Shown: one piece after another, positions 1 through 64,000 of the stretch
Layout: each line of letters begins with the position of its first letter
How positions within the stretch are numbered: the stretch's first letter is position 1
Origin: Tortispora ganteri
Taxonomy: Eukaryota
NCBI GenBank assembly: GCA_003707115.1
Contig: PPNB01000016.1
Coordinates: forward strand, 124,001-188,000
Direction of reading: 5' to 3'
DNA length: 64,000 nucleotides
Position numbers and translations under genes: made by a program
Notes under the pieces: generated by a model
Seen by the model: the letters and a program-made list of their open reading frames with translations, nothing else
Databases searched by the model: none
What the model was told of the DNA's origin: nothing

Positions 1-2379
1 TCGAACAAGTTTTTTCAAGTGTTCCTTTCCGATAAACTTCGACAGCGCATATCCGGTAAGGCATATGTCGTATTGGTCAAAAATATCAGATTTAATATCC
101 TCAGAAGGATCAATAGGGATTACCGTCTTCTCGTCAACAGACTTGAATATCAGCTCTGACTTATGACTTTCATCTTCCTCTGGTGCGTCAAGAATAAGAA
201 CTTCTCTAGTCACAATCTCAACCTCTCGCGCGACATGTACTGCAGTTAATGGGTTGTCACCGGTAATCATTACCGCACGGTGGGATGACTCATTCAACAT
301 CCTGATGGTTTCTATAGCGTCTGGTTTTAAAGGACAGCTAAAGATCAAAAATCCAGCAAATATGAGTTTGCTTTCCACCTCTTCACGATTTATATGGTTA
401 ATATCATGTGTGGTTAAGTTTGAAGGTAGGTATTTGTAAGCAAGTGCAAGAACACGGCTTCCTGAGCGAGTGTAGCTCTTATATACATCCTCGTAAAAAT
501 GAGGAACATCGACTAGCATTTTCTGAATAGTTTCTGGGGCTCCCTTGACGCTAGCCAGTTTCTTGTCTTCGACAACCGAAATGGTACTCGAGCGTTTAAG
601 TGCAGATGAAAACTGAAACCTGCGTTTGATTTTAATCTTGCGCGAAGAGCCCGATTTTTTCGAAGAAGATAAGGCGGTATCAGGGACGACAGTATCACTG
701 TGTTCAAGTTTCCATTTAAGAGATTTCAAAGTATTTTTCTCCATTGGGTCACCGACAATTTCTCCATCGTCTAAACGTACCAAAGCGTGAGCAGATGCAA
801 GTACATTCAAAGTGGCTAGAGGAACCTCAGCAGCGTCAACCAATTTTGAAGGATCATTATGGTTCGTACCAGCAACACCTTCAACTACCAAGTCTTCAGA
901 AGTCAAAGTACCTGTTTTATCAAAGCAACAAACGTCGAGTCTACCAGCAAAAGGAATTCTAAAAGGCTCCGTGCAGAAAATAGCAAATTTACTCAATGCA
1001 GCCAATGAGCTGTTCACAGCAAGTGTAAGTTCCATCGGCAATTCAGGAGGAACAACAGATGTTATGATAATAACACAGTATAATAGAAGTTTAGAGCGCT
1101 TTCGGTCATTACGAACACCTTCATTCCAAACATACCAACTGGCTGCAATCGCAAATATAAGCAGAAATAAAATAAACAATAGAGCTTCAGTATTGTTGGC
1201 TGATACTCGCTCAGTAGAGAATATCATCGTCCTTATAAGAGAACCTTGACTAGTTTCAAAGCCTGTTTTGGTGACAATGGCGACAGCGCCAGAATCAGGG
1301 GGGTTAGGCACCGCGCAATTGTCGTCGTCTTTAGGTTGTTGTGTCACTTGCAAGACCTTTGTGCCACTATATAGCACCGAATTTTTATCGAGACCTTCTA
1401 TGTCAATAGAAGCATCAGTAGGGCGAAGTGCGATAGACTCCTTCAGCAGGGGAGTCGACTCACCTGAAAGCATGGCTTCATTCACAATAGCGGATCCATG
1501 AAGAATGATCATATCGCAGGGGACAGCGGAGTCGTCCTTTGTGCGAGTGACTGATATGATGTCATTAGGAAGAATTTCATCTGAGTGTATTAGAGTCCAT
1601 GCACCTTTACGATAAACATAAACTTCAAAGGGTTGTATATTCATTGATCGAAACTCCATGGTGGTTCGCTGTCTTTGCCAAACAACGGTGGATTCAAACG
1701 CCACGAGCATAAAGAGAGTGAACACAGAGAATTTCCATTGTTCGTCTAGACACCAGAGACCAACGCAGAATATCTGAAACACAAAAAAGGGAGCCACTGC
1801 GTGTTCACGGAATAGTTCTGAGAATGTGGGTACAGGGACGTCAAAAGTGTTCTTGCCGTAAAGCCTGACTGCAAGTTCAGTGTCGTCCAAGCCTTTTGCA
1901 GTGAGTAGATCTCCTATTTTAGGAGCATAATCTATAGGGTAAACAGGAGGAGCAAAACTCTTTGTGTCCGGGTTGTAAACAAAACGACGACTCTGAAAAA
2001 TGAATGATATTTCTACGTCGCCGTCTGCGATATCGCGGGAGAGCTTGCAGAACTCAGGGACGCCGTTATTAGGGGCTGGAATGACTTTTATTAGAGTGGC
2101 GGCGTCTACGGAGGACTGTCGCATTGTGGTGAACCAAGCCTTGATCTCGATATTCCAGTGTGTGGACAGCCAGAGTAGAGCCTGGATGCACATGATAGTA
2201 CCTAGGGAAACGACTGTCCACTCACGAGCGCCAAGATATGTGTCATAATGGGTAGTGTATATGTAAAAGAAGTAAGGGTAGAGAAAGAGAAAAGGAAATA
2301 CGTATGGCTTAGACCAATCGGGCACTTCAGAATGCAAAGTAGCCTTCTTCACTGTTGGGTGAGGAACAAGCGACGTCAT
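1..2379 (-). CDS. SPF1: P5A-type ER ATPase (Spf1/Cod1), 3' end runs off the window
   Basis: Absent from the ORF track because its stop lies outside the window. Manual minus-strand translation from ATG 2379 gives MTSLVPHPTVKKATLHSEVPDWSKPYVFPF..., then EAMLSGESTP, VVPPELPMEL (P5A-type PPELP), CCFDKTGTLT phosphorylation motif (~905-930), KGAPE and MITGDNPLTA. Confidence 0.95.
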   Translation of the reverse strand, partial: MTSLVPHPTVKKATLHSEVPDWSKPYVFPFLFLYPYFFYIYTTHYDTYLGAREWTVVSLGTIMCIQALLWLSTHWNIEIKAWFTTMRQSSVDAATLIKVIPAPNNGVPEFCKLSRDIADGDVEISFIFQSRRFVYNPDTKSFAPPVYPIDYAPKIGDLLTAKGLDDTELAVRLYGKNTFDVPVPTFSELFREHAVAPFFVFQIFCVGLWCLDEQWKFSVFTLFMLVAFESTVVWQRQRTTMEFRSMNIQPFEVYVYRKGAWTLIHSDEILPNDIISVTRTKDDSAVPCDMIILHGSAIVNEAMLSGESTPLLKESIALRPTDASIDIEGLDKNSVLYSGTKVLQVTQQPKDDDNCAVPNPPDSGAVAIVTKTGFETSQGSLIRTMIFSTERVSANNTEALLFILFLLIFAIAASWYVWNEGVRNDRKRSKLLLYCVIIITSVVPPELPMELTLAVNSSLAALSKFAIFCTEPFRIPFAGRLDVCCFDKTGTLTSEDLVVEGVAGTNHNDPSKLVDAAEVPLATLNVLASAHALVRLDDGEIVGDPMEKNTLKSLKWKLEHSDTVVPDTALSSSKKSGSSRKIKIKRRFQFSSALKRSSTISVVEDKKLASVKGAPETIQKMLVDVPHFYEDVYKSYTRSGSRVLALAYKYLPSNLTTHDINHINREEVESKLIFAGFLIFSCPLKPDAIETIRMLNESSHRAVMITGDNPLTAVHVAREVEIVTREVLILDAPEEDESHKSELIFKSVDEKTVIPIDPSEDIKSDIFDQYDICLTGYALSKFIGKEHLKKLVR

Positions 2380-2573
2380 TCCGTAGTGTGGTTCGATAGG
2401 TGGCAGTTTAGTTTTAAGAAAGTCAAGGAAGGATAAATCAGTGTTGGTTGGAAGAAAATTGTGAGCTATAATGATGAACCCTTAACCCTTGAATTTTAGA
2501 AGAGAAAGAAAGAAATATAAGATAAATAGAAATTGAGGTGTTGATTAAAAAGAAGGAGATCTGAAAGGAATAG

Positions 2574-3017
2574 TTATCGCCTAATAAGAAGATACATGTT
2601 TTCGTGTTTTAGTGCAGCTAGACGGCGATAATCACCTTCTAGGCAGAGCAGGAGTCCACCAAAGGAGGCGTACAAAATGACTGAATCAGCGGAACCTTCT
2701 TCGAATTTATACATTGTTCCGTGCATAACGTAATCGTATTCGTTAGCGAGACTGCGTTCGTCAGGTTTTGGCGGTCTCCATGAAGTGACCGAAGATGTGT
2801 TATTATCGTCGTCTTCGTCGTCAATAGCTAGGGATTTGACAATGCATACGGTCAAGTTGTCACCTTGGTTTACTGGGTAAATTTCTGAGTTGATGTCGAG
2901 AATCATTTTCACATCAGTTCCACCTGTACTTTTACCGATTATTCTCGAAACCCTGTCATATTTACCATTGTCTATGCTCGATATTTCAAATATATCGTCA
3001 AACAACGCTGAGCTCAT
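2574..3017 (-). CDS. RPB8: Shared RNA polymerase I/II/III subunit RPABC3 (Rpb8)
   Basis: [61 protein letters not shown] match Rpb8 hallmarks. Confidence 0.97.
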
Positions 3018-3468
3018 GGTTCTTACTAAGGTAAGACAATTGGCTGGTTTCGATGGTTCCTGTCGAAAGTCTCAAAAAACTGACCTGAAGGCTAAATTGG
3101 GACCAATAATAAAAGCCACCTTATTAAGAGCTGGTTCTGCAACAGGAGCAGCACCATTGAAATAGTCTATACAACTACCTCAGAATTTACATATTTTTGC
3201 TCTTTTATTGCAATTATTTCAAAGTATCTAAAGCAAAATTGCCTATATAGGTCATTCATTTAGTAGCCAGCCGGACGATTGTGCAGTTTCATCGCTATTA
3301 CCCTCCCAAACCTCTGAACAACACACTCCCATCCCCAATACCCGCGTACCCTGCCCCCTGCCCTTTTTCTCCATTACGACTCAACCTTCCTGTATCTCTT
3401 TTCCTTGGTTCTCATACAAGAAACGGGCAATTTATATTGCGTTGATACACCTGGCACCAAAATAACTT

Positions 3469-6400
3469 ATGGAACATTCTAGTGCTGTGGATGGCGAAAG
3501 CACCACGACCTCGACCGCTGAACCTATCGAAACCGACACCGCTACGTCCCCCCGTGTATCGGAAGAACCACCTGTTTTCGAGAAACCCTCCGAAGACTCG
3601 CAACCGCTCGATACAAAACCTAACGGTACTGTAAACTCTCCTGCATTTGAACTCTCTGGCGAAATTGCATCTACTGAAAATGAAGAGACTTCTAAAGACA
3701 CTTTACCTGAGCAACACTCTGACGTTCAAATAGTCGACTCAAACGGTGTCCCCACTATAACTGTCTCGGAAACTCGACCTCTACCGTCGCCGGCTATTCT
3801 CAAAGGTCCCTTTCAGACAATTGTTGACTCTAAAGAAGCTTCGCGCGATCTTTCCTTGCAGAACTCGGCACAGAGAGCGCTCGATGCAATTGGCACCTCA
3901 GAGGTAACTCAGTATATACTTCTCGAACCGCTTCGACTGGCATGCAAACCTGCGTCCAGTAGCGAACTAAAGCTTGTGGCTCTAGATATTCTTTCGAAAC
4001 TGCTGTCTTTTGGATACTTCGACAATAAAATTACTCCCGACCCTGTGGCTACCGAGTCGCAAAGTTCTCCAGATGCCGTCAAAATAAACCCACTCCCCCA
4101 ATCCTCTATGCTCGACCGCGCCGTCGAAGTGGTATGCTCTTGCTTCCGAGGTGAAAATACTGACGAAAAAGTTGAACTCCAAATAATAAAAGCCCTTATG
4201 ACTACTGTCCTCAATGACAGGGTCATCCTCCATGGCTCTACTATGTTAAATGCCACTAAAGTGGTCTTCTTCATATTCTGTGGCTCACACTCGACTAATA
4301 GCCAGGCAGTCGCTCAAACATCTCTTATCCAGATGGTATCGGCAGTTTTTGATCGCCTTAAGCCTCTTATTAACAGGATTACAGTCAACTATAAGCCGGA
4401 CACGGTGGATGACAGCAACACTTCTAAGGAACCATCTGCTCCCTCCACTGCTGGAAAAGAATCACTGACCTTGGAGTCATTAGGTCGAACAAGCTTGGAT
4501 GATGATGATAACAACACCCATGCTCAAAAAGATCTTGATGAGCCACATTCTGAAGAAGAATTGTTAATTCGTGATGCTATTATGGTGTTTCGCGTCTTCT
4601 GTCGACTTGCTAGCAAATCCCTCGACGATAAAAGCTTTAACGATTTGAGATCCCAAGAGCTGCGGTCAAAATTACTGACTTTGAATATTGTCTACACTAC
4701 TCTCGACCGATATGCTGATGTTTTTGCTTCTGAAAACATAAAGATGCAAAAACGCAAACATCCATATGAAAGCCAAACTTTACTAATGTCCACTGAAAAT
4801 TTCATATGCAGTTGTTTAGCCAAAAATGCTTCTAATCCTCTGCCTCAGATATTTGAGACATCTGCAGAGATATTTTATATTCTGTTAACGAAATTGCGTC
4901 CTCATTTCAAGTTTGAACTCTCTTTGTTTTTAGCTGAAATATATATTCCAGTGTTGGAGAATAAAACGTTCACAGCCAATCAAAAACGATACACCATATC
5001 TATCTTAAAGCGTCTCGCAGGTAATGCGAAACTCTGGGTGGAAATCTACCTTAACTATGATTGTGACTCTCAATTACCTAACCTTTATGAAAGGTTTGTT
5101 GACATTCTATGCAGAATGTCATCTGTATCATTGTTCCTCTCAGCTTCAAATGAGGCTCACTACAATGAGATATACTCCTCATTGAAGCCCCTTGGAATAA
5201 TACCATCATTCCCTTCTTCACTTGCAACTAATTTTCTATCGTCATTTGCTTATTCTACGGACATAGGCATTCCGATTGATTATTATATGAAAAGAGAATC
5301 GATTGATTTTATTGTTGTCATGCTACGTGCGCAGTATGCGTGGGCACGTCCTGACATATCTGTGACTTCTTCGACTGGATCTATTTCAGCTAGGTCACGC
5401 TCAGCAAGTAGTCTTTCAGCTGCTGGACCGACTCCGGAACTTACTCATGGCTCTCTGAGGTCCCCTTCAGGTACTCACATGGATATTCCTGTGACAATCA
5501 CTCCAGGCAGTTATAATGGTGACGATCCAGATCAGTTTGAAAATTTGAAATTGCAAAAGAAAACTCTAGACAATGCTATCAAACTTTTTAATTTCAAGCC
5601 AAAGAAAGGTTTGGAGCTTCTCATAAAGGAAAAGATTATACCTGAAAATGATCCTAAACTTGTTGCGGAATTTTTGATATCCACCCCTGGAATTGATAAG
5701 CAGGTTTTAGGTGAATATCTAGGTGAGGGTGATGATTTTAATATTGAAGTCATGCATCATTTTGTGGATTCTTTATCATTTTCTAATATGCAGTTTGTCG
5801 ACGCATTAAGGTATTTCTTGCAAAAATTCCGTTTACCTGGTGAATCACAGAAGATTGATCGTATTATGCTAAAATTTGCTCAAAGATACTTTGAAGGGAA
5901 TCCTCATGTTTTTGCTAAAGCCGAAACAGCTTATGTTCTGGCGTATTCCGTGATCATACTCAACACAGATTTGTACAGTCCTCAGGTAAAATCTAGAATG
6001 ACCAAGGAAGATTTTATTAAAAACAATCGTGGAATTGATGATAATAAGGACCTTCAAGTGGAGTATCTGGCCAGCATTTACGACAATATCGCTGGAGAAG
6101 AAATTACGCTAAAATCTGAGCGTGAGACTAAGCTTCTCCAAGGTGAGACGTCTGCTACGCATGGTTCTTCTAATCCTCAAGGATTATCAGGCATATTCTC
6201 TAATAGGGATCTCCAACGAGAAGCTTATATACAGGTTTCAAAAGAATTGTCAAATAAAGCTGAAGCCATGGTGAAAAGTCTATCTAAGTCTCAATCCAAA
6301 GGTGTATACTATGTTGCCTCCCACTTTCAGCATATAGGTCCAATGTTTGAAGTCTGTTGGATGTCATATCTTGCTGGTTTAAGTGGTCCCTTGCAGGAGA

Positions 6401-8892
6401 ATTCTAATTCTGCTATTTATCGTGAATGTTTACTTGGTGTGGAGGCAGCGATTGATATATCTTGCTACTTCGACATTTCGCTTGCTCGTATATCATTCAT
6501 TGGAGTTCTAGCTAAGGCTACTAACTTATATGACATTAGAGCAATGCGACCTGAAAACGTTGATGCAATTAAAGGCCTCTTGAATATTGCAATTAATGAT
6601 GGTGATTATCTCAAAGATTCATGGAAGGAAATATTGACTTGTATTAGCCAACTGGAAAGAGCGCAGCTAATCGGTGCTGGTGGAGGTAATACAATCGATA
6701 TTCCGGATGTCGGGCTGACGAAAATTGCTAATTCTTCTCACAGACGAGACTCTCATGAAACTATTAGCACTTCACGATTAATTCCAGGCCGACATAGTAG
6801 AGCTCGGTCATCTTCGAACTTTTCACAAGCCAACCAAGCATTTGCTCACACAACAGTCGCTAAGGAATCTAGTACTGCTGATATCGTTGTTGCAATGGAC
6901 AAAGTATTTCAACGAAGTCAGTACCTTTCTGGTACAGCTATCCTAGATTTTGTACGAGCTTTAACGGAGTTGTGCTGGGAAGAAATTCAATCGTCGCTAA
7001 ACACGGAAGAACCCAGATTATTTTCTTTAAATAAGATGGTGGATGTGACTGATTACAATATGACACGTATCAGAGTTGAATGGAATTCTATATGGTCAAT
7101 TATGGGTGAAATGTTTAATCGGATTGGATCTATTCCTTCCTCCGCAGTAGCTATTGCGGCTGTTAACTCATTGCTACAGCTTTCTCGGCGCTTCCTTGTT
7201 TTACAGGAGTTGCCTCATTTCCAATTCCAGAAGCAATTTCTTATGCCTTTTGAAGAAATCTTCAAAAACAGCAATGACTTGCAGGTTAAAGAACTCATTC
7301 TTGAGTGTCTAAGACGCATGATAATGGAGCGTTCAGAGAATTTAAGATCAGGTTGGGCGACAATGTTTGGAACATTCGGAGTGGCTAGTGTTGATCCATC
7401 TGAGCATGTTGTTGAGCTTACATTTTCCATTGTCAAGGAAACCCATGAAAACCATTTCAGCGAAATTCTTAGCCAAGGCAGTTTCCCTGCGCTAATTGAA
7501 ACTTTGACATCTTTTGCTGAGAATCCTAAATATCAAAAGTTTGGGTTGAAATCACTGGAGCTCATTAAACAATCTGTTCCTTTGATGCTAGAGAGCGCCT
7601 CTGTGGATTCTCAGAAGGTGTCTGACAGTACAGGTCAGGATGAAAATTCTCATCCAATATCTGTATTCCAAGATTGTTGGCTTCCAGTTCTTTCTGGTTT
7701 ACATTCTGTTATTCGTGGGGCAGATGACCTTGAAGTTAGATCCCGAGCATTAAACTATCTATTTGATATCTTGGTGGAATATGGAGGTAGTTTCAATTTG
7801 GATGCCTGGTCTGTCGTGTGCGAAAGTATTTTATTCCCGATGTTTGATGTTCTTAAAGTACATCAGAACAGCGATAAGTTCAACGATCCGGATGAAATGT
7901 CAGTATGGCTTTCTACTACAATGATACAGGCACTGCGCAATTTGATTGCGTTATTTTCACATTATTTTGAGACACTTGAACCGAAACTTGACCAGTTTTT
8001 GAGCTTATTGGTTGAATGTGTATATCAGGAGAACGATACTCTTTCCAGAATTGGTACGTCATGTCTTGAGCAGCTGGTTGTGAAAAACCGCGAGAAATTA
8101 AGTAATGAAGATTGGACGAAAATTGTGGATGTTATCACGGAACTGTTTAGACGCACTACTGCTATGCAACTGGACCCTGAGAACGCTACTGGATCTGATC
8201 GTATTTTTGAAAAAGATTACAACTCAGAAAATGGTGAGAAAGAGGATATGTCTCTGGAAGAAGTTACACCTGAACGAAGACGTATACACGGTGTAATTAT
8301 TGCGAAATGTGTATTACATTTGTTGATAGTTGAGACTGTTGCGACGCTTTTGGGTGACGATAAAACTTTGAAAGCGATGCCATTGGAAGAAATTATGAGA
8401 TTACTGCACTGTGCGCATAATTCCTATGACTTTGCGCATCGGTTCAATTCTAACAAACCTCTTCGAATGAAACTGTGGCGCGAAGGGTTTATGAAACAGT
8501 TGCCAAATCTGCTCAAACAAGAGACTAATTCTGCGTCATTATGTTTAAATGTGTTGTTTAAGCTGTTTTTGTACCATGAAGAGCTAGGCAAGGAGTTAGG
8601 ATCTGATAATGAAGTTGAAAAAGAGCTATTTGATGTGATGGAAGCCGTTGTGCAAGGGTACGTCAGCTTAGACGAAGAGACTCAACAACGAAATATTGCT
8701 GCATGGAGTCCTGTTGTTATTAATTTACTCAAGTCAGTTGCGGAGTTTCCGGATGATAAATTTAAACCTCACGTTGAGAAATTTTACAACTTGTCGATGA
8801 TTATGTTAGAACGAGACGTATCTGCGGATTCGCGCTTAGCTGTGCGATTAGTGCTGCTACGTGTTGGAAATGTTGTTTTCGAGAAATCATAA
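3469..8892 (+). CDS. SEC7: Arf guanine-nucleotide exchange factor Sec7 (BIG family)
   Basis: 1807 aa. DCB/HUS region with the YLNYDCD HUS box, Sec7 domain FNFKPKKG..LGEYLGEG..FRLPGESQKIDR..LNTDLYSPQVK, HDS repeats, C-terminal LPNLLKQET. Confidence 0.97.
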   Translation: MEHSSAVDGESTTTSTAEPIETDTATSPRVSEEPPVFEKPSEDSQPLDTKPNGTVNSPAFELSGEIASTENEETSKDTLPEQHSDVQIVDSNGVPTITVSETRPLPSPAILKGPFQTIVDSKEASRDLSLQNSAQRALDAIGTSEVTQYILLEPLRLACKPASSSELKLVALDILSKLLSFGYFDNKITPDPVATESQSSPDAVKINPLPQSSMLDRAVEVVCSCFRGENTDEKVELQIIKALMTTVLNDRVILHGSTMLNATKVVFFIFCGSHSTNSQAVAQTSLIQMVSAVFDRLKPLINRITVNYKPDTVDDSNTSKEPSAPSTAGKESLTLESLGRTSLDDDDNNTHAQKDLDEPHSEEELLIRDAIMVFRVFCRLASKSLDDKSFNDLRSQELRSKLLTLNIVYTTLDRYADVFASENIKMQKRKHPYESQTLLMSTENFICSCLAKNASNPLPQIFETSAEIFYILLTKLRPHFKFELSLFLAEIYIPVLENKTFTANQKRYTISILKRLAGNAKLWVEIYLNYDCDSQLPNLYERFVDILCRMSSVSLFLSASNEAHYNEIYSSLKPLGIIPSFPSSLATNFLSSFAYSTDIGIPIDYYMKRESIDFIVVMLRAQYAWARPDISVTSSTGSISARSRSASSLSAAGPTPELTHGSLRSPSGTHMDIPVTITPGSYNGDDPDQFENLKLQKKTLDNAIKLFNFKPKKGLELLIKEKIIPENDPKLVAEFLISTPGIDKQVLGEYLGEGDDFNIEVMHHFVDSLSFSNMQFVDALRYFLQKFRLPGESQKIDRIMLKFAQRYFEGNPHVFAKAETAYVLAYSVIILNTDLYSPQVKSRMTKEDFIKNNRGIDDNKDLQVEYLASIYDNIAGEEITLKSERETKLLQGETSATHGSSNPQGLSGIFSNRDLQREAYIQVSKELSNKAEAMVKSLSKSQSKGVYYVASHFQHIGPMFEVCWMSYLAGLSGPLQENSNSAIYRECLLGVEAAIDISCYFDISLARISFIGVLAKATNLYDIRAMRPENVDAIKGLLNIAINDGDYLKDSWKEILTCISQLERAQLIGAGGGNTIDIPDVGLTKIANSSHRRDSHETISTSRLIPGRHSRARSSSNFSQANQAFAHTTVAKESSTADIVVAMDKVFQRSQYLSGTAILDFVRALTELCWEEIQSSLNTEEPRLFSLNKMVDVTDYNMTRIRVEWNSIWSIMGEMFNRIGSIPSSAVAIAAVNSLLQLSRRFLVLQELPHFQFQKQFLMPFEEIFKNSNDLQVKELILECLRRMIMERSENLRSGWATMFGTFGVASVDPSEHVVELTFSIVKETHENHFSEILSQGSFPALIETLTSFAENPKYQKFGLKSLELIKQSVPLMLESASVDSQKVSDSTGQDENSHPISVFQDCWLPVLSGLHSVIRGADDLEVRSRALNYLFDILVEYGGSFNLDAWSVVCESILFPMFDVLKVHQNSDKFNDPDEMSVWLSTTMIQALRNLIALFSHYFETLEPKLDQFLSLLVECVYQENDTLSRIGTSCLEQLVVKNREKLSNEDWTKIVDVITELFRRTTAMQLDPENATGSDRIFEKDYNSENGEKEDMSLEEVTPERRRIHGVIIAKCVLHLLIVETVATLLGDDKTLKAMPLEEIMRLLHCAHNSYDFAHRFNSNKPLRMKLWREGFMKQLPNLLKQETNSASLCLNVLFKLFLYHEELGKELGSDNEVEKELFDVMEAVVQGYVSLDEETQQRNIAAWSPVVINLLKSVAEFPDDKFKPHVEKFYNLSMIMLERDVSADSRLAVRLVLLRVGNVVFEKS

Positions 8893-9048
8893 TTTGCGGT
8901 GGTTTTTTTTTTCTTCTCAATTCTTATAGTAATAACTGTATGTTTTGTTCATAGTTGAATTCTAGTATTGTAGCATTTTTGAGTGATTAATCGACGAAAT
9001 AAAGTCACTTGAAACTCAATTCTCACATCATATTGCAATTGCGGGGTA

Positions 9049-9876
9049 ATGAAAAGTTCAACACCGCCAATAATGAGCGTTTCAAATGCTGAGGAACAAG
9101 TAGCACTAGGTTTTCTTAAATTAGCGGCTGAAATCGAAACTACTAAGAAACTATCGGCGGAATTCCTCGGCGCGTTGTCGCCACTAATGAGGATGAAGCT
9201 TCAGTATATTCAACCAACCACAACTACACAACACAACCTGACCACATTGATACCAGAAATTGTATGGACTGAATCTTTAAGCGATAAAGATATAATTAAC
9301 AGAAAAAATTTTGTGTTGGCAGGTTCAAGAACGTGTGGGGTTTATGGTGTGAAGTACAAGAGAAACGATCCAGAACAACTACTATGCATGTTCCACTGCA
9401 GCACTTTTTGCACTGATCGATCATACGTCTGCTATTCTGCGACTGTCATTACTATGGGACTAGTGTTTGAGTATGTAACTGAAGAGCAAGCCTGGAAGTA
9501 TTTCAATATGATCGAAGGTGCGCCAACAGATGAGTCATGGTGCGACACTATTGAAGCAGCGGAGGAGTACTACGCAAATCATCCTCCAAATTTCGAACCT
9601 AATGACGATGAATATTGGAACAGGTATGATGAACAGAATCAAGATAGTATTACAACTAAGCCTGCTGAAGATAATAAGAACGAGGAAGACTTCTATAAAC
9701 AGTACGATAATGTTGAAACAGCGATCATCGGAGATTCAGAGAAAGTTGAAACTACTCATCCATTGAAAGAACATATCGGTTCTACTATTGCTAACTTGAA
9801 AAAATTGGCATTGTCTTCAAATATGTCTGAATCAATTTTCAGAGAGATAGTTCTCCAGTCTCTAGACGAGATCTAA
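9049..9876 (+). CDS. Uncharacterised fungal protein with acidic/aromatic C-terminal motifs
   Basis: 275-aa ORF filling the SEC7-TIF5 gap with protein-like composition; motifs DDEYWNRYD and EEDFYKQYD and a helical C-terminus. The start could be the second ATG at 9073. Confidence 0.75.
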   Translation: MKSSTPPIMSVSNAEEQVALGFLKLAAEIETTKKLSAEFLGALSPLMRMKLQYIQPTTTTQHNLTTLIPEIVWTESLSDKDIINRKNFVLAGSRTCGVYGVKYKRNDPEQLLCMFHCSTFCTDRSYVCYSATVITMGLVFEYVTEEQAWKYFNMIEGAPTDESWCDTIEAAEEYYANHPPNFEPNDDEYWNRYDEQNQDSITTKPAEDNKNEEDFYKQYDNVETAIIGDSEKVETTHPLKEHIGSTIANLKKLALSSNMSESIFREIVLQSLDEI

Positions 9877-9970
9877 CGTCTACTTTGTAATACAAAGTAT
9901 CAAGATTCATGCTATCTTTCACAAGATAAGTAATACTATATATAAATGAAACATAAATACTCAGTGTTAA

Positions 9971-11170
9971 TCACTCCTCATCCTGATCGTCTTCATGTTC
10001 GTCATCAGATTGCGACAGCCATTCAAGGAAAGGAGCAGCAGACTTGCGAATCTTCTTGCTCATTTCCTTGTCCACGTATTTTTTGCTGGCACGAGAACCC
10101 CATTTACTAACAACATCTTCAGATATAATGTCACGGTCGTAGTACTCGTACAAGATCTTGGACACTACAGGAATCAATTCAGGGTGTTGAGTTCCAATAA
10201 ACCTCTCGGTCCCTCCAAGAAAAGCTTTTTCGTGAGAAGGACTTGTAATCAGCTTTTTGAGAAGACCTGCGTGTTCCTTCACCTCATCCACAATATCTTC
10301 AGTAAAGATTGTCTGTGCCAGAACCTGTAATGTTCGCGAATTGTCAACAATATCTAGTTCTTGAGCTTTCTTGTAGATGTCCACGTCAGACGGTAACTCG
10401 TCTTGTCCTGAAATCCAGTCTCCGAGCTCGGAGAATGCGTTCGATGCTCCATAAGTATCTTCATCTTCCTCCTTCTCTCCTGTCAGAGCAACATTTCCAA
10501 CTGCGGAGGCCAGTTCTTTCATTCTAGCCTGCACAGCAGCCTCGGAGGTGTCAACAGTCCACTCATCATCGTAATCTCTGTCTGCATCAGGTAGAGCTGA
10601 AGCCTCTGAGGCTATACGGCGGGTGAGTTCGTCATCGGAGCCATGGGCTTCTTCATCAGCGGCAGAGTCTGCACCTCCGACATTTGAAGTAGCGGTGGCA
10701 GCGGCTTTTTTGCCCTTTTGCTTCTTTTGAGGAGGAGGATGTTTGCTGATATAAGCAGTCAACTTGTGAGTGAGTTCTACCGGAGAACGAGTACCACACG
10801 CTTTGCAGTCTAGCGATATTGATCCGTCCTTTGAGATGATGAATTCCGTTTCAGGGTTCTTGCAATTCTTGCACAAGACGAACTTGTTGATGAAAACATC
10901 GAGCAGATCTTGGAGTTTGGCCGGCTCGTGCACACCGTTGACAACCCAGCGATCTTCACTTTCATTAGCCGAGGTTTGAGCACCAAGCTCAAAACCAAAG
11001 AACTTATTTACATAGATAGGAGGACGGTTGAGGGCACGAGCAACCTCCTTGGTGTTAGTGACAAATGTACGAATACCATTACCACGACCAACGACTTTTG
11101 ATTGGATGGCAGGCATCTTGTACCTATAAAAGGGATCAGTGTTGTCACGTTGAACGTTTATGAGCGACAT
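9971..11170 (-). CDS. TIF5: Translation initiation factor eIF5
   Basis: DPFYRYKMP..GRGNGIRT..KFFGFELGAQT, zinc ribbon CKNCKNPET..CKACG, C-terminal W2 domain (YYDRDII..KWG..APFLEWL). ATG is in strong context AAA-ATG-T. Confidence 0.98.
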   Translation of the reverse strand: MSLINVQRDNTDPFYRYKMPAIQSKVVGRGNGIRTFVTNTKEVARALNRPPIYVNKFFGFELGAQTSANESEDRWVVNGVHEPAKLQDLLDVFINKFVLCKNCKNPETEFIISKDGSISLDCKACGTRSPVELTHKLTAYISKHPPPQKKQKGKKAAATATSNVGGADSAADEEAHGSDDELTRRIASEASALPDADRDYDDEWTVDTSEAAVQARMKELASAVGNVALTGEKEEDEDTYGASNAFSELGDWISGQDELPSDVDIYKKAQELDIVDNSRTLQVLAQTIFTEDIVDEVKEHAGLLKKLITSPSHEKAFLGGTERFIGTQHPELIPVVSKILYEYYDRDIISEDVVSKWGSRASKKYVDKEMSKKIRKSAAPFLEWLSQSDDEHEDDQDEE

Positions 11171-11277
11171 TTTACGTTTTGTAACTTCGGGTTCGGTGAA
11201 TAACTACTACTTATGTACTTTGTACAGCTGATCCAGGGGATTAGATAAAATGATTGCTCTGTAGGATACTGATTCAT
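11158..11277 (-). promoter_or_regulatory. Upstream ORF (39 aa) in the eIF5 leader, poor-context AUG, overlapping the main start out of frame
   Basis: Minus strand TTATTTT-ATG-A at 11277, open for 39 codons (MNQYPTEQSFYLIPWISCTKYISSSYSPNPKLQNVKCRS), stop TAA at 11160-11158 inside the TIF5 CDS. It is the only ATG in the ~360 nt upstream of the TIF5 start. Confidence 0.75.
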
Positions 11278-11642
11278 AAAATAACGCGATCTTTATGCTG
11301 TTGTGTATCCTTTTATGGCAGCTCTTCTTGTTCTCTTGCGTACAACAAACTATTGCTTTATTTGGCTCTGCAAGACAAATTCTTTGGTAAATGAAGAAAC
11401 GATGGTAGGTGGACCGGGAAATTTTCACGTCGGGTACCACAGAAAAAAAGGTTCAGGGTTGTTTGTGACCAAGCCGCACGATTGATAATGTTAGTGTGCA
11501 CCAAGGCCTTAGTGAAATTTGTACTTGTATAGTCATATTTCAGATTCTCGATCTCTAATTGCGGCACTACAGTCGCTATAAATTTATTTTTTTTAGTTTA
11601 CGTTATTTACGCTAGTTTACGTTATATATTAGTATATATATA

Positions 11643-13097
11643 ATGTCTTTTATTGATTACGGTGTGTATCTGGTGACTGATTCCGGTCTGTTACCGCCCG
11701 GTCGGTCTCTTCTTCAGCAAGTAGAGTCAGCCTTGGAAGGTGGTGTGACTTTAGTCCAATTGCGCGAAAAATCCGGTGACACGGGTGAAATTATGCAATT
11801 GGCGCTTAAAGTAAAAGAGTTGACCGACAAATTCAATGTGCCTTTGATTATCGACGACAGAGTGGACATTGCGTTGGCGATCGATGCTGCGGGCGTACAT
11901 GTGGGGCAGACCGACATGGACGTGCCTACTGTGCGAAAGCTAGTTGGACCCAACAAAATTGTCGGTGTGAGCTGTCACACAGTCGAACAGTCTCTTAAGG
12001 CGATTGCTGAGTCTGCAGACTATCTTGGTTGTGGACCCATATACCCCACAAAGACCAAATCGATGGAGCGGCCTCCCTTAGCGATCGATGGACTGAAAGA
12101 GATAGTTGCTGCAGTTTCCGAATCGCCACGACCCATTCCTATAGTTGCAATCGGTGGTATAAAGGTGTCTAATGTCGACGAGGTCCTTAAGGCTGCTCCT
12201 ATTGTCGGTGTTGCTGTCGTGACAGGGATCATCTCCGACCCAGATGCCAAAAAGGCGGCGAGTGGATTCCTGACAAAGGTTCAGACTAACGGCAAGGGTC
12301 GATGGTGCAAAGGTTCATTTGAAAGCGAGAAGCGATACTGTAAGTATCTTTTTGAGGAACAAAAAACTCCTTTAGTACACCAAATTGTCAACAAGGTTGT
12401 ACCAAACTTTGCCGCCAACGTTACACTCGCTTTGAAGGGCAGCCCTATTATGAGTGAGTGTCCTGGTGACTTCAAGGCACTTGCATCAGTTCCTTTTAGT
12501 GCACTTTTTCTAAATCTTGGTAACGCAACGGAACAAGGTTACGAAATTATGCTTGAAGCAGGCAAGGCGTACAACGAAGTCAATCGACCAATCGTGTTTG
12601 ACCCCATTGGAGCTGGAGCGAGCCCAATTCGCAGAGACATTTGTATCCGTCTGTTGAATAATTTACGCTTGGATGTCATAAAAGGCAATGAAAGCGAAAT
12701 TCTGACTCTTGCAGGATACGACACTGTTTCGCGTGGTGTGGATTCAGCGAGCGCTGCTAGCGATACCATCAAGGTTGAAGCTGCGCAGTCTTTAGCGCAG
12801 AAACAGGGCTGTGTCGTAGTTCTCTCGGGCAAAACTGACATTATAACTAATGGTACGGACGTTTACTACAACTACTTCGGGTCGCCTTATTTAGGTCAAG
12901 TTACCGGAAGCGGATGTTGTTTAGGTACAACAATTACGCGATTCTTAACTGCGGACAAGCTTAGCACTTTCCATGCAACTGTGGCAGCTGTTTGGTACTA
13001 CACACGTTCCTCTGAGCTTGTAGAGAATGTAAAAGGACCAGGCACGTTTGTACCGGCGTTCATTGACAGTTTAGCAACTGGATCAGCGCTGAATTGA
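11643..13097 (+). CDS. THI6: Bifunctional thiamine-phosphate synthase / hydroxyethylthiazole kinase
   Basis: N-terminal ThiE domain (VYLVTD..GGVTLVQLREK..IIDDRVD..GVHVGQTD..PTKTK..VAIGGI) fused to a ThiM domain (PLVHQIVN..ANVTLA..SPIMS..FDPIG..IKGNESEI..VTGSGCCLG). Confidence 0.96.
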   Translation: MSFIDYGVYLVTDSGLLPPGRSLLQQVESALEGGVTLVQLREKSGDTGEIMQLALKVKELTDKFNVPLIIDDRVDIALAIDAAGVHVGQTDMDVPTVRKLVGPNKIVGVSCHTVEQSLKAIAESADYLGCGPIYPTKTKSMERPPLAIDGLKEIVAAVSESPRPIPIVAIGGIKVSNVDEVLKAAPIVGVAVVTGIISDPDAKKAASGFLTKVQTNGKGRWCKGSFESEKRYCKYLFEEQKTPLVHQIVNKVVPNFAANVTLALKGSPIMSECPGDFKALASVPFSALFLNLGNATEQGYEIMLEAGKAYNEVNRPIVFDPIGAGASPIRRDICIRLLNNLRLDVIKGNESEILTLAGYDTVSRGVDSASAASDTIKVEAAQSLAQKQGCVVVLSGKTDIITNGTDVYYNYFGSPYLGQVTGSGCCLGTTITRFLTADKLSTFHATVAAVWYYTRSSELVENVKGPGTFVPAFIDSLATGSALN

Positions 13098-13204
13098 TCA
13101 TTTGACGTCTCAGATAGTTATCTGCCCAAGCATGCATATATTCTCTACATTGACGCTACCCTAAGCAGTACTAATCATACATAGACAATAGTATATTTAT
13201 TATT

Positions 13205-14017
13205 ATGTGTTCACATACTATAGGGAAGTTAAAAGGCTGTGATTCCACTGGGGCTCTACATTGCATTCGTCGATCGCGGCAGTGTAGTCCTGATTCAAGG
13301 TGTGGAGTACTCTTAACAACCAAAGTTGACATTAGAGGTTCTGAAAGCAAATTTATTGGCTGGTTGAATGAATTGTTCAATAGATCAAGTGAATCTAAGA
13401 AGACTTTGATTCATGGTGATTTAATTGCAAGTTCAAATGTCACCTCTAACGTCATTAGCGACACACATACTGATAATAATACGAGGCCTTCATATCCGAT
13501 CATTTCCAATGAGTTCAAAAGCAGGCCACATTCTTGTAACTCCTTAATAAGTTTACCAAGTGTTGGCTATATCTCAGAGTATAGTGTTTCGGTTTCTCGA
13601 TCCAGTACTTGCAGAACACGAACTACAGAACTCACTATTTTGCCTTCAATTCCTGAGGAAATTAGCGACTCAAGTAATAATAGTGATGCAAATTCAAATG
13701 AGAACTCACTGAGCCACAATAGCATCACTATGGATTTCAGTTCGACTCCTAAGTCTTCTATATCACATAATGTTGATTGGTTTAGCGTCTATCTTGATAC
13801 AGCATTCGCAGAGAAGCCACAGAGTCCACTCGAGAATAGCTGCTCTATAGATTCATCCGAATATCAGCTGTCTGTGACATCTCAGCAGGAACTAATCGAC
13901 TTCTCGTCTGATATCGTGCATAGCGCCATTCTACAAGAAATTCGCATACCAAAGAAATCAAGGCTGTTCAATTGGTTGAATACTAGGAAGCACAGACAAC
14001 CTATATATTGCGATTAA
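13205..14017 (+). CDS. Orphan protein: Cys/His-rich N-terminus followed by a Ser-rich low-complexity region
   Basis: 270-aa ATG ORF filling the THI6-NOC3 gap; no family recognised. Confidence 0.6.
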   Translation: MCSHTIGKLKGCDSTGALHCIRRSRQCSPDSRCGVLLTTKVDIRGSESKFIGWLNELFNRSSESKKTLIHGDLIASSNVTSNVISDTHTDNNTRPSYPIISNEFKSRPHSCNSLISLPSVGYISEYSVSVSRSSTCRTRTTELTILPSIPEEISDSSNNSDANSNENSLSHNSITMDFSSTPKSSISHNVDWFSVYLDTAFAEKPQSPLENSCSIDSSEYQLSVTSQQELIDFSSDIVHSAILQEIRIPKKSRLFNWLNTRKHRQPIYCD

Positions 14018-14198
14018 CGGTATCTACATAACGCATACTACAAATCATTCGTTAAAGTAATTATATTATATGTTACGGTTTATTTCATTTTATATACTAT
14101 AGCCTAGCCATTTCATATATAGCTGAAAGGCCCAATTTCCGCTAAAGTTTAGAGAAAGCCAAATTTGCTTTTTTTTAAGTAGGACTCACCGATCGATA

Positions 14199-16193
14199 AT
14201 GACAAAAAAAAGAAAACAGAATACTGCTAAAAGCAGTGAAAAGAAACAAAAAATTAATGATGAATCTTTAAATACTTCTTTCTCACGATTGAAAGCGTTA
14301 CAAGATCAAGATATAGAAGAATGGAATGTCGAGCAAGACTATGAAAAAGTTCCTCGAGTGAATCCTGATTTCCAATCGAAAAACAAGCATGAAAGGCTTC
14401 CAGTGATTCATAATGGCGTCATAACGCAGGTAGAAGATGAATATGTACCTGAATCAGCAGAAGAATCAGATGGATCAGAGGAAATAGATAACTCAGATGA
14501 TACAAAAGAGACATCTTCGTCTCAACCCGCTGTCCTGTCCGATCGCGATCATACTTTGCCCAGAAAACTCAGGGTACAAATGGCTAAAAAGAAACTATCT
14601 CAAATGGCCTCTGATGTACTTTCTGATCCAGAAAGTAACTACACTTCTTTGAAAGTGTTCAGAGAATACATGAACTATGATGATCCAACTATTGTCGCTC
14701 TGGCTATTGCTACACAGAGCGTAGTATATAAAGATATCATACCTGCATACCGAATAAGGCCTTTAACAGAGGTTGAAAAAACTGCAAAAGTGTCTAAAGA
14801 AGTCACGCGTACAAGGAATTACGAGCAGTCAATAGCACACAACTTTACCGCCTACACTGACGCAATATTGCACATGGTCAAAGGTCACTCTAAGACCCCG
14901 CTCCCTTTGAATGTTTATGAAGCTTGCGCTCGAGCAATAAACATGCTGCTTACATCTTGTGCACACTTTAACTCTAGGGAGAATCTACTGAAATCTGCTG
15001 TCATCATTCTCGGAAGGCAACCCGGATCCAGCGTGCACGCCAACTGCGTGGAAGCCGTCAAACAGGTATTTGCAAATGATCAGGACGGGTCAGCGAGTTT
15101 GGATGTTGTTAGACTTATAGAGAAAATGCTCAGACGAAGACAGTTTAAAGGTTATAATGAACTCTTGGATTTATTTTTGTATCTGCGTCTTTTGAACGAG
15201 TTCACTGCCCGTGCATCTGCCACCACAATCGCCACAGAGTCCGAACAGACGAAACCAAAACTCAAGAAAAAGGACAGAGTGCACCTGTCGAAGAATGAAC
15301 GAAAAAAACGAAAGGAAGCTAAGAAGGTTGAAGAAGAGTTTGCCAAAGCCGAATCACAAGTGTCTGCCGATGTGCGTTTCCGCAACCAAGGCGAGACACT
15401 CAAGCTCGTATTTAGTATATATTTCAACATCTTGAAAGATTCTCAAAACAAGCTTATTGGATCGGCCCTTGAAGGACTAGCCCGATTTGCACATCTCGTC
15501 GAAAGCGGGCTGTTCAGCGATCTCTTGGTGGTTATTCGTGAGCTTATTGAAACCCGAATGGCCGAGTACCGCAGTGAAGTTGCCGACGAGCAATCTATAG
15601 AGACACCAAATATTATCAGGCAGATATTGTTGTGCATTGTTACTGCACAGTCCCTGTTAGAAGGTCAGAAATGGGAGTCTAACAATTTGGATTTATCATA
15701 TTTCATTAATACGCTTCATGCCATTACATACGACGTCGCTTTGGACGCCGATCTCGAGTTATCATCAAAAACGATGCATCTGGAAGATCCGCTAGAGTGC
15801 ACTCAGCATCGTCACAGAATTGGTTATAACCGAAAGATTGAGGCAGATTTATATTTTCGCGCGCTTGAGCTCATGATCTTCACTAGACGTACACAATCGC
15901 GGCATCGCATCGCTGCGATCGTTAAAAGATTGGCGGTCGCTAGTGTCAACATGCCAGAGAAGTCGAGCGCCCGGGCTGCTCGATTAATAAACCGCATCTT
16001 GAATAAGCATAGCGGCCTCGAACATATGCTATCGACTGACGACCAGATCACAAACGGAATATACCGCTTGGAAGTGGATGACATGGATAAGTGTCTTTCC
16101 GATAACGCTATGCTTTATGAGAAGTTTCTGCTGAAAGATCATTATTCGAGGGACGTTCAGAGAGCAAGTGAGTTCAAAATTACCGGGCAATAA
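14199..16193 (+). CDS. NOC3: Nucleolar complex-associated protein 3 (60S biogenesis)
   Basis: VYKDIIPAYRIRPLTEVEK..KVSKEV..HFNSRENL..KKDRVHLSKNERK..ETLKLVFSIYFNILK..LEGLARFAHL (CBF/Mak21-type domain). Confidence 0.93.
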   Translation: MTKKRKQNTAKSSEKKQKINDESLNTSFSRLKALQDQDIEEWNVEQDYEKVPRVNPDFQSKNKHERLPVIHNGVITQVEDEYVPESAEESDGSEEIDNSDDTKETSSSQPAVLSDRDHTLPRKLRVQMAKKKLSQMASDVLSDPESNYTSLKVFREYMNYDDPTIVALAIATQSVVYKDIIPAYRIRPLTEVEKTAKVSKEVTRTRNYEQSIAHNFTAYTDAILHMVKGHSKTPLPLNVYEACARAINMLLTSCAHFNSRENLLKSAVIILGRQPGSSVHANCVEAVKQVFANDQDGSASLDVVRLIEKMLRRRQFKGYNELLDLFLYLRLLNEFTARASATTIATESEQTKPKLKKKDRVHLSKNERKKRKEAKKVEEEFAKAESQVSADVRFRNQGETLKLVFSIYFNILKDSQNKLIGSALEGLARFAHLVESGLFSDLLVVIRELIETRMAEYRSEVADEQSIETPNIIRQILLCIVTAQSLLEGQKWESNNLDLSYFINTLHAITYDVALDADLELSSKTMHLEDPLECTQHRHRIGYNRKIEADLYFRALELMIFTRRTQSRHRIAAIVKRLAVASVNMPEKSSARAARLINRILNKHSGLEHMLSTDDQITNGIYRLEVDDMDKCLSDNAMLYEKFLLKDHYSRDVQRASEFKITGQ

Positions 16194-16269
16194 CCAGGAA
16201 CAGAATAATTTTTTATGAGCATTAGTAACAGTTTACATATCTTTCAATTGAAATCGACACCACGTTAGC

Positions 16270-17238
16270 TCATTTATTTACAGGACGATACTCAACCCAA
16301 GGTCGAATAAAAGTAGCCTTGCCCCGAATAAGTTGATCATCAGTCATCTGGTCTAATAGGTACAACTGAGTACGGACATAGCGAGTCATTACAGCAAGGT
16401 GGCGAACCTCGACGTCCGGCTTGCCCAAGAACATATTCCGCCATAGCGACTGAGCCATGACAGCATCACCAAAAATAAGACCTTCATCGTATGCTAACAT
16501 ACCCCCACGCAATTGAAGCGCGAAATCCTTTTGGTATCTGGTAATGCGGGAAGAAGACTTGATCTTAAGATCACTGTATATACGTTGCTCGATATCATCA
16601 TTAAAAATGTCAACAAGAGCCTGTTGGTAAAGTTTAGCCAGATCGGGGTTAAGTGCTCGCATGCGAACATATATCATCCATATATGTAAGGAAGTAATTT
16701 GCATCCACTGCTGGAAAGTCATAGGGAGACCCAGTGACTTGTAGTAAAACTGCGCAGTTTCTGAGAGTTTTTCTGATCTAAGGAATTCACCCTGGGCTGC
16801 ACATAGTTCGTAATACTTAACACCTGTAGGAGCCGCTTTTATCTCTGTCATTCGCATGCCCAAGCTTCTGGCCATGAACTGAGCCGCAGTTTTCATCCAT
16901 TCCGGATAATTAGAAGATTTCGATAATGGAGCAGGAGGTTCCATTTTTGGAGCCTCGTCCAACATCATTTCGCTCAATTCTGAACTTTTAGACAATTCTG
17001 CAGACATTTTATTCTGTTCTTTCGGTTCCGAATGAACTTCAGTTTCCTTATTGGCTTCTGGCGTCGGTTTAATTGAATCGGACGAATAGAACTGCCGACC
17101 GATCTTCCTGTAACGCAATCGCACCGACGCATAGACGCGGCCAGACAGGTTAGCGCGAATGCTATTTGAATATATTCCACCAAGCAACTGGGGCTTGCAT
17201 GCAATCGCCGCAGATCGGCAAACGTTCTTGGATAGCAT
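16270..17238 (-). CDS. CBP3: Mitochondrial cytochrome b translation/assembly chaperone Cbp3
   Basis: Basic N-terminal presequence; LGLPMTFQQWMQITSLHIWMIYVRMR..QLRGGMLAYDEGL..DAVMAQSLWRNMF. Confidence 0.93.
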   Translation of the reverse strand: MLSKNVCRSAAIACKPQLLGGIYSNSIRANLSGRVYASVRLRYRKIGRQFYSSDSIKPTPEANKETEVHSEPKEQNKMSAELSKSSELSEMMLDEAPKMEPPAPLSKSSNYPEWMKTAAQFMARSLGMRMTEIKAAPTGVKYYELCAAQGEFLRSEKLSETAQFYYKSLGLPMTFQQWMQITSLHIWMIYVRMRALNPDLAKLYQQALVDIFNDDIEQRIYSDLKIKSSSRITRYQKDFALQLRGGMLAYDEGLIFGDAVMAQSLWRNMFLGKPDVEVRHLAVMTRYVRTQLYLLDQMTDDQLIRGKATFIRPWVEYRPVNK

Positions 17239-17400
17239 TTTTGCACTGTTTTCTTTCCTTTTTTTCTGTGGGGTGGAAAGTGGGAAGTGGTGGTGAAGGA
17301 AGCCCTCTGATTGGGTGAGCGTCTTGGCTTATAAGTACTCAATTGCACTTCGGCTTGGTTTTTTGTCAACAGCATTTCGGAGGCCCACCAATAGAGAGCG

Positions 17401-18243
17401 ATGCTCCAAAAACTGCTTGCGGTAAAGAATTCATGGGCATTTATCGAGTATGACTTAGACGGAAAACGACGGTTGCTAACAGAAGTGAAGCGAACTATTG
17501 ATGGTGCATCGCTGTCAGAGGATAACACTTGCAACTTGCTCGAATTGTACTTCTATGTTGCGATTCACAGCCATTCGTTGAACGAAGCAAAATATGCTGT
17601 AGATAGACTTACTGACATGCTGACGGCTGATTCGGCCCGTTTAGCAATACTGAAATCGATATATGCTGAACAGACACAAGGCTCTCAAGCTGCGGCAGAC
17701 GAGCTTCGAAAATGCACATTCACAACGCCAGAACTACTCAAACGGCACGTCGCAATTATTAAGGCTACAGGCGACAAATTAGCATTAATAAACTCATTAA
17801 TAGAGCTGCTGGACACTATACCGGCAGACCCTGAGGTGTGGAGCGAACTCGGTGAAACATATTATCAACTAGGGCTATATCAGCAGAGCGTCTATTGTTT
17901 CGACGAAGTGTTATTGTCACAGCCACTCGCATATAACATATACGCGCGCACAGGAGAGGTGTTGTTGAGTCATATGAGGTCAAGCATTAATTCCAAGCAG
18001 AAAGAGACCTTGCTGACGGAAGCTATAAAAAGGTTCTCCAGATCGGTAGAGCTGTCAAATGACTATATTAGAGGACTATGCGGCTTGCTGATTGCAACAA
18101 AGGAGCTACTGTCGATTAAGTCGACCTCCAAAATGGTATCTAGACTCCATAACTATACCAAACTTAATATAGAGAGAGTGATAGCTGATTCAGAAGGACC
18201 AGACACCGAAGCGGCTAAATTGGTGATTGCCTCATACAGCTAA
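17401..18243 (+). CDS. EMC2: ER membrane protein complex subunit 2 (TPR)
   Basis: TPR-like helices; LLDTIPADPEVWSELGETY..YCFDEVLLSQPLAYNIYARTGE..FSRSVELSNDYIRGLCGL. Confidence 0.88.
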   Translation: MLQKLLAVKNSWAFIEYDLDGKRRLLTEVKRTIDGASLSEDNTCNLLELYFYVAIHSHSLNEAKYAVDRLTDMLTADSARLAILKSIYAEQTQGSQAAADELRKCTFTTPELLKRHVAIIKATGDKLALINSLIELLDTIPADPEVWSELGETYYQLGLYQQSVYCFDEVLLSQPLAYNIYARTGEVLLSHMRSSINSKQKETLLTEAIKRFSRSVELSNDYIRGLCGLLIATKELLSIKSTSKMVSRLHNYTKLNIERVIADSEGPDTEAAKLVIASYS

Positions 18244-18282
18244 AGCTATGAAACATAGCACCTACCGCCGACCATAAGAATT

Positions 18283-19056
18283 TTAACCAATTACAAGCTT
18301 TTCAACTTCGTGAGTCATGACTTTCATGCACGATGAGACCCAATTTACATCGCGCAGCTTTGCCCCCAGATCTTCAATTAAAGGGTCAATGCGTCGCACC
18401 ACGTCCTTATAAGGTGCTTCTTTTAAAATGTAATCTTTAACCAGGACAGTCTTGCCGTTATCGTTAAACTCGACAAAGACTCTGACATCTTTAATGCGAA
18501 ATAAGACATCATCCACTCTTAAGTGAAATCTGCACAAAATTAGTAGCCGTTCCTGCATGATTCGGATCTTGACGTTCAAAACAGCAGTGCCATTATCACC
18601 TAATTCATCTTCAAACAGATCTAGTTCATCAAAAAACAGTATCGGATCCGGTTTCATTAATTTATCGACTGGTATCGCGTCTTCGCCACCTTCTTCGAAC
18701 TGCATTGAACTAGGAACCGTCCACGTGCCCCGATACTCAGGAGTATAAGTCCAGTCATACGGCTTCGCAATCTCTGTATCTGTGTCCTGTCGTGTGCGCG
18801 CCCAATCATCCGCATATGCTACTTTCAGCAAACCCGAAGCGCCCGTGCTGTCGACTTTCCTTAATGCATCACAACAATTGAATGCAATCCTCACTCCGCT
18901 GTTATGTTCCAAGACCAGTTCGTTATTTCCGAAAATCATTTCCGGTACAGGGAACCCCAGTTCCGATTCGAGTTTTTCTATTTCTCCGGATGAGAGAATA
19001 GGTGCATTCTTGCTAGTCACTTTCCATCCTTTATGTTCGAACTCTCGAACCTGCAT
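18283..19056 (-). CDS. TIP41: TAP42-interacting protein / PP2A regulator Tip41
   Basis: PVPEMIFGNN..KPYDWTYTPEYRG..PDPILFFDELDLFEDELGDNG..LRVDDVLFRIKD. First in-frame ATG is at 19056 (the track start at 19125 is a GTG); start uncertain. Confidence 0.93.
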   Translation of the reverse strand: MQVREFEHKGWKVTSKNAPILSSGEIEKLESELGFPVPEMIFGNNELVLEHNSGVRIAFNCCDALRKVDSTGASGLLKVAYADDWARTRQDTDTEIAKPYDWTYTPEYRGTWTVPSSMQFEEGGEDAIPVDKLMKPDPILFFDELDLFEDELGDNGTAVLNVKIRIMQERLLILCRFHLRVDDVLFRIKDVRVFVEFNDNGKTVLVKDYILKEAPYKDVVRRIDPLIEDLGAKLRDVNWVSSCMKVMTHEVEKLVIG

Positions 19057-19571
19057 GTCTCTGCACAAAGTGGTCTTTGACAAGTCAAGGTGTCTTTTAT
19101 ACACCCATGAGGTGACTTCCGACACCCACCATCTAGGCTTGGGTCATCAATTTAACAGTATTTTACTATTTAATAAATTACTATGATTGCTATTAAAATA
19201 AAAATCACTCATCTTGCTTGATCAATAGCTGCCCTTCTTAATTCATGCAAAGAAAAAACCGTTGTAACTGCAAATTTAAACTTTTTGATTCATTATTGAG
19301 AGACCCTTACGCGCTTTGACTCTATGTATGGGCTGATCCTTCGCCATCCTTTTCGCTAAAACACAAAATTCGTATAATACGTGTAAATCCAGATCTCTTT
19401 TACTGATTATAGAACAATAAGCGCTCACATAATTATCTCGCTAGAAGAAAAATTACCTTTCACTATTCCTATTCGTCCCAGATCGAGAATCATACATCTC
19501 CTGATCTCATATCTCCCCAACATATAGCCCCCTGGACTCGATCTCATTTTGAACACTCTACCATCCTAACA

Positions 19572-20255
19572 ATGTCTATCTACACCAGACGCCCGATATT
19601 TCTTACACTAACTGCAGTATGCATACTTGGTATATTGTTTTTCCTTGAAGCCTCGAAGCCAACGATTAGAAATCCCGCTGCAGATTCCATAGTGATCGCA
19701 GGAGATAGAGAGACTTTGGTCTCCGATCACTCTATAATCGAGGGAAAACCTATAATGCCACACCTCGGTAACGAGACAATAAAGGCTGAACTCGGACGTG
19801 CGTCCTGGAAGCTATTCCACACCATTCTCGCCCGATACCCTGAGAAACCAACACCAGAAGAGCGCCAGACACTCTCAGACTACATCTACCTATTTTCACG
19901 AGTATACCCGTGTGGAGAGTGCGCAGGACATTTCCAAAAACTACTTGAAAAATTCCCTCCACAAACTTCTTCACAGGCTGCCGCGGCTCAATGGGGCTGT
20001 TTTGTACATAATCAGGTTAACGAGCGTCTAGGAAAAGATCTTTTCAACTGCGATGAAGTCGCAGAACTCTACAAGTGCGGATGCGACGAAACAGAAGCTG
20101 AAGAGGATCTCGAAGACGACTCCAACTTATCAAGAAACCTTCAATCGTCAAGTATGAAGGCGGGTATTAATGAACACCACTCAGAAGTGTCCGGTAACGA
20201 TCATCTTAAAGATATCGTATTCGATTCAGCTGAAGAACACGTACGTGGAGGCTAA
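19572..20255 (+). CDS. ERV2: ER FAD-linked sulfhydryl oxidase Erv2
   Basis: N-terminal signal/TM anchor, ELGRASWKLFHT, YPCGEC redox motif, CFVHNQVNERLGK..FNC, and a C-terminal CGC shuttle motif. Confidence 0.95.
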   Translation: MSIYTRRPIFLTLTAVCILGILFFLEASKPTIRNPAADSIVIAGDRETLVSDHSIIEGKPIMPHLGNETIKAELGRASWKLFHTILARYPEKPTPEERQTLSDYIYLFSRVYPCGECAGHFQKLLEKFPPQTSSQAAAAQWGCFVHNQVNERLGKDLFNCDEVAELYKCGCDETEAEEDLEDDSNLSRNLQSSSMKAGINEHHSEVSGNDHLKDIVFDSAEEHVRGG

Positions 20256-20439
20256 TATTATTGTCTATTATGGAAAAAAAGCAATATTTAAAAAAGAAAA
20301 GTTCAATTTCCGAATAAGAAAGATTCCCGGAATACACTCCTCCTTACACTGTACGCTACATTAAATCACCTTTTTATATTAATAACATACAACATTAATC
20401 TTTTAGAATCTGACACCAATACTAAAAGAAACTCTATAC

Positions 20440-23400
20440 CTAACTCGCTTTTGGCTTTCTTCCCCGTCTCTTCCAGTTGTTCCGGCGATCCATCTTCTTA
20501 TTATGGAACTCGAGGATTGCTGTGGCTGCCACTGATCCTTGGCTTTTAGGCGAGGAAATCAAATGACCTATTGTAGATATAGCTGTATAATTTCTCCACA
20601 TGAGACATTTCGCCTCTAAATCTCCAAGTTTCTCCTCATCATCGTACCTTTCGTCATTCTGACTCGTGCCCATAGAATCGATAACTTTGTCTTCCTTTTT
20701 TGGTTCCACAATATTGTTGCGACGGCTGCTAGACCGTGTCAAACGAACAAACGAGTTGTCATCATCATTACTATTATTTTCCTGATTCTTCAAACCTTTG
20801 GCTTTAATATTAGAAATCCTCACACTAGATCTCAACACTCGCCGAGAAGGAACTTCATTTTCATTTTCAGAAGAGTCAGACATGGGCTCGATACTAGATT
20901 GGCCTTCATCGTCCTCACGTTCAGACTGGTTCAAACTGTCAGATGTATTTTTCGGCTCTTCTTCATTCTCCTTTTTCACTTCTAGCTCCTCGTTTTTAGT
21001 CGTTTGTTCCACATCATCTTCATCTGCATCACCATCATCTTCCTCCATATCTATGTCAAGATAAATGCTTCGTTCCAAAATCGACTTTTCAATCTCAGGT
21101 AGGTAATTCGTCAGCTCTCTGCGAAGCTTCGACTCTCGTTTACCCCATGGATTCAACCACTGGATAAGCTCCTTAATCTGAGAGACTTTATCATAATATC
21201 CCCACTCTAAAGGTGTCCAGAAACTGACTCCGTCTTCCTCAATAGCTTTTCTTTTGATGACGGGGATCCCTGACTCCGGAAATTCGTCAAAATGCTGTAG
21301 GTAGAAATCTCGCACGGGCTCTTCTAATGGATTTACAGCTGATGGAACAGGAGAGACATCAGTCTTCAACAAATATTCAGCGCTGCTTTCGCTAGGGCCT
21401 TGAACCCACAATCTCCCCATAAAATATTCAGCATGCGAGTTCTCTTCAGGCTCAAAACCTCGTCCTTCAAACCACCAATAGGTATTAAAAAACCTATCTC
21501 GCCCAAGGATACGGCTTCGCTGCGCGTCAAGACATCGTACACGATTTTCAGCGCTCTCCATGATTTGGTTACACTCATCAATTTTGTCCTTTAATTCCTT
21601 ACATTTTTTCCAGACCTTTGCAAATTCAGCGTTGGATTTGGCCAACGCTTCTTCGGGAGATTCATTAGCATGACTCCTTAAGCGAACTTTCATTCCACCA
21701 TCAGACATATCGTCATCGTTGTTTTGCTCTTCGTCAGGAAAATAAGACTGTTTCTCTTTTTCTAGCGCTGCAAGCTCATCTTGAAGAGGCTTCACCACTC
21801 TAAGACTCTCAATGCGTTCTTTGCGATATTTTGTACTTTCTTCAAGGCAGTATTCCAAATATGTGCGTGTGAAAGAAGAAACTCTCACTATATCAACAAG
21901 GATTCCAAGAATTAGCAGCTTTTCTTCCCATTTAAGATTAAAGAACGTTGTTCTTGCAGTGTCAAGTGTCTCAGGCATAGACAAAGGAGCAAGTTTAGGC
22001 AAAATTTTCTCACAGAATTCTGAGTATTCCGGAACGTGTTCCATTTCAACTATAATGGATATTACTATAATTGCCCAAGCTCCTCCGCGATACTGTTCCT
22101 TGAGAAGTCGAGAACGCCAGCCTCCTCTGTACTTCTTCATAGCTGAACCCTTGTGTGTTACTGATTCAGTATATGAATAGTCTGAAGTAGGTGACTCTCC
22201 ATTGCTAGTAGCGGAAGAGTCAGATGCGACAGAAGAAGCTTCAGGAGTCGAATATCGACTATCAGTTGTTCCTTGTTCGCTAGCATCCATATCCACTTCA
22301 GTAAAATTCACAGGAGGAATAGATACTGATAAATCTTTTTTATTGGGCAATATCATAGCAGTCAATAATGCGCAAAATATTTCATCAAAAAGCTCACAAA
22401 CAGAGGGACGATTTGACACCTTTAAGCATTCGAGGAAATCATCGTAACATATAGGAGACAAGTTCAGAGGGATTCTAAAGGTATTGAGATAATCCCAAAT
22501 CTCAAGAGATCTGGGAAACAAATCTTTAGAAATCTCTAAGTCAATATTTGGTTTAGGACGCACATTAACAGCCTTAGCGGTAACAGGCCATGTTTCAAGG
22601 TCTTCGAGAACTCTTAGTTGACGCTTGCTATAATGCTCTCGTTCTGCAGAACCATTGGTTTTAGGCACAGATTCATCCTTGTCAGTAATTTTCGAACCTT
22701 TAAGACGACTCTTTTTAGTTTTTGGTTCGCTAGGGCTTGATTCTATTTCATCTTTACCTTCCGTTTTCTTTCGGCCTCTTTTGTGCCCGTTTCCGGAGAC
22801 GTCATCATCGTCAGGAATATGAGTTCGACGACGTAGGCGTTTCATAGCCTCCTGCTCTTCGCGAGCAAGATATTCTGGCATTTCTGTATTGATATTATAT
22901 TTCTCAGCATATTCGGGTCGGACTATATAAGGCGCACCAGAGTAGGCAGCACGAGTTGTAGCAGTTTTGATAAACCAGCGAATAAGACTTTTAGTGTAAT
23001 TCCTGGAATCGCGTTGTAACTGAGAACCTTCTACAGTCTCTTCTTTCCCAGGAACTGCGACGTGTTCGACTCTGTATCTTGATATTGACGACGCAGTAGT
23101 GTTGTTATCTGAGTTAATGAACGAGTTTAATGTTGCTTTTTCTCGTACTATGACTTCCACGCGAGCATCTGTATCGAGAGACATGAGTACGACTTCACCG
23201 GGAAAGAAATCTTGCACAAATGTATCGTAAAGATCATCTACCAATGTAGTAATTCTGCCCATTGTGCACCATTGAACACGTCGTAATAGTGGACCTTTAA
23301 GCGGTTCTGGGAAATACTTTTGAAGTTCAATGAGCTGTCTAGCTTCGCTCTTGAGAGCGTCAAAATAAGTAAGTTCGCAATGACCCGTTATACCACAAAT

Positions 23401-23678
23401 GAACTGAGGTTTTGTGTAGAAGTCCATTCGTTGGAGGTAGTCGTCATACGACTTGAAGTACTCACCGGTTTCGGGAATAATCCATACTTCGTCATCATCA
23501 TTCAAATTCTTTGGGGGAGGCAAAGGAAGGACAGGTTTTCGCTTCAAATAAACGACCTATATATGAATGTTAGTTTCTGCAGCGACATGCGTTGTCTGCT
23601 CTATGCGGGGCAATCGGAGCGAGAATTTTGAAGGGATTGGAGTTGTTGTTGGTGGGGTCGAAGGACAATACTTACCAT
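20440..23678 (-). CDS. ITC1: ISW2 chromatin-remodelling subunit Itc1; exons 23676-23678 (ATG) and 20440-23556
   Basis: Spliced start MVVYLKRKPV; WAC domain (VWIIPETGEYF..YLQRMDFY..FICGITG..LTYFDALKSE), DDT region, WHIM/WSD motifs (LGRDRFFNTYWWFE, MGRLWVQGP, WLNPWGKRESKL). Confidence 0.92.
23557..23675 (-). other. Spliceosomal intron (119 nt) of ITC1
   Basis: GTAAGT donor immediately after the ATG, AACTAAC branch point at 23575-23569, TAG acceptor ending at 23557. Splicing supplies the only ATG for the conserved N-terminus, in frame. Confidence 0.9.
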
Positions 23679-24099
23679 CGGATCAGAGCCAGATCGCTAA
23701 TAAGATCTGCTAAGTTTCGCGCAAAGAAGATTGACAATTATTCAAAAGAATCGAATGCGGAAGATAGGCTGCAAATGTATATAATTAGTAGCCACGGGAG
23801 GAAAAGAGGTAGGTGCTAGGTAAACGCGATTTGTGTAATGCACTCTGGGTGCACTATAAAATAATGAATCTCAATAATTATGTGCAATTAATAATAAAAC
23901 AGCAGCTATTTATTGAGCTAATCAGATTAGGTAGTAAAACCGCCGAAACTGGGGCAATGAGTTTCACTATTTCTTCGATAATTAATATAAGGAAGAAGAA
24001 AAAGGAAAATCGGGGTGAAGAAGGCTTACTTATAACGCTCTGAATATACTTAACAAAATAAACTTTGATGCTTATTTTAAAGTACTACAGTCTATTTCC

Positions 24100-24369
24100 T
24101 TATTCGACAACAGCCTTAAGTAGTACATAGTGTACTACGGACAAGTCATATATCTTGAATCCTCCACCTAATCTACTCTTTGTTTTTAATGCTACTGCTA
24201 ATATTTTGTCCTGTATTTTTATAAATCTTAGTGTTTCAGAACCACTCTGCAAAATGCGGTCGTAAGACAATGAGAGCACTATGTTTAGAGTTTCGATAGC
24301 GCCCTTAAGTTCACGATTAACCTTCTTGTTACTTCTTATTCTCCCAACTGTCTTTCGGTCTCGGGGCAT
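24100..24369 (-). CDS. Possible small basic protein (89 aa), may be spurious
   Basis: ATG ORF in the unusually long (~860 bp) ITC1-MDN1 divergent gap; no recognised motif. Confidence 0.25.
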   Translation of the reverse strand: MPRDRKTVGRIRSNKKVNRELKGAIETLNIVLSLSYDRILQSGSETLRFIKIQDKILAVALKTKSRLGGGFKIYDLSVVHYVLLKAVVE

Positions 24370-24495
24370 GCCTAGTTGGCCAGGCTAAAACTTTAATTTT
24401 TTGCTGCACATTGGAGGTTTTTTTTTCATTGTGATCATTTTGATTCTCGAAAAAGCCCATATCGCGATCATCCGACAAACAGATCTATTCTAAGG

Positions 24496-24514
24496 ATATA
24501 TATATATATATATA
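24496..24514. repeat. (AT)n microsatellite running into TATAAA just upstream of MDN1
   Basis: atatatatatatatatata, ending 22 nt before the MDN1 ATG. Confidence 0.85.
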
Positions 24515-24536
24515 AAGCTGTCGATCATTACATATA

Positions 24537-27500
24537 ATGGATTTGTATAGTTTTAGTATACCAAGCGCTCAATTGGTAGATCAAGAACTGCAACCACTGT
24601 TGTCATCGTTCGTTTCGCACCTGGGTATATCGCTTTTCGAAGATATACCTGTTAAAATGCAAACTGATCATGCTTTTCTTGACTTATTGAGTAATGTGCT
24701 TTTACAAGACTGGAATGTACTCATAGCTGCAGTGTACTTTGATTCTTTGCTTCCCGATATTGCAGTAAGATGGGCTGCCATTACTTCAGATCAGCCCATA
24801 GCCGCTCTCAATGCACTCGCCTTGATCCTTCCGCTGTGCCCGCATTTAGCACCTATAGCACTTAACTTGCTGCATAGAGTGAAGCTAAACTATACAGATC
24901 GACATCTCATTGTGTCGCTGTACCGGATGTTGCGGCACAGTGACGAATTTGCCGACATTATACCGCTTACAACACTAATCGATCTTACTAACACCTCTGA
25001 CCCACTAGTGCGCTACTTTGCCGTCCAAATAGCCTCAAGAGTCCTTGAACTAGCTCCCAAAGCAAAAAATAATGCTATTAAAGCTACAAAGAGTATCTCT
25101 TTGCAGTCATCAATGTTAATGGCCCCACTTTCGTTTGATCCTGTTACTCTCGCAACGCAGGAAGTCGATGTTCAGTTCTTTGATCTTTTCGAGGCCGAAA
25201 GGCTCGATAATTGGAATAAACTCCGTATGCGCACTAAAAATATGGTACAAACTCCATGTTCGATTCCTTTGTCTTTTTTGTCCGCCAGTACGCTTTGTGC
25301 TGGAAACGTGTTGCTTTATCGACCATACCTATCCTCTTATAAACGTGTTAATTTCATACCTACGACGTCAGGATCTGTTGCTGTCGATCAAATGGCTTTA
25401 GCAATACGCGAGAAGAAACCAGTTATGGTGATCGGACCCGGCGGCTCTGGTAAAACATTCCTTATAGAACAATTTGCGCACGCTTGTCGGAGACCAGGCG
25501 ATTTTGTCAAGATCCACGTTGGTAGCCAGACTGACTCAAAGATGTTGATTGGTTCTTACACTACAGGAGCTACTCCTGGAGTATTTGAATGGAAACTGGG
25601 AGCGCTTGCTCGCGCCGCTTCTGAGGGTTTGTGGCTCTTGATCGAGGATATTGATCAAGCACCAAGCGACATGATCAGCGTTCTTCTGTCTCTACTTGAA
25701 TCTCGCACATTAATGATTCCATCGCGCTCAGAAATGATTGAAGCTCATCCGCAGTTTCAGCTAATATGCACGATCAGAACACCTTCCGCTAAGAAAGTTA
25801 TTGGTGAACATCTCTGGACTAAAGTTTGCCTAGACACTCCTACGTCGCATGATCTTGAAGCTATAATGCTAAGTAAGTACCCTATACTTTCACCGTTCAA
25901 TGAAGTACTTGTACAAAGTTATCAAGAAATTGATGACATGTTGAACTCCAAAATAGGCATGACATCAGAAGACGGCGCCCGTAGACGGCGGTTCAATAGT
26001 CGTGATCTATTCAAATGGGCGTCTCGTTGTTCTATAGATGCTAAAACTATGGGACTCAACTCATTGTCTCACGAGGTTCCTGATTACTTCTACGATATAA
26101 TACTACGTGAAGCTTATGATTGTTTCTGTCAGAGTTTTTCAAGTGATAAATTGAAAAGAGCAATACTTGAGATAGTGGCAGGTCGCCTATCTATTTCTGT
26201 TAACAGAGCCGAAGTTCTTCTGCGTGAAACACCAAAAATGAATGATTCAAACCCTGCAGAATTACATATAGGTCGATCTCTGCTGATAAGAAAGCCGTCT
26301 AGCGAGAAAATACAGCTAAACAAATCCTCTTTTGCCTACACAAATCACGCTCTCAACCTTCTTGAACGATTATGCGTTTCTGTATCATTGAATGAACCAA
26401 CGCTGCTTGTTGGAGAAACAGGTACGGGTAAAACTACGATTGTGCAGCATCTTGCATCACTCATGAACAAAAAACTCACTATTGTCAATCTTTCGCAGCA
26501 GTCTGAAGCAAGCGATCTCATTGGTGGGTTCAAACCGGTTGAACCGAGTACGCTTGTAATACCGCTCTTGAATGCATTCGAAGACCTATTCTTTTCTACA
26601 TTTTCACAGGATAAAAACTCCACATATATTCGGGCATTGACACAATATGCAGAGAAAAAGCAGTGGAGTGCTGTCACTCGAGTGTTTTCCAGCACGTGCC
26701 AAAAGGCCATTGATGCACTGGAGGCAAAATTTGCCCAAAAATTCAATGAGAATGCAGAGCACAAAAGCAAGAAAAAGAAAACAAACGAGGATCTGAAAGA
26801 GCTTATCAATCGATGGAAATATTTCAAGAAGGAAGTGCACGATTTTCATGCTGCTCAAAGCAAGTCCGCTAACGCGCTTATTTTCAAGTTCGTTGAAGGA
26901 GCTCTCGTTGAAGCAGTACGTAATGGCTACTGGATTCTTCTTGACGAAGTTAATCTTGCAAGTCCTGAAACTCTCGACGGAATATCGGATCTTTTATCTA
27001 CATCTGGAGATCGTACGATGCTTCTATCAGAGAAAGGCGAGCTAGAGACCCTGACTGCGCATTCAGAGTTTTGTCTATTTGCATGCATGAATCCATCCAC
27101 GGATGTGGGCAAGCGTGAACTCCCTGAAAGTCTCAGATCGAGGTTTACTGAGATTTTTGTAGAGTCTCCGGACACTTATCGTCATGATTTACTCACAATT
27201 ATTCAAAGCTATATGGGCTCGCTCACTGCGGGTGATCAGACAATTTGCGGCGATATTGCTGAAGTATTTATGACAGCTAAGAAATTGTCAGAAGACCACA
27301 AAATTCTCGATAGCTCGAACAATCGTCCACATTACTCAATTAGAACGCTGGCTCGCACGTTGATATATGTTCAAGACATGGTGCGCTATTACACTCTCAG
27401 AAGATGTGTTTACGAAGGATTTTGCATGACAATGCTTACTGCGCTAGATAACTCATCTGAAAGCGTTTTAGAGAGCACATTTGTGGATTTAATTTTTAAA

Positions 27501-30500
27501 AACGAGAGAGCAAAGAAAGCTGCTCTTAATCAATCGCCGAGGATCGACCAGAACAGTACTGACTATGTTGTTTGGAACGACCAAATTATCCGCAAGGGAC
27601 CTCTAGAGCCTGTTAAAGATGACAAGTTTATTATAACGCCGTTTGTACAGAAAAATCTCAGAAATCTTATGCGTGCAACTTCTTGCAGGAGATTTCCTAT
27701 TCTTATACAAGGACCTACTTCCAGTGGTAAAACTAGCATGGTGTCATATCTGGCCAAACTGACTGGACATAAGTTCGTTCGCATTAATAACCATGAGCAC
27801 ACTGATATACAAGAGTATGTTGGTTCTTATATTGCAGATTCATCTGGAAAGCTAGTCTTCCAAGATGGTATCCTAGTAGAAGCCATGCGGTCTGGTTCGT
27901 GGCTAGTTCTAGACGAACTAAATTTGGCTCCTTCTGATATTTTAGAGGCTTTGAACCGACTTCTTGACGACAATCACGAACTTCTTATTCCTGAAACACA
28001 AGAAGTAGTCAAACCGCATCCGGAATTTCTACTATTCGCTACACAGAACCCGCCCGGTGCATACGGTGGTCGTAAACACCTCTCAAAGGCATTCAGAAAC
28101 CGTTTTCTTGAACTTAACTTTGAGGATATTCCACAGGATGAGCTGGAAACTATTTTGCGCGAGAGATGCAAAATAGCTCCTAGCTATGCGAACAAAATTG
28201 TTGAAGTATACCGTCAGCTATCTCTCGTTCGTCGAACAACTCGATTATTTGAACAAAAGAACAGCTTTGCCACTCTGCGTGACTTGTTCAGATGGGCTAA
28301 CCGCGAAGCTATTGGCTACGAGCAGCTTGCTTATAACGGATACGTTCTTCTTGCAGAGAAAGTACGTGAACCGTCCGAGAAGGCTGTGGTATTGGAAACA
28401 CTGGAGAAGGTGATGAAGGTGAAAATCGATGTGAACCAGGTTTATCGAGTTCCGCAAGAGGTTATCAACAAGAGCTTCAACGGCATGGTGTGGACCAATT
28501 CACTGCGAAGACTGTATACGCTAGTTAATAGCGCTGTTGCGAACAAAGAACCTGTATTGCTGATTGGTGATACAGGTTGTGGCAAGACTAGTGTATGCCA
28601 ACTATTAGCTCACATCAACCACAAAGAGTTGTCGATTTTCAATGCATACCAAAACACAGAAACGAGTGATCTGATTGGATCTCAACGGCCCGTGCGCAAT
28701 AGAAAGGCCAATGAGCAAAGACTACGGCAAGCTATATGTGATAATTTAAAAGACGCCGATGCCAGTAGCTCTACGGACGATCTGATCTCCTTATTTGAAG
28801 AAAATTTCACTATATACTCTGAGAAACAACAATCTCTAATTTATGAGCTTATACAGCGTCATCGTTCACTCTTTGAATGGGTGGATGGTCCTTTAGTATC
28901 GTGCATGAAGCAAGGATCTTACTTCTTGCTTGACGAGATATCACTGGCAGATGATTCTGTGTTGGAACGGCTTAATTCTGTATTGGAACCTGAAAGGACT
29001 ATACTTATTGCAGAGAAAGGTTCAGGTGACAGCTTTGTACAAGCTGAAGACTCATTTATGTTTTTTGCTACGATGAACCCCGGTGGAGATTATGGCAAAA
29101 AAGAGCTTTCACCTGCATTGCGAAACCGTTTTACAGAAATATGGGTCCCAAGTATGAACGAAATTGATGATTCTGTTCAAATTGTTGTGGCATCTCTATT
29201 ACCCGAATTGCAAAAGTTTGCAGAACCAATGGTACAGTTTTCTGTATGGTTCGCAAAGACATTTTCCTCTGATGGACAGGTTTCTGGTAATATATCCATT
29301 CGAGATCTGCTTTTGTGGTCCAATTTCATGAACTCGTACGTGAAAAAGGCATCAAATTACTCAAATAGGGAGTTGAATTCCCTTTTTTTGGAAGGATCTT
29401 ATTTATCTTTTGTGGATGGACTCGGCACTAACAACACATTTGGCTTGTCGGAGAATGCTGAGATGCTGAGAGAGGCAAAACTTTCGTGTAAGACAAAATT
29501 ATGTGCTCTGATTAATGTCGAACCAAGCTTGATTGCTGGTGATGGTGGCAAAATTGACATTTCTAATGACGCTATAAATGCTGGAATATTCTCTATACCC
29601 CGTCTAAAGGTGAACGAACTGTCACAGTTTGATTTATCTGCGCCTACTACTGCATTGAATGCATACAGGACTATCCGGGCTATGCAGGTAAACAGACCCA
29701 TTCTGCTTGAAGGAAACCCCGGTGTCGGCAAGACTGCACTTATTACGAACCTTGCAAAAGTTATAGGTGTGAATCTTACCAGGATCAATTTGTCTGAGCA
29801 AACAGATCTGATCGACTTGTTTGGATCTGATGTGCCTGACGAGACACAGGATATTGGTAACTTCAGGTGGCAAGATGCGCCTTTCCTACAGGCCTTACAG
29901 CGTGGTGAATGGGTACTTTTAGACGAAATGAACCTGGCTTCGCAAGCTGTCCTTGAGGGACTTAACGCTTGTTTAGACCACAGAGGAGAAGTGTATATTC
30001 CTGAATTAGGCCGTTCATTTGTCAAACACCCGGATTTCAAAGTATTCGCTGCACAAAACCCACAGGGACAAGGCAGTGGAAGAAAAGGATTGCCTAAATC
30101 GTTTTTAAATCGTTTTTCGTTAGTTTACATGAGCCCATTGACTGCTGTTGATCTTGAAATTATATTGTCTTCACGCTTCCCACAATGGGCCGATATATGT
30201 GGCAAATTTGTCAATTTCATGGAGAGAATCAATACGGAACTTGACAAGCGTACTTTTGGAAGTGCAGGTTTTCCATGGGAATTCAATTTACGCGACAGTA
30301 TTAGATACTTCAAGCTTTTAGAGCGCTTTACTATTGAGTCGGAAGGAGCACCAATTGCCTTTTTGATTAAGCTAATATTTGCGGAAAGGTTTCGTTCGAA
30401 GACTGATCGGCAATACGTTGAACAGATTATGAACGAGTGTTTTCAGATTAACGAGCGCATTGATTTTAATAGGTCTTCCATACAAGAAAATGAAGATTGT

Positions 30501-33500
30501 TTAATTGTCAATAGAACGTCTATCAAACGGTCTGATGTCTATGCACCAAAGAGAGGCAGAGAACTTCAAGTATTACACTGCAATCAATTCCTTACAGAGT
30601 CAATTATGGCCTGTGTTGAATTAAATTGGCCAGTATTGCTTTATGGCCCTGCAAGATCTGGAAAATCGTCTTTGATTAGGAAATTGGCTAGCATTGTTGG
30701 ATCAAAGCTCTATGAAGTCGCTCTCAACCAGAGTATTGATAGCTTAGACCTTCTTGGAGGCTATGAGCAAGTTGACACTGATTTTTCTCGCAGACAGGTT
30801 TACACTGAACTTACTGAACAGTTAAATGGGTTTCTACGCAAGTTGTACTGTAGTAATTTGCATCTAATTGGATCTGTGAAAGACTTATCTGCGATTTGTG
30901 TGCAAATATCTACACTTTCGCTTCAGAATATCCAGAAAACCTTTGAAAATTTTATTAAAGTTCACCAAAAAAGGCTTCTTGAAACTGATACTGGCAAAGA
31001 ACTAATCAATTATATGAAACTACAAGTTGATATTATTGATTCCTATGCTTTGCTACCTCTCAAGGAAAGTTCCACCAACTTTGCATTTAAATGGATTGAC
31101 GGCGTACTTATACGCGCCGCAATTGAAGGTTCTTGGGTTATACTTGACAATGCGAATTTGTGCAATCCAGCAGTCCTGGACCGTCTTAACTCTTTGTTAG
31201 AGGAGAATGGATTTCTGGTATTAAATGAAGGAGTGATGACAGAAACTGGTGAACCTCGTGTAATATATCCTCATCCAAATTTCAGAATATTTCTTCTAGC
31301 TGACCCTTCTTATGGTGAATTGAGTCGTGCAATGCGTAACCGTGCGCTTGAGCTGTACGTTCCAGACCTTGCTGAAAGATCTGAATTGCTTGATCGACAA
31401 TCATTAAAGATCATTCCATCAGATATTCCTATTGTTCAGCACCTCTGCGACTTGGATCCGACCATTTCCTTTTTGAAAAATATGCATTTACTTCCTCGTC
31501 TTATGTCAAACTTTGCTGAACCGTCATTCCTTTTACAAGGTCTGGCAGAAATGCTGCCTGAGAACTGTAGCCAAACGCTACAAGACTGGTCACGCGTACT
31601 TACGCAACTATCATGCACCACATTGCAGCAGTTCTATTCTGAAGAAACTCTTAAAAGCATATCTGACTACGCTAATTTCTATCGAGTCTCTAAAGTCAGC
31701 AACTACATCAATACAATGCCTTTAATTACCGAGTACCGACGGAAATACAATTTGGAAGAACTACCGAAGCCAAATATACTCACTGTTGGTAATTATTCAC
31801 TTTCATGCCTGCTTTTTAAACGACCAGATTCTCTAACATACTGTCACGATATTGAAATTGACTTCCACAAGCTGAACGCACTCATGCCAAGTTGCTCTTC
31901 TGCGAAATACTTATCATCTCAAGACAAAACCGAATCAAAAACCCTAGAAACATTCTTAAATTTGTTTATTACATTTTTTAACAAGATGTCTGCTGATACG
32001 TTTGCTACTGTTATTGCTTCTGAAGAATCTCAACGTCTAATTCAATCTCTTGTTGCATTGGCGCTCTACCTTGCAGATTTGCTGAAAAACAATGTACTGC
32101 TAGGAAGTCATGTTTACGAGATAGTAAAGCTCATTCTAAATATGTCTACCGATTTTGCAGTGAGTAACTTTAGTCAACTCTCCGAATCTATAGATATACT
32201 ACGCAAAAGGTACACTATCACTCGAGGCCAGAGCATCTATACCTTATGGAATCAGCTCCATGCTCGATTGCCGGCAACTAAAGAGAAATATACAATATAC
32301 CAGAAGACACTGGAACTGGGTGCTAAATTTGATCGTATTCTACTTGACGTGTCTCCTTTGTTGTATTCTGATCTTACAAGTTTGCTTTTAAGGCTGCTGG
32401 ATATGTCGTCTGGCTTGTATGCTGATGTGGCAATAGAAGCACAGCTCACTGATTTTATATCGGATCGTTTAGACGAGATATATTTTTCAATTCAGCAGGA
32501 GCAAAATAACCAACAAAAGCTGCGAAATAGGAGAAACGACGAGAAGAGTTACGTAAAGTTTCAGTTCTTTTACAGGACTTGTTTTGTTGCAGAAATGCTG
32601 AACCTGCATGGTGATGGCGAACAATCATATATTTCTCAATCATTGATCCCTCTGGCTATTAATTCGGGATTGAAATATTCCTGGATAGAGCTTTGCAACG
32701 TCTATTGGGGCACAAAGAACAGAGTTCTTATGCAGAATGTTAGTATATCGCCACTTCTATTCCAGAATTCAATCAGTGAAATTTCTACTGGAAAATATGT
32801 GCTTAATTTGTGCAATATAATTAGCGAGCATACATACACGCCTCTGAAAGAGTCACAAGCTACACTCAATATAATGCAGGGTGTTCATGATGCTATGGTT
32901 AGCTCTATTGATACGCTACTTAAAGACTTCAATGCTATTCTTGCAGAAAATATACTTCTGAAGTTGTTTAAAACTATTGCTTTGTTTGATGCAACTTTAG
33001 AAAGCATGCTTGCAGAAATTTACAACAATATCAAGTATACCAGTCAAATTCCATTGGCAATTGAACATATCTTGCAGAAGATTGACTGTTCTAGCTGTTT
33101 TGGAACTTCCTGGTCAATGTACTTTGTGCCTTGTTTACAAGCAATAAGTCAAGGAAATTTAAGCAGTGCTTTTATTCTTTACGGCCTTGGAATGATTGAA
33201 CTGTATGTCCCGAATGTTCCAATAGATCCTGTACTTGGTGTGAAGATTGAATCTGAAATCCGGGACCGCGAGAAGGCCATTTTTGAAGAAAAGGTTTCGC
33301 AGTTCAATGTACTGTCACGACTTTATTATGGAATGGATACTACTTTTAGACCTATTCTGCAATCACGTGTTCAGTTAGATGCGGGTGAACTAAAACCTAC
33401 AGGATTCCGTGAGACTAACAGCCAAATCTATGAGGTATACAAGGATATTTGGAGACTATTGAGCTCGACTGTAAACGACAGTCTTCTTCAAGCGACTACG

Positions 33501-36500
33501 GATGTCTCAGGTTTACGCGAAACCAAGATCGAACATACCAAATCAGTTATACAAAGTTTCATAGAACGTACCAACACGCAGTACAATGATCTTAGGGATT
33601 TCACTGCGCCACTGAACTCTTTTCTTGGAGATATATATATTGGACTGAGTCTTGAGAATATGGAAACCACTTCTCAAGATGGAATATGTTTGTTGCCGTT
33701 CAGTATTTTTTCACGAGTTATTTCTATGAACTCAAATATTATTGAACATTTGAAATTGATGAACGAAGAAGCATTAGTGGAATTTTTTGAAGTTTTTTCA
33801 ATGCTGGCCCGCATCTTACTAAAAACTTCCAATATCGAGAATACTCGGATATTGACTGAGATGCTGGTTCATATATCTGATCGTCTTTTTGAAAAACACA
33901 AGTCTCGTGAAATACTTGAAGAAAGAGAAATGCAACTACTCAATTCAAACTATATTGACAAATCTGCAGCGGAACAATTTGAGTCAGAGTTCCAGGAAAT
34001 GTTTCCTGATTACGAAGAACAAAGTGCTGCAAGTAAAATGACCAGCGAATCTGTTTTTGAAAGAATATGCAATGCGCAAATCAGTATATTTGAGAAGGAT
34101 TTGTATTCTGATGAAATATTGTCGGTGTATTCCTCTTATAATTCATACAAATACATTGAAGGAAAGTTAACTTCCAGTGAATTATCTGACTTGTACATGG
34201 CAGCACTTCTTTCCATACGCGAGAAGTCTGCCGGAATCAAGCAAGAGCGAGGAAAAGCGTTTGACTTCTACTACGAGAACTCCGCAGAGTCGTTAAAGAC
34301 TGTATCGGAATTTTTGCCGCTTGCGACCAGCTCTGTAAAATTACTGTCAGATAAGTATCCAGACAATGAAATTTTGCGCGACACTCTGATTGCTTTAGAA
34401 GAGCTTTCATGTTTTGAAGTCACACAGCCGCTAGCACGATATTTACACAAAGTTGAGCAAATATACGTATTGCTAGATGAATGGAACAAAACAGCGTCAA
34501 AATCTGAATCATTAAGTAAAGTATCAGAAATCTGCGCTAAAATACTTATTGATTGGCGCAGAATTGAACTCAGATGTTGGCCTGTACTTTTTGAAAAAGA
34601 AATTAGGCAAAGCCAAAAGAATGCTTTACTCCGATGGTACGATATTTATGAGGTATGTATCAGGAATGTGCTTGCAATGGCTGAAGCTGAACAGTTTTCT
34701 ACGTCTGATATTGTTCCTATACTGGATGTCCTAGAAAAGTACATTGGACAATCTTCTATGGGTGATTTTGGATCAAGACTACATCTTGTAAAGTCTTTCT
34801 CGTCGTATATTGATCTGCTTGCAGAAAAGTTTGCTTGCTTGAAACCTCTGGCACATGCTGTTGAAAGTCTTTACAGATTTTATTCCTTATTTTTGGAATC
34901 TATAAGTCAGGATAATGATACAAAGTTGAGAGAACTGAAAAAGAAAATGGAAGAGGTAATCTTACTTGCGAGCTGGAAAGACACGAATGTATTTGCACTA
35001 AAGGAAAGTGCAAGAAAATCTCATTTATCTTTATTCAAGATTGTTAAAGAACTCAGAGAGAAGCTTTCTATTCCTGTAAAGCAGGTTATTTCAAATGAAA
35101 AAGTCAAGGAATTGCAAACTATTGAACCATTTCAGACTAGTTTTTCTTTAGACTGCACTGTGATGCCAACGAAATCTATATTGGTTATGAACAACATTAT
35201 TGACATGGTTGATTCAATTTCGTTGTTTGATCTAAGTGAGTTTACATCTAATGCATTAGAAACTGCTGAAAGATTGAAGAAAGAAACACCTAATGTATTG
35301 ACCGAAGAGAATGCTAAAACTATACAACATTTGAAACATCTCAAACACCGTGAATTCTCTAACGCATTGAAAGAACTGAAAGCCGCTGGATTGAAGTACA
35401 AAGTGTCGATCTCTCAGAGCCTTATTGAAAGTGACTTGTCATCTATAATTCTAAAATCTGCTAATTTAGAGCATTTTGATTCAGCATATACTGACAGTTA
35501 TTACAGAATTGTTGCTCTTTTCAGTTCTTTAAAGACTCTGAACTACTCTCATTCAGAGGATTTGGAGGATGCGCAAGTACGTCGCGGAATTGGGCTTGCT
35601 GAATCTTTGATAAGTACTATTGTTAAACTGAGGAACGTTTTGTTTTCTTTACATGCAAACTACGCAAGTATTGAAAAGCAAGTTAAGTTAATAGATGCTT
35701 ACAATGATGGCAGCAAACTAATTGCATTGCCAGACAATACTATATCGTTTGCCACCGTGATGTTGCTTCCGTTCTACATTGACCACGCGCTATCTCGTGC
35801 TGCAGCAGTCAAGGAAAAGGTTGATAATAAAGTTGTTGATTCGTTAAAAGTTTGGTATAAATTGTTTGAAGAGAGATCTGCCAGATTCCGCTATTTTTCT
35901 GAGCGTTACGTTTGCACAAAACCAACAGAGAAATACTGCACATTCTTAGCTGAATTGGGAATGAAAATATCTGAATTCAGGGCTGAATTGAACGAAATAA
36001 GTCCATTCTTTATTGTCGACCATATTGCAAATCTTCTTGATTCTGATATCAGAATGCATATTTCTGAACCAACAGGAAATCCTGCAATGAGTGATCGACC
36101 TGTTTCCGACGCAGTAAAGATCTCATTCCAAAAGGTAAAATCAGTGATCGAACTTTTTGGAGACGGAAATACGGACTATCAGATGTTTTCGCGCAATATA
36201 GAACGAGTACTAATAGGTCTAGATCTTGTTGCGATAAACAATGCGCTTGAATCGCGTACAAAGCTGTACTTTGATGGAAAAGTTGATGAAATATTATCTG
36301 AATACGATTTGGCACTCTTGAAAAAGTTTACTGAACTAGTGCAGAAAATTAAATCGAACTTACAACGACATTACATTGATACAGTCCGTTCTACAGTTTC
36401 CTTAGTCAAGCTGTTTGTGGATATCGCATCTAACGGCTTCTGCTCACCACAAGAGCAGGATGAATCAGTAGACAAAGACCACAGTAAGACAGGCGATGGA

Positions 36501-38957
36501 AGTGGTCTTGGAGAGGCTGATACTCGTGATGCCGAAAACAGGGAAGGGTCTGCCGACGATCTTGTTGATGAGGCCTATACGGGCGAAGAAGAGAAGAATG
36601 AAAATGAGAAAGATGAGCTTGCGGACGCCACCGAGACTAAAGGTGATTTTGGTGGAAATACTGAAGAGTATTCTGGTGACGAAAGTGACAATTCAGTTGA
36701 GTCTAAGGAAGACGAAGATCTAAGTGATGTAGAAGACAACATTGATTCTGAAGATGTCAATAAAGTCGACGAGAACTTGTGGAACGACGATAAAGACGAC
36801 AAAGCAGAAAAAGGCCAAACAGACAAAACATCAGACCAGAATGCCGACAACGAAGATACTCAAAACAATGAGAATCAAGGAAGCGAACTGCAGGCCAATA
36901 GTCAAGACACTGAGAAACAGGACATCGAGAACCAGGATGAAGTCCAATCTGACAAAGATAGCGGTATGTCCGACGACGAAGAACCGGGTCAAGATATACA
37001 GGAAGATGAAATAAATATTGGAGAACAAGATCCCGTGTATCAGGGAAAAGAAGAGGAAGTATTGGATTTACCGGAAGAGATGGATATTGACCGGGATAAC
37101 GAAGAGTTAGGCCAAGACGAAGACCTTGACGTAGACGATCTTGATATGGAAGAAGATATGAGCCAGCTTCCTGAAGATATCAGAAAAGACAATGAAGAAG
37201 TGCAAAATGATATGGCTACCGATTCTGAAGAAATGAATGATATTGATGAAGAGCAGGATGACGCTAATACGAGCGAAGTTGCTGAAATAGGCGCAGATGA
37301 AGAGGAAGATAGCAAAAACGAGGAGAAGGAAGATAAATCTGAAGGAGAAGGCTTTGAATCAGAAGAGAACGCCAATGAATTTGAGCATAAAGATACAGAT
37401 GAATCCTTGAAAGTAGGAGAGGAGGCAAATACAGAGCAAAGCACCATGGCGGATCAACAAAATTTGCAAAACGATATTGCTAATAACGAATCTGCTGTTG
37501 CACAAGACACTTCTGGAAAAGAATCACAGTCAAGCCGACAGGAACAACAGGTAGAAGATGAAAACGACGATACAAACGAGCAGTCTTCTGGTGCGCAAAA
37601 AGATTCAAACGCTGACGAAAACAATGAAACCAACTCTTCTACTAAGGATGCCATTGAAGATCTTGTGAAACAAATATCTCAGGCATTTAAAGAATTTCAT
37701 CAGAAGAGCAGTCTAGACAGGAACCCTGAAGAGAATAAAGATTCTGCAAGTACTAATCCCGAAAAAGTACAACACGTGGAAGATATCGAGGAAGACTACA
37801 ACATGAACGCAATCGATGACGCAGAGAAGGATGAACAACAGACTATCGAATTTAATGATGAAATTAAACATGAGAAAACAGAGACGGACGACAAACTTCA
37901 CAATGCGGAACAAAGGCCTATTGAAGAGTACATCGATTCAGGGAACTTGAATATGCCCGAGTCAGAACTTCTAGAAGACCGCGACAATACTGAAAACATT
38001 GTTGGTGCAGAAAAAGACAATGATGAGGATGAAACAATGAATACCGAAGTCGAGAACTTTGACGAATTTGACACCGAGACCGAGCAAGATCCTTGCATGG
38101 ATTTGAGTGATGCTAAAATGGTATGGAACGAGCTCGAACGCAATGTGAACGATTTAGCACTCTCATTGAGCGAACAGTTGCGTCTCATTCTTGAGCCGAC
38201 AGTTGCCACACGAATGAAGGGCGACTACAAAACCGGCAAGCGACTTAATATGCGCAAGATCATCCCGTTTATTGCGAGTCAATATAAGAGAGACAAGATT
38301 TGGATGAGACGAACTAAGCCTAGTAAACGTGACTACTATATTTCAGTGGCGATTGATGACTCCAGATCAATGTCTGAACCGGTCACTTCAGAATTGGCAT
38401 TGCAGAGCCTTGCCCTTGTAGCTAAAGCGTTGTCTCACCTGGAGATTAGCCATCTCGGCGTCTTCAGATTTGGATCGGCTACGAAAATTGTGCACCAGTT
38501 TAATGAGCAGTTTGTTTCTAACTCAGGCCCTAAAATGATTCGATGGTTCCAGTTCGACCAGGATAAGACCAATTTGGAAGATCTCCTCAAGAAGTCAATA
38601 CATGCATACATGCACGAAACTGATTCGGCAAATGACACATGTAAACTTGAGATTATTATATCCGATGGCATTTGTGACAACCATTCAGAGTTACGCAGTC
38701 TTGTGAGCAAGGGCAGAGAAAACAACATTATCTTTGTCTTTATAATACTTGATCCACTGAACAAGAACGGATCGATTCTGGATATGAATCAAGTGAAATA
38801 CGATATCGATGCTAACGGTGAAATGCAAATATCTATTGAAAAGTATTTGGATAAGTTTCCATTTGATTACTATGTGATAGTAAAAGAATTGCGTGAACTT
38901 CCTAATGTGTTGTCGTCTGTACTGCGCCAGTACTTCAACGAGACTGCAAATATTTAA
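24537..38957 (+). CDS. MDN1: Midasin / Rea1 dynein-like AAA ATPase (pre-60S maturation)
   Basis: 4806 aa. Six AAA modules (GPGGSGKT, GETGTGKT, GPTSSGKT, GDTGCGKT, GNPGVGKT, GPARSGKS), long linker, D/E-rich tail, C-terminal MIDAS (GDYKTGKRLNMRKIIP..DKIWMRRTKP..DDSRSM). Confidence 0.99.
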   Translation: MDLYSFSIPSAQLVDQELQPLLSSFVSHLGISLFEDIPVKMQTDHAFLDLLSNVLLQDWNVLIAAVYFDSLLPDIAVRWAAITSDQPIAALNALALILPLCPHLAPIALNLLHRVKLNYTDRHLIVSLYRMLRHSDEFADIIPLTTLIDLTNTSDPLVRYFAVQIASRVLELAPKAKNNAIKATKSISLQSSMLMAPLSFDPVTLATQEVDVQFFDLFEAERLDNWNKLRMRTKNMVQTPCSIPLSFLSASTLCAGNVLLYRPYLSSYKRVNFIPTTSGSVAVDQMALAIREKKPVMVIGPGGSGKTFLIEQFAHACRRPGDFVKIHVGSQTDSKMLIGSYTTGATPGVFEWKLGALARAASEGLWLLIEDIDQAPSDMISVLLSLLESRTLMIPSRSEMIEAHPQFQLICTIRTPSAKKVIGEHLWTKVCLDTPTSHDLEAIMLSKYPILSPFNEVLVQSYQEIDDMLNSKIGMTSEDGARRRRFNSRDLFKWASRCSIDAKTMGLNSLSHEVPDYFYDIILREAYDCFCQSFSSDKLKRAILEIVAGRLSISVNRAEVLLRETPKMNDSNPAELHIGRSLLIRKPSSEKIQLNKSSFAYTNHALNLLERLCVSVSLNEPTLLVGETGTGKTTIVQHLASLMNKKLTIVNLSQQSEASDLIGGFKPVEPSTLVIPLLNAFEDLFFSTFSQDKNSTYIRALTQYAEKKQWSAVTRVFSSTCQKAIDALEAKFAQKFNENAEHKSKKKKTNEDLKELINRWKYFKKEVHDFHAAQSKSANALIFKFVEGALVEAVRNGYWILLDEVNLASPETLDGISDLLSTSGDRTMLLSEKGELETLTAHSEFCLFACMNPSTDVGKRELPESLRSRFTEIFVESPDTYRHDLLTIIQSYMGSLTAGDQTICGDIAEVFMTAKKLSEDHKILDSSNNRPHYSIRTLARTLIYVQDMVRYYTLRRCVYEGFCMTMLTALDNSSESVLESTFVDLIFKNERAKKAALNQSPRIDQNSTDYVVWNDQIIRKGPLEPVKDDKFIITPFVQKNLRNLMRATSCRRFPILIQGPTSSGKTSMVSYLAKLTGHKFVRINNHEHTDIQEYVGSYIADSSGKLVFQDGILVEAMRSGSWLVLDELNLAPSDILEALNRLLDDNHELLIPETQEVVKPHPEFLLFATQNPPGAYGGRKHLSKAFRNRFLELNFEDIPQDELETILRERCKIAPSYANKIVEVYRQLSLVRRTTRLFEQKNSFATLRDLFRWANREAIGYEQLAYNGYVLLAEKVREPSEKAVVLETLEKVMKVKIDVNQVYRVPQEVINKSFNGMVWTNSLRRLYTLVNSAVANKEPVLLIGDTGCGKTSVCQLLAHINHKELSIFNAYQNTETSDLIGSQRPVRNRKANEQRLRQAICDNLKDADASSSTDDLISLFEENFTIYSEKQQSLIYELIQRHRSLFEWVDGPLVSCMKQGSYFLLDEISLADDSVLERLNSVLEPERTILIAEKGSGDSFVQAEDSFMFFATMNPGGDYGKKELSPALRNRFTEIWVPSMNEIDDSVQIVVASLLPELQKFAEPMVQFSVWFAKTFSSDGQVSGNISIRDLLLWSNFMNSYVKKASNYSNRELNSLFLEGSYLSFVDGLGTNNTFGLSENAEMLREAKLSCKTKLCALINVEPSLIAGDGGKIDISNDAINAGIFSIPRLKVNELSQFDLSAPTTALNAYRTIRAMQVNRPILLEGNPGVGKTALITNLAKVIGVNLTRINLSEQTDLIDLFGSDVPDETQDIGNFRWQDAPFLQALQRGEWVLLDEMNLASQAVLEGLNACLDHRGEVYIPELGRSFVKHPDFKVFAAQNPQGQGSGRKGLPKSFLNRFSLVYMSPLTAVDLEIILSSRFPQWADICGKFVNFMERINTELDKRTFGSAGFPWEFNLRDSIRYFKLLERFTIESEGAPIAFLIKLIFAERFRSKTDRQYVEQIMNECFQINERIDFNRSSIQENEDCLIVNRTSIKRSDVYAPKRGRELQVLHCNQFLTESIMACVELNWPVLLYGPARSGKSSLIRKLASIVGSKLYEVALNQSIDSLDLLGGYEQVDTDFSRRQVYTELTEQLNGFLRKLYCSNLHLIGSVKDLSAICVQISTLSLQNIQKTFENFIKVHQKRLLETDTGKELINYMKLQVDIIDSYALLPLKESSTNFAFKWIDGVLIRAAIEGSWVILDNANLCNPAVLDRLNSLLEENGFLVLNEGVMTETGEPRVIYPHPNFRIFLLADPSYGELSRAMRNRALELYVPDLAERSELLDRQSLKIIPSDIPIVQHLCDLDPTISFLKNMHLLPRLMSNFAEPSFLLQGLAEMLPENCSQTLQDWSRVLTQLSCTTLQQFYSEETLKSISDYANFYRVSKVSNYINTMPLITEYRRKYNLEELPKPNILTVGNYSLSCLLFKRPDSLTYCHDIEIDFHKLNALMPSCSSAKYLSSQDKTESKTLETFLNLFITFFNKMSADTFATVIASEESQRLIQSLVALALYLADLLKNNVLLGSHVYEIVKLILNMSTDFAVSNFSQLSESIDILRKRYTITRGQSIYTLWNQLHARLPATKEKYTIYQKTLELGAKFDRILLDVSPLLYSDLTSLLLRLLDMSSGLYADVAIEAQLTDFISDRLDEIYFSIQQEQNNQQKLRNRRNDEKSYVKFQFFYRTCFVAEMLNLHGDGEQSYISQSLIPLAINSGLKYSWIELCNVYWGTKNRVLMQNVSISPLLFQNSISEISTGKYVLNLCNIISEHTYTPLKESQATLNIMQGVHDAMVSSIDTLLKDFNAILAENILLKLFKTIALFDATLESMLAEIYNNIKYTSQIPLAIEHILQKIDCSSCFGTSWSMYFVPCLQAISQGNLSSAFILYGLGMIELYVPNVPIDPVLGVKIESEIRDREKAIFEEKVSQFNVLSRLYYGMDTTFRPILQSRVQLDAGELKPTGFRETNSQIYEVYKDIWRLLSSTVNDSLLQATTDVSGLRETKIEHTKSVIQSFIERTNTQYNDLRDFTAPLNSFLGDIYIGLSLENMETTSQDGICLLPFSIFSRVISMNSNIIEHLKLMNEEALVEFFEVFSMLARILLKTSNIENTRILTEMLVHISDRLFEKHKSREILEEREMQLLNSNYIDKSAAEQFESEFQEMFPDYEEQSAASKMTSESVFERICNAQISIFEKDLYSDEILSVYSSYNSYKYIEGKLTSSELSDLYMAALLSIREKSAGIKQERGKAFDFYYENSAESLKTVSEFLPLATSSVKLLSDKYPDNEILRDTLIALEELSCFEVTQPLARYLHKVEQIYVLLDEWNKTASKSESLSKVSEICAKILIDWRRIELRCWPVLFEKEIRQSQKNALLRWYDIYEVCIRNVLAMAEAEQFSTSDIVPILDVLEKYIGQSSMGDFGSRLHLVKSFSSYIDLLAEKFACLKPLAHAVESLYRFYSLFLESISQDNDTKLRELKKKMEEVILLASWKDTNVFALKESARKSHLSLFKIVKELREKLSIPVKQVISNEKVKELQTIEPFQTSFSLDCTVMPTKSILVMNNIIDMVDSISLFDLSEFTSNALETAERLKKETPNVLTEENAKTIQHLKHLKHREFSNALKELKAAGLKYKVSISQSLIESDLSSIILKSANLEHFDSAYTDSYYRIVALFSSLKTLNYSHSEDLEDAQVRRGIGLAESLISTIVKLRNVLFSLHANYASIEKQVKLIDAYNDGSKLIALPDNTISFATVMLLPFYIDHALSRAAAVKEKVDNKVVDSLKVWYKLFEERSARFRYFSERYVCTKPTEKYCTFLAELGMKISEFRAELNEISPFFIVDHIANLLDSDIRMHISEPTGNPAMSDRPVSDAVKISFQKVKSVIELFGDGNTDYQMFSRNIERVLIGLDLVAINNALESRTKLYFDGKVDEILSEYDLALLKKFTELVQKIKSNLQRHYIDTVRSTVSLVKLFVDIASNGFCSPQEQDESVDKDHSKTGDGSGLGEADTRDAENREGSADDLVDEAYTGEEEKNENEKDELADATETKGDFGGNTEEYSGDESDNSVESKEDEDLSDVEDNIDSEDVNKVDENLWNDDKDDKAEKGQTDKTSDQNADNEDTQNNENQGSELQANSQDTEKQDIENQDEVQSDKDSGMSDDEEPGQDIQEDEINIGEQDPVYQGKEEEVLDLPEEMDIDRDNEELGQDEDLDVDDLDMEEDMSQLPEDIRKDNEEVQNDMATDSEEMNDIDEEQDDANTSEVAEIGADEEEDSKNEEKEDKSEGEGFESEENANEFEHKDTDESLKVGEEANTEQSTMADQQNLQNDIANNESAVAQDTSGKESQSSRQEQQVEDENDDTNEQSSGAQKDSNADENNETNSSTKDAIEDLVKQISQAFKEFHQKSSLDRNPEENKDSASTNPEKVQHVEDIEEDYNMNAIDDAEKDEQQTIEFNDEIKHEKTETDDKLHNAEQRPIEEYIDSGNLNMPESELLEDRDNTENIVGAEKDNDEDETMNTEVENFDEFDTETEQDPCMDLSDAKMVWNELERNVNDLALSLSEQLRLILEPTVATRMKGDYKTGKRLNMRKIIPFIASQYKRDKIWMRRTKPSKRDYYISVAIDDSRSMSEPVTSELALQSLALVAKALSHLEISHLGVFRFGSATKIVHQFNEQFVSNSGPKMIRWFQFDQDKTNLEDLLKKSIHAYMHETDSANDTCKLEIIISDGICDNHSELRSLVSKGRENNIIFVFIILDPLNKNGSILDMNQVKYDIDANGEMQISIEKYLDKFPFDYYVIVKELRELPNVLSSVLRQYFNETANI

Positions 38958-38978
38958 CCTCTGTAACTAATCTATATT

Positions 38979-40268
38979 TTATAATGAAGACTTGTATTCC
39001 GGCAAAATGCCTAATTCTCCAGATCGTGAATTATCAATAGGCGAGCTCGCAGTGATATCAACGGTAGGATAACAGAATCTCTGTGCTAGTTCGGGGTCGA
39101 GTGCTCCTTCAATGGCCTTCACGATATAGTCCCCAATTATGGGCAGAAATTTGAAAGCATGACCGTTCCCAGAAGTAGCTAGAAATATCTTGTCAGAGTT
39201 AGGATAATAATCAATAATGAAGTTGCCATTGTGTGTATCGGTGTAGCAGCAGATGCGTGTGTGTTTCCATTCGCGGTTGGTAAACTCGCCCTGGAAATAG
39301 TGATCTAGTCCATCACGTAGGACTTTTTCTGCAGTTTCGGGAAGATTCACTTTCTGTTTCATGTGATCATGTACCGCCAAATCTGGCGATGATACCAATT
39401 GCGATGGGTCGTACATGGATGGACAGAAACGCTGGTACCCTCGAGAATGCCACGCAACCTTGAGGTAGTTATTCTGTGGATGAGGTGGAAAACAGTAGAA
39501 TCCAGACCCCAGATCCAAAATTACAGGCAGTTTTGCATACTTAACTGCCTCTTCTTGGGTTAGTTCTATAATTCCTACTGCCTGCCCGGTAGCTCTTATT
39601 CTTGATCCTGTATTGATCAGTCCGCTGGTCCATGCGCCAGTCGCTAGAATGACAAAGTCAACTTCAACTGTATTACCTGCTTTAAAACGCAGTTCAAGTG
39701 TATCGTCCCTATCGCTGACACCAAGCACCGTACCGTTATCTCCAAACACAAAATGCACACCTAGCGCTTTGCATTCGTTATATGCTTGTTTTATCGCATC
39801 AGAAGCATGAGCCCAGCCTGAGGAATAGTTAAAATAGCCATTAAGTGGTATAAGCGCTGCAGGAGACAAAGTAGTTTGCTTGGAAATGTGGTCTATAGAA
39901 TTAGCAGTGATTTTGCAGATATTCAGATCAAGCTGGTCCATATTCCATTCTGACGACCTTTGGTATTCTGAATCAGCGCTCACAGCACATGTGAGTAGCA
40001 GCCCTGCTTGCTTATAGTGATCGCAATATGTTGTTCTCCATAATTCCAAAGCTTCAAGCGCTAATTTTGCGTAGACCGGGTCGGCATAATCTGGCCGAAT
40101 AATACGATTTATGTCTACGCTGGATGCATCAGGGACTGGGGGTTCCATCCGATCGTACATATGCACATTAGTGTACCCCCGAAGTTTGAGGAACTTGCCC
40201 GCAGACAATCCAAAAGTACCACATCCAATAATAGCAATGCGAGAATCTTTTGTAGGACGTACAGGCAT
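38979..40268 (-). CDS. FAD-dependent oxidoreductase, sarcosine oxidase / L-pipecolate oxidase / fructosyl-amino acid oxidase family
   Basis: IAIIGCGTFGLS (GxGxxG), ASSVDINRIIRPDYAD, ILATGAWT, RICCYTDT..GNFIID, GHAFKFLPIIG. ATG at 40268 (the track start is a GTG). Confidence 0.9.
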   Translation of the reverse strand: MPVRPTKDSRIAIIGCGTFGLSAGKFLKLRGYTNVHMYDRMEPPVPDASSVDINRIIRPDYADPVYAKLALEALELWRTTYCDHYKQAGLLLTCAVSADSEYQRSSEWNMDQLDLNICKITANSIDHISKQTTLSPAALIPLNGYFNYSSGWAHASDAIKQAYNECKALGVHFVFGDNGTVLGVSDRDDTLELRFKAGNTVEVDFVILATGAWTSGLINTGSRIRATGQAVGIIELTQEEAVKYAKLPVILDLGSGFYCFPPHPQNNYLKVAWHSRGYQRFCPSMYDPSQLVSSPDLAVHDHMKQKVNLPETAEKVLRDGLDHYFQGEFTNREWKHTRICCYTDTHNGNFIIDYYPNSDKIFLATSGNGHAFKFLPIIGDYIVKAIEGALDPELAQRFCYPTVDITASSPIDNSRSGELGILPEYKSSL

Positions 40269-40421
40269 CACCGTATATAAATGCTTAGTGGTTCTAAAAC
40301 TAGTTCGATCTAAGTGAGCCAGGTGACATTGTGCGGCTAAATAAATGCAACCTTAATATGATCCGTAAACCCACTTTGACCTGCCAACCTGCATCGATCA
40401 CCATCACCCCCTGCAGGGCTA

Positions 40422-41945
40422 ATGAATAACCACCGTCTGACATGCAGAGAGTTGTCGCTATTCGACGATTTCATTACTGATATTCTTATCGACAACATAT
40501 ACTATTGGATCAATGTTCATAAAACTGACCCTGACTTCCAACCTGTGAGACGGCGTAGTCTGAAGCCGATTACTAATTTCCTCAGATCCACCGTTATTCA
40601 ACACAAAGACATAAACGGTGCAATGGCAGGGTTCCTCAAATTTGCTGCTGTCATCGATTTCATATTAAAATTTAATCCGAACGACTCGGCAAGAGGCGAA
40701 TACCTACAGGCCGAGTTTGAAAGACATTCAAGAAGGTACCTCCAAATTTATCACCCTGATGCTGCCTTCGAGGTCTGCACCACTAACGCTTATATCTCCA
40801 GGACAAACCGTGTCGAGTCAAGCATAATTGCTAGACGCCACATACCTTCTGGTGAATCCATACAATATCTTAGTGGTCGACTTGTTCCCGTGATCCAGGA
40901 TGAAGACCGTCACAACTTCATTGAGCGTGAGGGCCAGGACTTTTCCATAGTCTACTCCAGCAGGAAAAACGAACTATGTCTGATGCTAGGCCCTGCAAGG
41001 TTCATAAATCACGACTGCTCGCCAAACGCGCGCTTCGTCTCTGTTCAAGGTAACACATACGTCTCTGCTCTACGCGACATCGAGCGCGGCGAGGAGGTAA
41101 CAGTAGCTTACTCTATGAACTACTTCGGAGAGTCAAACACCGACTGCTTGTGCCAAACTTGCAGAGTCGCCGCTAAAGGGGGCTATGCAGGATCCCAGTT
41201 TGACCCCTTGGCTTCAGAAATCCTGCTAGACCAGGTTTCAGACGATAGTGACTTCGAGCCTCTTCCTCCAGAAGATGACACCACTCCTGCTGCCTCCGCA
41301 CGCAGGCGAAACGCCTTGAGAAAAAAGGAGAAAAAAATCGCTATAATTCGCGAAAAATTGGCTGCATCAACTTTGTTAACTCCGCCCCTCAGCAGACAAG
41401 GGTCTACGGAGTCCTCCGTCAGTGAAACAGAACACGCCTCAGGGAGGTCGCGCAGAATAATTAAATCCCCTCTCGAATCCGATATTACTCCGCAAATTAC
41501 ACGCTTTCAGTATTCCGGTTTGTTCCAATACAACCAGCCCAGACTCCGATGTCAGAATATTCTTTGCACGCTAGTATTTCCGTCACAACTAATCACTACC
41601 ATCGACCAATCGTTGCCTAAATTCTGTCCTCGCTGCATCAGACATATGAGATTGTACCATCTTCATTATCCATTTACCTCAGAAGACTCCTGGGACTCCT
41701 TTCGCCACTCGAAAAGCATTCCGCAAATCATGCGACTTCCGCTAGATACTCCTTCCGACATTGATTATGCGATCGTTAACAAAAAGTTCTCTGCACAAAA
41801 GCCGAAGCCAAAACCTTCAGACATCATACACCACACGTACTCTACGAGAAGACGAGCGCGTGTGACGGAACTCGGACTGATTCCTGCAAAACGCCCAACA
41901 AGACAATTACCGAAACGTCTCACGCGCGCCCGACACTCTCTTTAA
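40422..41945 (+). CDS. SET9: Histone H4K20 methyltransferase Set9 (KMT5/Suv4-20 family)
   Basis: ELSLFDDFITDILID..YYW N-terminus, DFSIVYSSRK..LMLGPARFINHDCSPNARF..GEEVTVAY..YFG..CLCQTC SET/post-SET, and a later CPRCIRH..LY motif. Confidence 0.92.
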   Translation: MNNHRLTCRELSLFDDFITDILIDNIYYWINVHKTDPDFQPVRRRSLKPITNFLRSTVIQHKDINGAMAGFLKFAAVIDFILKFNPNDSARGEYLQAEFERHSRRYLQIYHPDAAFEVCTTNAYISRTNRVESSIIARRHIPSGESIQYLSGRLVPVIQDEDRHNFIEREGQDFSIVYSSRKNELCLMLGPARFINHDCSPNARFVSVQGNTYVSALRDIERGEEVTVAYSMNYFGESNTDCLCQTCRVAAKGGYAGSQFDPLASEILLDQVSDDSDFEPLPPEDDTTPAASARRRNALRKKEKKIAIIREKLAASTLLTPPLSRQGSTESSVSETEHASGRSRRIIKSPLESDITPQITRFQYSGLFQYNQPRLRCQNILCTLVFPSQLITTIDQSLPKFCPRCIRHMRLYHLHYPFTSEDSWDSFRHSKSIPQIMRLPLDTPSDIDYAIVNKKFSAQKPKPKPSDIIHHTYSTRRRARVTELGLIPAKRPTRQLPKRLTRARHSL

Positions 41946-42011
41946 CGCTCCTTTTTTGTATTGTGAAAAGTGGAAGTCTTCTTTTTAACACTCTGATATC
42001 ATTAATTAATT

Positions 42012-43949
42012 CTATGCCATGTCGTTGGATACCAACTCATAAGAAACATCTGCCTGTTTAAGATTTGCGGGCAATTCATACAGAGTAGAGTAATCTAGCA
42101 ACTGCCCTCCTAAATATCCTTCATTAGTATCCTGCACGAGACTGAACCTATTATGCGAATGTGACATCCAAAAATCTACACAGTTAGTCTTAACGCCCTG
42201 ATCGTACATAATCTCTGCGTTCTGATGCTTGAACGTATGCGCAGCTGTCTCCCGAGCAGTGGCGGCAAACTGATCCAGCCCGAGTAGTCGCACGAGTTTT
42301 GCAAATCTACCGGTTCGCGGATACGTTTTTCCCGGTTTTAAGACTGTATCAATACGAGATGCTTCGTTAGATGTCAAATTCCGGCAAATATGATGAACTT
42401 GAACGACCAAAAGCGCCGTTATCCACACTTCCTGCAAGCAGGACCACACCGTCAGTCCAACTATGAATGGAGCAGCGGTAAAATATTGACACGCAGCTTC
42501 GGGAAGAACATAACAAGAGCTCTCAAGAGGCTGGTCTTGCAGCAAAATCGGTACGTATTGGCAAACAAGGGATACAAACAATATAATCCCCAACCATAGA
42601 AGAGCAACAAACACAGTAAAAGATCTGTGGTTCCTAATGCCAACACAATTATCTATCCAGGGACAATGGTGGTCCATTCTTGCAACACAGCGCTTGCAAA
42701 ACTTGCAATGCTTGCTTCGTAAAGGTTTCCGCATAAAACACGTCAGACAAAAATGGCGCGAGTCGTAAATGCGTTGTTCGAGAAGATTACGTATCGTTTC
42801 ATACTGGTCCTTGACGGAAGATAGTCGATCGATAAAACCCGGATCTGCAAGCATAGATTGCAAAAATGTGACTAAGACTCCTATGAAAACCAGAAAAAAA
42901 AAGAAACACAATAGCGTATGTGACGAAAGCATCTCTGGCATGATATTGGTGAAAAATGTGACGCCGACCCAAAACAGAGTACCTGAAAATATACCGCAAA
43001 GCAGAGGTAATTCAAGAGGATCAAAATGATAATAATGCAGAGGTATTAAAACTCTGGTCGTCAAAAGAAAAAATGCAAAAGACAAACAGATTAGGACCGG
43101 TATTCCTAAAAACACTGGCAAAGAGGACATGCTCAGAATAATCAGTGGAAGGTAGAGGTAAGGACAAAATAGAATGAGGAGCCTTGAGATATTAGGCGGC
43201 AGCCTTGTAGGTTTTGGCGAGCCTGATGGTGTATATCCCGCTTGGTATAAAGCCAGTTCATACGCATGGACGTTGTTCATGTCTTGTGCTATGTCAGAGC
43301 AATTCTTACCTGTGGATGTTCTGACTGTGACAAGGGATCCATCCTCTATCAGTCGACGCATGCAGGCGATATTTCCCCTAACAACACCCCAATGCAATGC
43401 AGTAAACCCAGTATCATCTGTCATTGTAACATTAGCGCCCCACCGCAGAAGAACATCGAGTGACAATGCATCGCCTTGATAGGCGGCCCAATGGAGCGAC
43501 GTTCTGCCGGCAGAGTCTACAGAGTTCACAGGCACGCCCTGATGCAGTAAATACGTCACTGTCAGGACATTAGAGGAGTGAACCGCCAAGTGTAGGGCAT
43601 TATAGCCCTGTTTTTCTTTCCGTAGCGGATCTGCGCCATTCTCTATTAGGAAGTACACAGCATAAACATGACCAGCCTGCGCCGCCCAGTGCAACGGTGT
43701 GCCATCAAGATCGCCACCAGGAGGATCGATTTCGCAACCACTATCTATAAGGAATTGGCATATATCTATACGATTGTTGATGGCGGCCCAGTGGAGCGCC
43801 CTTGTATTATCCGGGGCAACCAGATCTACAGAAACGCCGCCTGTTGTAACAAGGCTCTTGATTTGCTCAAAGTCGCCCTGTTGTGCGGCAAGATGGAGCG
43901 CTGGAAGATGCGGCACATCATCATGTGGTTGAATATCTTCGTTTGGCAT
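42012..43949 (-). CDS. AKR1: Ankyrin-repeat DHHC palmitoyltransferase Akr1
   Basis: Ankyrin repeats (LHWAAINN, TPLHWAA, SLHWAAYQGD), TM helices, FCLTC..KPLRSKHCKFCKRCVARMDHHCPWIDNCVG. First in-frame ATG is at 43949 (the track start is a GTG). Confidence 0.93.
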   Translation of the reverse strand: MPNEDIQPHDDVPHLPALHLAAQQGDFEQIKSLVTTGGVSVDLVAPDNTRALHWAAINNRIDICQFLIDSGCEIDPPGGDLDGTPLHWAAQAGHVYAVYFLIENGADPLRKEKQGYNALHLAVHSSNVLTVTYLLHQGVPVNSVDSAGRTSLHWAAYQGDALSLDVLLRWGANVTMTDDTGFTALHWGVVRGNIACMRRLIEDGSLVTVRTSTGKNCSDIAQDMNNVHAYELALYQAGYTPSGSPKPTRLPPNISRLLILFCPYLYLPLIILSMSSLPVFLGIPVLICLSFAFFLLTTRVLIPLHYYHFDPLELPLLCGIFSGTLFWVGVTFFTNIMPEMLSSHTLLCFFFFLVFIGVLVTFLQSMLADPGFIDRLSSVKDQYETIRNLLEQRIYDSRHFCLTCFMRKPLRSKHCKFCKRCVARMDHHCPWIDNCVGIRNHRSFTVFVALLWLGIILFVSLVCQYVPILLQDQPLESSCYVLPEAACQYFTAAPFIVGLTVWSCLQEVWITALLVVQVHHICRNLTSNEASRIDTVLKPGKTYPRTGRFAKLVRLLGLDQFAATARETAAHTFKHQNAEIMYDQGVKTNCVDFWMSHSHNRFSLVQDTNEGYLGGQLLDYSTLYELPANLKQADVSYELVSNDMA

Positions 43950-44160
43950 CAGCCTTAGTGTGCTGGAATGCGGTGCAAATGCGATGGCCACCTGAGTTGG
44001 TTCACGATACCTACTATGGTAGGAAATTCAAAAATCCCGAAGGTGAGCAAATACTAACATGCGGCTGTTAAAGTTTAAATCAGGTTTAGGGTATGCTATA
44101 CCTCCCAAAAATGGAATATCGCACGCAGTAGCTGAATAGAAACGTAAACAACACCAAACA

Positions 44161-47100
44161 ATGCGTGTTCACGAGATTATCATTGATGGATTTAAGTCCT
44201 ATTCTTCTAGAACCACTATTAAAGGATGGGATTCGCAGTTTAATTGCATTACTGGTCTGAACGGCTCAGGAAAGTCGAACATCCTTGATTCTATCTGCTT
44301 TGTACTCGGTATCTCTTCCCTGACCACCGTTCGCGCACAGAGTCTACAAGATCTCATCTACAAGCAAGGTCATGGAGGTGTTACACGAGCTAGTGTTACC
44401 GTTGTATTTGATAATAGTGATCCGGCCACATGCCCTCCAGGCATGGAGAACGACCGTCAAATCAGCGTCACTAGACAGATCGTTCTCGGCGGTGGCAGCA
44501 AGTACCTAATCAACGGTAAACGTGCCACCCAGGAAGACGTTCATAGAATGTTCCGATCTGTTCAGCTGAATGTAAACAATCCAAACTTTTTAGTCATGCA
44601 GGGTCAAATCACAAAAGTCTTGAATATGAGGCCTCAAGATATCCTTTCTATGATTGGCGAAGCTGCCGGAACAAGACAATTCGAAAATGAAGTCTCCAAA
44701 GCGCAAAGAGAGCTTAGAAAGAAACAGGAAAAGCTCGAAGAGATTCAGCAATCGATTGCTAGCGAAATAGATCCGCGTCTTGAAAAGTATAGAAGCGATC
44801 GCCGTAAGCTCGCAGATTACAGATCAACATTGGCTAGAATTGAACTGCTGGAGCGCGCGGTTATTGCTCATGACTACGTTCAGTACGACGAGGCAAGAAA
44901 TTCTGTAAGTAAGGATCTTCAAGTCAGACAGGAACGCCTGCAATCATTTACTGACACTTGCACTTCTCTCTCTGAAGAGTTGGAGCGACTTAAAGAGGAA
45001 CTGACAGCGGCTAAGGAGCAACAAACCCTAGAAAATTCACAGAAAAAAGACATAGCGCCTAGAGAGAAGAAGCTTACTGAGCTATCAAACAATCTCGTAA
45101 GAATGAAAGCATCTCTGGAAATGCAAAAAACCAATTTAGAGGAAGAAATCAACTCTCGCGAAACTTACAATTCCAAGATATCGGTCACGAGACCTCATTT
45201 TGCTGAAATATCCAAAGATTTTGAGATGAAGAAACATAAACATGAACAATTGGTGCAGAAGTTACAGCGACTAACCTCAACTTGTGCGGAGCAGGAAGAC
45301 CTTATTCAAACTTTGCAACTTGGTGTTTCAGCTAAAGGCGCGCAAAACTCAGGATTACAAGCAAGTCTTACAGATGCACGTACTAAAGCCACAGAGGCTA
45401 TATCGAACTTTGATGCTGTAAAGGTTGCTATTTCCAACCTCGATTCTCGCATTTCAATTCTACAACCGAAAGTCGCTAGAGCTAAAATGACCATGTCAAC
45501 TGAAATGTCAGAACTAGATGATTTGAAAGCGCAACGTGATCATATCCTGGGGGAACTTAAGAAGCTCAACTACGACCCAGCTGAAGCTTCTTCACGGAAG
45601 TCGCGCAAAGGAGAACTGCAGTCGATTATTCACAAATTAGTCTCAGAGTCAGAACGCTTAAAACGCCGTGCATCAGGATTTGACTTCTCTTACAAAGATC
45701 CCGTGCCAAATTTTGATAGAAAAAAAGTAAAGGGAATGATTGGCAACTTATTTACTCTATCGGAAGACCGCAATGACGCTGCAACTGCACTTGAAACATG
45801 CGCTGGAGGACGACTTTTTAATGTTGTCACAGACAATCAGGAAACTGCAAAGCTCTTGATTGAGAAAGGTCAATTGCGACGAAGGTTTACTTTTGTTCCT
45901 CTCACTAAAATCAATCCCTTTGTCATTCCTCGCGATAAAGTTGAGCGAGCCAAATCTATTGCACCCGGAAAAGTCGAACTGGCTCTAGATCTTATAAAAT
46001 TTGATGCTAGCAATAAAGCGGCATTGGAATATGCCTTCGGCTCTACACTGATATGTTCAGATCCTGAAACCGCCAAGAAAGTCACATTTGATCCATCCAT
46101 TAGATGCCGAAGCGTCACATTGGATGGTGATGTTTATGAACCTACTGGTACACTCTCTGGTGGCAGCAAATCATCTAGTGGTGGTATACTAGCACAAATT
46201 CAAGCTTTCAACAAGATTTGCAATGAACTTAATGAAGCTGAGCTAGAAATGAAAGCATTGAACGCAGTTTCTGAAGAACAAAAATCTATTCTAGAGCGAG
46301 CGAATCAGTTGCAGCAAGAACTTGAACTTAAAGAACATGAAATTTCCCTTCGAGAGTCAGCGCTACAGAAAAATCGTGCCGCAACAGTGATTTTAGAACT
46401 TGAAACTGCAGAGAGAGAGAAAGAAGCCAAAGAAAGGGAGCTGGAAGATGCTATAATCCAGAAATCTGAAAGTGAAGCTGCTGTTAAACAAATTGAAGAT
46501 GATATGGAACAACTGAAAAACAATAAATCTGGAAAACTGCAAAGCATGCTTGAGAGACTAGAAAATTTCAAAGCTGAAAAGCTCTCGGTCACGGAAGAAA
46601 TAGAACGTGGAAATGAAGAATTTGAAGCACTAGAACGGGAAAATCATCAACTAGCCGCTGATATTGAAGACCTTGAGCTGAAAATTTCTGAAAGTGATGC
46701 TACTATTTTGCAATTGCGCGAGGAAATCAGCGCATCTGAATCGGATATATCAAAATTTGAGGAGGAAAAGAAGCATCTTGAAAGTGAACTCAACGAATTG
46801 AAGGCAGAACTTAATGCGAGTAATGAAATGCTTTCACGATTAGCGAAGCTCGAGAAGGAAAAAGTATCAGCTTTGAAAACCCATGACTTGGAGCGTAAGA
46901 AAGTTTCTAATGAAGTGGATGAGCAGAGAGGAAAGCTAGACGAATATGAACGCAAGATCGAGAAAATTGAGATGGAATATGAATGGGTGACTCAGGACAA
47001 AGATATGCTTGGAGTAGAAGGAAGCAAGTATGATTTCAGTCAGATTGACGTCGGATCTGCGAGAAAAGAATGGAATGAACTAAAACAAAAAGCTGGATCG

Positions 47101-47691
47101 CTCAAAGGTCAGGTTAACGAAGAGGTTCAATCTTTGATATCAATGTGGGAATCTCGACACCGTGAACTAAAGTCCAGGTTGAAGCGTGTGGAAAAGGACC
47201 AGCAAAAGATTCTACGAACTATTGAAGAGATCGAAAGTCATAAAAAAGAAGCTTTAGAAAATACGTGGCACCGTATCAACGATTCATTTGGACCAATATT
47301 TAACGATTTATTACCTGGAAGTCATGCTGAACTGAGACCTATGGAGGGTAAAACACTCATGGATGGTTTAGAAGTTAAGGTACGGCTAGGAGAGATATGG
47401 AAGGAGAGTTTGACAGAATTAAGTGGTGGTCAGCGATCTCTAATCGCACTTTCATTGATTCTAGCCATGTTGCGCTTTAGACCTGCACCTCTTTACATCT
47501 TAGATGAGATTGATGCTGCACTGGATTTAAGTCATACACAAAACATTGGACGCATGATCAAAACTCATTTCAAAGAATCACAGTTTATTGTTGTAAGTTT
47601 GAAAGAAGGATTCTTTTCCAATGCTAATCGCATTTTTCGCACTAAGCTCGTTGATGGCAAGTCGACAGTTGAGTCATCTGGCCAAGATTGA
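44161..47691 (+). CDS. SMC2: Condensin subunit Smc2
   Basis: IIIDGFKSY..FNCITGLNGSGKSNILDSICFVLG, NVNNPNFLVMQG, hinge (TLDGDVYEPTGTLSGGS), LSGGQRSL..YILDEIDAALDLSHTQNIG. Confidence 0.98.
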   Translation: MRVHEIIIDGFKSYSSRTTIKGWDSQFNCITGLNGSGKSNILDSICFVLGISSLTTVRAQSLQDLIYKQGHGGVTRASVTVVFDNSDPATCPPGMENDRQISVTRQIVLGGGSKYLINGKRATQEDVHRMFRSVQLNVNNPNFLVMQGQITKVLNMRPQDILSMIGEAAGTRQFENEVSKAQRELRKKQEKLEEIQQSIASEIDPRLEKYRSDRRKLADYRSTLARIELLERAVIAHDYVQYDEARNSVSKDLQVRQERLQSFTDTCTSLSEELERLKEELTAAKEQQTLENSQKKDIAPREKKLTELSNNLVRMKASLEMQKTNLEEEINSRETYNSKISVTRPHFAEISKDFEMKKHKHEQLVQKLQRLTSTCAEQEDLIQTLQLGVSAKGAQNSGLQASLTDARTKATEAISNFDAVKVAISNLDSRISILQPKVARAKMTMSTEMSELDDLKAQRDHILGELKKLNYDPAEASSRKSRKGELQSIIHKLVSESERLKRRASGFDFSYKDPVPNFDRKKVKGMIGNLFTLSEDRNDAATALETCAGGRLFNVVTDNQETAKLLIEKGQLRRRFTFVPLTKINPFVIPRDKVERAKSIAPGKVELALDLIKFDASNKAALEYAFGSTLICSDPETAKKVTFDPSIRCRSVTLDGDVYEPTGTLSGGSKSSSGGILAQIQAFNKICNELNEAELEMKALNAVSEEQKSILERANQLQQELELKEHEISLRESALQKNRAATVILELETAEREKEAKERELEDAIIQKSESEAAVKQIEDDMEQLKNNKSGKLQSMLERLENFKAEKLSVTEEIERGNEEFEALERENHQLAADIEDLELKISESDATILQLREEISASESDISKFEEEKKHLESELNELKAELNASNEMLSRLAKLEKEKVSALKTHDLERKKVSNEVDEQRGKLDEYERKIEKIEMEYEWVTQDKDMLGVEGSKYDFSQIDVGSARKEWNELKQKAGSLKGQVNEEVQSLISMWESRHRELKSRLKRVEKDQQKILRTIEEIESHKKEALENTWHRINDSFGPIFNDLLPGSHAELRPMEGKTLMDGLEVKVRLGEIWKESLTELSGGQRSLIALSLILAMLRFRPAPLYILDEIDAALDLSHTQNIGRMIKTHFKESQFIVVSLKEGFFSNANRIFRTKLVDGKSTVESSGQD

Positions 47692-47713
47692 GCTTCTGGA
47701 TTACCAGAATCAC

Positions 47714-48274
47714 TTAAGAGTCTTTAGAAGAGAGTATTTTTTGACGTGCTTGGAGGATCATATCTTCCCTTCGTTTCTTTAAGCTCTCTTGCCTTGAGAC
47801 TGGATCATCCGTCCACGATGTCTTCGATATAGAGACGGGCGCCTCGACGGAGACTTTATTATGCAGATTATATCTATCTATCAGATTGCTGTTTAGGTTT
47901 TGTGATGTGAACCCAGTAGATGTTGGATTGGAAGCTGGAGGAGCAGGAGGCGCTGCTGCAAACTGCGGGTTTTCTAGAAGGCTCTGGATGGTTGTCTCCA
48001 CATTGCCAGTTCGTTCCAGGTCTCTCCTTATGACGTCTTCAGGGATATTCGGAAGCAGCGTTTGAACAACCTCTATCATTCCTTGAGTAACAGCACGTCT
48101 ACTACGTCCGATACCGTTTATTTCTGATGCAGTTTGTGAATCCGTGCGGGATGAATTACGTGTCGCACCGTTCGAGATCGAAGACGGTTTGCGCGATGAA
48201 GAGTACCATCTAATCAACAAGAAACCTGCGAAAATAAAAAGGATAAAAGTTGTAGCTGAGCTATCTGATGCCAT
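47714..48274 (-). CDS. CUE1: Membrane-anchored CUE-domain protein (Cue1/Cue4-like, ERAD Ubc7 cofactor)
   Basis: N-terminal TM, CUE domain (VTQGMIEVVQTLLPNI..IRRDLERTGNVETTI), NLIDRYNL and C-terminal Ubc7-binding-like W..RQESLKKRREDMILQAR. Confidence 0.85.
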   Translation of the reverse strand: MASDSSATTFILFIFAGFLLIRWYSSSRKPSSISNGATRNSSRTDSQTASEINGIGRSRRAVTQGMIEVVQTLLPNIPEDVIRRDLERTGNVETTIQSLLENPQFAAAPPAPPASNPTSTGFTSQNLNSNLIDRYNLHNKVSVEAPVSISKTSWTDDPVSRQESLKKRREDMILQARQKILSSKDS

Positions 48275-48570
48275 ATTATATTAATAAGCGTTGATAAGAC
48301 CAGTCTGTAAGCCAGAAATTATGTTTAGTTCTTGTAAATGGTCGAACGAGGGAGGTTCCTGGTAATACCCAGCGAGTTAAGATAATTCACGTTACCAGGA
48401 CGACAGAATACCTTAGTACACTTTCTTTTTTCCTTATATATACTTGAAGGAAAGACCCAGAAAATCCTTAACTAGAATTTAATTTATTTCGTAAATTTCC
48501 AAACTAGGAGCATCAGCACACACAAACGATAGTGATAGCCAAGCTGACAATATTTATCAATAATAGAAGA

Positions 48571-50007
48571 ATGTTTCGGCTGAAATCGCTACGTTTGGCA
48601 AGCCGAATGCTATCGAGGCCGCGTTATGCGACTTCAAATAGTTGGCGAAGGCCAGTTAGGATAAATACCCGACATTTTCATGCCTCAATATCAAGATTTG
48701 CATCAGTGAAAGACCCGTACAAGGTACTTAATGTTGATAGAAATGCGTCGGCTAAGGATATTAAGAAGGCGTACTATGCTTTGGCGAAGAAATACCATCC
48801 AGATGTAAATAAGGAGGCGGGCGCTGAGGAGAGGTTCCATGATATTCAAGCAGCCTATGAGCTGTTGTCGGACTCTGAGAAAAAACGTCAGTACGATCAA
48901 TTTGGTGCTGCAGGAATGGGAGCCGGCGGAATGGGCGGAATGGGCGGAATGGGCGGAATGGGTGGAAACCCCGGTGGAGGTGGTGGATTCAATCCATTCG
49001 CAGGCTCAGAAGGCATTGATTTCGAAGAACTGTTTAAGAATGCGTTCGGTGGAGCAGGTATGGGCGGAGGCGGCCGACGTTCTGCGAACATGCACAGAGT
49101 TTATCGTGGTGAAGATATTGAAGTAAGTACCGTTTTGTCGTTTCTTGACGCTGCTAAAGGCAAGTCACAGACTGTCACTTATAGTGCGTTGACCCAGTGC
49201 ACGACGTGCGATGGCTCAGGGCTGAAACCAGGACGCAGTCGGAGTACCTGTGGTTCTTGCGGCGGATCCGGCACACAATCTCAGTTGCTAGCAGGTAATT
49301 TTCATGTGTCTACGACGTGTTCCGAGTGTGGTGGATCAGGGGTGGTTATCAACAGGTCTGACGCCTGTAGTACGTGTCATGCATCTGGTGTGGTGCACGA
49401 AACTAGAAGCACAGTTATAAATATTCCGCCTGGCGTGGAGGATGGTGTATTGTTGCGAGTTCCGCGAGAGGGAGATGCGCCTGACATTTTGAAAAGCTCC
49501 GGTATGCGGCTAGAAAATGGCGACTTGTTTGTACGGGTACGAGTGAGGCCACACAAGCATTTCAGGCGGGATGGATCAACTTTGTTGTATACGGCTGAAA
49601 TACCTATGACGACGGCAGCGCTCGGTGGGCGAATAAGAGTTCCTACTCTTGATGGCGAAGTCGATCTAACGGTTCCTTCAGGTACACAGCCTGGTACATC
49701 TATTACTATTCATGGCCGAGGTCTGCCGAAAGGCCCTCTAGGTGCCAGTGCAGGAGATATGAAGGTGAACTTTGATGTCAAGATCAAACGTCCCCAGAGC
49801 GCCGAAGAGACTGCACTACTTGAAGCACTAGCTGACACTATCAAAGACAATAACGCGAAGAGAATATACCCGCCTATGAAAGACAACGTATCTGCTGGAG
49901 AAAAGCCAGTTGAGAACCAGCATCACCAACGCCATGGGTTTTTGCGCGACGCGTTCCGAAGAATTCTTGGTAAAGGCGATGACCAGAACGACGACAAAAC
50001 GACATGA
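48571..50007 (+). CDS. MDJ1: Mitochondrial DnaJ (type I Hsp40) Mdj1
   Basis: Arg-rich presequence from ATG 48571, J domain with HPD, G/F(M)-rich linker, four CxxCxGxG-type repeats, DnaJ C-terminal domain. Confidence 0.95.
48925..48960 (+). repeat. Coding tandem repeat (GGCGGAATG)x4 encoding (GGM)4 in Mdj1
   Basis: Four perfect 9-bp units read directly. Confidence 0.95.
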
Positions 50008-50127
50008 TTCAATTTATGATTGAATCATTTTTGTAAATATTATATAAATGAAATCATGACATATAATTGTATATATTTTATTTATGAATGACAATCTCTA
50101 GTATTATGTACGCTATTTGTTGACTTA

Positions 50128-50158
50128 CACCGCTCCCACCGCTCCCACCGCTCCCACC
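50128..50158. repeat. Non-coding tandem repeat (CACCGCTCC)x3.4 upstream of SAP30
   Basis: caccgctcc caccgctcc caccgctcc cacc, a GC-rich island in an AT-rich intergenic region. Confidence 0.9.
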
Positions 50159-50201
50159 TGCCTTCCACAAACCACTTTGATAGTCTGGAAATAGCTTTAA
50201 A

Positions 50202-50615
50202 ATGCCGCCTAAAGCGCAACGCGACTCCGAAAACACAAAATCATCAAGCAGAAGAAATGCACGTGATGCTATTTCATCACAACTGTCCGCATACGTGCCT
50301 GCAGATGAAGCAGAGACGGATCCTGTCGACTTTTCAACGTTTTCTCTCGATACTCTGAGAGGATACCGTAAACTGCACAAACTCGCCGTTCCGCCTGCCT
50401 ACACCGTCGTAGGCGAGGTTCTCCGTGGACCGGAAGGCAAGAAGTCAGTTTCGTACAAGGCTATCCAGTCAAGGATTTCCAAGAATGACCTGGCAGCACA
50501 ATGCAAGCGGCATTTTTTGAGCCAACCCGTGAAAGAGAATGAAACTATTGTTGATTTCCTCTACACTGTGCGAAATCAGGATAAGGAGTTTCGACTAAGG
50601 TTCCATCCAGCTTGA
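50202..50615 (+). CDS. SAP30: Sin3-Rpd3L subunit Sap30 (Sin3-binding domain only)
   Basis: VDFSTFSLDTLRGYRKLHKL..RISKNDLAAQCKRHF..PVKENETIVDFLYTVRNQDKEFRLRF matches the SAP30 Sin3-binding domain. Confidence 0.87.
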   Translation: MPPKAQRDSENTKSSSRRNARDAISSQLSAYVPADEAETDPVDFSTFSLDTLRGYRKLHKLAVPPAYTVVGEVLRGPEGKKSVSYKAIQSRISKNDLAAQCKRHFLSQPVKENETIVDFLYTVRNQDKEFRLRFHPA

Positions 50616-50731
50616 TTATCTGTATGGTAGTCTATGAGCCACTCTGAGTCACAAACCTACTGGATTTAAAACTCATACTACGTTGTCTTACTAACACAAA
50701 AATTCATACTACGTTTAAAATGTGGAATCAA

Positions 50732-51154
50732 TTACCCTTTTATTCCGAACATACTGCTTAACATCTTCACGTCTTCTGGACTGATTTCAATCTTCTCTTC
50801 CGCTATAACCGTCTGCACTTTTGCCAACTGGTTCTTCAGGTCTTTGTCTGATAGCATTTTAATCATAGCCATCATACCAGGTGTTTCTCCTCCTTCTAAG
50901 AATCCTTTTTCCACAATTATATCCTGAAGCTTAACAAACTCTTCCAAAACTCGTGGTGCTTTCGACAATTTTTTGTACAGATCGGTTTGCGCAATAGCGG
51001 CAAGTCTGTTTGACGCCTCGCTATCGGTCAGGTCGGCGTATCCCCGCTTAATAACTACCACGTTTCCTCGATACTGTGTCGGCAAACATTGCACTCCCTG
51101 AACCAATCTCTTCTTGATTCCGATATTTAAAATTGATCTCGTAACTTTCAGCAT
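50732..51154 (-). CDS. Uncharacterised small protein, probably mitochondrial
   Basis: 140 aa. Basic, acid-free N-terminus ending ..IKRGYA (R-3-like cleavage site), followed by an amphipathic helical domain. Confidence 0.7.
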   Translation of the reverse strand: MLKVTRSILNIGIKKRLVQGVQCLPTQYRGNVVVIKRGYADLTDSEASNRLAAIAQTDLYKKLSKAPRVLEEFVKLQDIIVEKGFLEGGETPGMMAMIKMLSDKDLKNQLAKVQTVIAEEKIEISPEDVKMLSSMFGIKG

Positions 51155-51979
51155 ATTTATTTACGCGCGATTGCTATGACCTCTTTTTAACTAATAACTG
51201 CCACTTGAAAGAGTCTTCTTAGTCGCTAAGAAAGTTCAGTTTTCTTACTGGTTCAACGGACGAAGATTAGGGTACTCCAACCGTTCGAACTACTTCAGCT
51301 GCACCTCTACACCCCGCTAACATTCTTATTATTACTATACAACGATCATAAAGCTATGTACTAAATATAATAATCCAGATTTGTTTATAATTTGCGATAA
51401 ACAGTGTAGATTTAGCAATTATTTGCTGGTGCTTTTCCTGCTAACTAGACGTACAAAGCTAGACTTATATTCGATCTATCAGAATATTTAGAGACTTAAG
51501 AGCAGTATGAAGGCTGGTATGTTGTTCATGCAGTGAATATTGTGTAGTTTAAGTTTTTATAACATTAACTGAGTAAATAGCTACCTTATAACAAATTGTA
51601 ATAGTATCAGAGTCCGTTTTTTAAAGCTCTTTGCGAACGATCGAAACACCAATGCGTCGCCACTACTAGCTGACGTTCAATAATTGTGCATTCTTGCATA
51701 ATCTGTCAAAATTAAATTTAGCTGTATCTGCAAACATTGAGAGAATTTTTATTTCAAAAACGTTAGAACCATATTTATTTAAAAACTGGTATATATCTCC
51801 ACCAAGTATATGTAAACTATAAGCCTCATTTACCGTAAAAAGAAATAAAACTACACACCCTATCCGAATATTTTTTCGGATAAGTAATCCTTTAGCATTG
51901 ACTTAAATAGACGCACTTTTTGTCGCGTATATTTAGGTACATTTATATATCATAATAAAAAATAAATGCTTGCTAAAAA

Positions 51980-53284
51980 ATGAATGTATCAAGAAGCAGC
52001 GTGATTATTCGCATACGAGGAGCGATGTTGAGAAGCACGCCAAGCCGTGTATGGTCACGAGCATTATCGTCCAATTCACTGCCCCTTGAGGGATTGCGAA
52101 TTATAGACATGTCAAGAGTATTAGCGGGACCTTATTCGAGCATGATTCTTGCAGATTTAGGTGCTGAAGTTATAAAAGTAGAGAATCCTAACCGTGGAGA
52201 CGATACAAGAACATGGGGACCACCTTTCGCAAAGGCTAAAGATCCTGTGAATAACGATGAAAGTGCATATTTTCTCGGTATAAATAGAAACAAAAAAAGT
52301 ATTGCAGTGAATTTTGGTGATCCTCGAGGCGCTCAGTTGCTTAAATCGCTGATCGCAGATGCTGATGTGGTTATTGAGAATTATAAGGCTGGCTCATTGA
52401 AAAAGTACGGTCTTGATTATGAGTCAGTAAAACACGATAAACTCATATATGCTTCAATCACTGGTTACGGACAGACTGGACCAAACAGTGACCGCGCTGG
52501 TTATGATGTTATGGTTGAGGCTGAATACGGATTGATGCATATAACAGGAGATCCTAATGGTCCACCTTGTAAGGTCGGTGTTCCTGTTATAGATATTATT
52601 ACTGGAATGTACACCTCAAACGCTATATTGGCGTCGCTAATTCGTCGAGGAATTACTGGACGTGGTCAATATATTGACGCCGCGCTGGCAGACTGTCAAC
52701 TTGCAACATTAGCAAATATAGGCTCATCAGTGTTGATTTCAGGGAAGCCGGACCCCGGAAGACAAGGTTCCGGTCATGCTACTGTTGTACCATACGATGT
52801 TTTCCCCACGAGCGACGGTGAATTCATGATTGGTGCTGGAAACGACAAACTGTTTGGAATTGTTGCTGAAATAATGGGCTGCCCGGAATGGACGCAAGAT
52901 TCAAGGTTTGCTACAAACAGCGCTAGAGTGGCTAACAGACCTCTTATTATATCAATGATCCGTGAAATAACGAAAACAAAATCTACAGAAGAGTGGATTA
53001 GTCAATTCAGGTATAGTGGGTGTCCCTACGCACCTATAAATGACGTCAAAACCGCCTTAGAAGACCAGCAAGCTCTTGCAAGGAATATGATTGTCGAAAC
53101 TGAACATCCTACAGTCGGAAAGATCAAGATGCTTAATACTCCAGTCAAATACTCTGAATCTAAACCTGTTGTTAGACTTCCTCCTCCTACATTGGGTCAG
53201 CACACGTCTGAAGTTCTCTCAAAGTACCTAGATCTTTCTACAGAAGACGTCGATGCACTGAGAAAAGAGGGTGTTGTACGATAA
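51980..53284 (+). CDS. CoA-transferase family III (CaiB/BaiF; succinyl-CoA:glutarate CoA-transferase-like), likely mitochondrial
   Basis: PLEGLRIIDMSRVLAGP..LADLGAEVIKVE..GDDTRTWGPP..NRNKKS..ITGYGQTGP..AGYD..VIDIITG..PPTLGQHT, with an N-terminal presequence. Alternative start ATG at 52025. Confidence 0.93.
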   Translation: MNVSRSSVIIRIRGAMLRSTPSRVWSRALSSNSLPLEGLRIIDMSRVLAGPYSSMILADLGAEVIKVENPNRGDDTRTWGPPFAKAKDPVNNDESAYFLGINRNKKSIAVNFGDPRGAQLLKSLIADADVVIENYKAGSLKKYGLDYESVKHDKLIYASITGYGQTGPNSDRAGYDVMVEAEYGLMHITGDPNGPPCKVGVPVIDIITGMYTSNAILASLIRRGITGRGQYIDAALADCQLATLANIGSSVLISGKPDPGRQGSGHATVVPYDVFPTSDGEFMIGAGNDKLFGIVAEIMGCPEWTQDSRFATNSARVANRPLIISMIREITKTKSTEEWISQFRYSGCPYAPINDVKTALEDQQALARNMIVETEHPTVGKIKMLNTPVKYSESKPVVRLPPPTLGQHTSEVLSKYLDLSTEDVDALRKEGVVR

Positions 53285-53316
53285 GTAAAAGATTAATTAA
53301 CACATGATCATTCGTT

Positions 53317-56300
53317 CTATGGTGTAGTAGATTCATCCTGTGGTTTAGCGCTCTCTTCTATTGGTTCAGAAGAAGGAGATACTTGTAAAGATTCCCCATC
53401 TTCTGTAATCGTAATTGGAGTATCTGGTTCAGGAGTAACCGGAGCAGACTCGGAAGTGCTCTGGTTTTTCACTCTTACAGCTGCATGATACTCAATACGC
53501 TTTTTAGGAGCAGCATTTTCTGATATCACGCGTACAAGAGCATTGGCTTTAGTAATAATGTCCTTCCGAACAACACGGGACCCACGCGAACGATTAGCCG
53601 GGATATGCACCATAGATTCACCTTTCAGAATCGCTTCCTCGATCTCCTCCTGGCTCAAAACTTCACGAGCCTTCTCCATGATCGACGGGAACTGGATGTC
53701 AATTTTCACGTATAAAGAAACAAACACAATCTCATAGTGCTGCATAGAAGCAAGTCCGCTGTTCAGTTTTCGAAGCTCTGCCAGTGCAACAAGGTATCGC
53801 ACTAGTTCGGTGCATTGCATTTTGGCAAAAATGATCTCTAAAATCGCACCTCGAGCAGAGAATGACTCATAGACGATTCTTGTGCTATTGAGTAGATCAA
53901 GATCAAGTTCGCACTGTTCAATAACTAACGCAACCGCGCAATCCATTATATAGCTCCAGACTTTCTGATGCATCCATATACTTGAGGTATTTTTCCTGAC
54001 GCCTTTTGCAAGTTGGATCAGGTTATCAATGTCTCCAAGTTTCATAAAAAGATAATTCATAAAGCATAGGTACTGCGAAGAGCATACAAAGTGTCGTCCA
54101 GCACGCTCCGAGTCCGGTTTCCAGACGTTAAATAGCGATTTGCTAGAACTGCCAGCTTTTAGATTAATAAGCGGGCTTAACTCTTTGTATGCATCTGCGT
54201 ATTCGTTTAGATCATTAGCAAGTATATCGACAATACGGAAAGTTGGTCTATGTTGCCATTTCTTTTTGTCAGCACTGCGTATTTTCTTAAGTACAGAGAT
54301 CAACAGATCTAGTAACTCATTTCTCGTTCGTACATTCCACGCCTCGGTCCCTTTAAATACATCAGAGTACTGCGAATTGGCTAAATAGTCTAGACATTCA
54401 GATAGAGACAATTCTTTGCTGCATTTGTAAACGTAAGACACTAAATAGTAATGTGGTTCCACTAGTGTATCACCATTAGAATGTCGTTCAGGAGCTACTT
54501 TTGCAGCACGAGCAAATAGTCCTAGGTACTGTCTAGGATCGTCCGGGTATAGTTTGCGAAATATTTTTCCTTCAAGAACCAGAAGTTTCCAGTTCTTAGA
54601 ATTACAGCGTAGACCGAATGAAACCATTATATGTGCAAATCGTAAAACAGCATCTTCTTTCATTGATGCCCTTTCACATTGAGTAAGCTCGCCGTTAGCA
54701 GGTTTGCCCACAGTTTTAGGCGGTACTTTGAATGTAAGCATGGCAAGAGGTTCGCGTGTCGCCGAATAGAAGGCAAACGCACAATCATACCAGAACGAAC
54801 TGAGTTTCGCCTCTTTAATATTATTCCTAAAGACAAGTGAAATAGCCATCAGGTAACATTTCAAGGTCTTTCGCCTGTTAGAGATAATACTCTTGGACTT
54901 TTCTGGGATCAATTTCTCAGGAGAATAAGTCATATCGCTTTCAACAATGCTGTCGTACACTTGCGCCAAAGAGTACCATGATTCAAAGCGATTACTGTTG
55001 CACAGTAAGTCGTATGTGAGGTATTTGACTGCGTGACCAAGATCGTCTGTACGACCATTGAGCAATTTCTTTTTGGAACGGTGTAGTCCGAGAAATATTA
55101 TTCCTTCAAGGTAGTAGAAGCCGAGTCTAGCAGCATCTGCAGTACTATTGGTAATCTGCGCCATAGAGAGGTACAGGTCGCCACGCAGACATTTAGAACC
55201 TTCTGATGGATGTATTGGTTCGTTTAAGTAGGACTCAATCGCCTTGAGGTTATAGGCTATCTTTGCATCAGTTTTGTCTGGGATCTCGATGACCTCGCTA
55301 AAACTGTCCAGTGCGCCTTTTAGGTCCGCGCGTGGCAAGCCCTGAGATGTCTTGTTATTCTGCGACAGGCGCACAATAAAAGGCAACAGCATTACTGCGG
55401 AGTTTCTATCAAATTTGGTATGAATAACTTGATGTTCAAATGGAATAAAATGCTCCGTAGAGATAGAAATTCCAAAACGGCACTTAAGGCACTGAATGAG
55501 TTCGCTTTCAGCCATCCAACTGGTCGAGTAAGCTAGGTCTTCCTGAATCACAGTAAGAAGCACACCCTTAAGCAGTCCACAGTATCCACGGAGACCAAGA
55601 TACTCGTGAAGTTCAGCTAAGAACGTCTCAAACTGTTCAGATGCGACATGTTTGACCCGCATAGACAGTTGTTGTAGCGACAAGTAAAGCATCAGCCACG
55701 ACATATTGTAGATCTCTTTAAACCGTAACGCTGCAGATTTATAGGAAAGTAGGCTAGGCATGGCAATATAATTCAGCGCAATAGCGTCATCAAAAAGCAC
55801 AAACACTTGCACAATGCTTAGCAGGAGAATTATGTTCTCTGCAAACTCTTGGATAATAGAAACAGATATTTCCTGCATTAGTTTTCGGTTTTTAGTGACT
55901 AGTCGCACCATAGTAGTCAAGCAGGTATGCAACGCAGCCATAGACCGGAGAAAAAGAATCTCGCGCTCGTTCTGAGCCATTGCTGCATATTTGTCGTCAA
56001 ATAGTCTCTGCATGAACATGTCAACTGTAGAGATATAGCATCCCAATTCCTCAACAGTGCGCCCCTCAGATGCGTAAGACGAAGAAAGAAGATTCCATAA
56101 ATGCAAATGAAAAAAAGGTGACATAGTTTGCAGGAAATCTTGCAGTCCCATGGACTGTTTATCAGATTCGGAGTCGGAGTCAAGTTCAGAAACATCGTCT
56201 TTATTTGAAGATGGTTTGAGAATATGTTCCAAAGAGGCAATACGCTGATCGAGAGGCATATTACCATCATCGTTTAATAGTTCTGTGAACATTGACAGTG

Positions 56301-58467
56301 TTCTTACCCTTGAAACTAAACCATCAGCGCTTTCTAGCGATATTTTAGGTATATGTGGAGTGTTAATGACAGCAAGTTCTGAAGAAAATGATTGGTCTTT
56401 TACTAGTACCTTCAAGTCATCAAATCTTTGTATGAGATCTTCTTTGCTAGAACCAATAGCCTGACAGAATAATGTGAAAGTCCAGAAATATCTCACTTTT
56501 AATTCCACGAACTCATGTAACGACTCGTCTAAGCAAGGCAGACTCAATACGGATTGGAATAAGTTAAGCCATCTTTGCACTCTTGAAGACTTAACTACTT
56601 CTTGTTTGCGCATTCTATTCAAATTATGCGCTTTTTCGGATATTGCAGTACGGAGTGACTGTTGGAATTGTATGAGATCGTCTAGGAAAATGTCTGCAAG
56701 TGCCTGGCAGAGTCGGAGCACCTGAAAAACACGCTCAATATCAGTAGAATGTTCGTCAACTGAATGTGCATAGTCTTGTAGGTTGCGCTCAAACAAATCT
56801 ATATACATTCTGACGACAGCCATGAATTCAGAAGGCCATTTATAGTCTAAGAATAGCCGTGGATTGCTCGAACTAAGAAGATCTATGAGAAACTGTACTC
56901 GCATATAGTCTAAAGACATATGATTCGCATTGTATCTCTCAAAAAGGGCCATAGGAGTCAGAAATGATTTAGATATATCAGGCTTCGAATCAGAGGCACT
57001 GTTGTTCAGCGTCATGAGATCCATTATAATTGCATTCACCTCTGAGTTGTCCTTTGTGGTAGCTGTATTGTTCATTAGTTTAAGCATAGCGTCAGAATGT
57101 TTGACGGCCCAGTTCGATAAGATCCTGTGTAGATCGCACAGTGGCGGTTGTGGGTAGTCATCTGCAGATCTCGGCAAGGTACTTGGTGGTTCTGGCAGAT
57201 GAAGGTAAAAGTTTGAAAGTATTCTGCTATTAAAGCTACTAAAGAAAGCAGCAGCGCGTTCAGCAGTTGAGTCTGATTCAGGAACGTGTGATCGAAGACG
57301 TTTACTCATCCTTCCAGAGGGGTCGTCTGCGCCATTGACCGACGGCGGATCAGACGATTTTCGTTTACGATCATTATCGCTATCCACAGATTCATTTTCA
57401 TTGTCAAATGGCAGAATGTTAAGCTCTTCTTCGTCGTTAGACAGTTCGTTGTGTGGCGGCTGAGTGTCTTGCAACTCTTCTGACGGCGATATTTCAGTTT
57501 CCTCTCCTGACAGGTGCTCGTTTGGGTTAGATTCAGGCGAATATATGCGAAGATAACGACAAGATTCCATGGTTTCTCTTGAAAATGGAAGAATGAGCGC
57601 AAAAGAGATGTGGACAGACTCTTCAGGATACACCAAGGGCAGTTTCATTGTGAGTTTCTTGTCAAGATGGACGGAAGAGTCCACGCAGGGGAACAACAGC
57701 GCATAAGCTGCTGCAAGCCAAGAATTATTGTCAATATGAATTACAAATGGCGGAGGTGAAGGTGATGTGGAATTGTAGATTGCCGGTTTTGCGAAATATT
57801 GCGCAAGGAATTGATAACGATCCAATACACTATCGGGTAGTGCGGGGGTGGAAAGAATATTTTGATAGAATTTAGCATCGAGAGCACTAGTATCACCAAT
57901 ATGTTGTAGTACTGACACTAGTCTGTGCATTGCGATGCGTAGTTGTGGCAAAATAGGAGATTTGCGTTGTAAAGACAACTGCAGCGATAAGGGCCCGCTA
58001 TCGACTGCGGGTATTGATTCAAGAGCGAATCGAGCTAATCTAAATGAAGACATTTGGTATGCAATTACAGATACGTATGACCATAACGAAAAATCTTCGG
58101 CTTCAGCTTCGAGCGCATTCACTAGATCTGAGAGAAGCGATTCGATCTGATCAGGTACGTCGTCAGGAGATTTTAGTAGTGATAATTGTAACAATGCATG
58201 ATTCTTGTAAACCATATACCTTAGTTTACGGACTAAAGGGCTCGTAAAAGATGCAGGTTCGTCAAATAGTGATTGAATTGCAAATACTTTCTGATATTCC
58301 AGCATGGCCGCTTGTAAATCACCTTGTTCCTGATGATTGAGCGCACTTCGAAATATTTTTAGAGCTTCTTCAGCTTGTAGTTCTTTTGTTTGAGTTTCAT
58401 CATCTATGTCATAAACGTCATCTATGACATTAATAGCTCTGAAATCACTAATTATTGTTTTGTCCAT
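53317..58467 (-). CDS. HIR3: HIR histone chaperone complex subunit Hir3 (Cabin1-like)
   Basis: FRAINV..TKELQAEEALKIF..LRYMVYKNH N-terminus; HEYLGLRGYC, RFESWYSLAQ, LVEPHYYLVS, DKKKWQHRPTFR, VWKPDSERAGRHF. Confidence 0.9.
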   Translation of the reverse strand: MDKTIISDFRAINVIDDVYDIDDETQTKELQAEEALKIFRSALNHQEQGDLQAAMLEYQKVFAIQSLFDEPASFTSPLVRKLRYMVYKNHALLQLSLLKSPDDVPDQIESLLSDLVNALEAEAEDFSLWSYVSVIAYQMSSFRLARFALESIPAVDSGPLSLQLSLQRKSPILPQLRIAMHRLVSVLQHIGDTSALDAKFYQNILSTPALPDSVLDRYQFLAQYFAKPAIYNSTSPSPPPFVIHIDNNSWLAAAYALLFPCVDSSVHLDKKLTMKLPLVYPEESVHISFALILPFSRETMESCRYLRIYSPESNPNEHLSGEETEISPSEELQDTQPPHNELSNDEEELNILPFDNENESVDSDNDRKRKSSDPPSVNGADDPSGRMSKRLRSHVPESDSTAERAAAFFSSFNSRILSNFYLHLPEPPSTLPRSADDYPQPPLCDLHRILSNWAVKHSDAMLKLMNNTATTKDNSEVNAIIMDLMTLNNSASDSKPDISKSFLTPMALFERYNANHMSLDYMRVQFLIDLLSSSNPRLFLDYKWPSEFMAVVRMYIDLFERNLQDYAHSVDEHSTDIERVFQVLRLCQALADIFLDDLIQFQQSLRTAISEKAHNLNRMRKQEVVKSSRVQRWLNLFQSVLSLPCLDESLHEFVELKVRYFWTFTLFCQAIGSSKEDLIQRFDDLKVLVKDQSFSSELAVINTPHIPKISLESADGLVSRVRTLSMFTELLNDDGNMPLDQRIASLEHILKPSSNKDDVSELDSDSESDKQSMGLQDFLQTMSPFFHLHLWNLLSSSYASEGRTVEELGCYISTVDMFMQRLFDDKYAAMAQNEREILFLRSMAALHTCLTTMVRLVTKNRKLMQEISVSIIQEFAENIILLLSIVQVFVLFDDAIALNYIAMPSLLSYKSAALRFKEIYNMSWLMLYLSLQQLSMRVKHVASEQFETFLAELHEYLGLRGYCGLLKGVLLTVIQEDLAYSTSWMAESELIQCLKCRFGISISTEHFIPFEHQVIHTKFDRNSAVMLLPFIVRLSQNNKTSQGLPRADLKGALDSFSEVIEIPDKTDAKIAYNLKAIESYLNEPIHPSEGSKCLRGDLYLSMAQITNSTADAARLGFYYLEGIIFLGLHRSKKKLLNGRTDDLGHAVKYLTYDLLCNSNRFESWYSLAQVYDSIVESDMTYSPEKLIPEKSKSIISNRRKTLKCYLMAISLVFRNNIKEAKLSSFWYDCAFAFYSATREPLAMLTFKVPPKTVGKPANGELTQCERASMKEDAVLRFAHIMVSFGLRCNSKNWKLLVLEGKIFRKLYPDDPRQYLGLFARAAKVAPERHSNGDTLVEPHYYLVSYVYKCSKELSLSECLDYLANSQYSDVFKGTEAWNVRTRNELLDLLISVLKKIRSADKKKWQHRPTFRIVDILANDLNEYADAYKELSPLINLKAGSSSKSLFNVWKPDSERAGRHFVCSSQYLCFMNYLFMKLGDIDNLIQLAKGVRKNTSSIWMHQKVWSYIMDCAVALVIEQCELDLDLLNSTRIVYESFSARGAILEIIFAKMQCTELVRYLVALAELRKLNSGLASMQHYEIVFVSLYVKIDIQFPSIMEKAREVLSQEEIEEAILKGESMVHIPANRSRGSRVVRKDIITKANALVRVISENAAPKKRIEYHAAVRVKNQSTSESAPVTPEPDTPITITEDGESLQVSPSSEPIEESAKPQDESTTP

Positions 58468-58560
58468 GATTACGTGACGCGTTGTTGCATCGAACGGTGC
58501 AATGTTAGCTTGGTGTTGTAAGTACTAACAATTAAACTTTTCGATTAAACCACCAGAACA

Positions 58561-59649
58561 ATGAGCCCGCGGTTCACGAAAAAGGGTTATTTCATTGCCC
58601 TCGGCATGGAAGGATCTGCTAATAAAATAGGTATGGGAATTATCAAGCATATATCGACAGCAGAAACTTGGAAGGATGCGTTACATGAGATGAACAATAC
58701 AGGTAAAGCTTTAGTATTAGCTAACGTACGACACACTTTTGTACCACCAGCAGGTCACGGGTTCCTCCCGCGTGAGGTCGCAGATCATCACCGCAAGCAC
58801 GTTGTCAAGCTTGTCAAAGAAGCGATTGATTATGCGGGTATTTCGTACAAAGATATAGACTGTATTTGCTTTACGCAAGGTCCTGGAATGGGAGCGCCTC
58901 TTCAAACAGTAGTTCTTTGTGCCAGAACACTGAGCCTGCTCTGGAACAAGCCACTAGTTGGTGTCAATCATTGTGTGGGCCATATAGAAATGGGTCGTGA
59001 GATTACTGGCGCGCTCAACCCGGTAGTTCTATATGTATCAGGCGGTAACACCCAGGTTATTGCTTATTCGCATCATCGCTACCAGATTTTTGGCGAAACG
59101 CTAGACATTGCAGTGGGAAACTGTCTTGACAGATTTGCAAGAACTATGAAGATATCTAATGACCCGAACCCGGGTTACAATATAGAACTGCTTGCGCGCA
59201 TTGGAGCGAAATCAGGCCAACTCGTTGACCTTCCTTATACCGTCAAAGGTATGGACTTATCGATGTCCGGAGTCCTAGCATTCATCGACCAACTGGCAGC
59301 TACAAATAAGTATTCTGTGGAAACTCTCTGCTTTTCACTTCAGGAAACACTTTTTGCCATGCTCGTAGAAATTACAGAACGCGCTATGGCTCACGTCGAC
59401 GCATCAGATGTGCTCATTGTAGGTGGTGTTGGCTGCAATGAACGGCTGCAACAGATGATGCATATCATGTGTAAAGCTAGAGGTGGTTCTGTCTACGCTA
59501 CAGATGAACGGTTCTGTATAGATAACGGTATTATGATTGCACAAGCTGGTCTATTAGCTTATAGGTCAGGGTTCTCAACTCCCATAGAGAACTCAGAATG
59601 TACTCAGCGTTTCAGAACAGACGAGGTATATGTGGACTGGAGATACTGA
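58561..59649 (+). CDS. KAE1: tRNA N6-adenosine threonylcarbamoyltransferase Kae1 (EKC/KEOPS)
   Basis: [32 protein letters not shown] (HxxxH), [40 protein letters not shown]. Confidence 0.98.
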
Positions 59650-60124
59650 ATTGCATACACATGGAGATATCTGTGATATAAAGACATTAATTGCTTTAAT
59701 CACGATCTACGACTTAATATTACAACAATTTGCGGTATAAATCTCGCTACGGTACGCTTTTTGACTATTCGAACGTTCACAGTCATTGATCTACACTTAC
59801 GATGTCACAATAACCACTAACTGTCACGGCAAACAGTTCCAAAATACAGAGAACTTCAATCATTAAGGAATCATATAATTGCTAATATAATTAACAGATT
59901 TCTTTGTCAATAGACAATTGAAGAGCACTTTAAACAATCCAATAAGAAAGTAATCAGCCGCATAAAATAATATGTTACCATGGCTACAAACTCTTTTGTT
60001 ACCCCACTTATAATCACTCACCTTCTTCTTTTTGGATGTAGTTTCCAGTAAAGCACATATTTATCGCTATCACACATTGCCGCTATACAAAATTTAGCTG
60101 CAAAAAGCCAAAGTTACTGTACTA

Positions 60125-62926
60125 ATGGCGAGACCGAAAAACGCCACTAGCAAAACGAAAACTCCTCAAAAGAAGCAGGCTACGCGTTCACCAACACTTA
60201 TCGACCTGAATACGATCGAATCGCCTGCATTGAGACACTTTGCCGAAGAAATCAATGCCCGTTCTGAATTTAACTATTTTCCAAAAGCAAAAAAAGGGTT
60301 TGATTTGTTTATGAAGATAATAAGAAAATATAATGTCTCTAAAGTCATACCTACGTCTTTCTTGAATCCCAGTATTTTCACTGGTTTTGGCAATCAATCT
60401 GTTATGCGAACTTTCTATTCGATCGACGAAAACCACTTTTATATTCACAGCAAAGTATTCATTAAATATCAGTCGACGCCACTCTCTTTTGGCAATGCTA
60501 GCGCGCAAAAAGCTATAGCGGAGTATCTGCTTGCTTCTGTTAGTAAAGATGATAAGTATTTGGACTATTTGAATTCGAAAGATCTGGTCTTCTCGGTCAA
60601 GAAGGTTCCAGAAATCCTCCAACCCATTTGGATTAGAGACGGCAGTAAAGAACCTCAGTACCATTCTCTTGAGCATCATGAGAAGGTCACAGACCAATCA
60701 GGCTCTTACGAGAACCAGCCAACCTTGCCGCAATCGGACAATCATGTCTCTATACAAGCCGGGCTTTCCAAACCAGCTGCAACAGAGGAGCCTGGAAATT
60801 TGACAACTCAAAATTATAGCGCTACAATGCCTAGTAAGTTGTCTTCTCCGCAGGCTTCAACCTCAAATGCGTATGGTGTTACAACGACTGCTAAAGCTCA
60901 AGCCGAACCAATTAATCTTTCCATTCCCACTGCTTCTACAAGCTTACCAGCATCGAATCCCACGGAGTTATATAACTCCAACCCCACTATGGTTATTCCA
61001 GAACCTCAGACATCGACTAACATAGACAACTACACCTCGGCTCCACAAAGTTCAGATCCCTACAGTGAAGTCCCAGAATCTTCAGTTCTAGAAGATGCGA
61101 TTCCGAAAGAAACAAATATGAAAATTTCAGCAAAACAATCCGTCCCAGTTGCTGCGCCCGAGACTAATGAAGCTCCAAGTACCATACCAACAAATATACC
61201 AATATCTAACCATGAACCAGCTACGGTTGATCCACAAACTGCTGTAACGCAAACAGCTTCAGCAGCTGCCGTAACAATTGCAAAGAGCCCAGTTCAAAAA
61301 ACAGCACAAACCCAGTCTAAACCAAGATCAAATGCTGTGTCTTCTGCCAAACTAAAATCGCTACAGAGTTCGGTGTTTATCAAACCGCCCAAAAAGAAGA
61401 CACCAGTGCGAAAGACGACCAAGACTGAAGAGCAGGCGACTGATGGTACTGCTATGAACGAAAAAACTCCTAGTGCCAAAAAGGTACAGCTTAATACGCT
61501 GTCACACGAAGCGTTGATTCCTGAAAAAACTGGAGAGAAAGTACCACCAACGCCACCACAATCTCGAAATGGCGCAGAAACAAAATACGACAATGCCGAT
61601 ACAAAAGCTGTGTTTCCTACAAACACTGATGTCTTGCCCGTACATGATCAACGTTTAAAATACTTGCAATCCACTGCACGACCCGCTAAGCATAAAGAAC
61701 CCCTTGAAAGCCGACTAGGAACACCAGCAATGGCATATCCATCTACACCTGTATTGCCCCCTGGAACGAACTATACTAACACACACATACAAACTCAAGC
61801 TGCACCATCATATCAGATTGACATACCATCGGCGTCAGTGCATGTTCCACTACAACAAACTGTATCAGCAGCTCCTGCGCCTGGTTTTACTGCTGTACCA
61901 CCAGCAGCCCAATCTCCGTCTAGCGCCAAAGTAGCCACTCGGTCGCCAGCTGGCGACTCGTCAAAGTCCAGAAAGTCGTTTACGACTGATAAACGGGTTT
62001 TAGAAGAAGACCCCTTTGGAATTGCTCGCAAACAACGAAGACTTAATCGATTCGAAGCCAACAAAAGCACAGTCTTACAACCTTCGACATCGCCCGACCC
62101 AGAGAAAGCTGTTACTAACGGACCGATTGTAGGCACGTCTACGGAGATTCTTAAACCATATCTTCGTCTGACATCTGCTCCTGATCCGCGTAATGTCCGG
62201 CCACAACCGGTGCTAGAGAAGGCGGTTCACTACATTCTCACTAGTGGTAAAGCTGATGGCAACTATCAGTTTGCTTGCGACCAGCTCAAATCTATTAGAC
62301 AAGACCTCACGGTTCAGCACATCAAGAACAAGTTCACTGTTTTTGTATACGAAACACATGCCCGAATGGCATTAGAAGCACATGATTTAGGAGAATACAA
62401 CCAGTGTCATTCTCAATTGAAAAGGCTCTATGAGGTCCCGGAATTGAAGGATTATGGACAACCTTTGGAGTTTGTTGCCTACAGGATTCTCTATACGCTA
62501 CACACGCAAACGTATACGGACTTGCACGAAATATTAGGTAAGTTATCCGCAGAAGAAATGGAAGATACAGCCGTATCGCATGCCCTCAATGTCGCCTGGA
62601 CTGTCATTGAAGATAACTTTGTTGAGCTACTGAACCTCTATAAAGACCCTCCTAATATGAACGGATGTCTTATGAGCTGTTTCATGTATCGTGAGAGGGT
62701 GAAAACTTTGGCTAAAATTTGCAGAGCGTATCGTCCTTCTATCAAACTCTCAGCACTAGCCTCTATGGTTGGATACAAGAGTGCTCAAAATTTCAGAGAT
62801 GATTTTAGTTCTTTTGAAATGCTCCAACAGAGCGATGACACGAGTATAGAATTTAAGGCACTATATCCTTTAATGGAGCAGGCAAGAAACTCGATGAGAA
62901 AAGTGGACATTAAAGGCCAAATATAG
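60125..62926 (+). CDS. THP3: SAC3/GANP/THP3-family protein (Thp3/LENG8-like) with a long N-terminal extension
   Basis: C-terminal ~270 aa: IVGTS..KPYLRLTSAPDP..VRPQPVL..CDQLKSIRQDLTVQHIKNKFTVFVYETHARMALE..DLGEYNQC..EFVAYRILY, ending KVDIKGQI. Confidence 0.88.
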   Translation: MARPKNATSKTKTPQKKQATRSPTLIDLNTIESPALRHFAEEINARSEFNYFPKAKKGFDLFMKIIRKYNVSKVIPTSFLNPSIFTGFGNQSVMRTFYSIDENHFYIHSKVFIKYQSTPLSFGNASAQKAIAEYLLASVSKDDKYLDYLNSKDLVFSVKKVPEILQPIWIRDGSKEPQYHSLEHHEKVTDQSGSYENQPTLPQSDNHVSIQAGLSKPAATEEPGNLTTQNYSATMPSKLSSPQASTSNAYGVTTTAKAQAEPINLSIPTASTSLPASNPTELYNSNPTMVIPEPQTSTNIDNYTSAPQSSDPYSEVPESSVLEDAIPKETNMKISAKQSVPVAAPETNEAPSTIPTNIPISNHEPATVDPQTAVTQTASAAAVTIAKSPVQKTAQTQSKPRSNAVSSAKLKSLQSSVFIKPPKKKTPVRKTTKTEEQATDGTAMNEKTPSAKKVQLNTLSHEALIPEKTGEKVPPTPPQSRNGAETKYDNADTKAVFPTNTDVLPVHDQRLKYLQSTARPAKHKEPLESRLGTPAMAYPSTPVLPPGTNYTNTHIQTQAAPSYQIDIPSASVHVPLQQTVSAAPAPGFTAVPPAAQSPSSAKVATRSPAGDSSKSRKSFTTDKRVLEEDPFGIARKQRRLNRFEANKSTVLQPSTSPDPEKAVTNGPIVGTSTEILKPYLRLTSAPDPRNVRPQPVLEKAVHYILTSGKADGNYQFACDQLKSIRQDLTVQHIKNKFTVFVYETHARMALEAHDLGEYNQCHSQLKRLYEVPELKDYGQPLEFVAYRILYTLHTQTYTDLHEILGKLSAEEMEDTAVSHALNVAWTVIEDNFVELLNLYKDPPNMNGCLMSCFMYRERVKTLAKICRAYRPSIKLSALASMVGYKSAQNFRDDFSSFEMLQQSDDTSIEFKALYPLMEQARNSMRKVDIKGQI

Positions 62927-63020
62927 GCACATATACACAACACCAAGCTGAATTAATTTCAGACATTCTATGTCTTGCCTTTTGCTTCAGTATCGTTGAT
63001 ATTGCTTTATTTTTGGTATA

Positions 63021-64000
63021 TCATCCACTGGCATATGCGAGTACAGGCTCTTCTGTCTCTTGTTTAGACCTCGCCTTAACATCCAGTACGTCTTTCGCAA
63101 ATTTCAGTGCTCTTGCAGGAACACCTGCCATTTCCGCCACTTTTAGTGCATGCGAATAGCCCGCTATACCGGGACGAATTTTATGGTCGTACCAAAATTC
63201 CCCGTCAGCATCATTAATACCTGTACAGTACACACCTATTTTGCCAATTGTTGCGGAATGTTCTGCGAGGTTGTGAAAATGTGTAGCAAACAAAACTCTG
63301 CTTTTGTTTACGCTATACAGATGATTCAAACATCCGAATGCAATGGCCTCGCCTTCGTCAGGAGATGTTCCACGCCCCACCTCATCCATGATGACTAAAG
63401 AAGAAGGAGTTGCATTATTGAGGATGGTAGCAGTTTCAATCATTTCCACCATGAAAGTGCTCTGATCCCTGTAGAGATTGTCATGTGCACCAATCCGACT
63501 AAATATTCTGTCGACAATTCCGATTGTAGCACTCTCAGCAGGAACATAAGAGCCAATTTGCGCCAATATTGAAATAATAACATTTTGGCGTAAGAAAGTG
63601 CTTTTACCTGCCATGTTTGGGCCAGTGATCACCCATACACGTTCATGATTAGTTTTGTCGCTCTTCAAGTAGCAGTCATTAGGCACAAAACTGCCTGATG
63701 CTCGTTCCATAAGTCCTGCTTCTACGGTTATATGTCTTCCCCCTTTAATTTCTATCTTCTGATCGTTAGTCAGAACCGGCCGTACAAGGTTAGCTTCTTC
63801 GGCAAGTTCAGCAAAAGAACAGGCTATATCGATTCGGTCGATAATCGCCGATGTTTCCTGTAATTGCTGATAATTATCCAGAATCAAAGCCTTCAATCTC
63901 CGCAAGATCCTTTTCTCTTCGTCCCTAATTCTCAATCTGATGGAGCCCAATTCGTTCCCCAAGTCAACCCACGGTTTCCAAGAAAATGAAGCTGACGATT
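63021..64000 (-). CDS. MSH1: Mitochondrial MutS homolog Msh1, C-terminal ATPase part; 5' end outside the window
   Basis: GGRHITVE..FVPNDC..VWVITGPNMAGKSTFLRQN..ILAQIGSYVPA..VDRIFSRIGAHDNLYRDQSTFMVEM..MDEVGRGT..FATHFH..SHALKVA. The frame is open to the window edge. Confidence 0.9.
   Translation of the reverse strand, partial: SSASFSWKPWVDLGNELGSIRLRIRDEEKRILRRLKALILDNYQQLQETSAIIDRIDIACSFAELAEEANLVRPVLTNDQKIEIKGGRHITVEAGLMERASGSFVPNDCYLKSDKTNHERVWVITGPNMAGKSTFLRQNVIISILAQIGSYVPAESATIGIVDRIFSRIGAHDNLYRDQSTFMVEMIETATILNNATPSSLVIMDEVGRGTSPDEGEAIAFGCLNHLYSVNKSRVLFATHFHNLAEHSATIGKIGVYCTGINDADGEFWYDHKIRPGIAGYSHALKVAEMAGVPARALKFAKDVLDVKARSKQETEEPVLAYASG

Follow-up and report, generated by a model that had tools for sequence, protein, structure and literature searches.

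The initiation factor eIF5 can regulate its own translation through start-codon stringency by means of an upstream open reading frame (uORF), a system described in human cells and first noticed in N. crassa (Loughran et al. 2012, PMC3326321). According to that account, the first upstream AUG (uAUG1) of eIF5 mRNAs has U at -3 in 98.8% of cases, with selection for U at -1 and -2 and no G at +4. Fungal eIF5 uORFs exceed 21 codons, most fungi outside the Pezizomycotina carry a single uAUG, and cases are reported from Pezizomycotina, Basidiomycota and early fungi (PMC3326321). Budding yeasts are absent from the fungal logos in Figure 1 of that paper, and its supplementary alignments may list some.

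Two further fungal examples are available. In Cryptococcus neoformans and C. deneoformans, the TIF5 uORF carries ribosome density, there is an extra upstream CUG start, and the mRNA rises in upf1-delta cells (Wallace et al. 2020, PMC7049704). The uORF of S. pombe tif5 was found to be translated more in nitrogen starvation, while translation of Tif5 fell 16-fold (PMC8126119).

Related circuits act on other genes. For example, eIF1 (SUI1) autoregulates via its own poor-context AUG, as shown in S. cerevisiae (Ivanov 2010; Martin-Marcos 2011, as cited). It forms the partner arm of the stringency circuit to which the eIF5 uORF belongs, the difference being that SUI1 control works at the main AUG and the eIF5 type works through a uORF. 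The literature searched held no description of the eIF5 arm for budding yeasts. Fungi also possess the uORFs of GCN4/cpc-1, which are short, permit reinitiation and sense eIF2 ternary-complex levels.

The TIF5 locus of Tortispora ganteri

Tortispora belongs to the Trigonopsidales, an early-diverging order of budding yeasts that branched earlier than the Yarrowia split. The DNA analysed, referred to here as the window, is a stretch of 64,000 nucleotides in which TIF5 and THI6 form a divergent pair separated by a shared spacer of 472 bp (Table 1). The TIF5 product matches the Pfam families eIF-5_eIF-2B (E 6.6e-36) and W2 (E 3.5e-19), and 371 of 388 residues (96%) are identical to eIF5 of T. caseinolytica. 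This alignment begins at residue 1, taking in the N-terminus MSLINVQRDNTDPFYRYKMP, which identifies the ATG at 11170-11168 as the genuine start. Its context, CGTAAA-AUG-U, is strong, with A at -3; at the 26 main starts of the window the -3 position is occupied by A (16), G (4) or C (6), and never by T.

Table 1. Features of the TIF5-THI6 region, in window positions.
Feature	Position	Strand	Basis
eIF5 (TIF5) CDS, 399 aa	9971..11170	minus	ORF translation, Pfam, T. caseinolytica alignment
uORF, 39 sense codons plus TAA (11160-11158)	11158..11277	minus	read from sequence, ORF translation
uAUG and context UUUU-AUG-A (U at -4 to -1, A at +4)	11274..11281	minus	direct reading
ATG-free sense-strand stretch, uAUG to ATG at 11536	11278..11533	minus	sequence scan
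TATA-like CATAAAAG	11310..11317	minus	1 mismatch to TATAWAWR; putative role
T7 tract (11449-11443) and AAAATTT motif (11425-11419)	11419..11449	minus	sequence; resembles upstream promoter part
THI6, bifunctional thiamine-phosphate synthase/hydroxyethylthiazole kinase	11643..13097	plus	Pfam HK E 1e-72, TMP-TENI E 3e-63

The uAUG at 11277-11275 lies 107 nt ahead of the main ATG (A to A). No other ATG occurs on the sense strand for 365 nt upstream of TIF5; the next, at 11536 (-366), is the only other one in the spacer. The uORF is read in a different frame from eIF5 and spans the main AUG; counted from the G of the main ATG, its TAA begins 8 nt downstream. Because the uORF ends past the main AUG, reinitiation on eIF5 is excluded. 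A sequence-only reading of the same DNA had described the position and context of the uAUG, the 39-codon frame and the overlap, all of which were confirmed when the sequence was read again.

The system of Loughran et al. (2012) is matched in the gene concerned, in the three U residues at -3 to -1, in a +4 base other than G, in a length above 21 codons and in the strong main AUG. The uAUG is also solitary, which is the usual state in fungi other than the Pezizomycotina, and ribosomes using it would have no route to reinitiation on eIF5. The Tortispora case differs from the fungal ones of that study in that it concerns a budding yeast and is known here from sequence alone. Its uAUG is also closer to the main start, at -107, compared with about -250 to -390 in the filamentous-fungus loci of the present sample. 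Moreover, the uORF shares with vertebrate uORF1 an overlap with the main ORF (Loughran et al. 2012), whereas the uORFs of 65 other fungal loci end upstream of the main AUG; the apparent exception, locus L074, looks like a mis-assigned start. A single uORF overlapping the main AUG is an architecture otherwise typical of vertebrates.

Cryptococcus, which also grows in yeast form, is comparable in that a poor-context uAUG precedes the strong main AUG of its TIF5. Cryptococcus is, however, a basidiomycete with long leaders in which ribosome density on the uORF was measured, whereas the Tortispora uORF is so far a feature of the DNA. As far as S. pombe tif5 has been described, it shares with Tortispora a single uORF in the eIF5 leader (putative in Tortispora) of an ascomycete yeast outside the Pezizomycotina. 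The GCN4/cpc-1 uORFs are also a form of uORF-based translational control in fungi, but the uORF described here is long and overlapping, which rules out reinitiation on the main AUG.

Chance occurrence, promoter and leader

The frequency with which such a pattern would arise by chance was estimated from the other intergenic DNA of the window, which holds 253 ATGs on 17,070 strand positions. An ATG counted as showing the loose pattern when T (U) stood at -3, when +4 was not G and when the frame ran for 21 codons or more; the strict pattern additionally required TTT at -3 to -1. The loose pattern is found at 21 of the 253 intergenic ATGs, corresponding to a chance of 13% for a stretch of 110 nt and 17% for one of 150 nt, and the strict UUU-AUG pattern at only one (0.6-0.9% for 110-150 nt). 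Upstream ATGs as such are common, being present within 107 nt of 12 of the 26 window ORFs of at least 100 aa, and within 150 nt of 17. The loose pattern occurs at one further gene of the 26 (gene 23427), the start of which has probably been mis-called.

The sense strand of the spacer is depleted of ATGs, with two observed against 6.6 expected from 2000 dinucleotide shuffles (P=0.0125); the strand opposite TIF5 has seven against 8.3 expected. Among 208 ATG-to-ATG gaps in other intergenic DNA, one reaches the length of the ATG-free stretch beyond the uAUG. This hints, though only weakly, at a leader that extends past the uAUG. Three other genes of the window are also preceded by long ATG-free runs on the sense strand.

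A TATA-like element, CATAAAAG, is located 147 nt ahead of the main AUG and 40 nt ahead of the uAUG. Further upstream lie an AAAATTT motif and a T7 tract, the former with a possible resemblance to the RRPE element of ribosome-biogenesis promoters. If the TATA-like element were used in the classic manner, the predicted transcription start site (TSS) would fall ~10 nt upstream of the uAUG; under a scanning model, most predicted TSSs would fall downstream of it. Scanning of the S. cerevisiae type places the TSS 40-120 bp after the TATA (PMC7849388). A leader that includes the uAUG needs at least 108 nt, which is above the usual length for the gene class of TIF5; in 12 yeasts, median 5'-UTR lengths of 37-63 bp are given for the ribosome and RNA-transport KEGG groups (PMC7849388).

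Removal of the uAUG by an intron was considered and rejected, since canonical splice signals are absent from the spacer: GTA[ATC]G[TA], GTATG, GTAAG and TACTAAC do not occur on its TIF5 strand, and an ACTAAC at 11495 is without a suitable 5' site. An Rfam scan of the whole 64-kb window returned no families, and no SUI1 (eIF1) gene is present within it.

eIF5 loci of other fungi

A metagenome scan yielded 80 eIF5 loci, none from Tortispora and the best 55% identical. Eight of them were excluded from the counts for want of an assigned main ATG (L029, L031, L035, L036, L043, L046, L054 and L063). Outside the budding yeasts, the loose pattern is nearly constant, occurring in 56 of 57 fungal loci with at least 420 nt of upstream sequence, versus 19 of 45 on the antisense strand. 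Of the 50 distinct longest uORFs at fungal eIF5 loci, 46 have T at -3, 12 have TTT and a single one has G at +4. Two loci of early-fungus type (L001 and L002) have the very context seen in Tortispora, TTTT-ATG-A, with 37 codons.

The budding yeasts present a different picture. A comparable uORF within 200 nt upstream is found in one of seven other loci (L011), roughly the chance rate; it has 28 codons, the context CTCC-ATG-C at -74, and overlaps the main AUG. L005 has a 33-codon uORF at -209 with C at -3, and the remaining five have no comparable uORF in the upstream sequence at hand, which for L037 amounts to 202 nt only. This sample of seven gives no support for a general retention of the eIF5 uORF in budding yeasts. 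The sequence-only reading had taken S. cerevisiae TIF5 to lack such a uAUG. This agrees with a Saccharomycetaceae-type locus, L007, where a gene for a 405-aa eIF5 has no ATG within 165 nt upstream, although no paper stating it was found. On an eIF5/TIF5 uORF in budding yeasts, the literature searched is silent either way in the portions consulted (including PMC4705826, PMC8892498 and PMC5487733).

The peptide itself does not link the Tortispora uORF to those of filamentous fungi. A profile HMM was built from 38 Pezizomycotina eIF5 uORF1 peptides (consensus MY..F..PP.KLQ.FRI.RKPCS..NG), and against it the Tortispora peptide scored 3.7 bits (E=2), ranking 9th against 567 decoys from the window, and thus showed no similarity to the family. 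A PKLQ likeness noted by eye was dropped following this test.

Alternative explanations and a candidate stringency sensor

The uAUG might be a chance ATG in promoter DNA with no translational role, TIF5 transcripts starting downstream of 11277 or including the uAUG in rare isoforms only. This is a serious alternative, if a somewhat unlikely one. The share of window genes with an upstream ATG (12 of 26 within 107 nt, 17 of 26 within 150 nt) fits it, as do the 13-17% expectation for the loose pattern and the lack of a comparable uORF in the available upstream sequence of five of the seven other budding-yeast eIF5 loci. So do the leader medians of 37-63 bp reported for the gene class (PMC7849388), and a -147 TATA-like element would, with scanning-type initiation, direct the TSS downstream of the uAUG. 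What speaks against an accidental ATG is that the strict pattern (UUU-AUG-non-G, 21 codons or more) is expected by chance at less than 1%, that it turns up at precisely the gene for which it would be predicted, and that no other sense-strand ATG lies in the 365 nt. The early branching of the Trigonopsidales also weighs against scanning-type initiation in Tortispora. That type of initiation is described as having arisen after the Yarrowia split (PMC7849388).

Even within the leader, the uAUG could act as a constant weak damper, perhaps nearly bypassed near the cap, without meaningful feedback from eIF5 or eIF1; we judge this improbable. A classic TSS ~30 bp after the -147 element would leave the uAUG only ~10 nt from the cap, and since leaky scanning is common at cap-proximal and at poor-context AUGs (PMC7049704), its effect could be small. 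In keeping with a weak effect, eIF1 autoregulation in S. cerevisiae has been described as only modulatory (PMC4705826), and no stable downstream structure that might slow scanning was found, the predicted fold of the leader RNA not differing from those of shuffled sequences (z-score -0.98). That the 39-codon frame, open though it is, encodes a functional small protein is highly improbable. Its peptide belongs to no Pfam family, and a search of 1.84 billion representative proteins gave no credible relative, the sole match being a 595-aa repeat protein (residues 3-18, eight stretches, E 7.8e-5) that was set aside as a repeat artefact. In addition, the eIF5 start region fixes the final codons of the uORF, and the start context is the poorest possible.

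The reading to which we incline, by a modest degree, is that the leader of the TIF5 mRNA includes the uAUG at 11277, which acts as a retained sensor of eIF5 start-codon stringency. What the sequence shows is the arrangement of the element, how seldom it arises by chance and its agreement with the fungal consensus; that the uAUG is transcribed, translated and responsive to eIF5 and eIF1 is our inference. In such a circuit, 43S complexes scanning the leader would reach UUUU-AUG-A first, and, U at -3 being the least favourable context, the majority would scan through it to start at AAA-AUG-U and make eIF5. The fraction initiating at the uAUG would translate the 39-codon frame, pass over the main AUG out of register and terminate 8-10 nt downstream of it, so these ribosomes would produce no full-length eIF5. 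A rise in eIF5 would then lower stringency, increase use of the uAUG and reduce eIF5 synthesis, with eIF1 expected to work in the opposite direction on stringency.

The proposal that this yeast retains the circuit, made in the sequence-only reading, is thus upheld in part: the sequence features are all present, the strict pattern is rare by chance, and the near-constant loose pattern in other fungi, the translated uORF of S. pombe tif5 and the early branching of the order accord with it, but only one of seven other budding yeasts has a comparable uORF within 200 nt. The element may have been inherited from an ancestor and retained in this early-branching lineage of budding yeasts. We consider the chances evenly balanced that Tortispora keeps the ancestral eIF5 uORF in a compact form (single and overlapping), apparently lost in later yeasts such as Saccharomyces.

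To our knowledge, nearly all eukaryotes are believed to possess the eIF1/eIF5 stringency feedback. The practical gain from the present finding is small: the annotation would acquire one regulatory uORF, and the mechanism is already known. If the proposed role is correct, retention of the uORF in an early-branching order would mean that the budding-yeast ancestor possessed the circuit, and its loss would fall inside the budding yeasts, narrowing the timing. Tortispora, a yeast with a small genome, would then allow the eIF1/eIF5 feedback to be compared with its natural loss.

Anatomy of the uORF upstream of TIF5

The Pfam domains of the minus-strand ORF at 9971-11170 identify the gene as TIF5, which encodes eIF5. 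Of 4340 protein matches, the closest comes from Tortispora caseinolytica NRRL Y-17796, whose eIF5 shares 371/388 residues and aligns from residue 1; the remaining named relatives among these matches show at most 59% identity, and the window is therefore assigned to another Tortispora-like species. The genus is placed in the Trigonopsidales, which diverged very early among budding yeasts (PMC11182611). TIF5 and THI6 have a common spacer of 472 bp.

The upstream ATG (uAUG) opens a frame (uORF) that differs from that of eIF5, spans the main start, and encodes the 39-residue peptide MNQYPTEQ...VKCRS. Only one other sense-strand ATG occurs in the spacer, at 11536 (-366). The position and context of the uAUG, the out-of-frame overlap of 39 codons and the stop, as described in the sequence-only reading, were all correct when the window was read again. 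The first AUG past the uORF stop, 42 nt downstream, is the codon for eIF5 Met19, which is in frame with eIF5 and in good context (ACAAG-AUG-C). Any reinitiation there would yield eIF5 without its first 18 residues, a segment that in the S. cerevisiae protein includes the arginine on which GAP activity depends.

Genes are packed very tightly in the window, whose 64 kb hold 26 ORFs of 100 aa or more and only 9.0 kb of intergenic DNA; convergent genes lie as little as 21 bp apart (38957-38979 and elsewhere). Four ORFs have no Pfam family at E 1e-5 or better, one of them 1716 aa long.

Features of the TIF5 locus and of other parts of the window
Feature	Position	Strand	Details
TIF5 (eIF5) ORF	9971-11170	minus	399 aa; Pfam eIF-5_eIF-2B E 6.6e-36, W2 E 3.5e-19
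Main ATG of TIF5	11170-11168	minus	CGTAAA-ATG-T
uAUG upstream of TIF5	11277-11275	minus	TTTT-ATG-A; 107 nt (A to A) before main ATG
uORF stop TAA	11160-11158	minus	closes 39 sense codons
eIF5 Met19 codon	11114-11116	minus	
THI6	11643-13097	plus	divergent upstream neighbour of TIF5; Pfam HK, TMP-TENI
WAC/DDT/WSD protein gene	20440-23427	minus	ITC1/Acf1-like
Spacer	23428-24536		1109 bp; 450-nt sense-strand run free of ATG
Single ORF	24537-38957	plus	4806 aa
ORF without Pfam family	9049-9876	plus	
ORF without Pfam family	13205-14017	plus	
ORF without Pfam family	50732-51154	minus	
ORF without Pfam family	53317-58467	minus	

Comparison with the chance background

An upstream ATG by itself is ordinary in the window, being present within 107 nt of 12 of the 26 ORFs and within 150 nt of 17. 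Out-of-frame overlapping uORFs of at least 21 codons, beginning no more than 150 nt upstream, are found at four of the 26; in two cases, TIF5 and a gene called from 23427, T also occupies -3 and +4 is not G. The WAC domain of the latter begins at profile position 22, so this start was probably mis-called; the true one probably lies upstream, perhaps across an intron. Several ATGs are located 20-74 nt upstream of the called start.

The window's other intergenic DNA, with 253 ATGs over 17,070 strand positions, served as the chance background. T occurs at -3 in 91 of these ATGs and TTT at -3 to -1 in eight, while 78 open at least 21 codons. A loose pattern, defined as T at -3, any base but G at +4, and a frame of 21 codons or more, is seen in 21/253, so that 13% of 110-nt and 17% of 150-nt stretches should contain it by chance. 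Requiring TTT at -3 to -1 as well (the strict pattern) leaves a single ATG (1/253) and an expectation of 0.6-0.9% for stretches of 110-150 nt. U at -3 is disfavoured among this organism's own gene starts (A 16, G 4, C 6, T 0 at the 26 main starts of the window).

The sense strand of the TIF5-THI6 spacer carries two ATGs versus 6.6 expected (P=0.0125), and the opposite strand seven versus 8.3. The ATG-free gap above the uAUG is 259 nt, and of the 208 gaps in other intergenic DNA just one is as long; long ATG-free sense-strand runs also precede three other window genes. The depletion hints, though only weakly, at a leader reaching past the uAUG.

eIF5 loci of other fungi

Among the 337 eIF5 homologues analysed by Loughran et al. 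(2012; PMC3326321), uAUGs are reported to be nearly universal, with a single one in most non-Pezizomycotina fungi and a longest fungal uORF of >21 codons. At -3 of uAUG1, U accounts for 98.8% of cases and purines for none; +4 is never G, and selection favours U at both -2 and -1. Abundant eIF5 promotes use of these uAUGs and thereby lowers eIF5 synthesis, with eIF1 acting in the opposite direction. The fungal logos of that study represent Pezizomycotina, Basidiomycota, and early-diverging phyla; budding yeasts are absent from them. Cryptococcus TIF5 has a poor-context uAUG carrying ribosome density and its mRNA is up 2.6-fold in upf1-delta; in N. crassa, the eIF5 mRNA is reported to be targeted by NMD (PMC7049704). 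Translation of the S. pombe tif5 uORF rises in nitrogen starvation, with Tif5 translation down 16-fold (PMC8126119). Our literature search found no account of an eIF5 uORF in budding yeasts.

As a control, 16 eIF5 proteins of budding yeasts were aligned and the alignment was used to scan metagenome contigs; this yielded 80 loci, 72 of which could be assigned a main ATG and were retained. The loose pattern occurs within 420 nt upstream in 60 of the 65 loci that are not of budding-yeast type, and in 56/57 where the upstream sequence spans 420 nt or more, versus 19/45 on the antisense strand of those regions. Of 50 distinct longest uORFs, 46 have T at -3, 36 have T at -1, and 12 have TTT; only one has G at +4. 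Two loci of early-fungus type (L001 and L002) have TTTT-ATG-A opening 37 codons at -181. The control thus reproduces the published rule. The typical filamentous-fungus layout consists of a first uORF of 33-37 codons (about -250 to -390, GT[TAC]T-ATG-T) with a conserved peptide, and a second of 21-26 codons at about -100. Across some 38 distinct loci of filamentous ascomycete type (L009-L079), the first peptide reads MY..F..PP.KLQ.FRI.RKPCS..NG (33-37 aa), its final residue always G; such strong conservation suggests more than a passive uORF.

The other seven of the 72 loci are of budding-yeast type, as assigned by N-terminal motifs and BLASTP to named references. Locus L011 shares the architecture of the window uORF: 28 codons from CTCC-ATG-C at -74 (uAUG at 1427, eIF5 ATG at 1501) run out of frame across the main AUG. 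L008, the nearest relative of this locus in the sample, is without such an overlapping uORF; it has short ones of 7 and 15 codons at -95 and -119 (purine or C at -3) and one of 36 codons in good context (A at -3) at -229. L005, nearest to Blastobotrys and Trichomonascus, has a 33-codon uORF at -209 with C at -3. Two loci are of Saccharomycetaceae type, one (L006) with a 6-codon uORF, TTTT-ATG-G, at -40, and the other (L007, 405 aa) ATG-free for 165 nt upstream. L003 has ATGs beyond -200 only, all in good context, and L037 none in its 202 nt of upstream sequence. Comparable uORFs are thus present in 1/7 loci within 200 nt and 3/7 within 420 nt, no locus of the scan being close enough to Tortispora for a direct view of conservation. 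This is about the chance rate, so the element is not a general feature of budding yeasts.

Transcription start, alternatives, and meaning

TATA-like elements with one mismatch to TATAWAWR occur on the TIF5 strand at -361, -147, and -47, and a T7 tract with an AAAATTT motif at -279 to -249. Neither a canonical 5' splice site nor TACTAAC occurs on this strand within the spacer. Trigonopsidales probably branched off before Yarrowia's lineage. According to Lu and Lin (2021; PMC7849388), transcription starts ~30 bp past TATA in fission yeasts and Yarrowia and 50-120 bp past it in later budding yeasts, scanning having arisen after the Yarrowia split; 5'-UTR medians are 37-63 bp in their ribosome and RNA-transport gene groups. 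If Trigonopsidales predate that split, the -147 element gives a start near -117, which would include the uAUG but only ~10 nt from the cap, and cap-proximal AUGs are easily bypassed (PMC7049704). Scanning-type initiation would put most starts downstream of the uAUG. Sequence alone does not separate the two placements, and a chance ATG located outside the TIF5 mRNA, which the loose-pattern rate would allow and the strict-pattern rate would make rare, is a serious possibility, if a doubtful one.

We lean slightly toward a uAUG that lies in the TIF5 leader and serves self-limiting feedback of eIF5. Most scanning complexes would bypass it and initiate at the strong main AUG. Complexes that start at the uAUG would translate past the main AUG in a different frame, end just beyond it, and for that reason be lost for eIF5; by the argument of Loughran et al. 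(PMC3326321), resumed scanning is not expected after a 39-codon uORF. Rising eIF5 would increase uAUG use, and eIF5 would thereby cap its own synthesis. The stringency feedback proposed in the sequence-only reading is partly supported: its anatomy and statistical fit hold, while transcription, translation, and feedback we infer.

It is improbable that the uAUG acts just as a damper, constant or negligible in effect, with no feedback. Rfam found no family in the window, the TIF5 leader folds no better than shuffles (z -0.98), and a SUI1 domain is absent from the 25 of 26 window ORFs scanned by Pfam (all except the 4806-aa ORF). It is very improbable that the uORF encodes a small protein. No credible relative of the peptide was present in a set of 1.84 billion representative proteins, and it matches no Pfam family, in agreement with the reported phylum-specific conservation of eIF5 uORF peptides (PMC3326321); against an HMM of 38 Pezizomycotina uORF1 peptides its score was not significant (3.7 bits, E=2, rank 9 of 567 window decoys).

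If real, the uORF would be a further example of an already known kind of eIF5 regulatory element. Its particular interest would lie in the lineage and in the compact architecture overlapping the main AUG, and would be modest overall.
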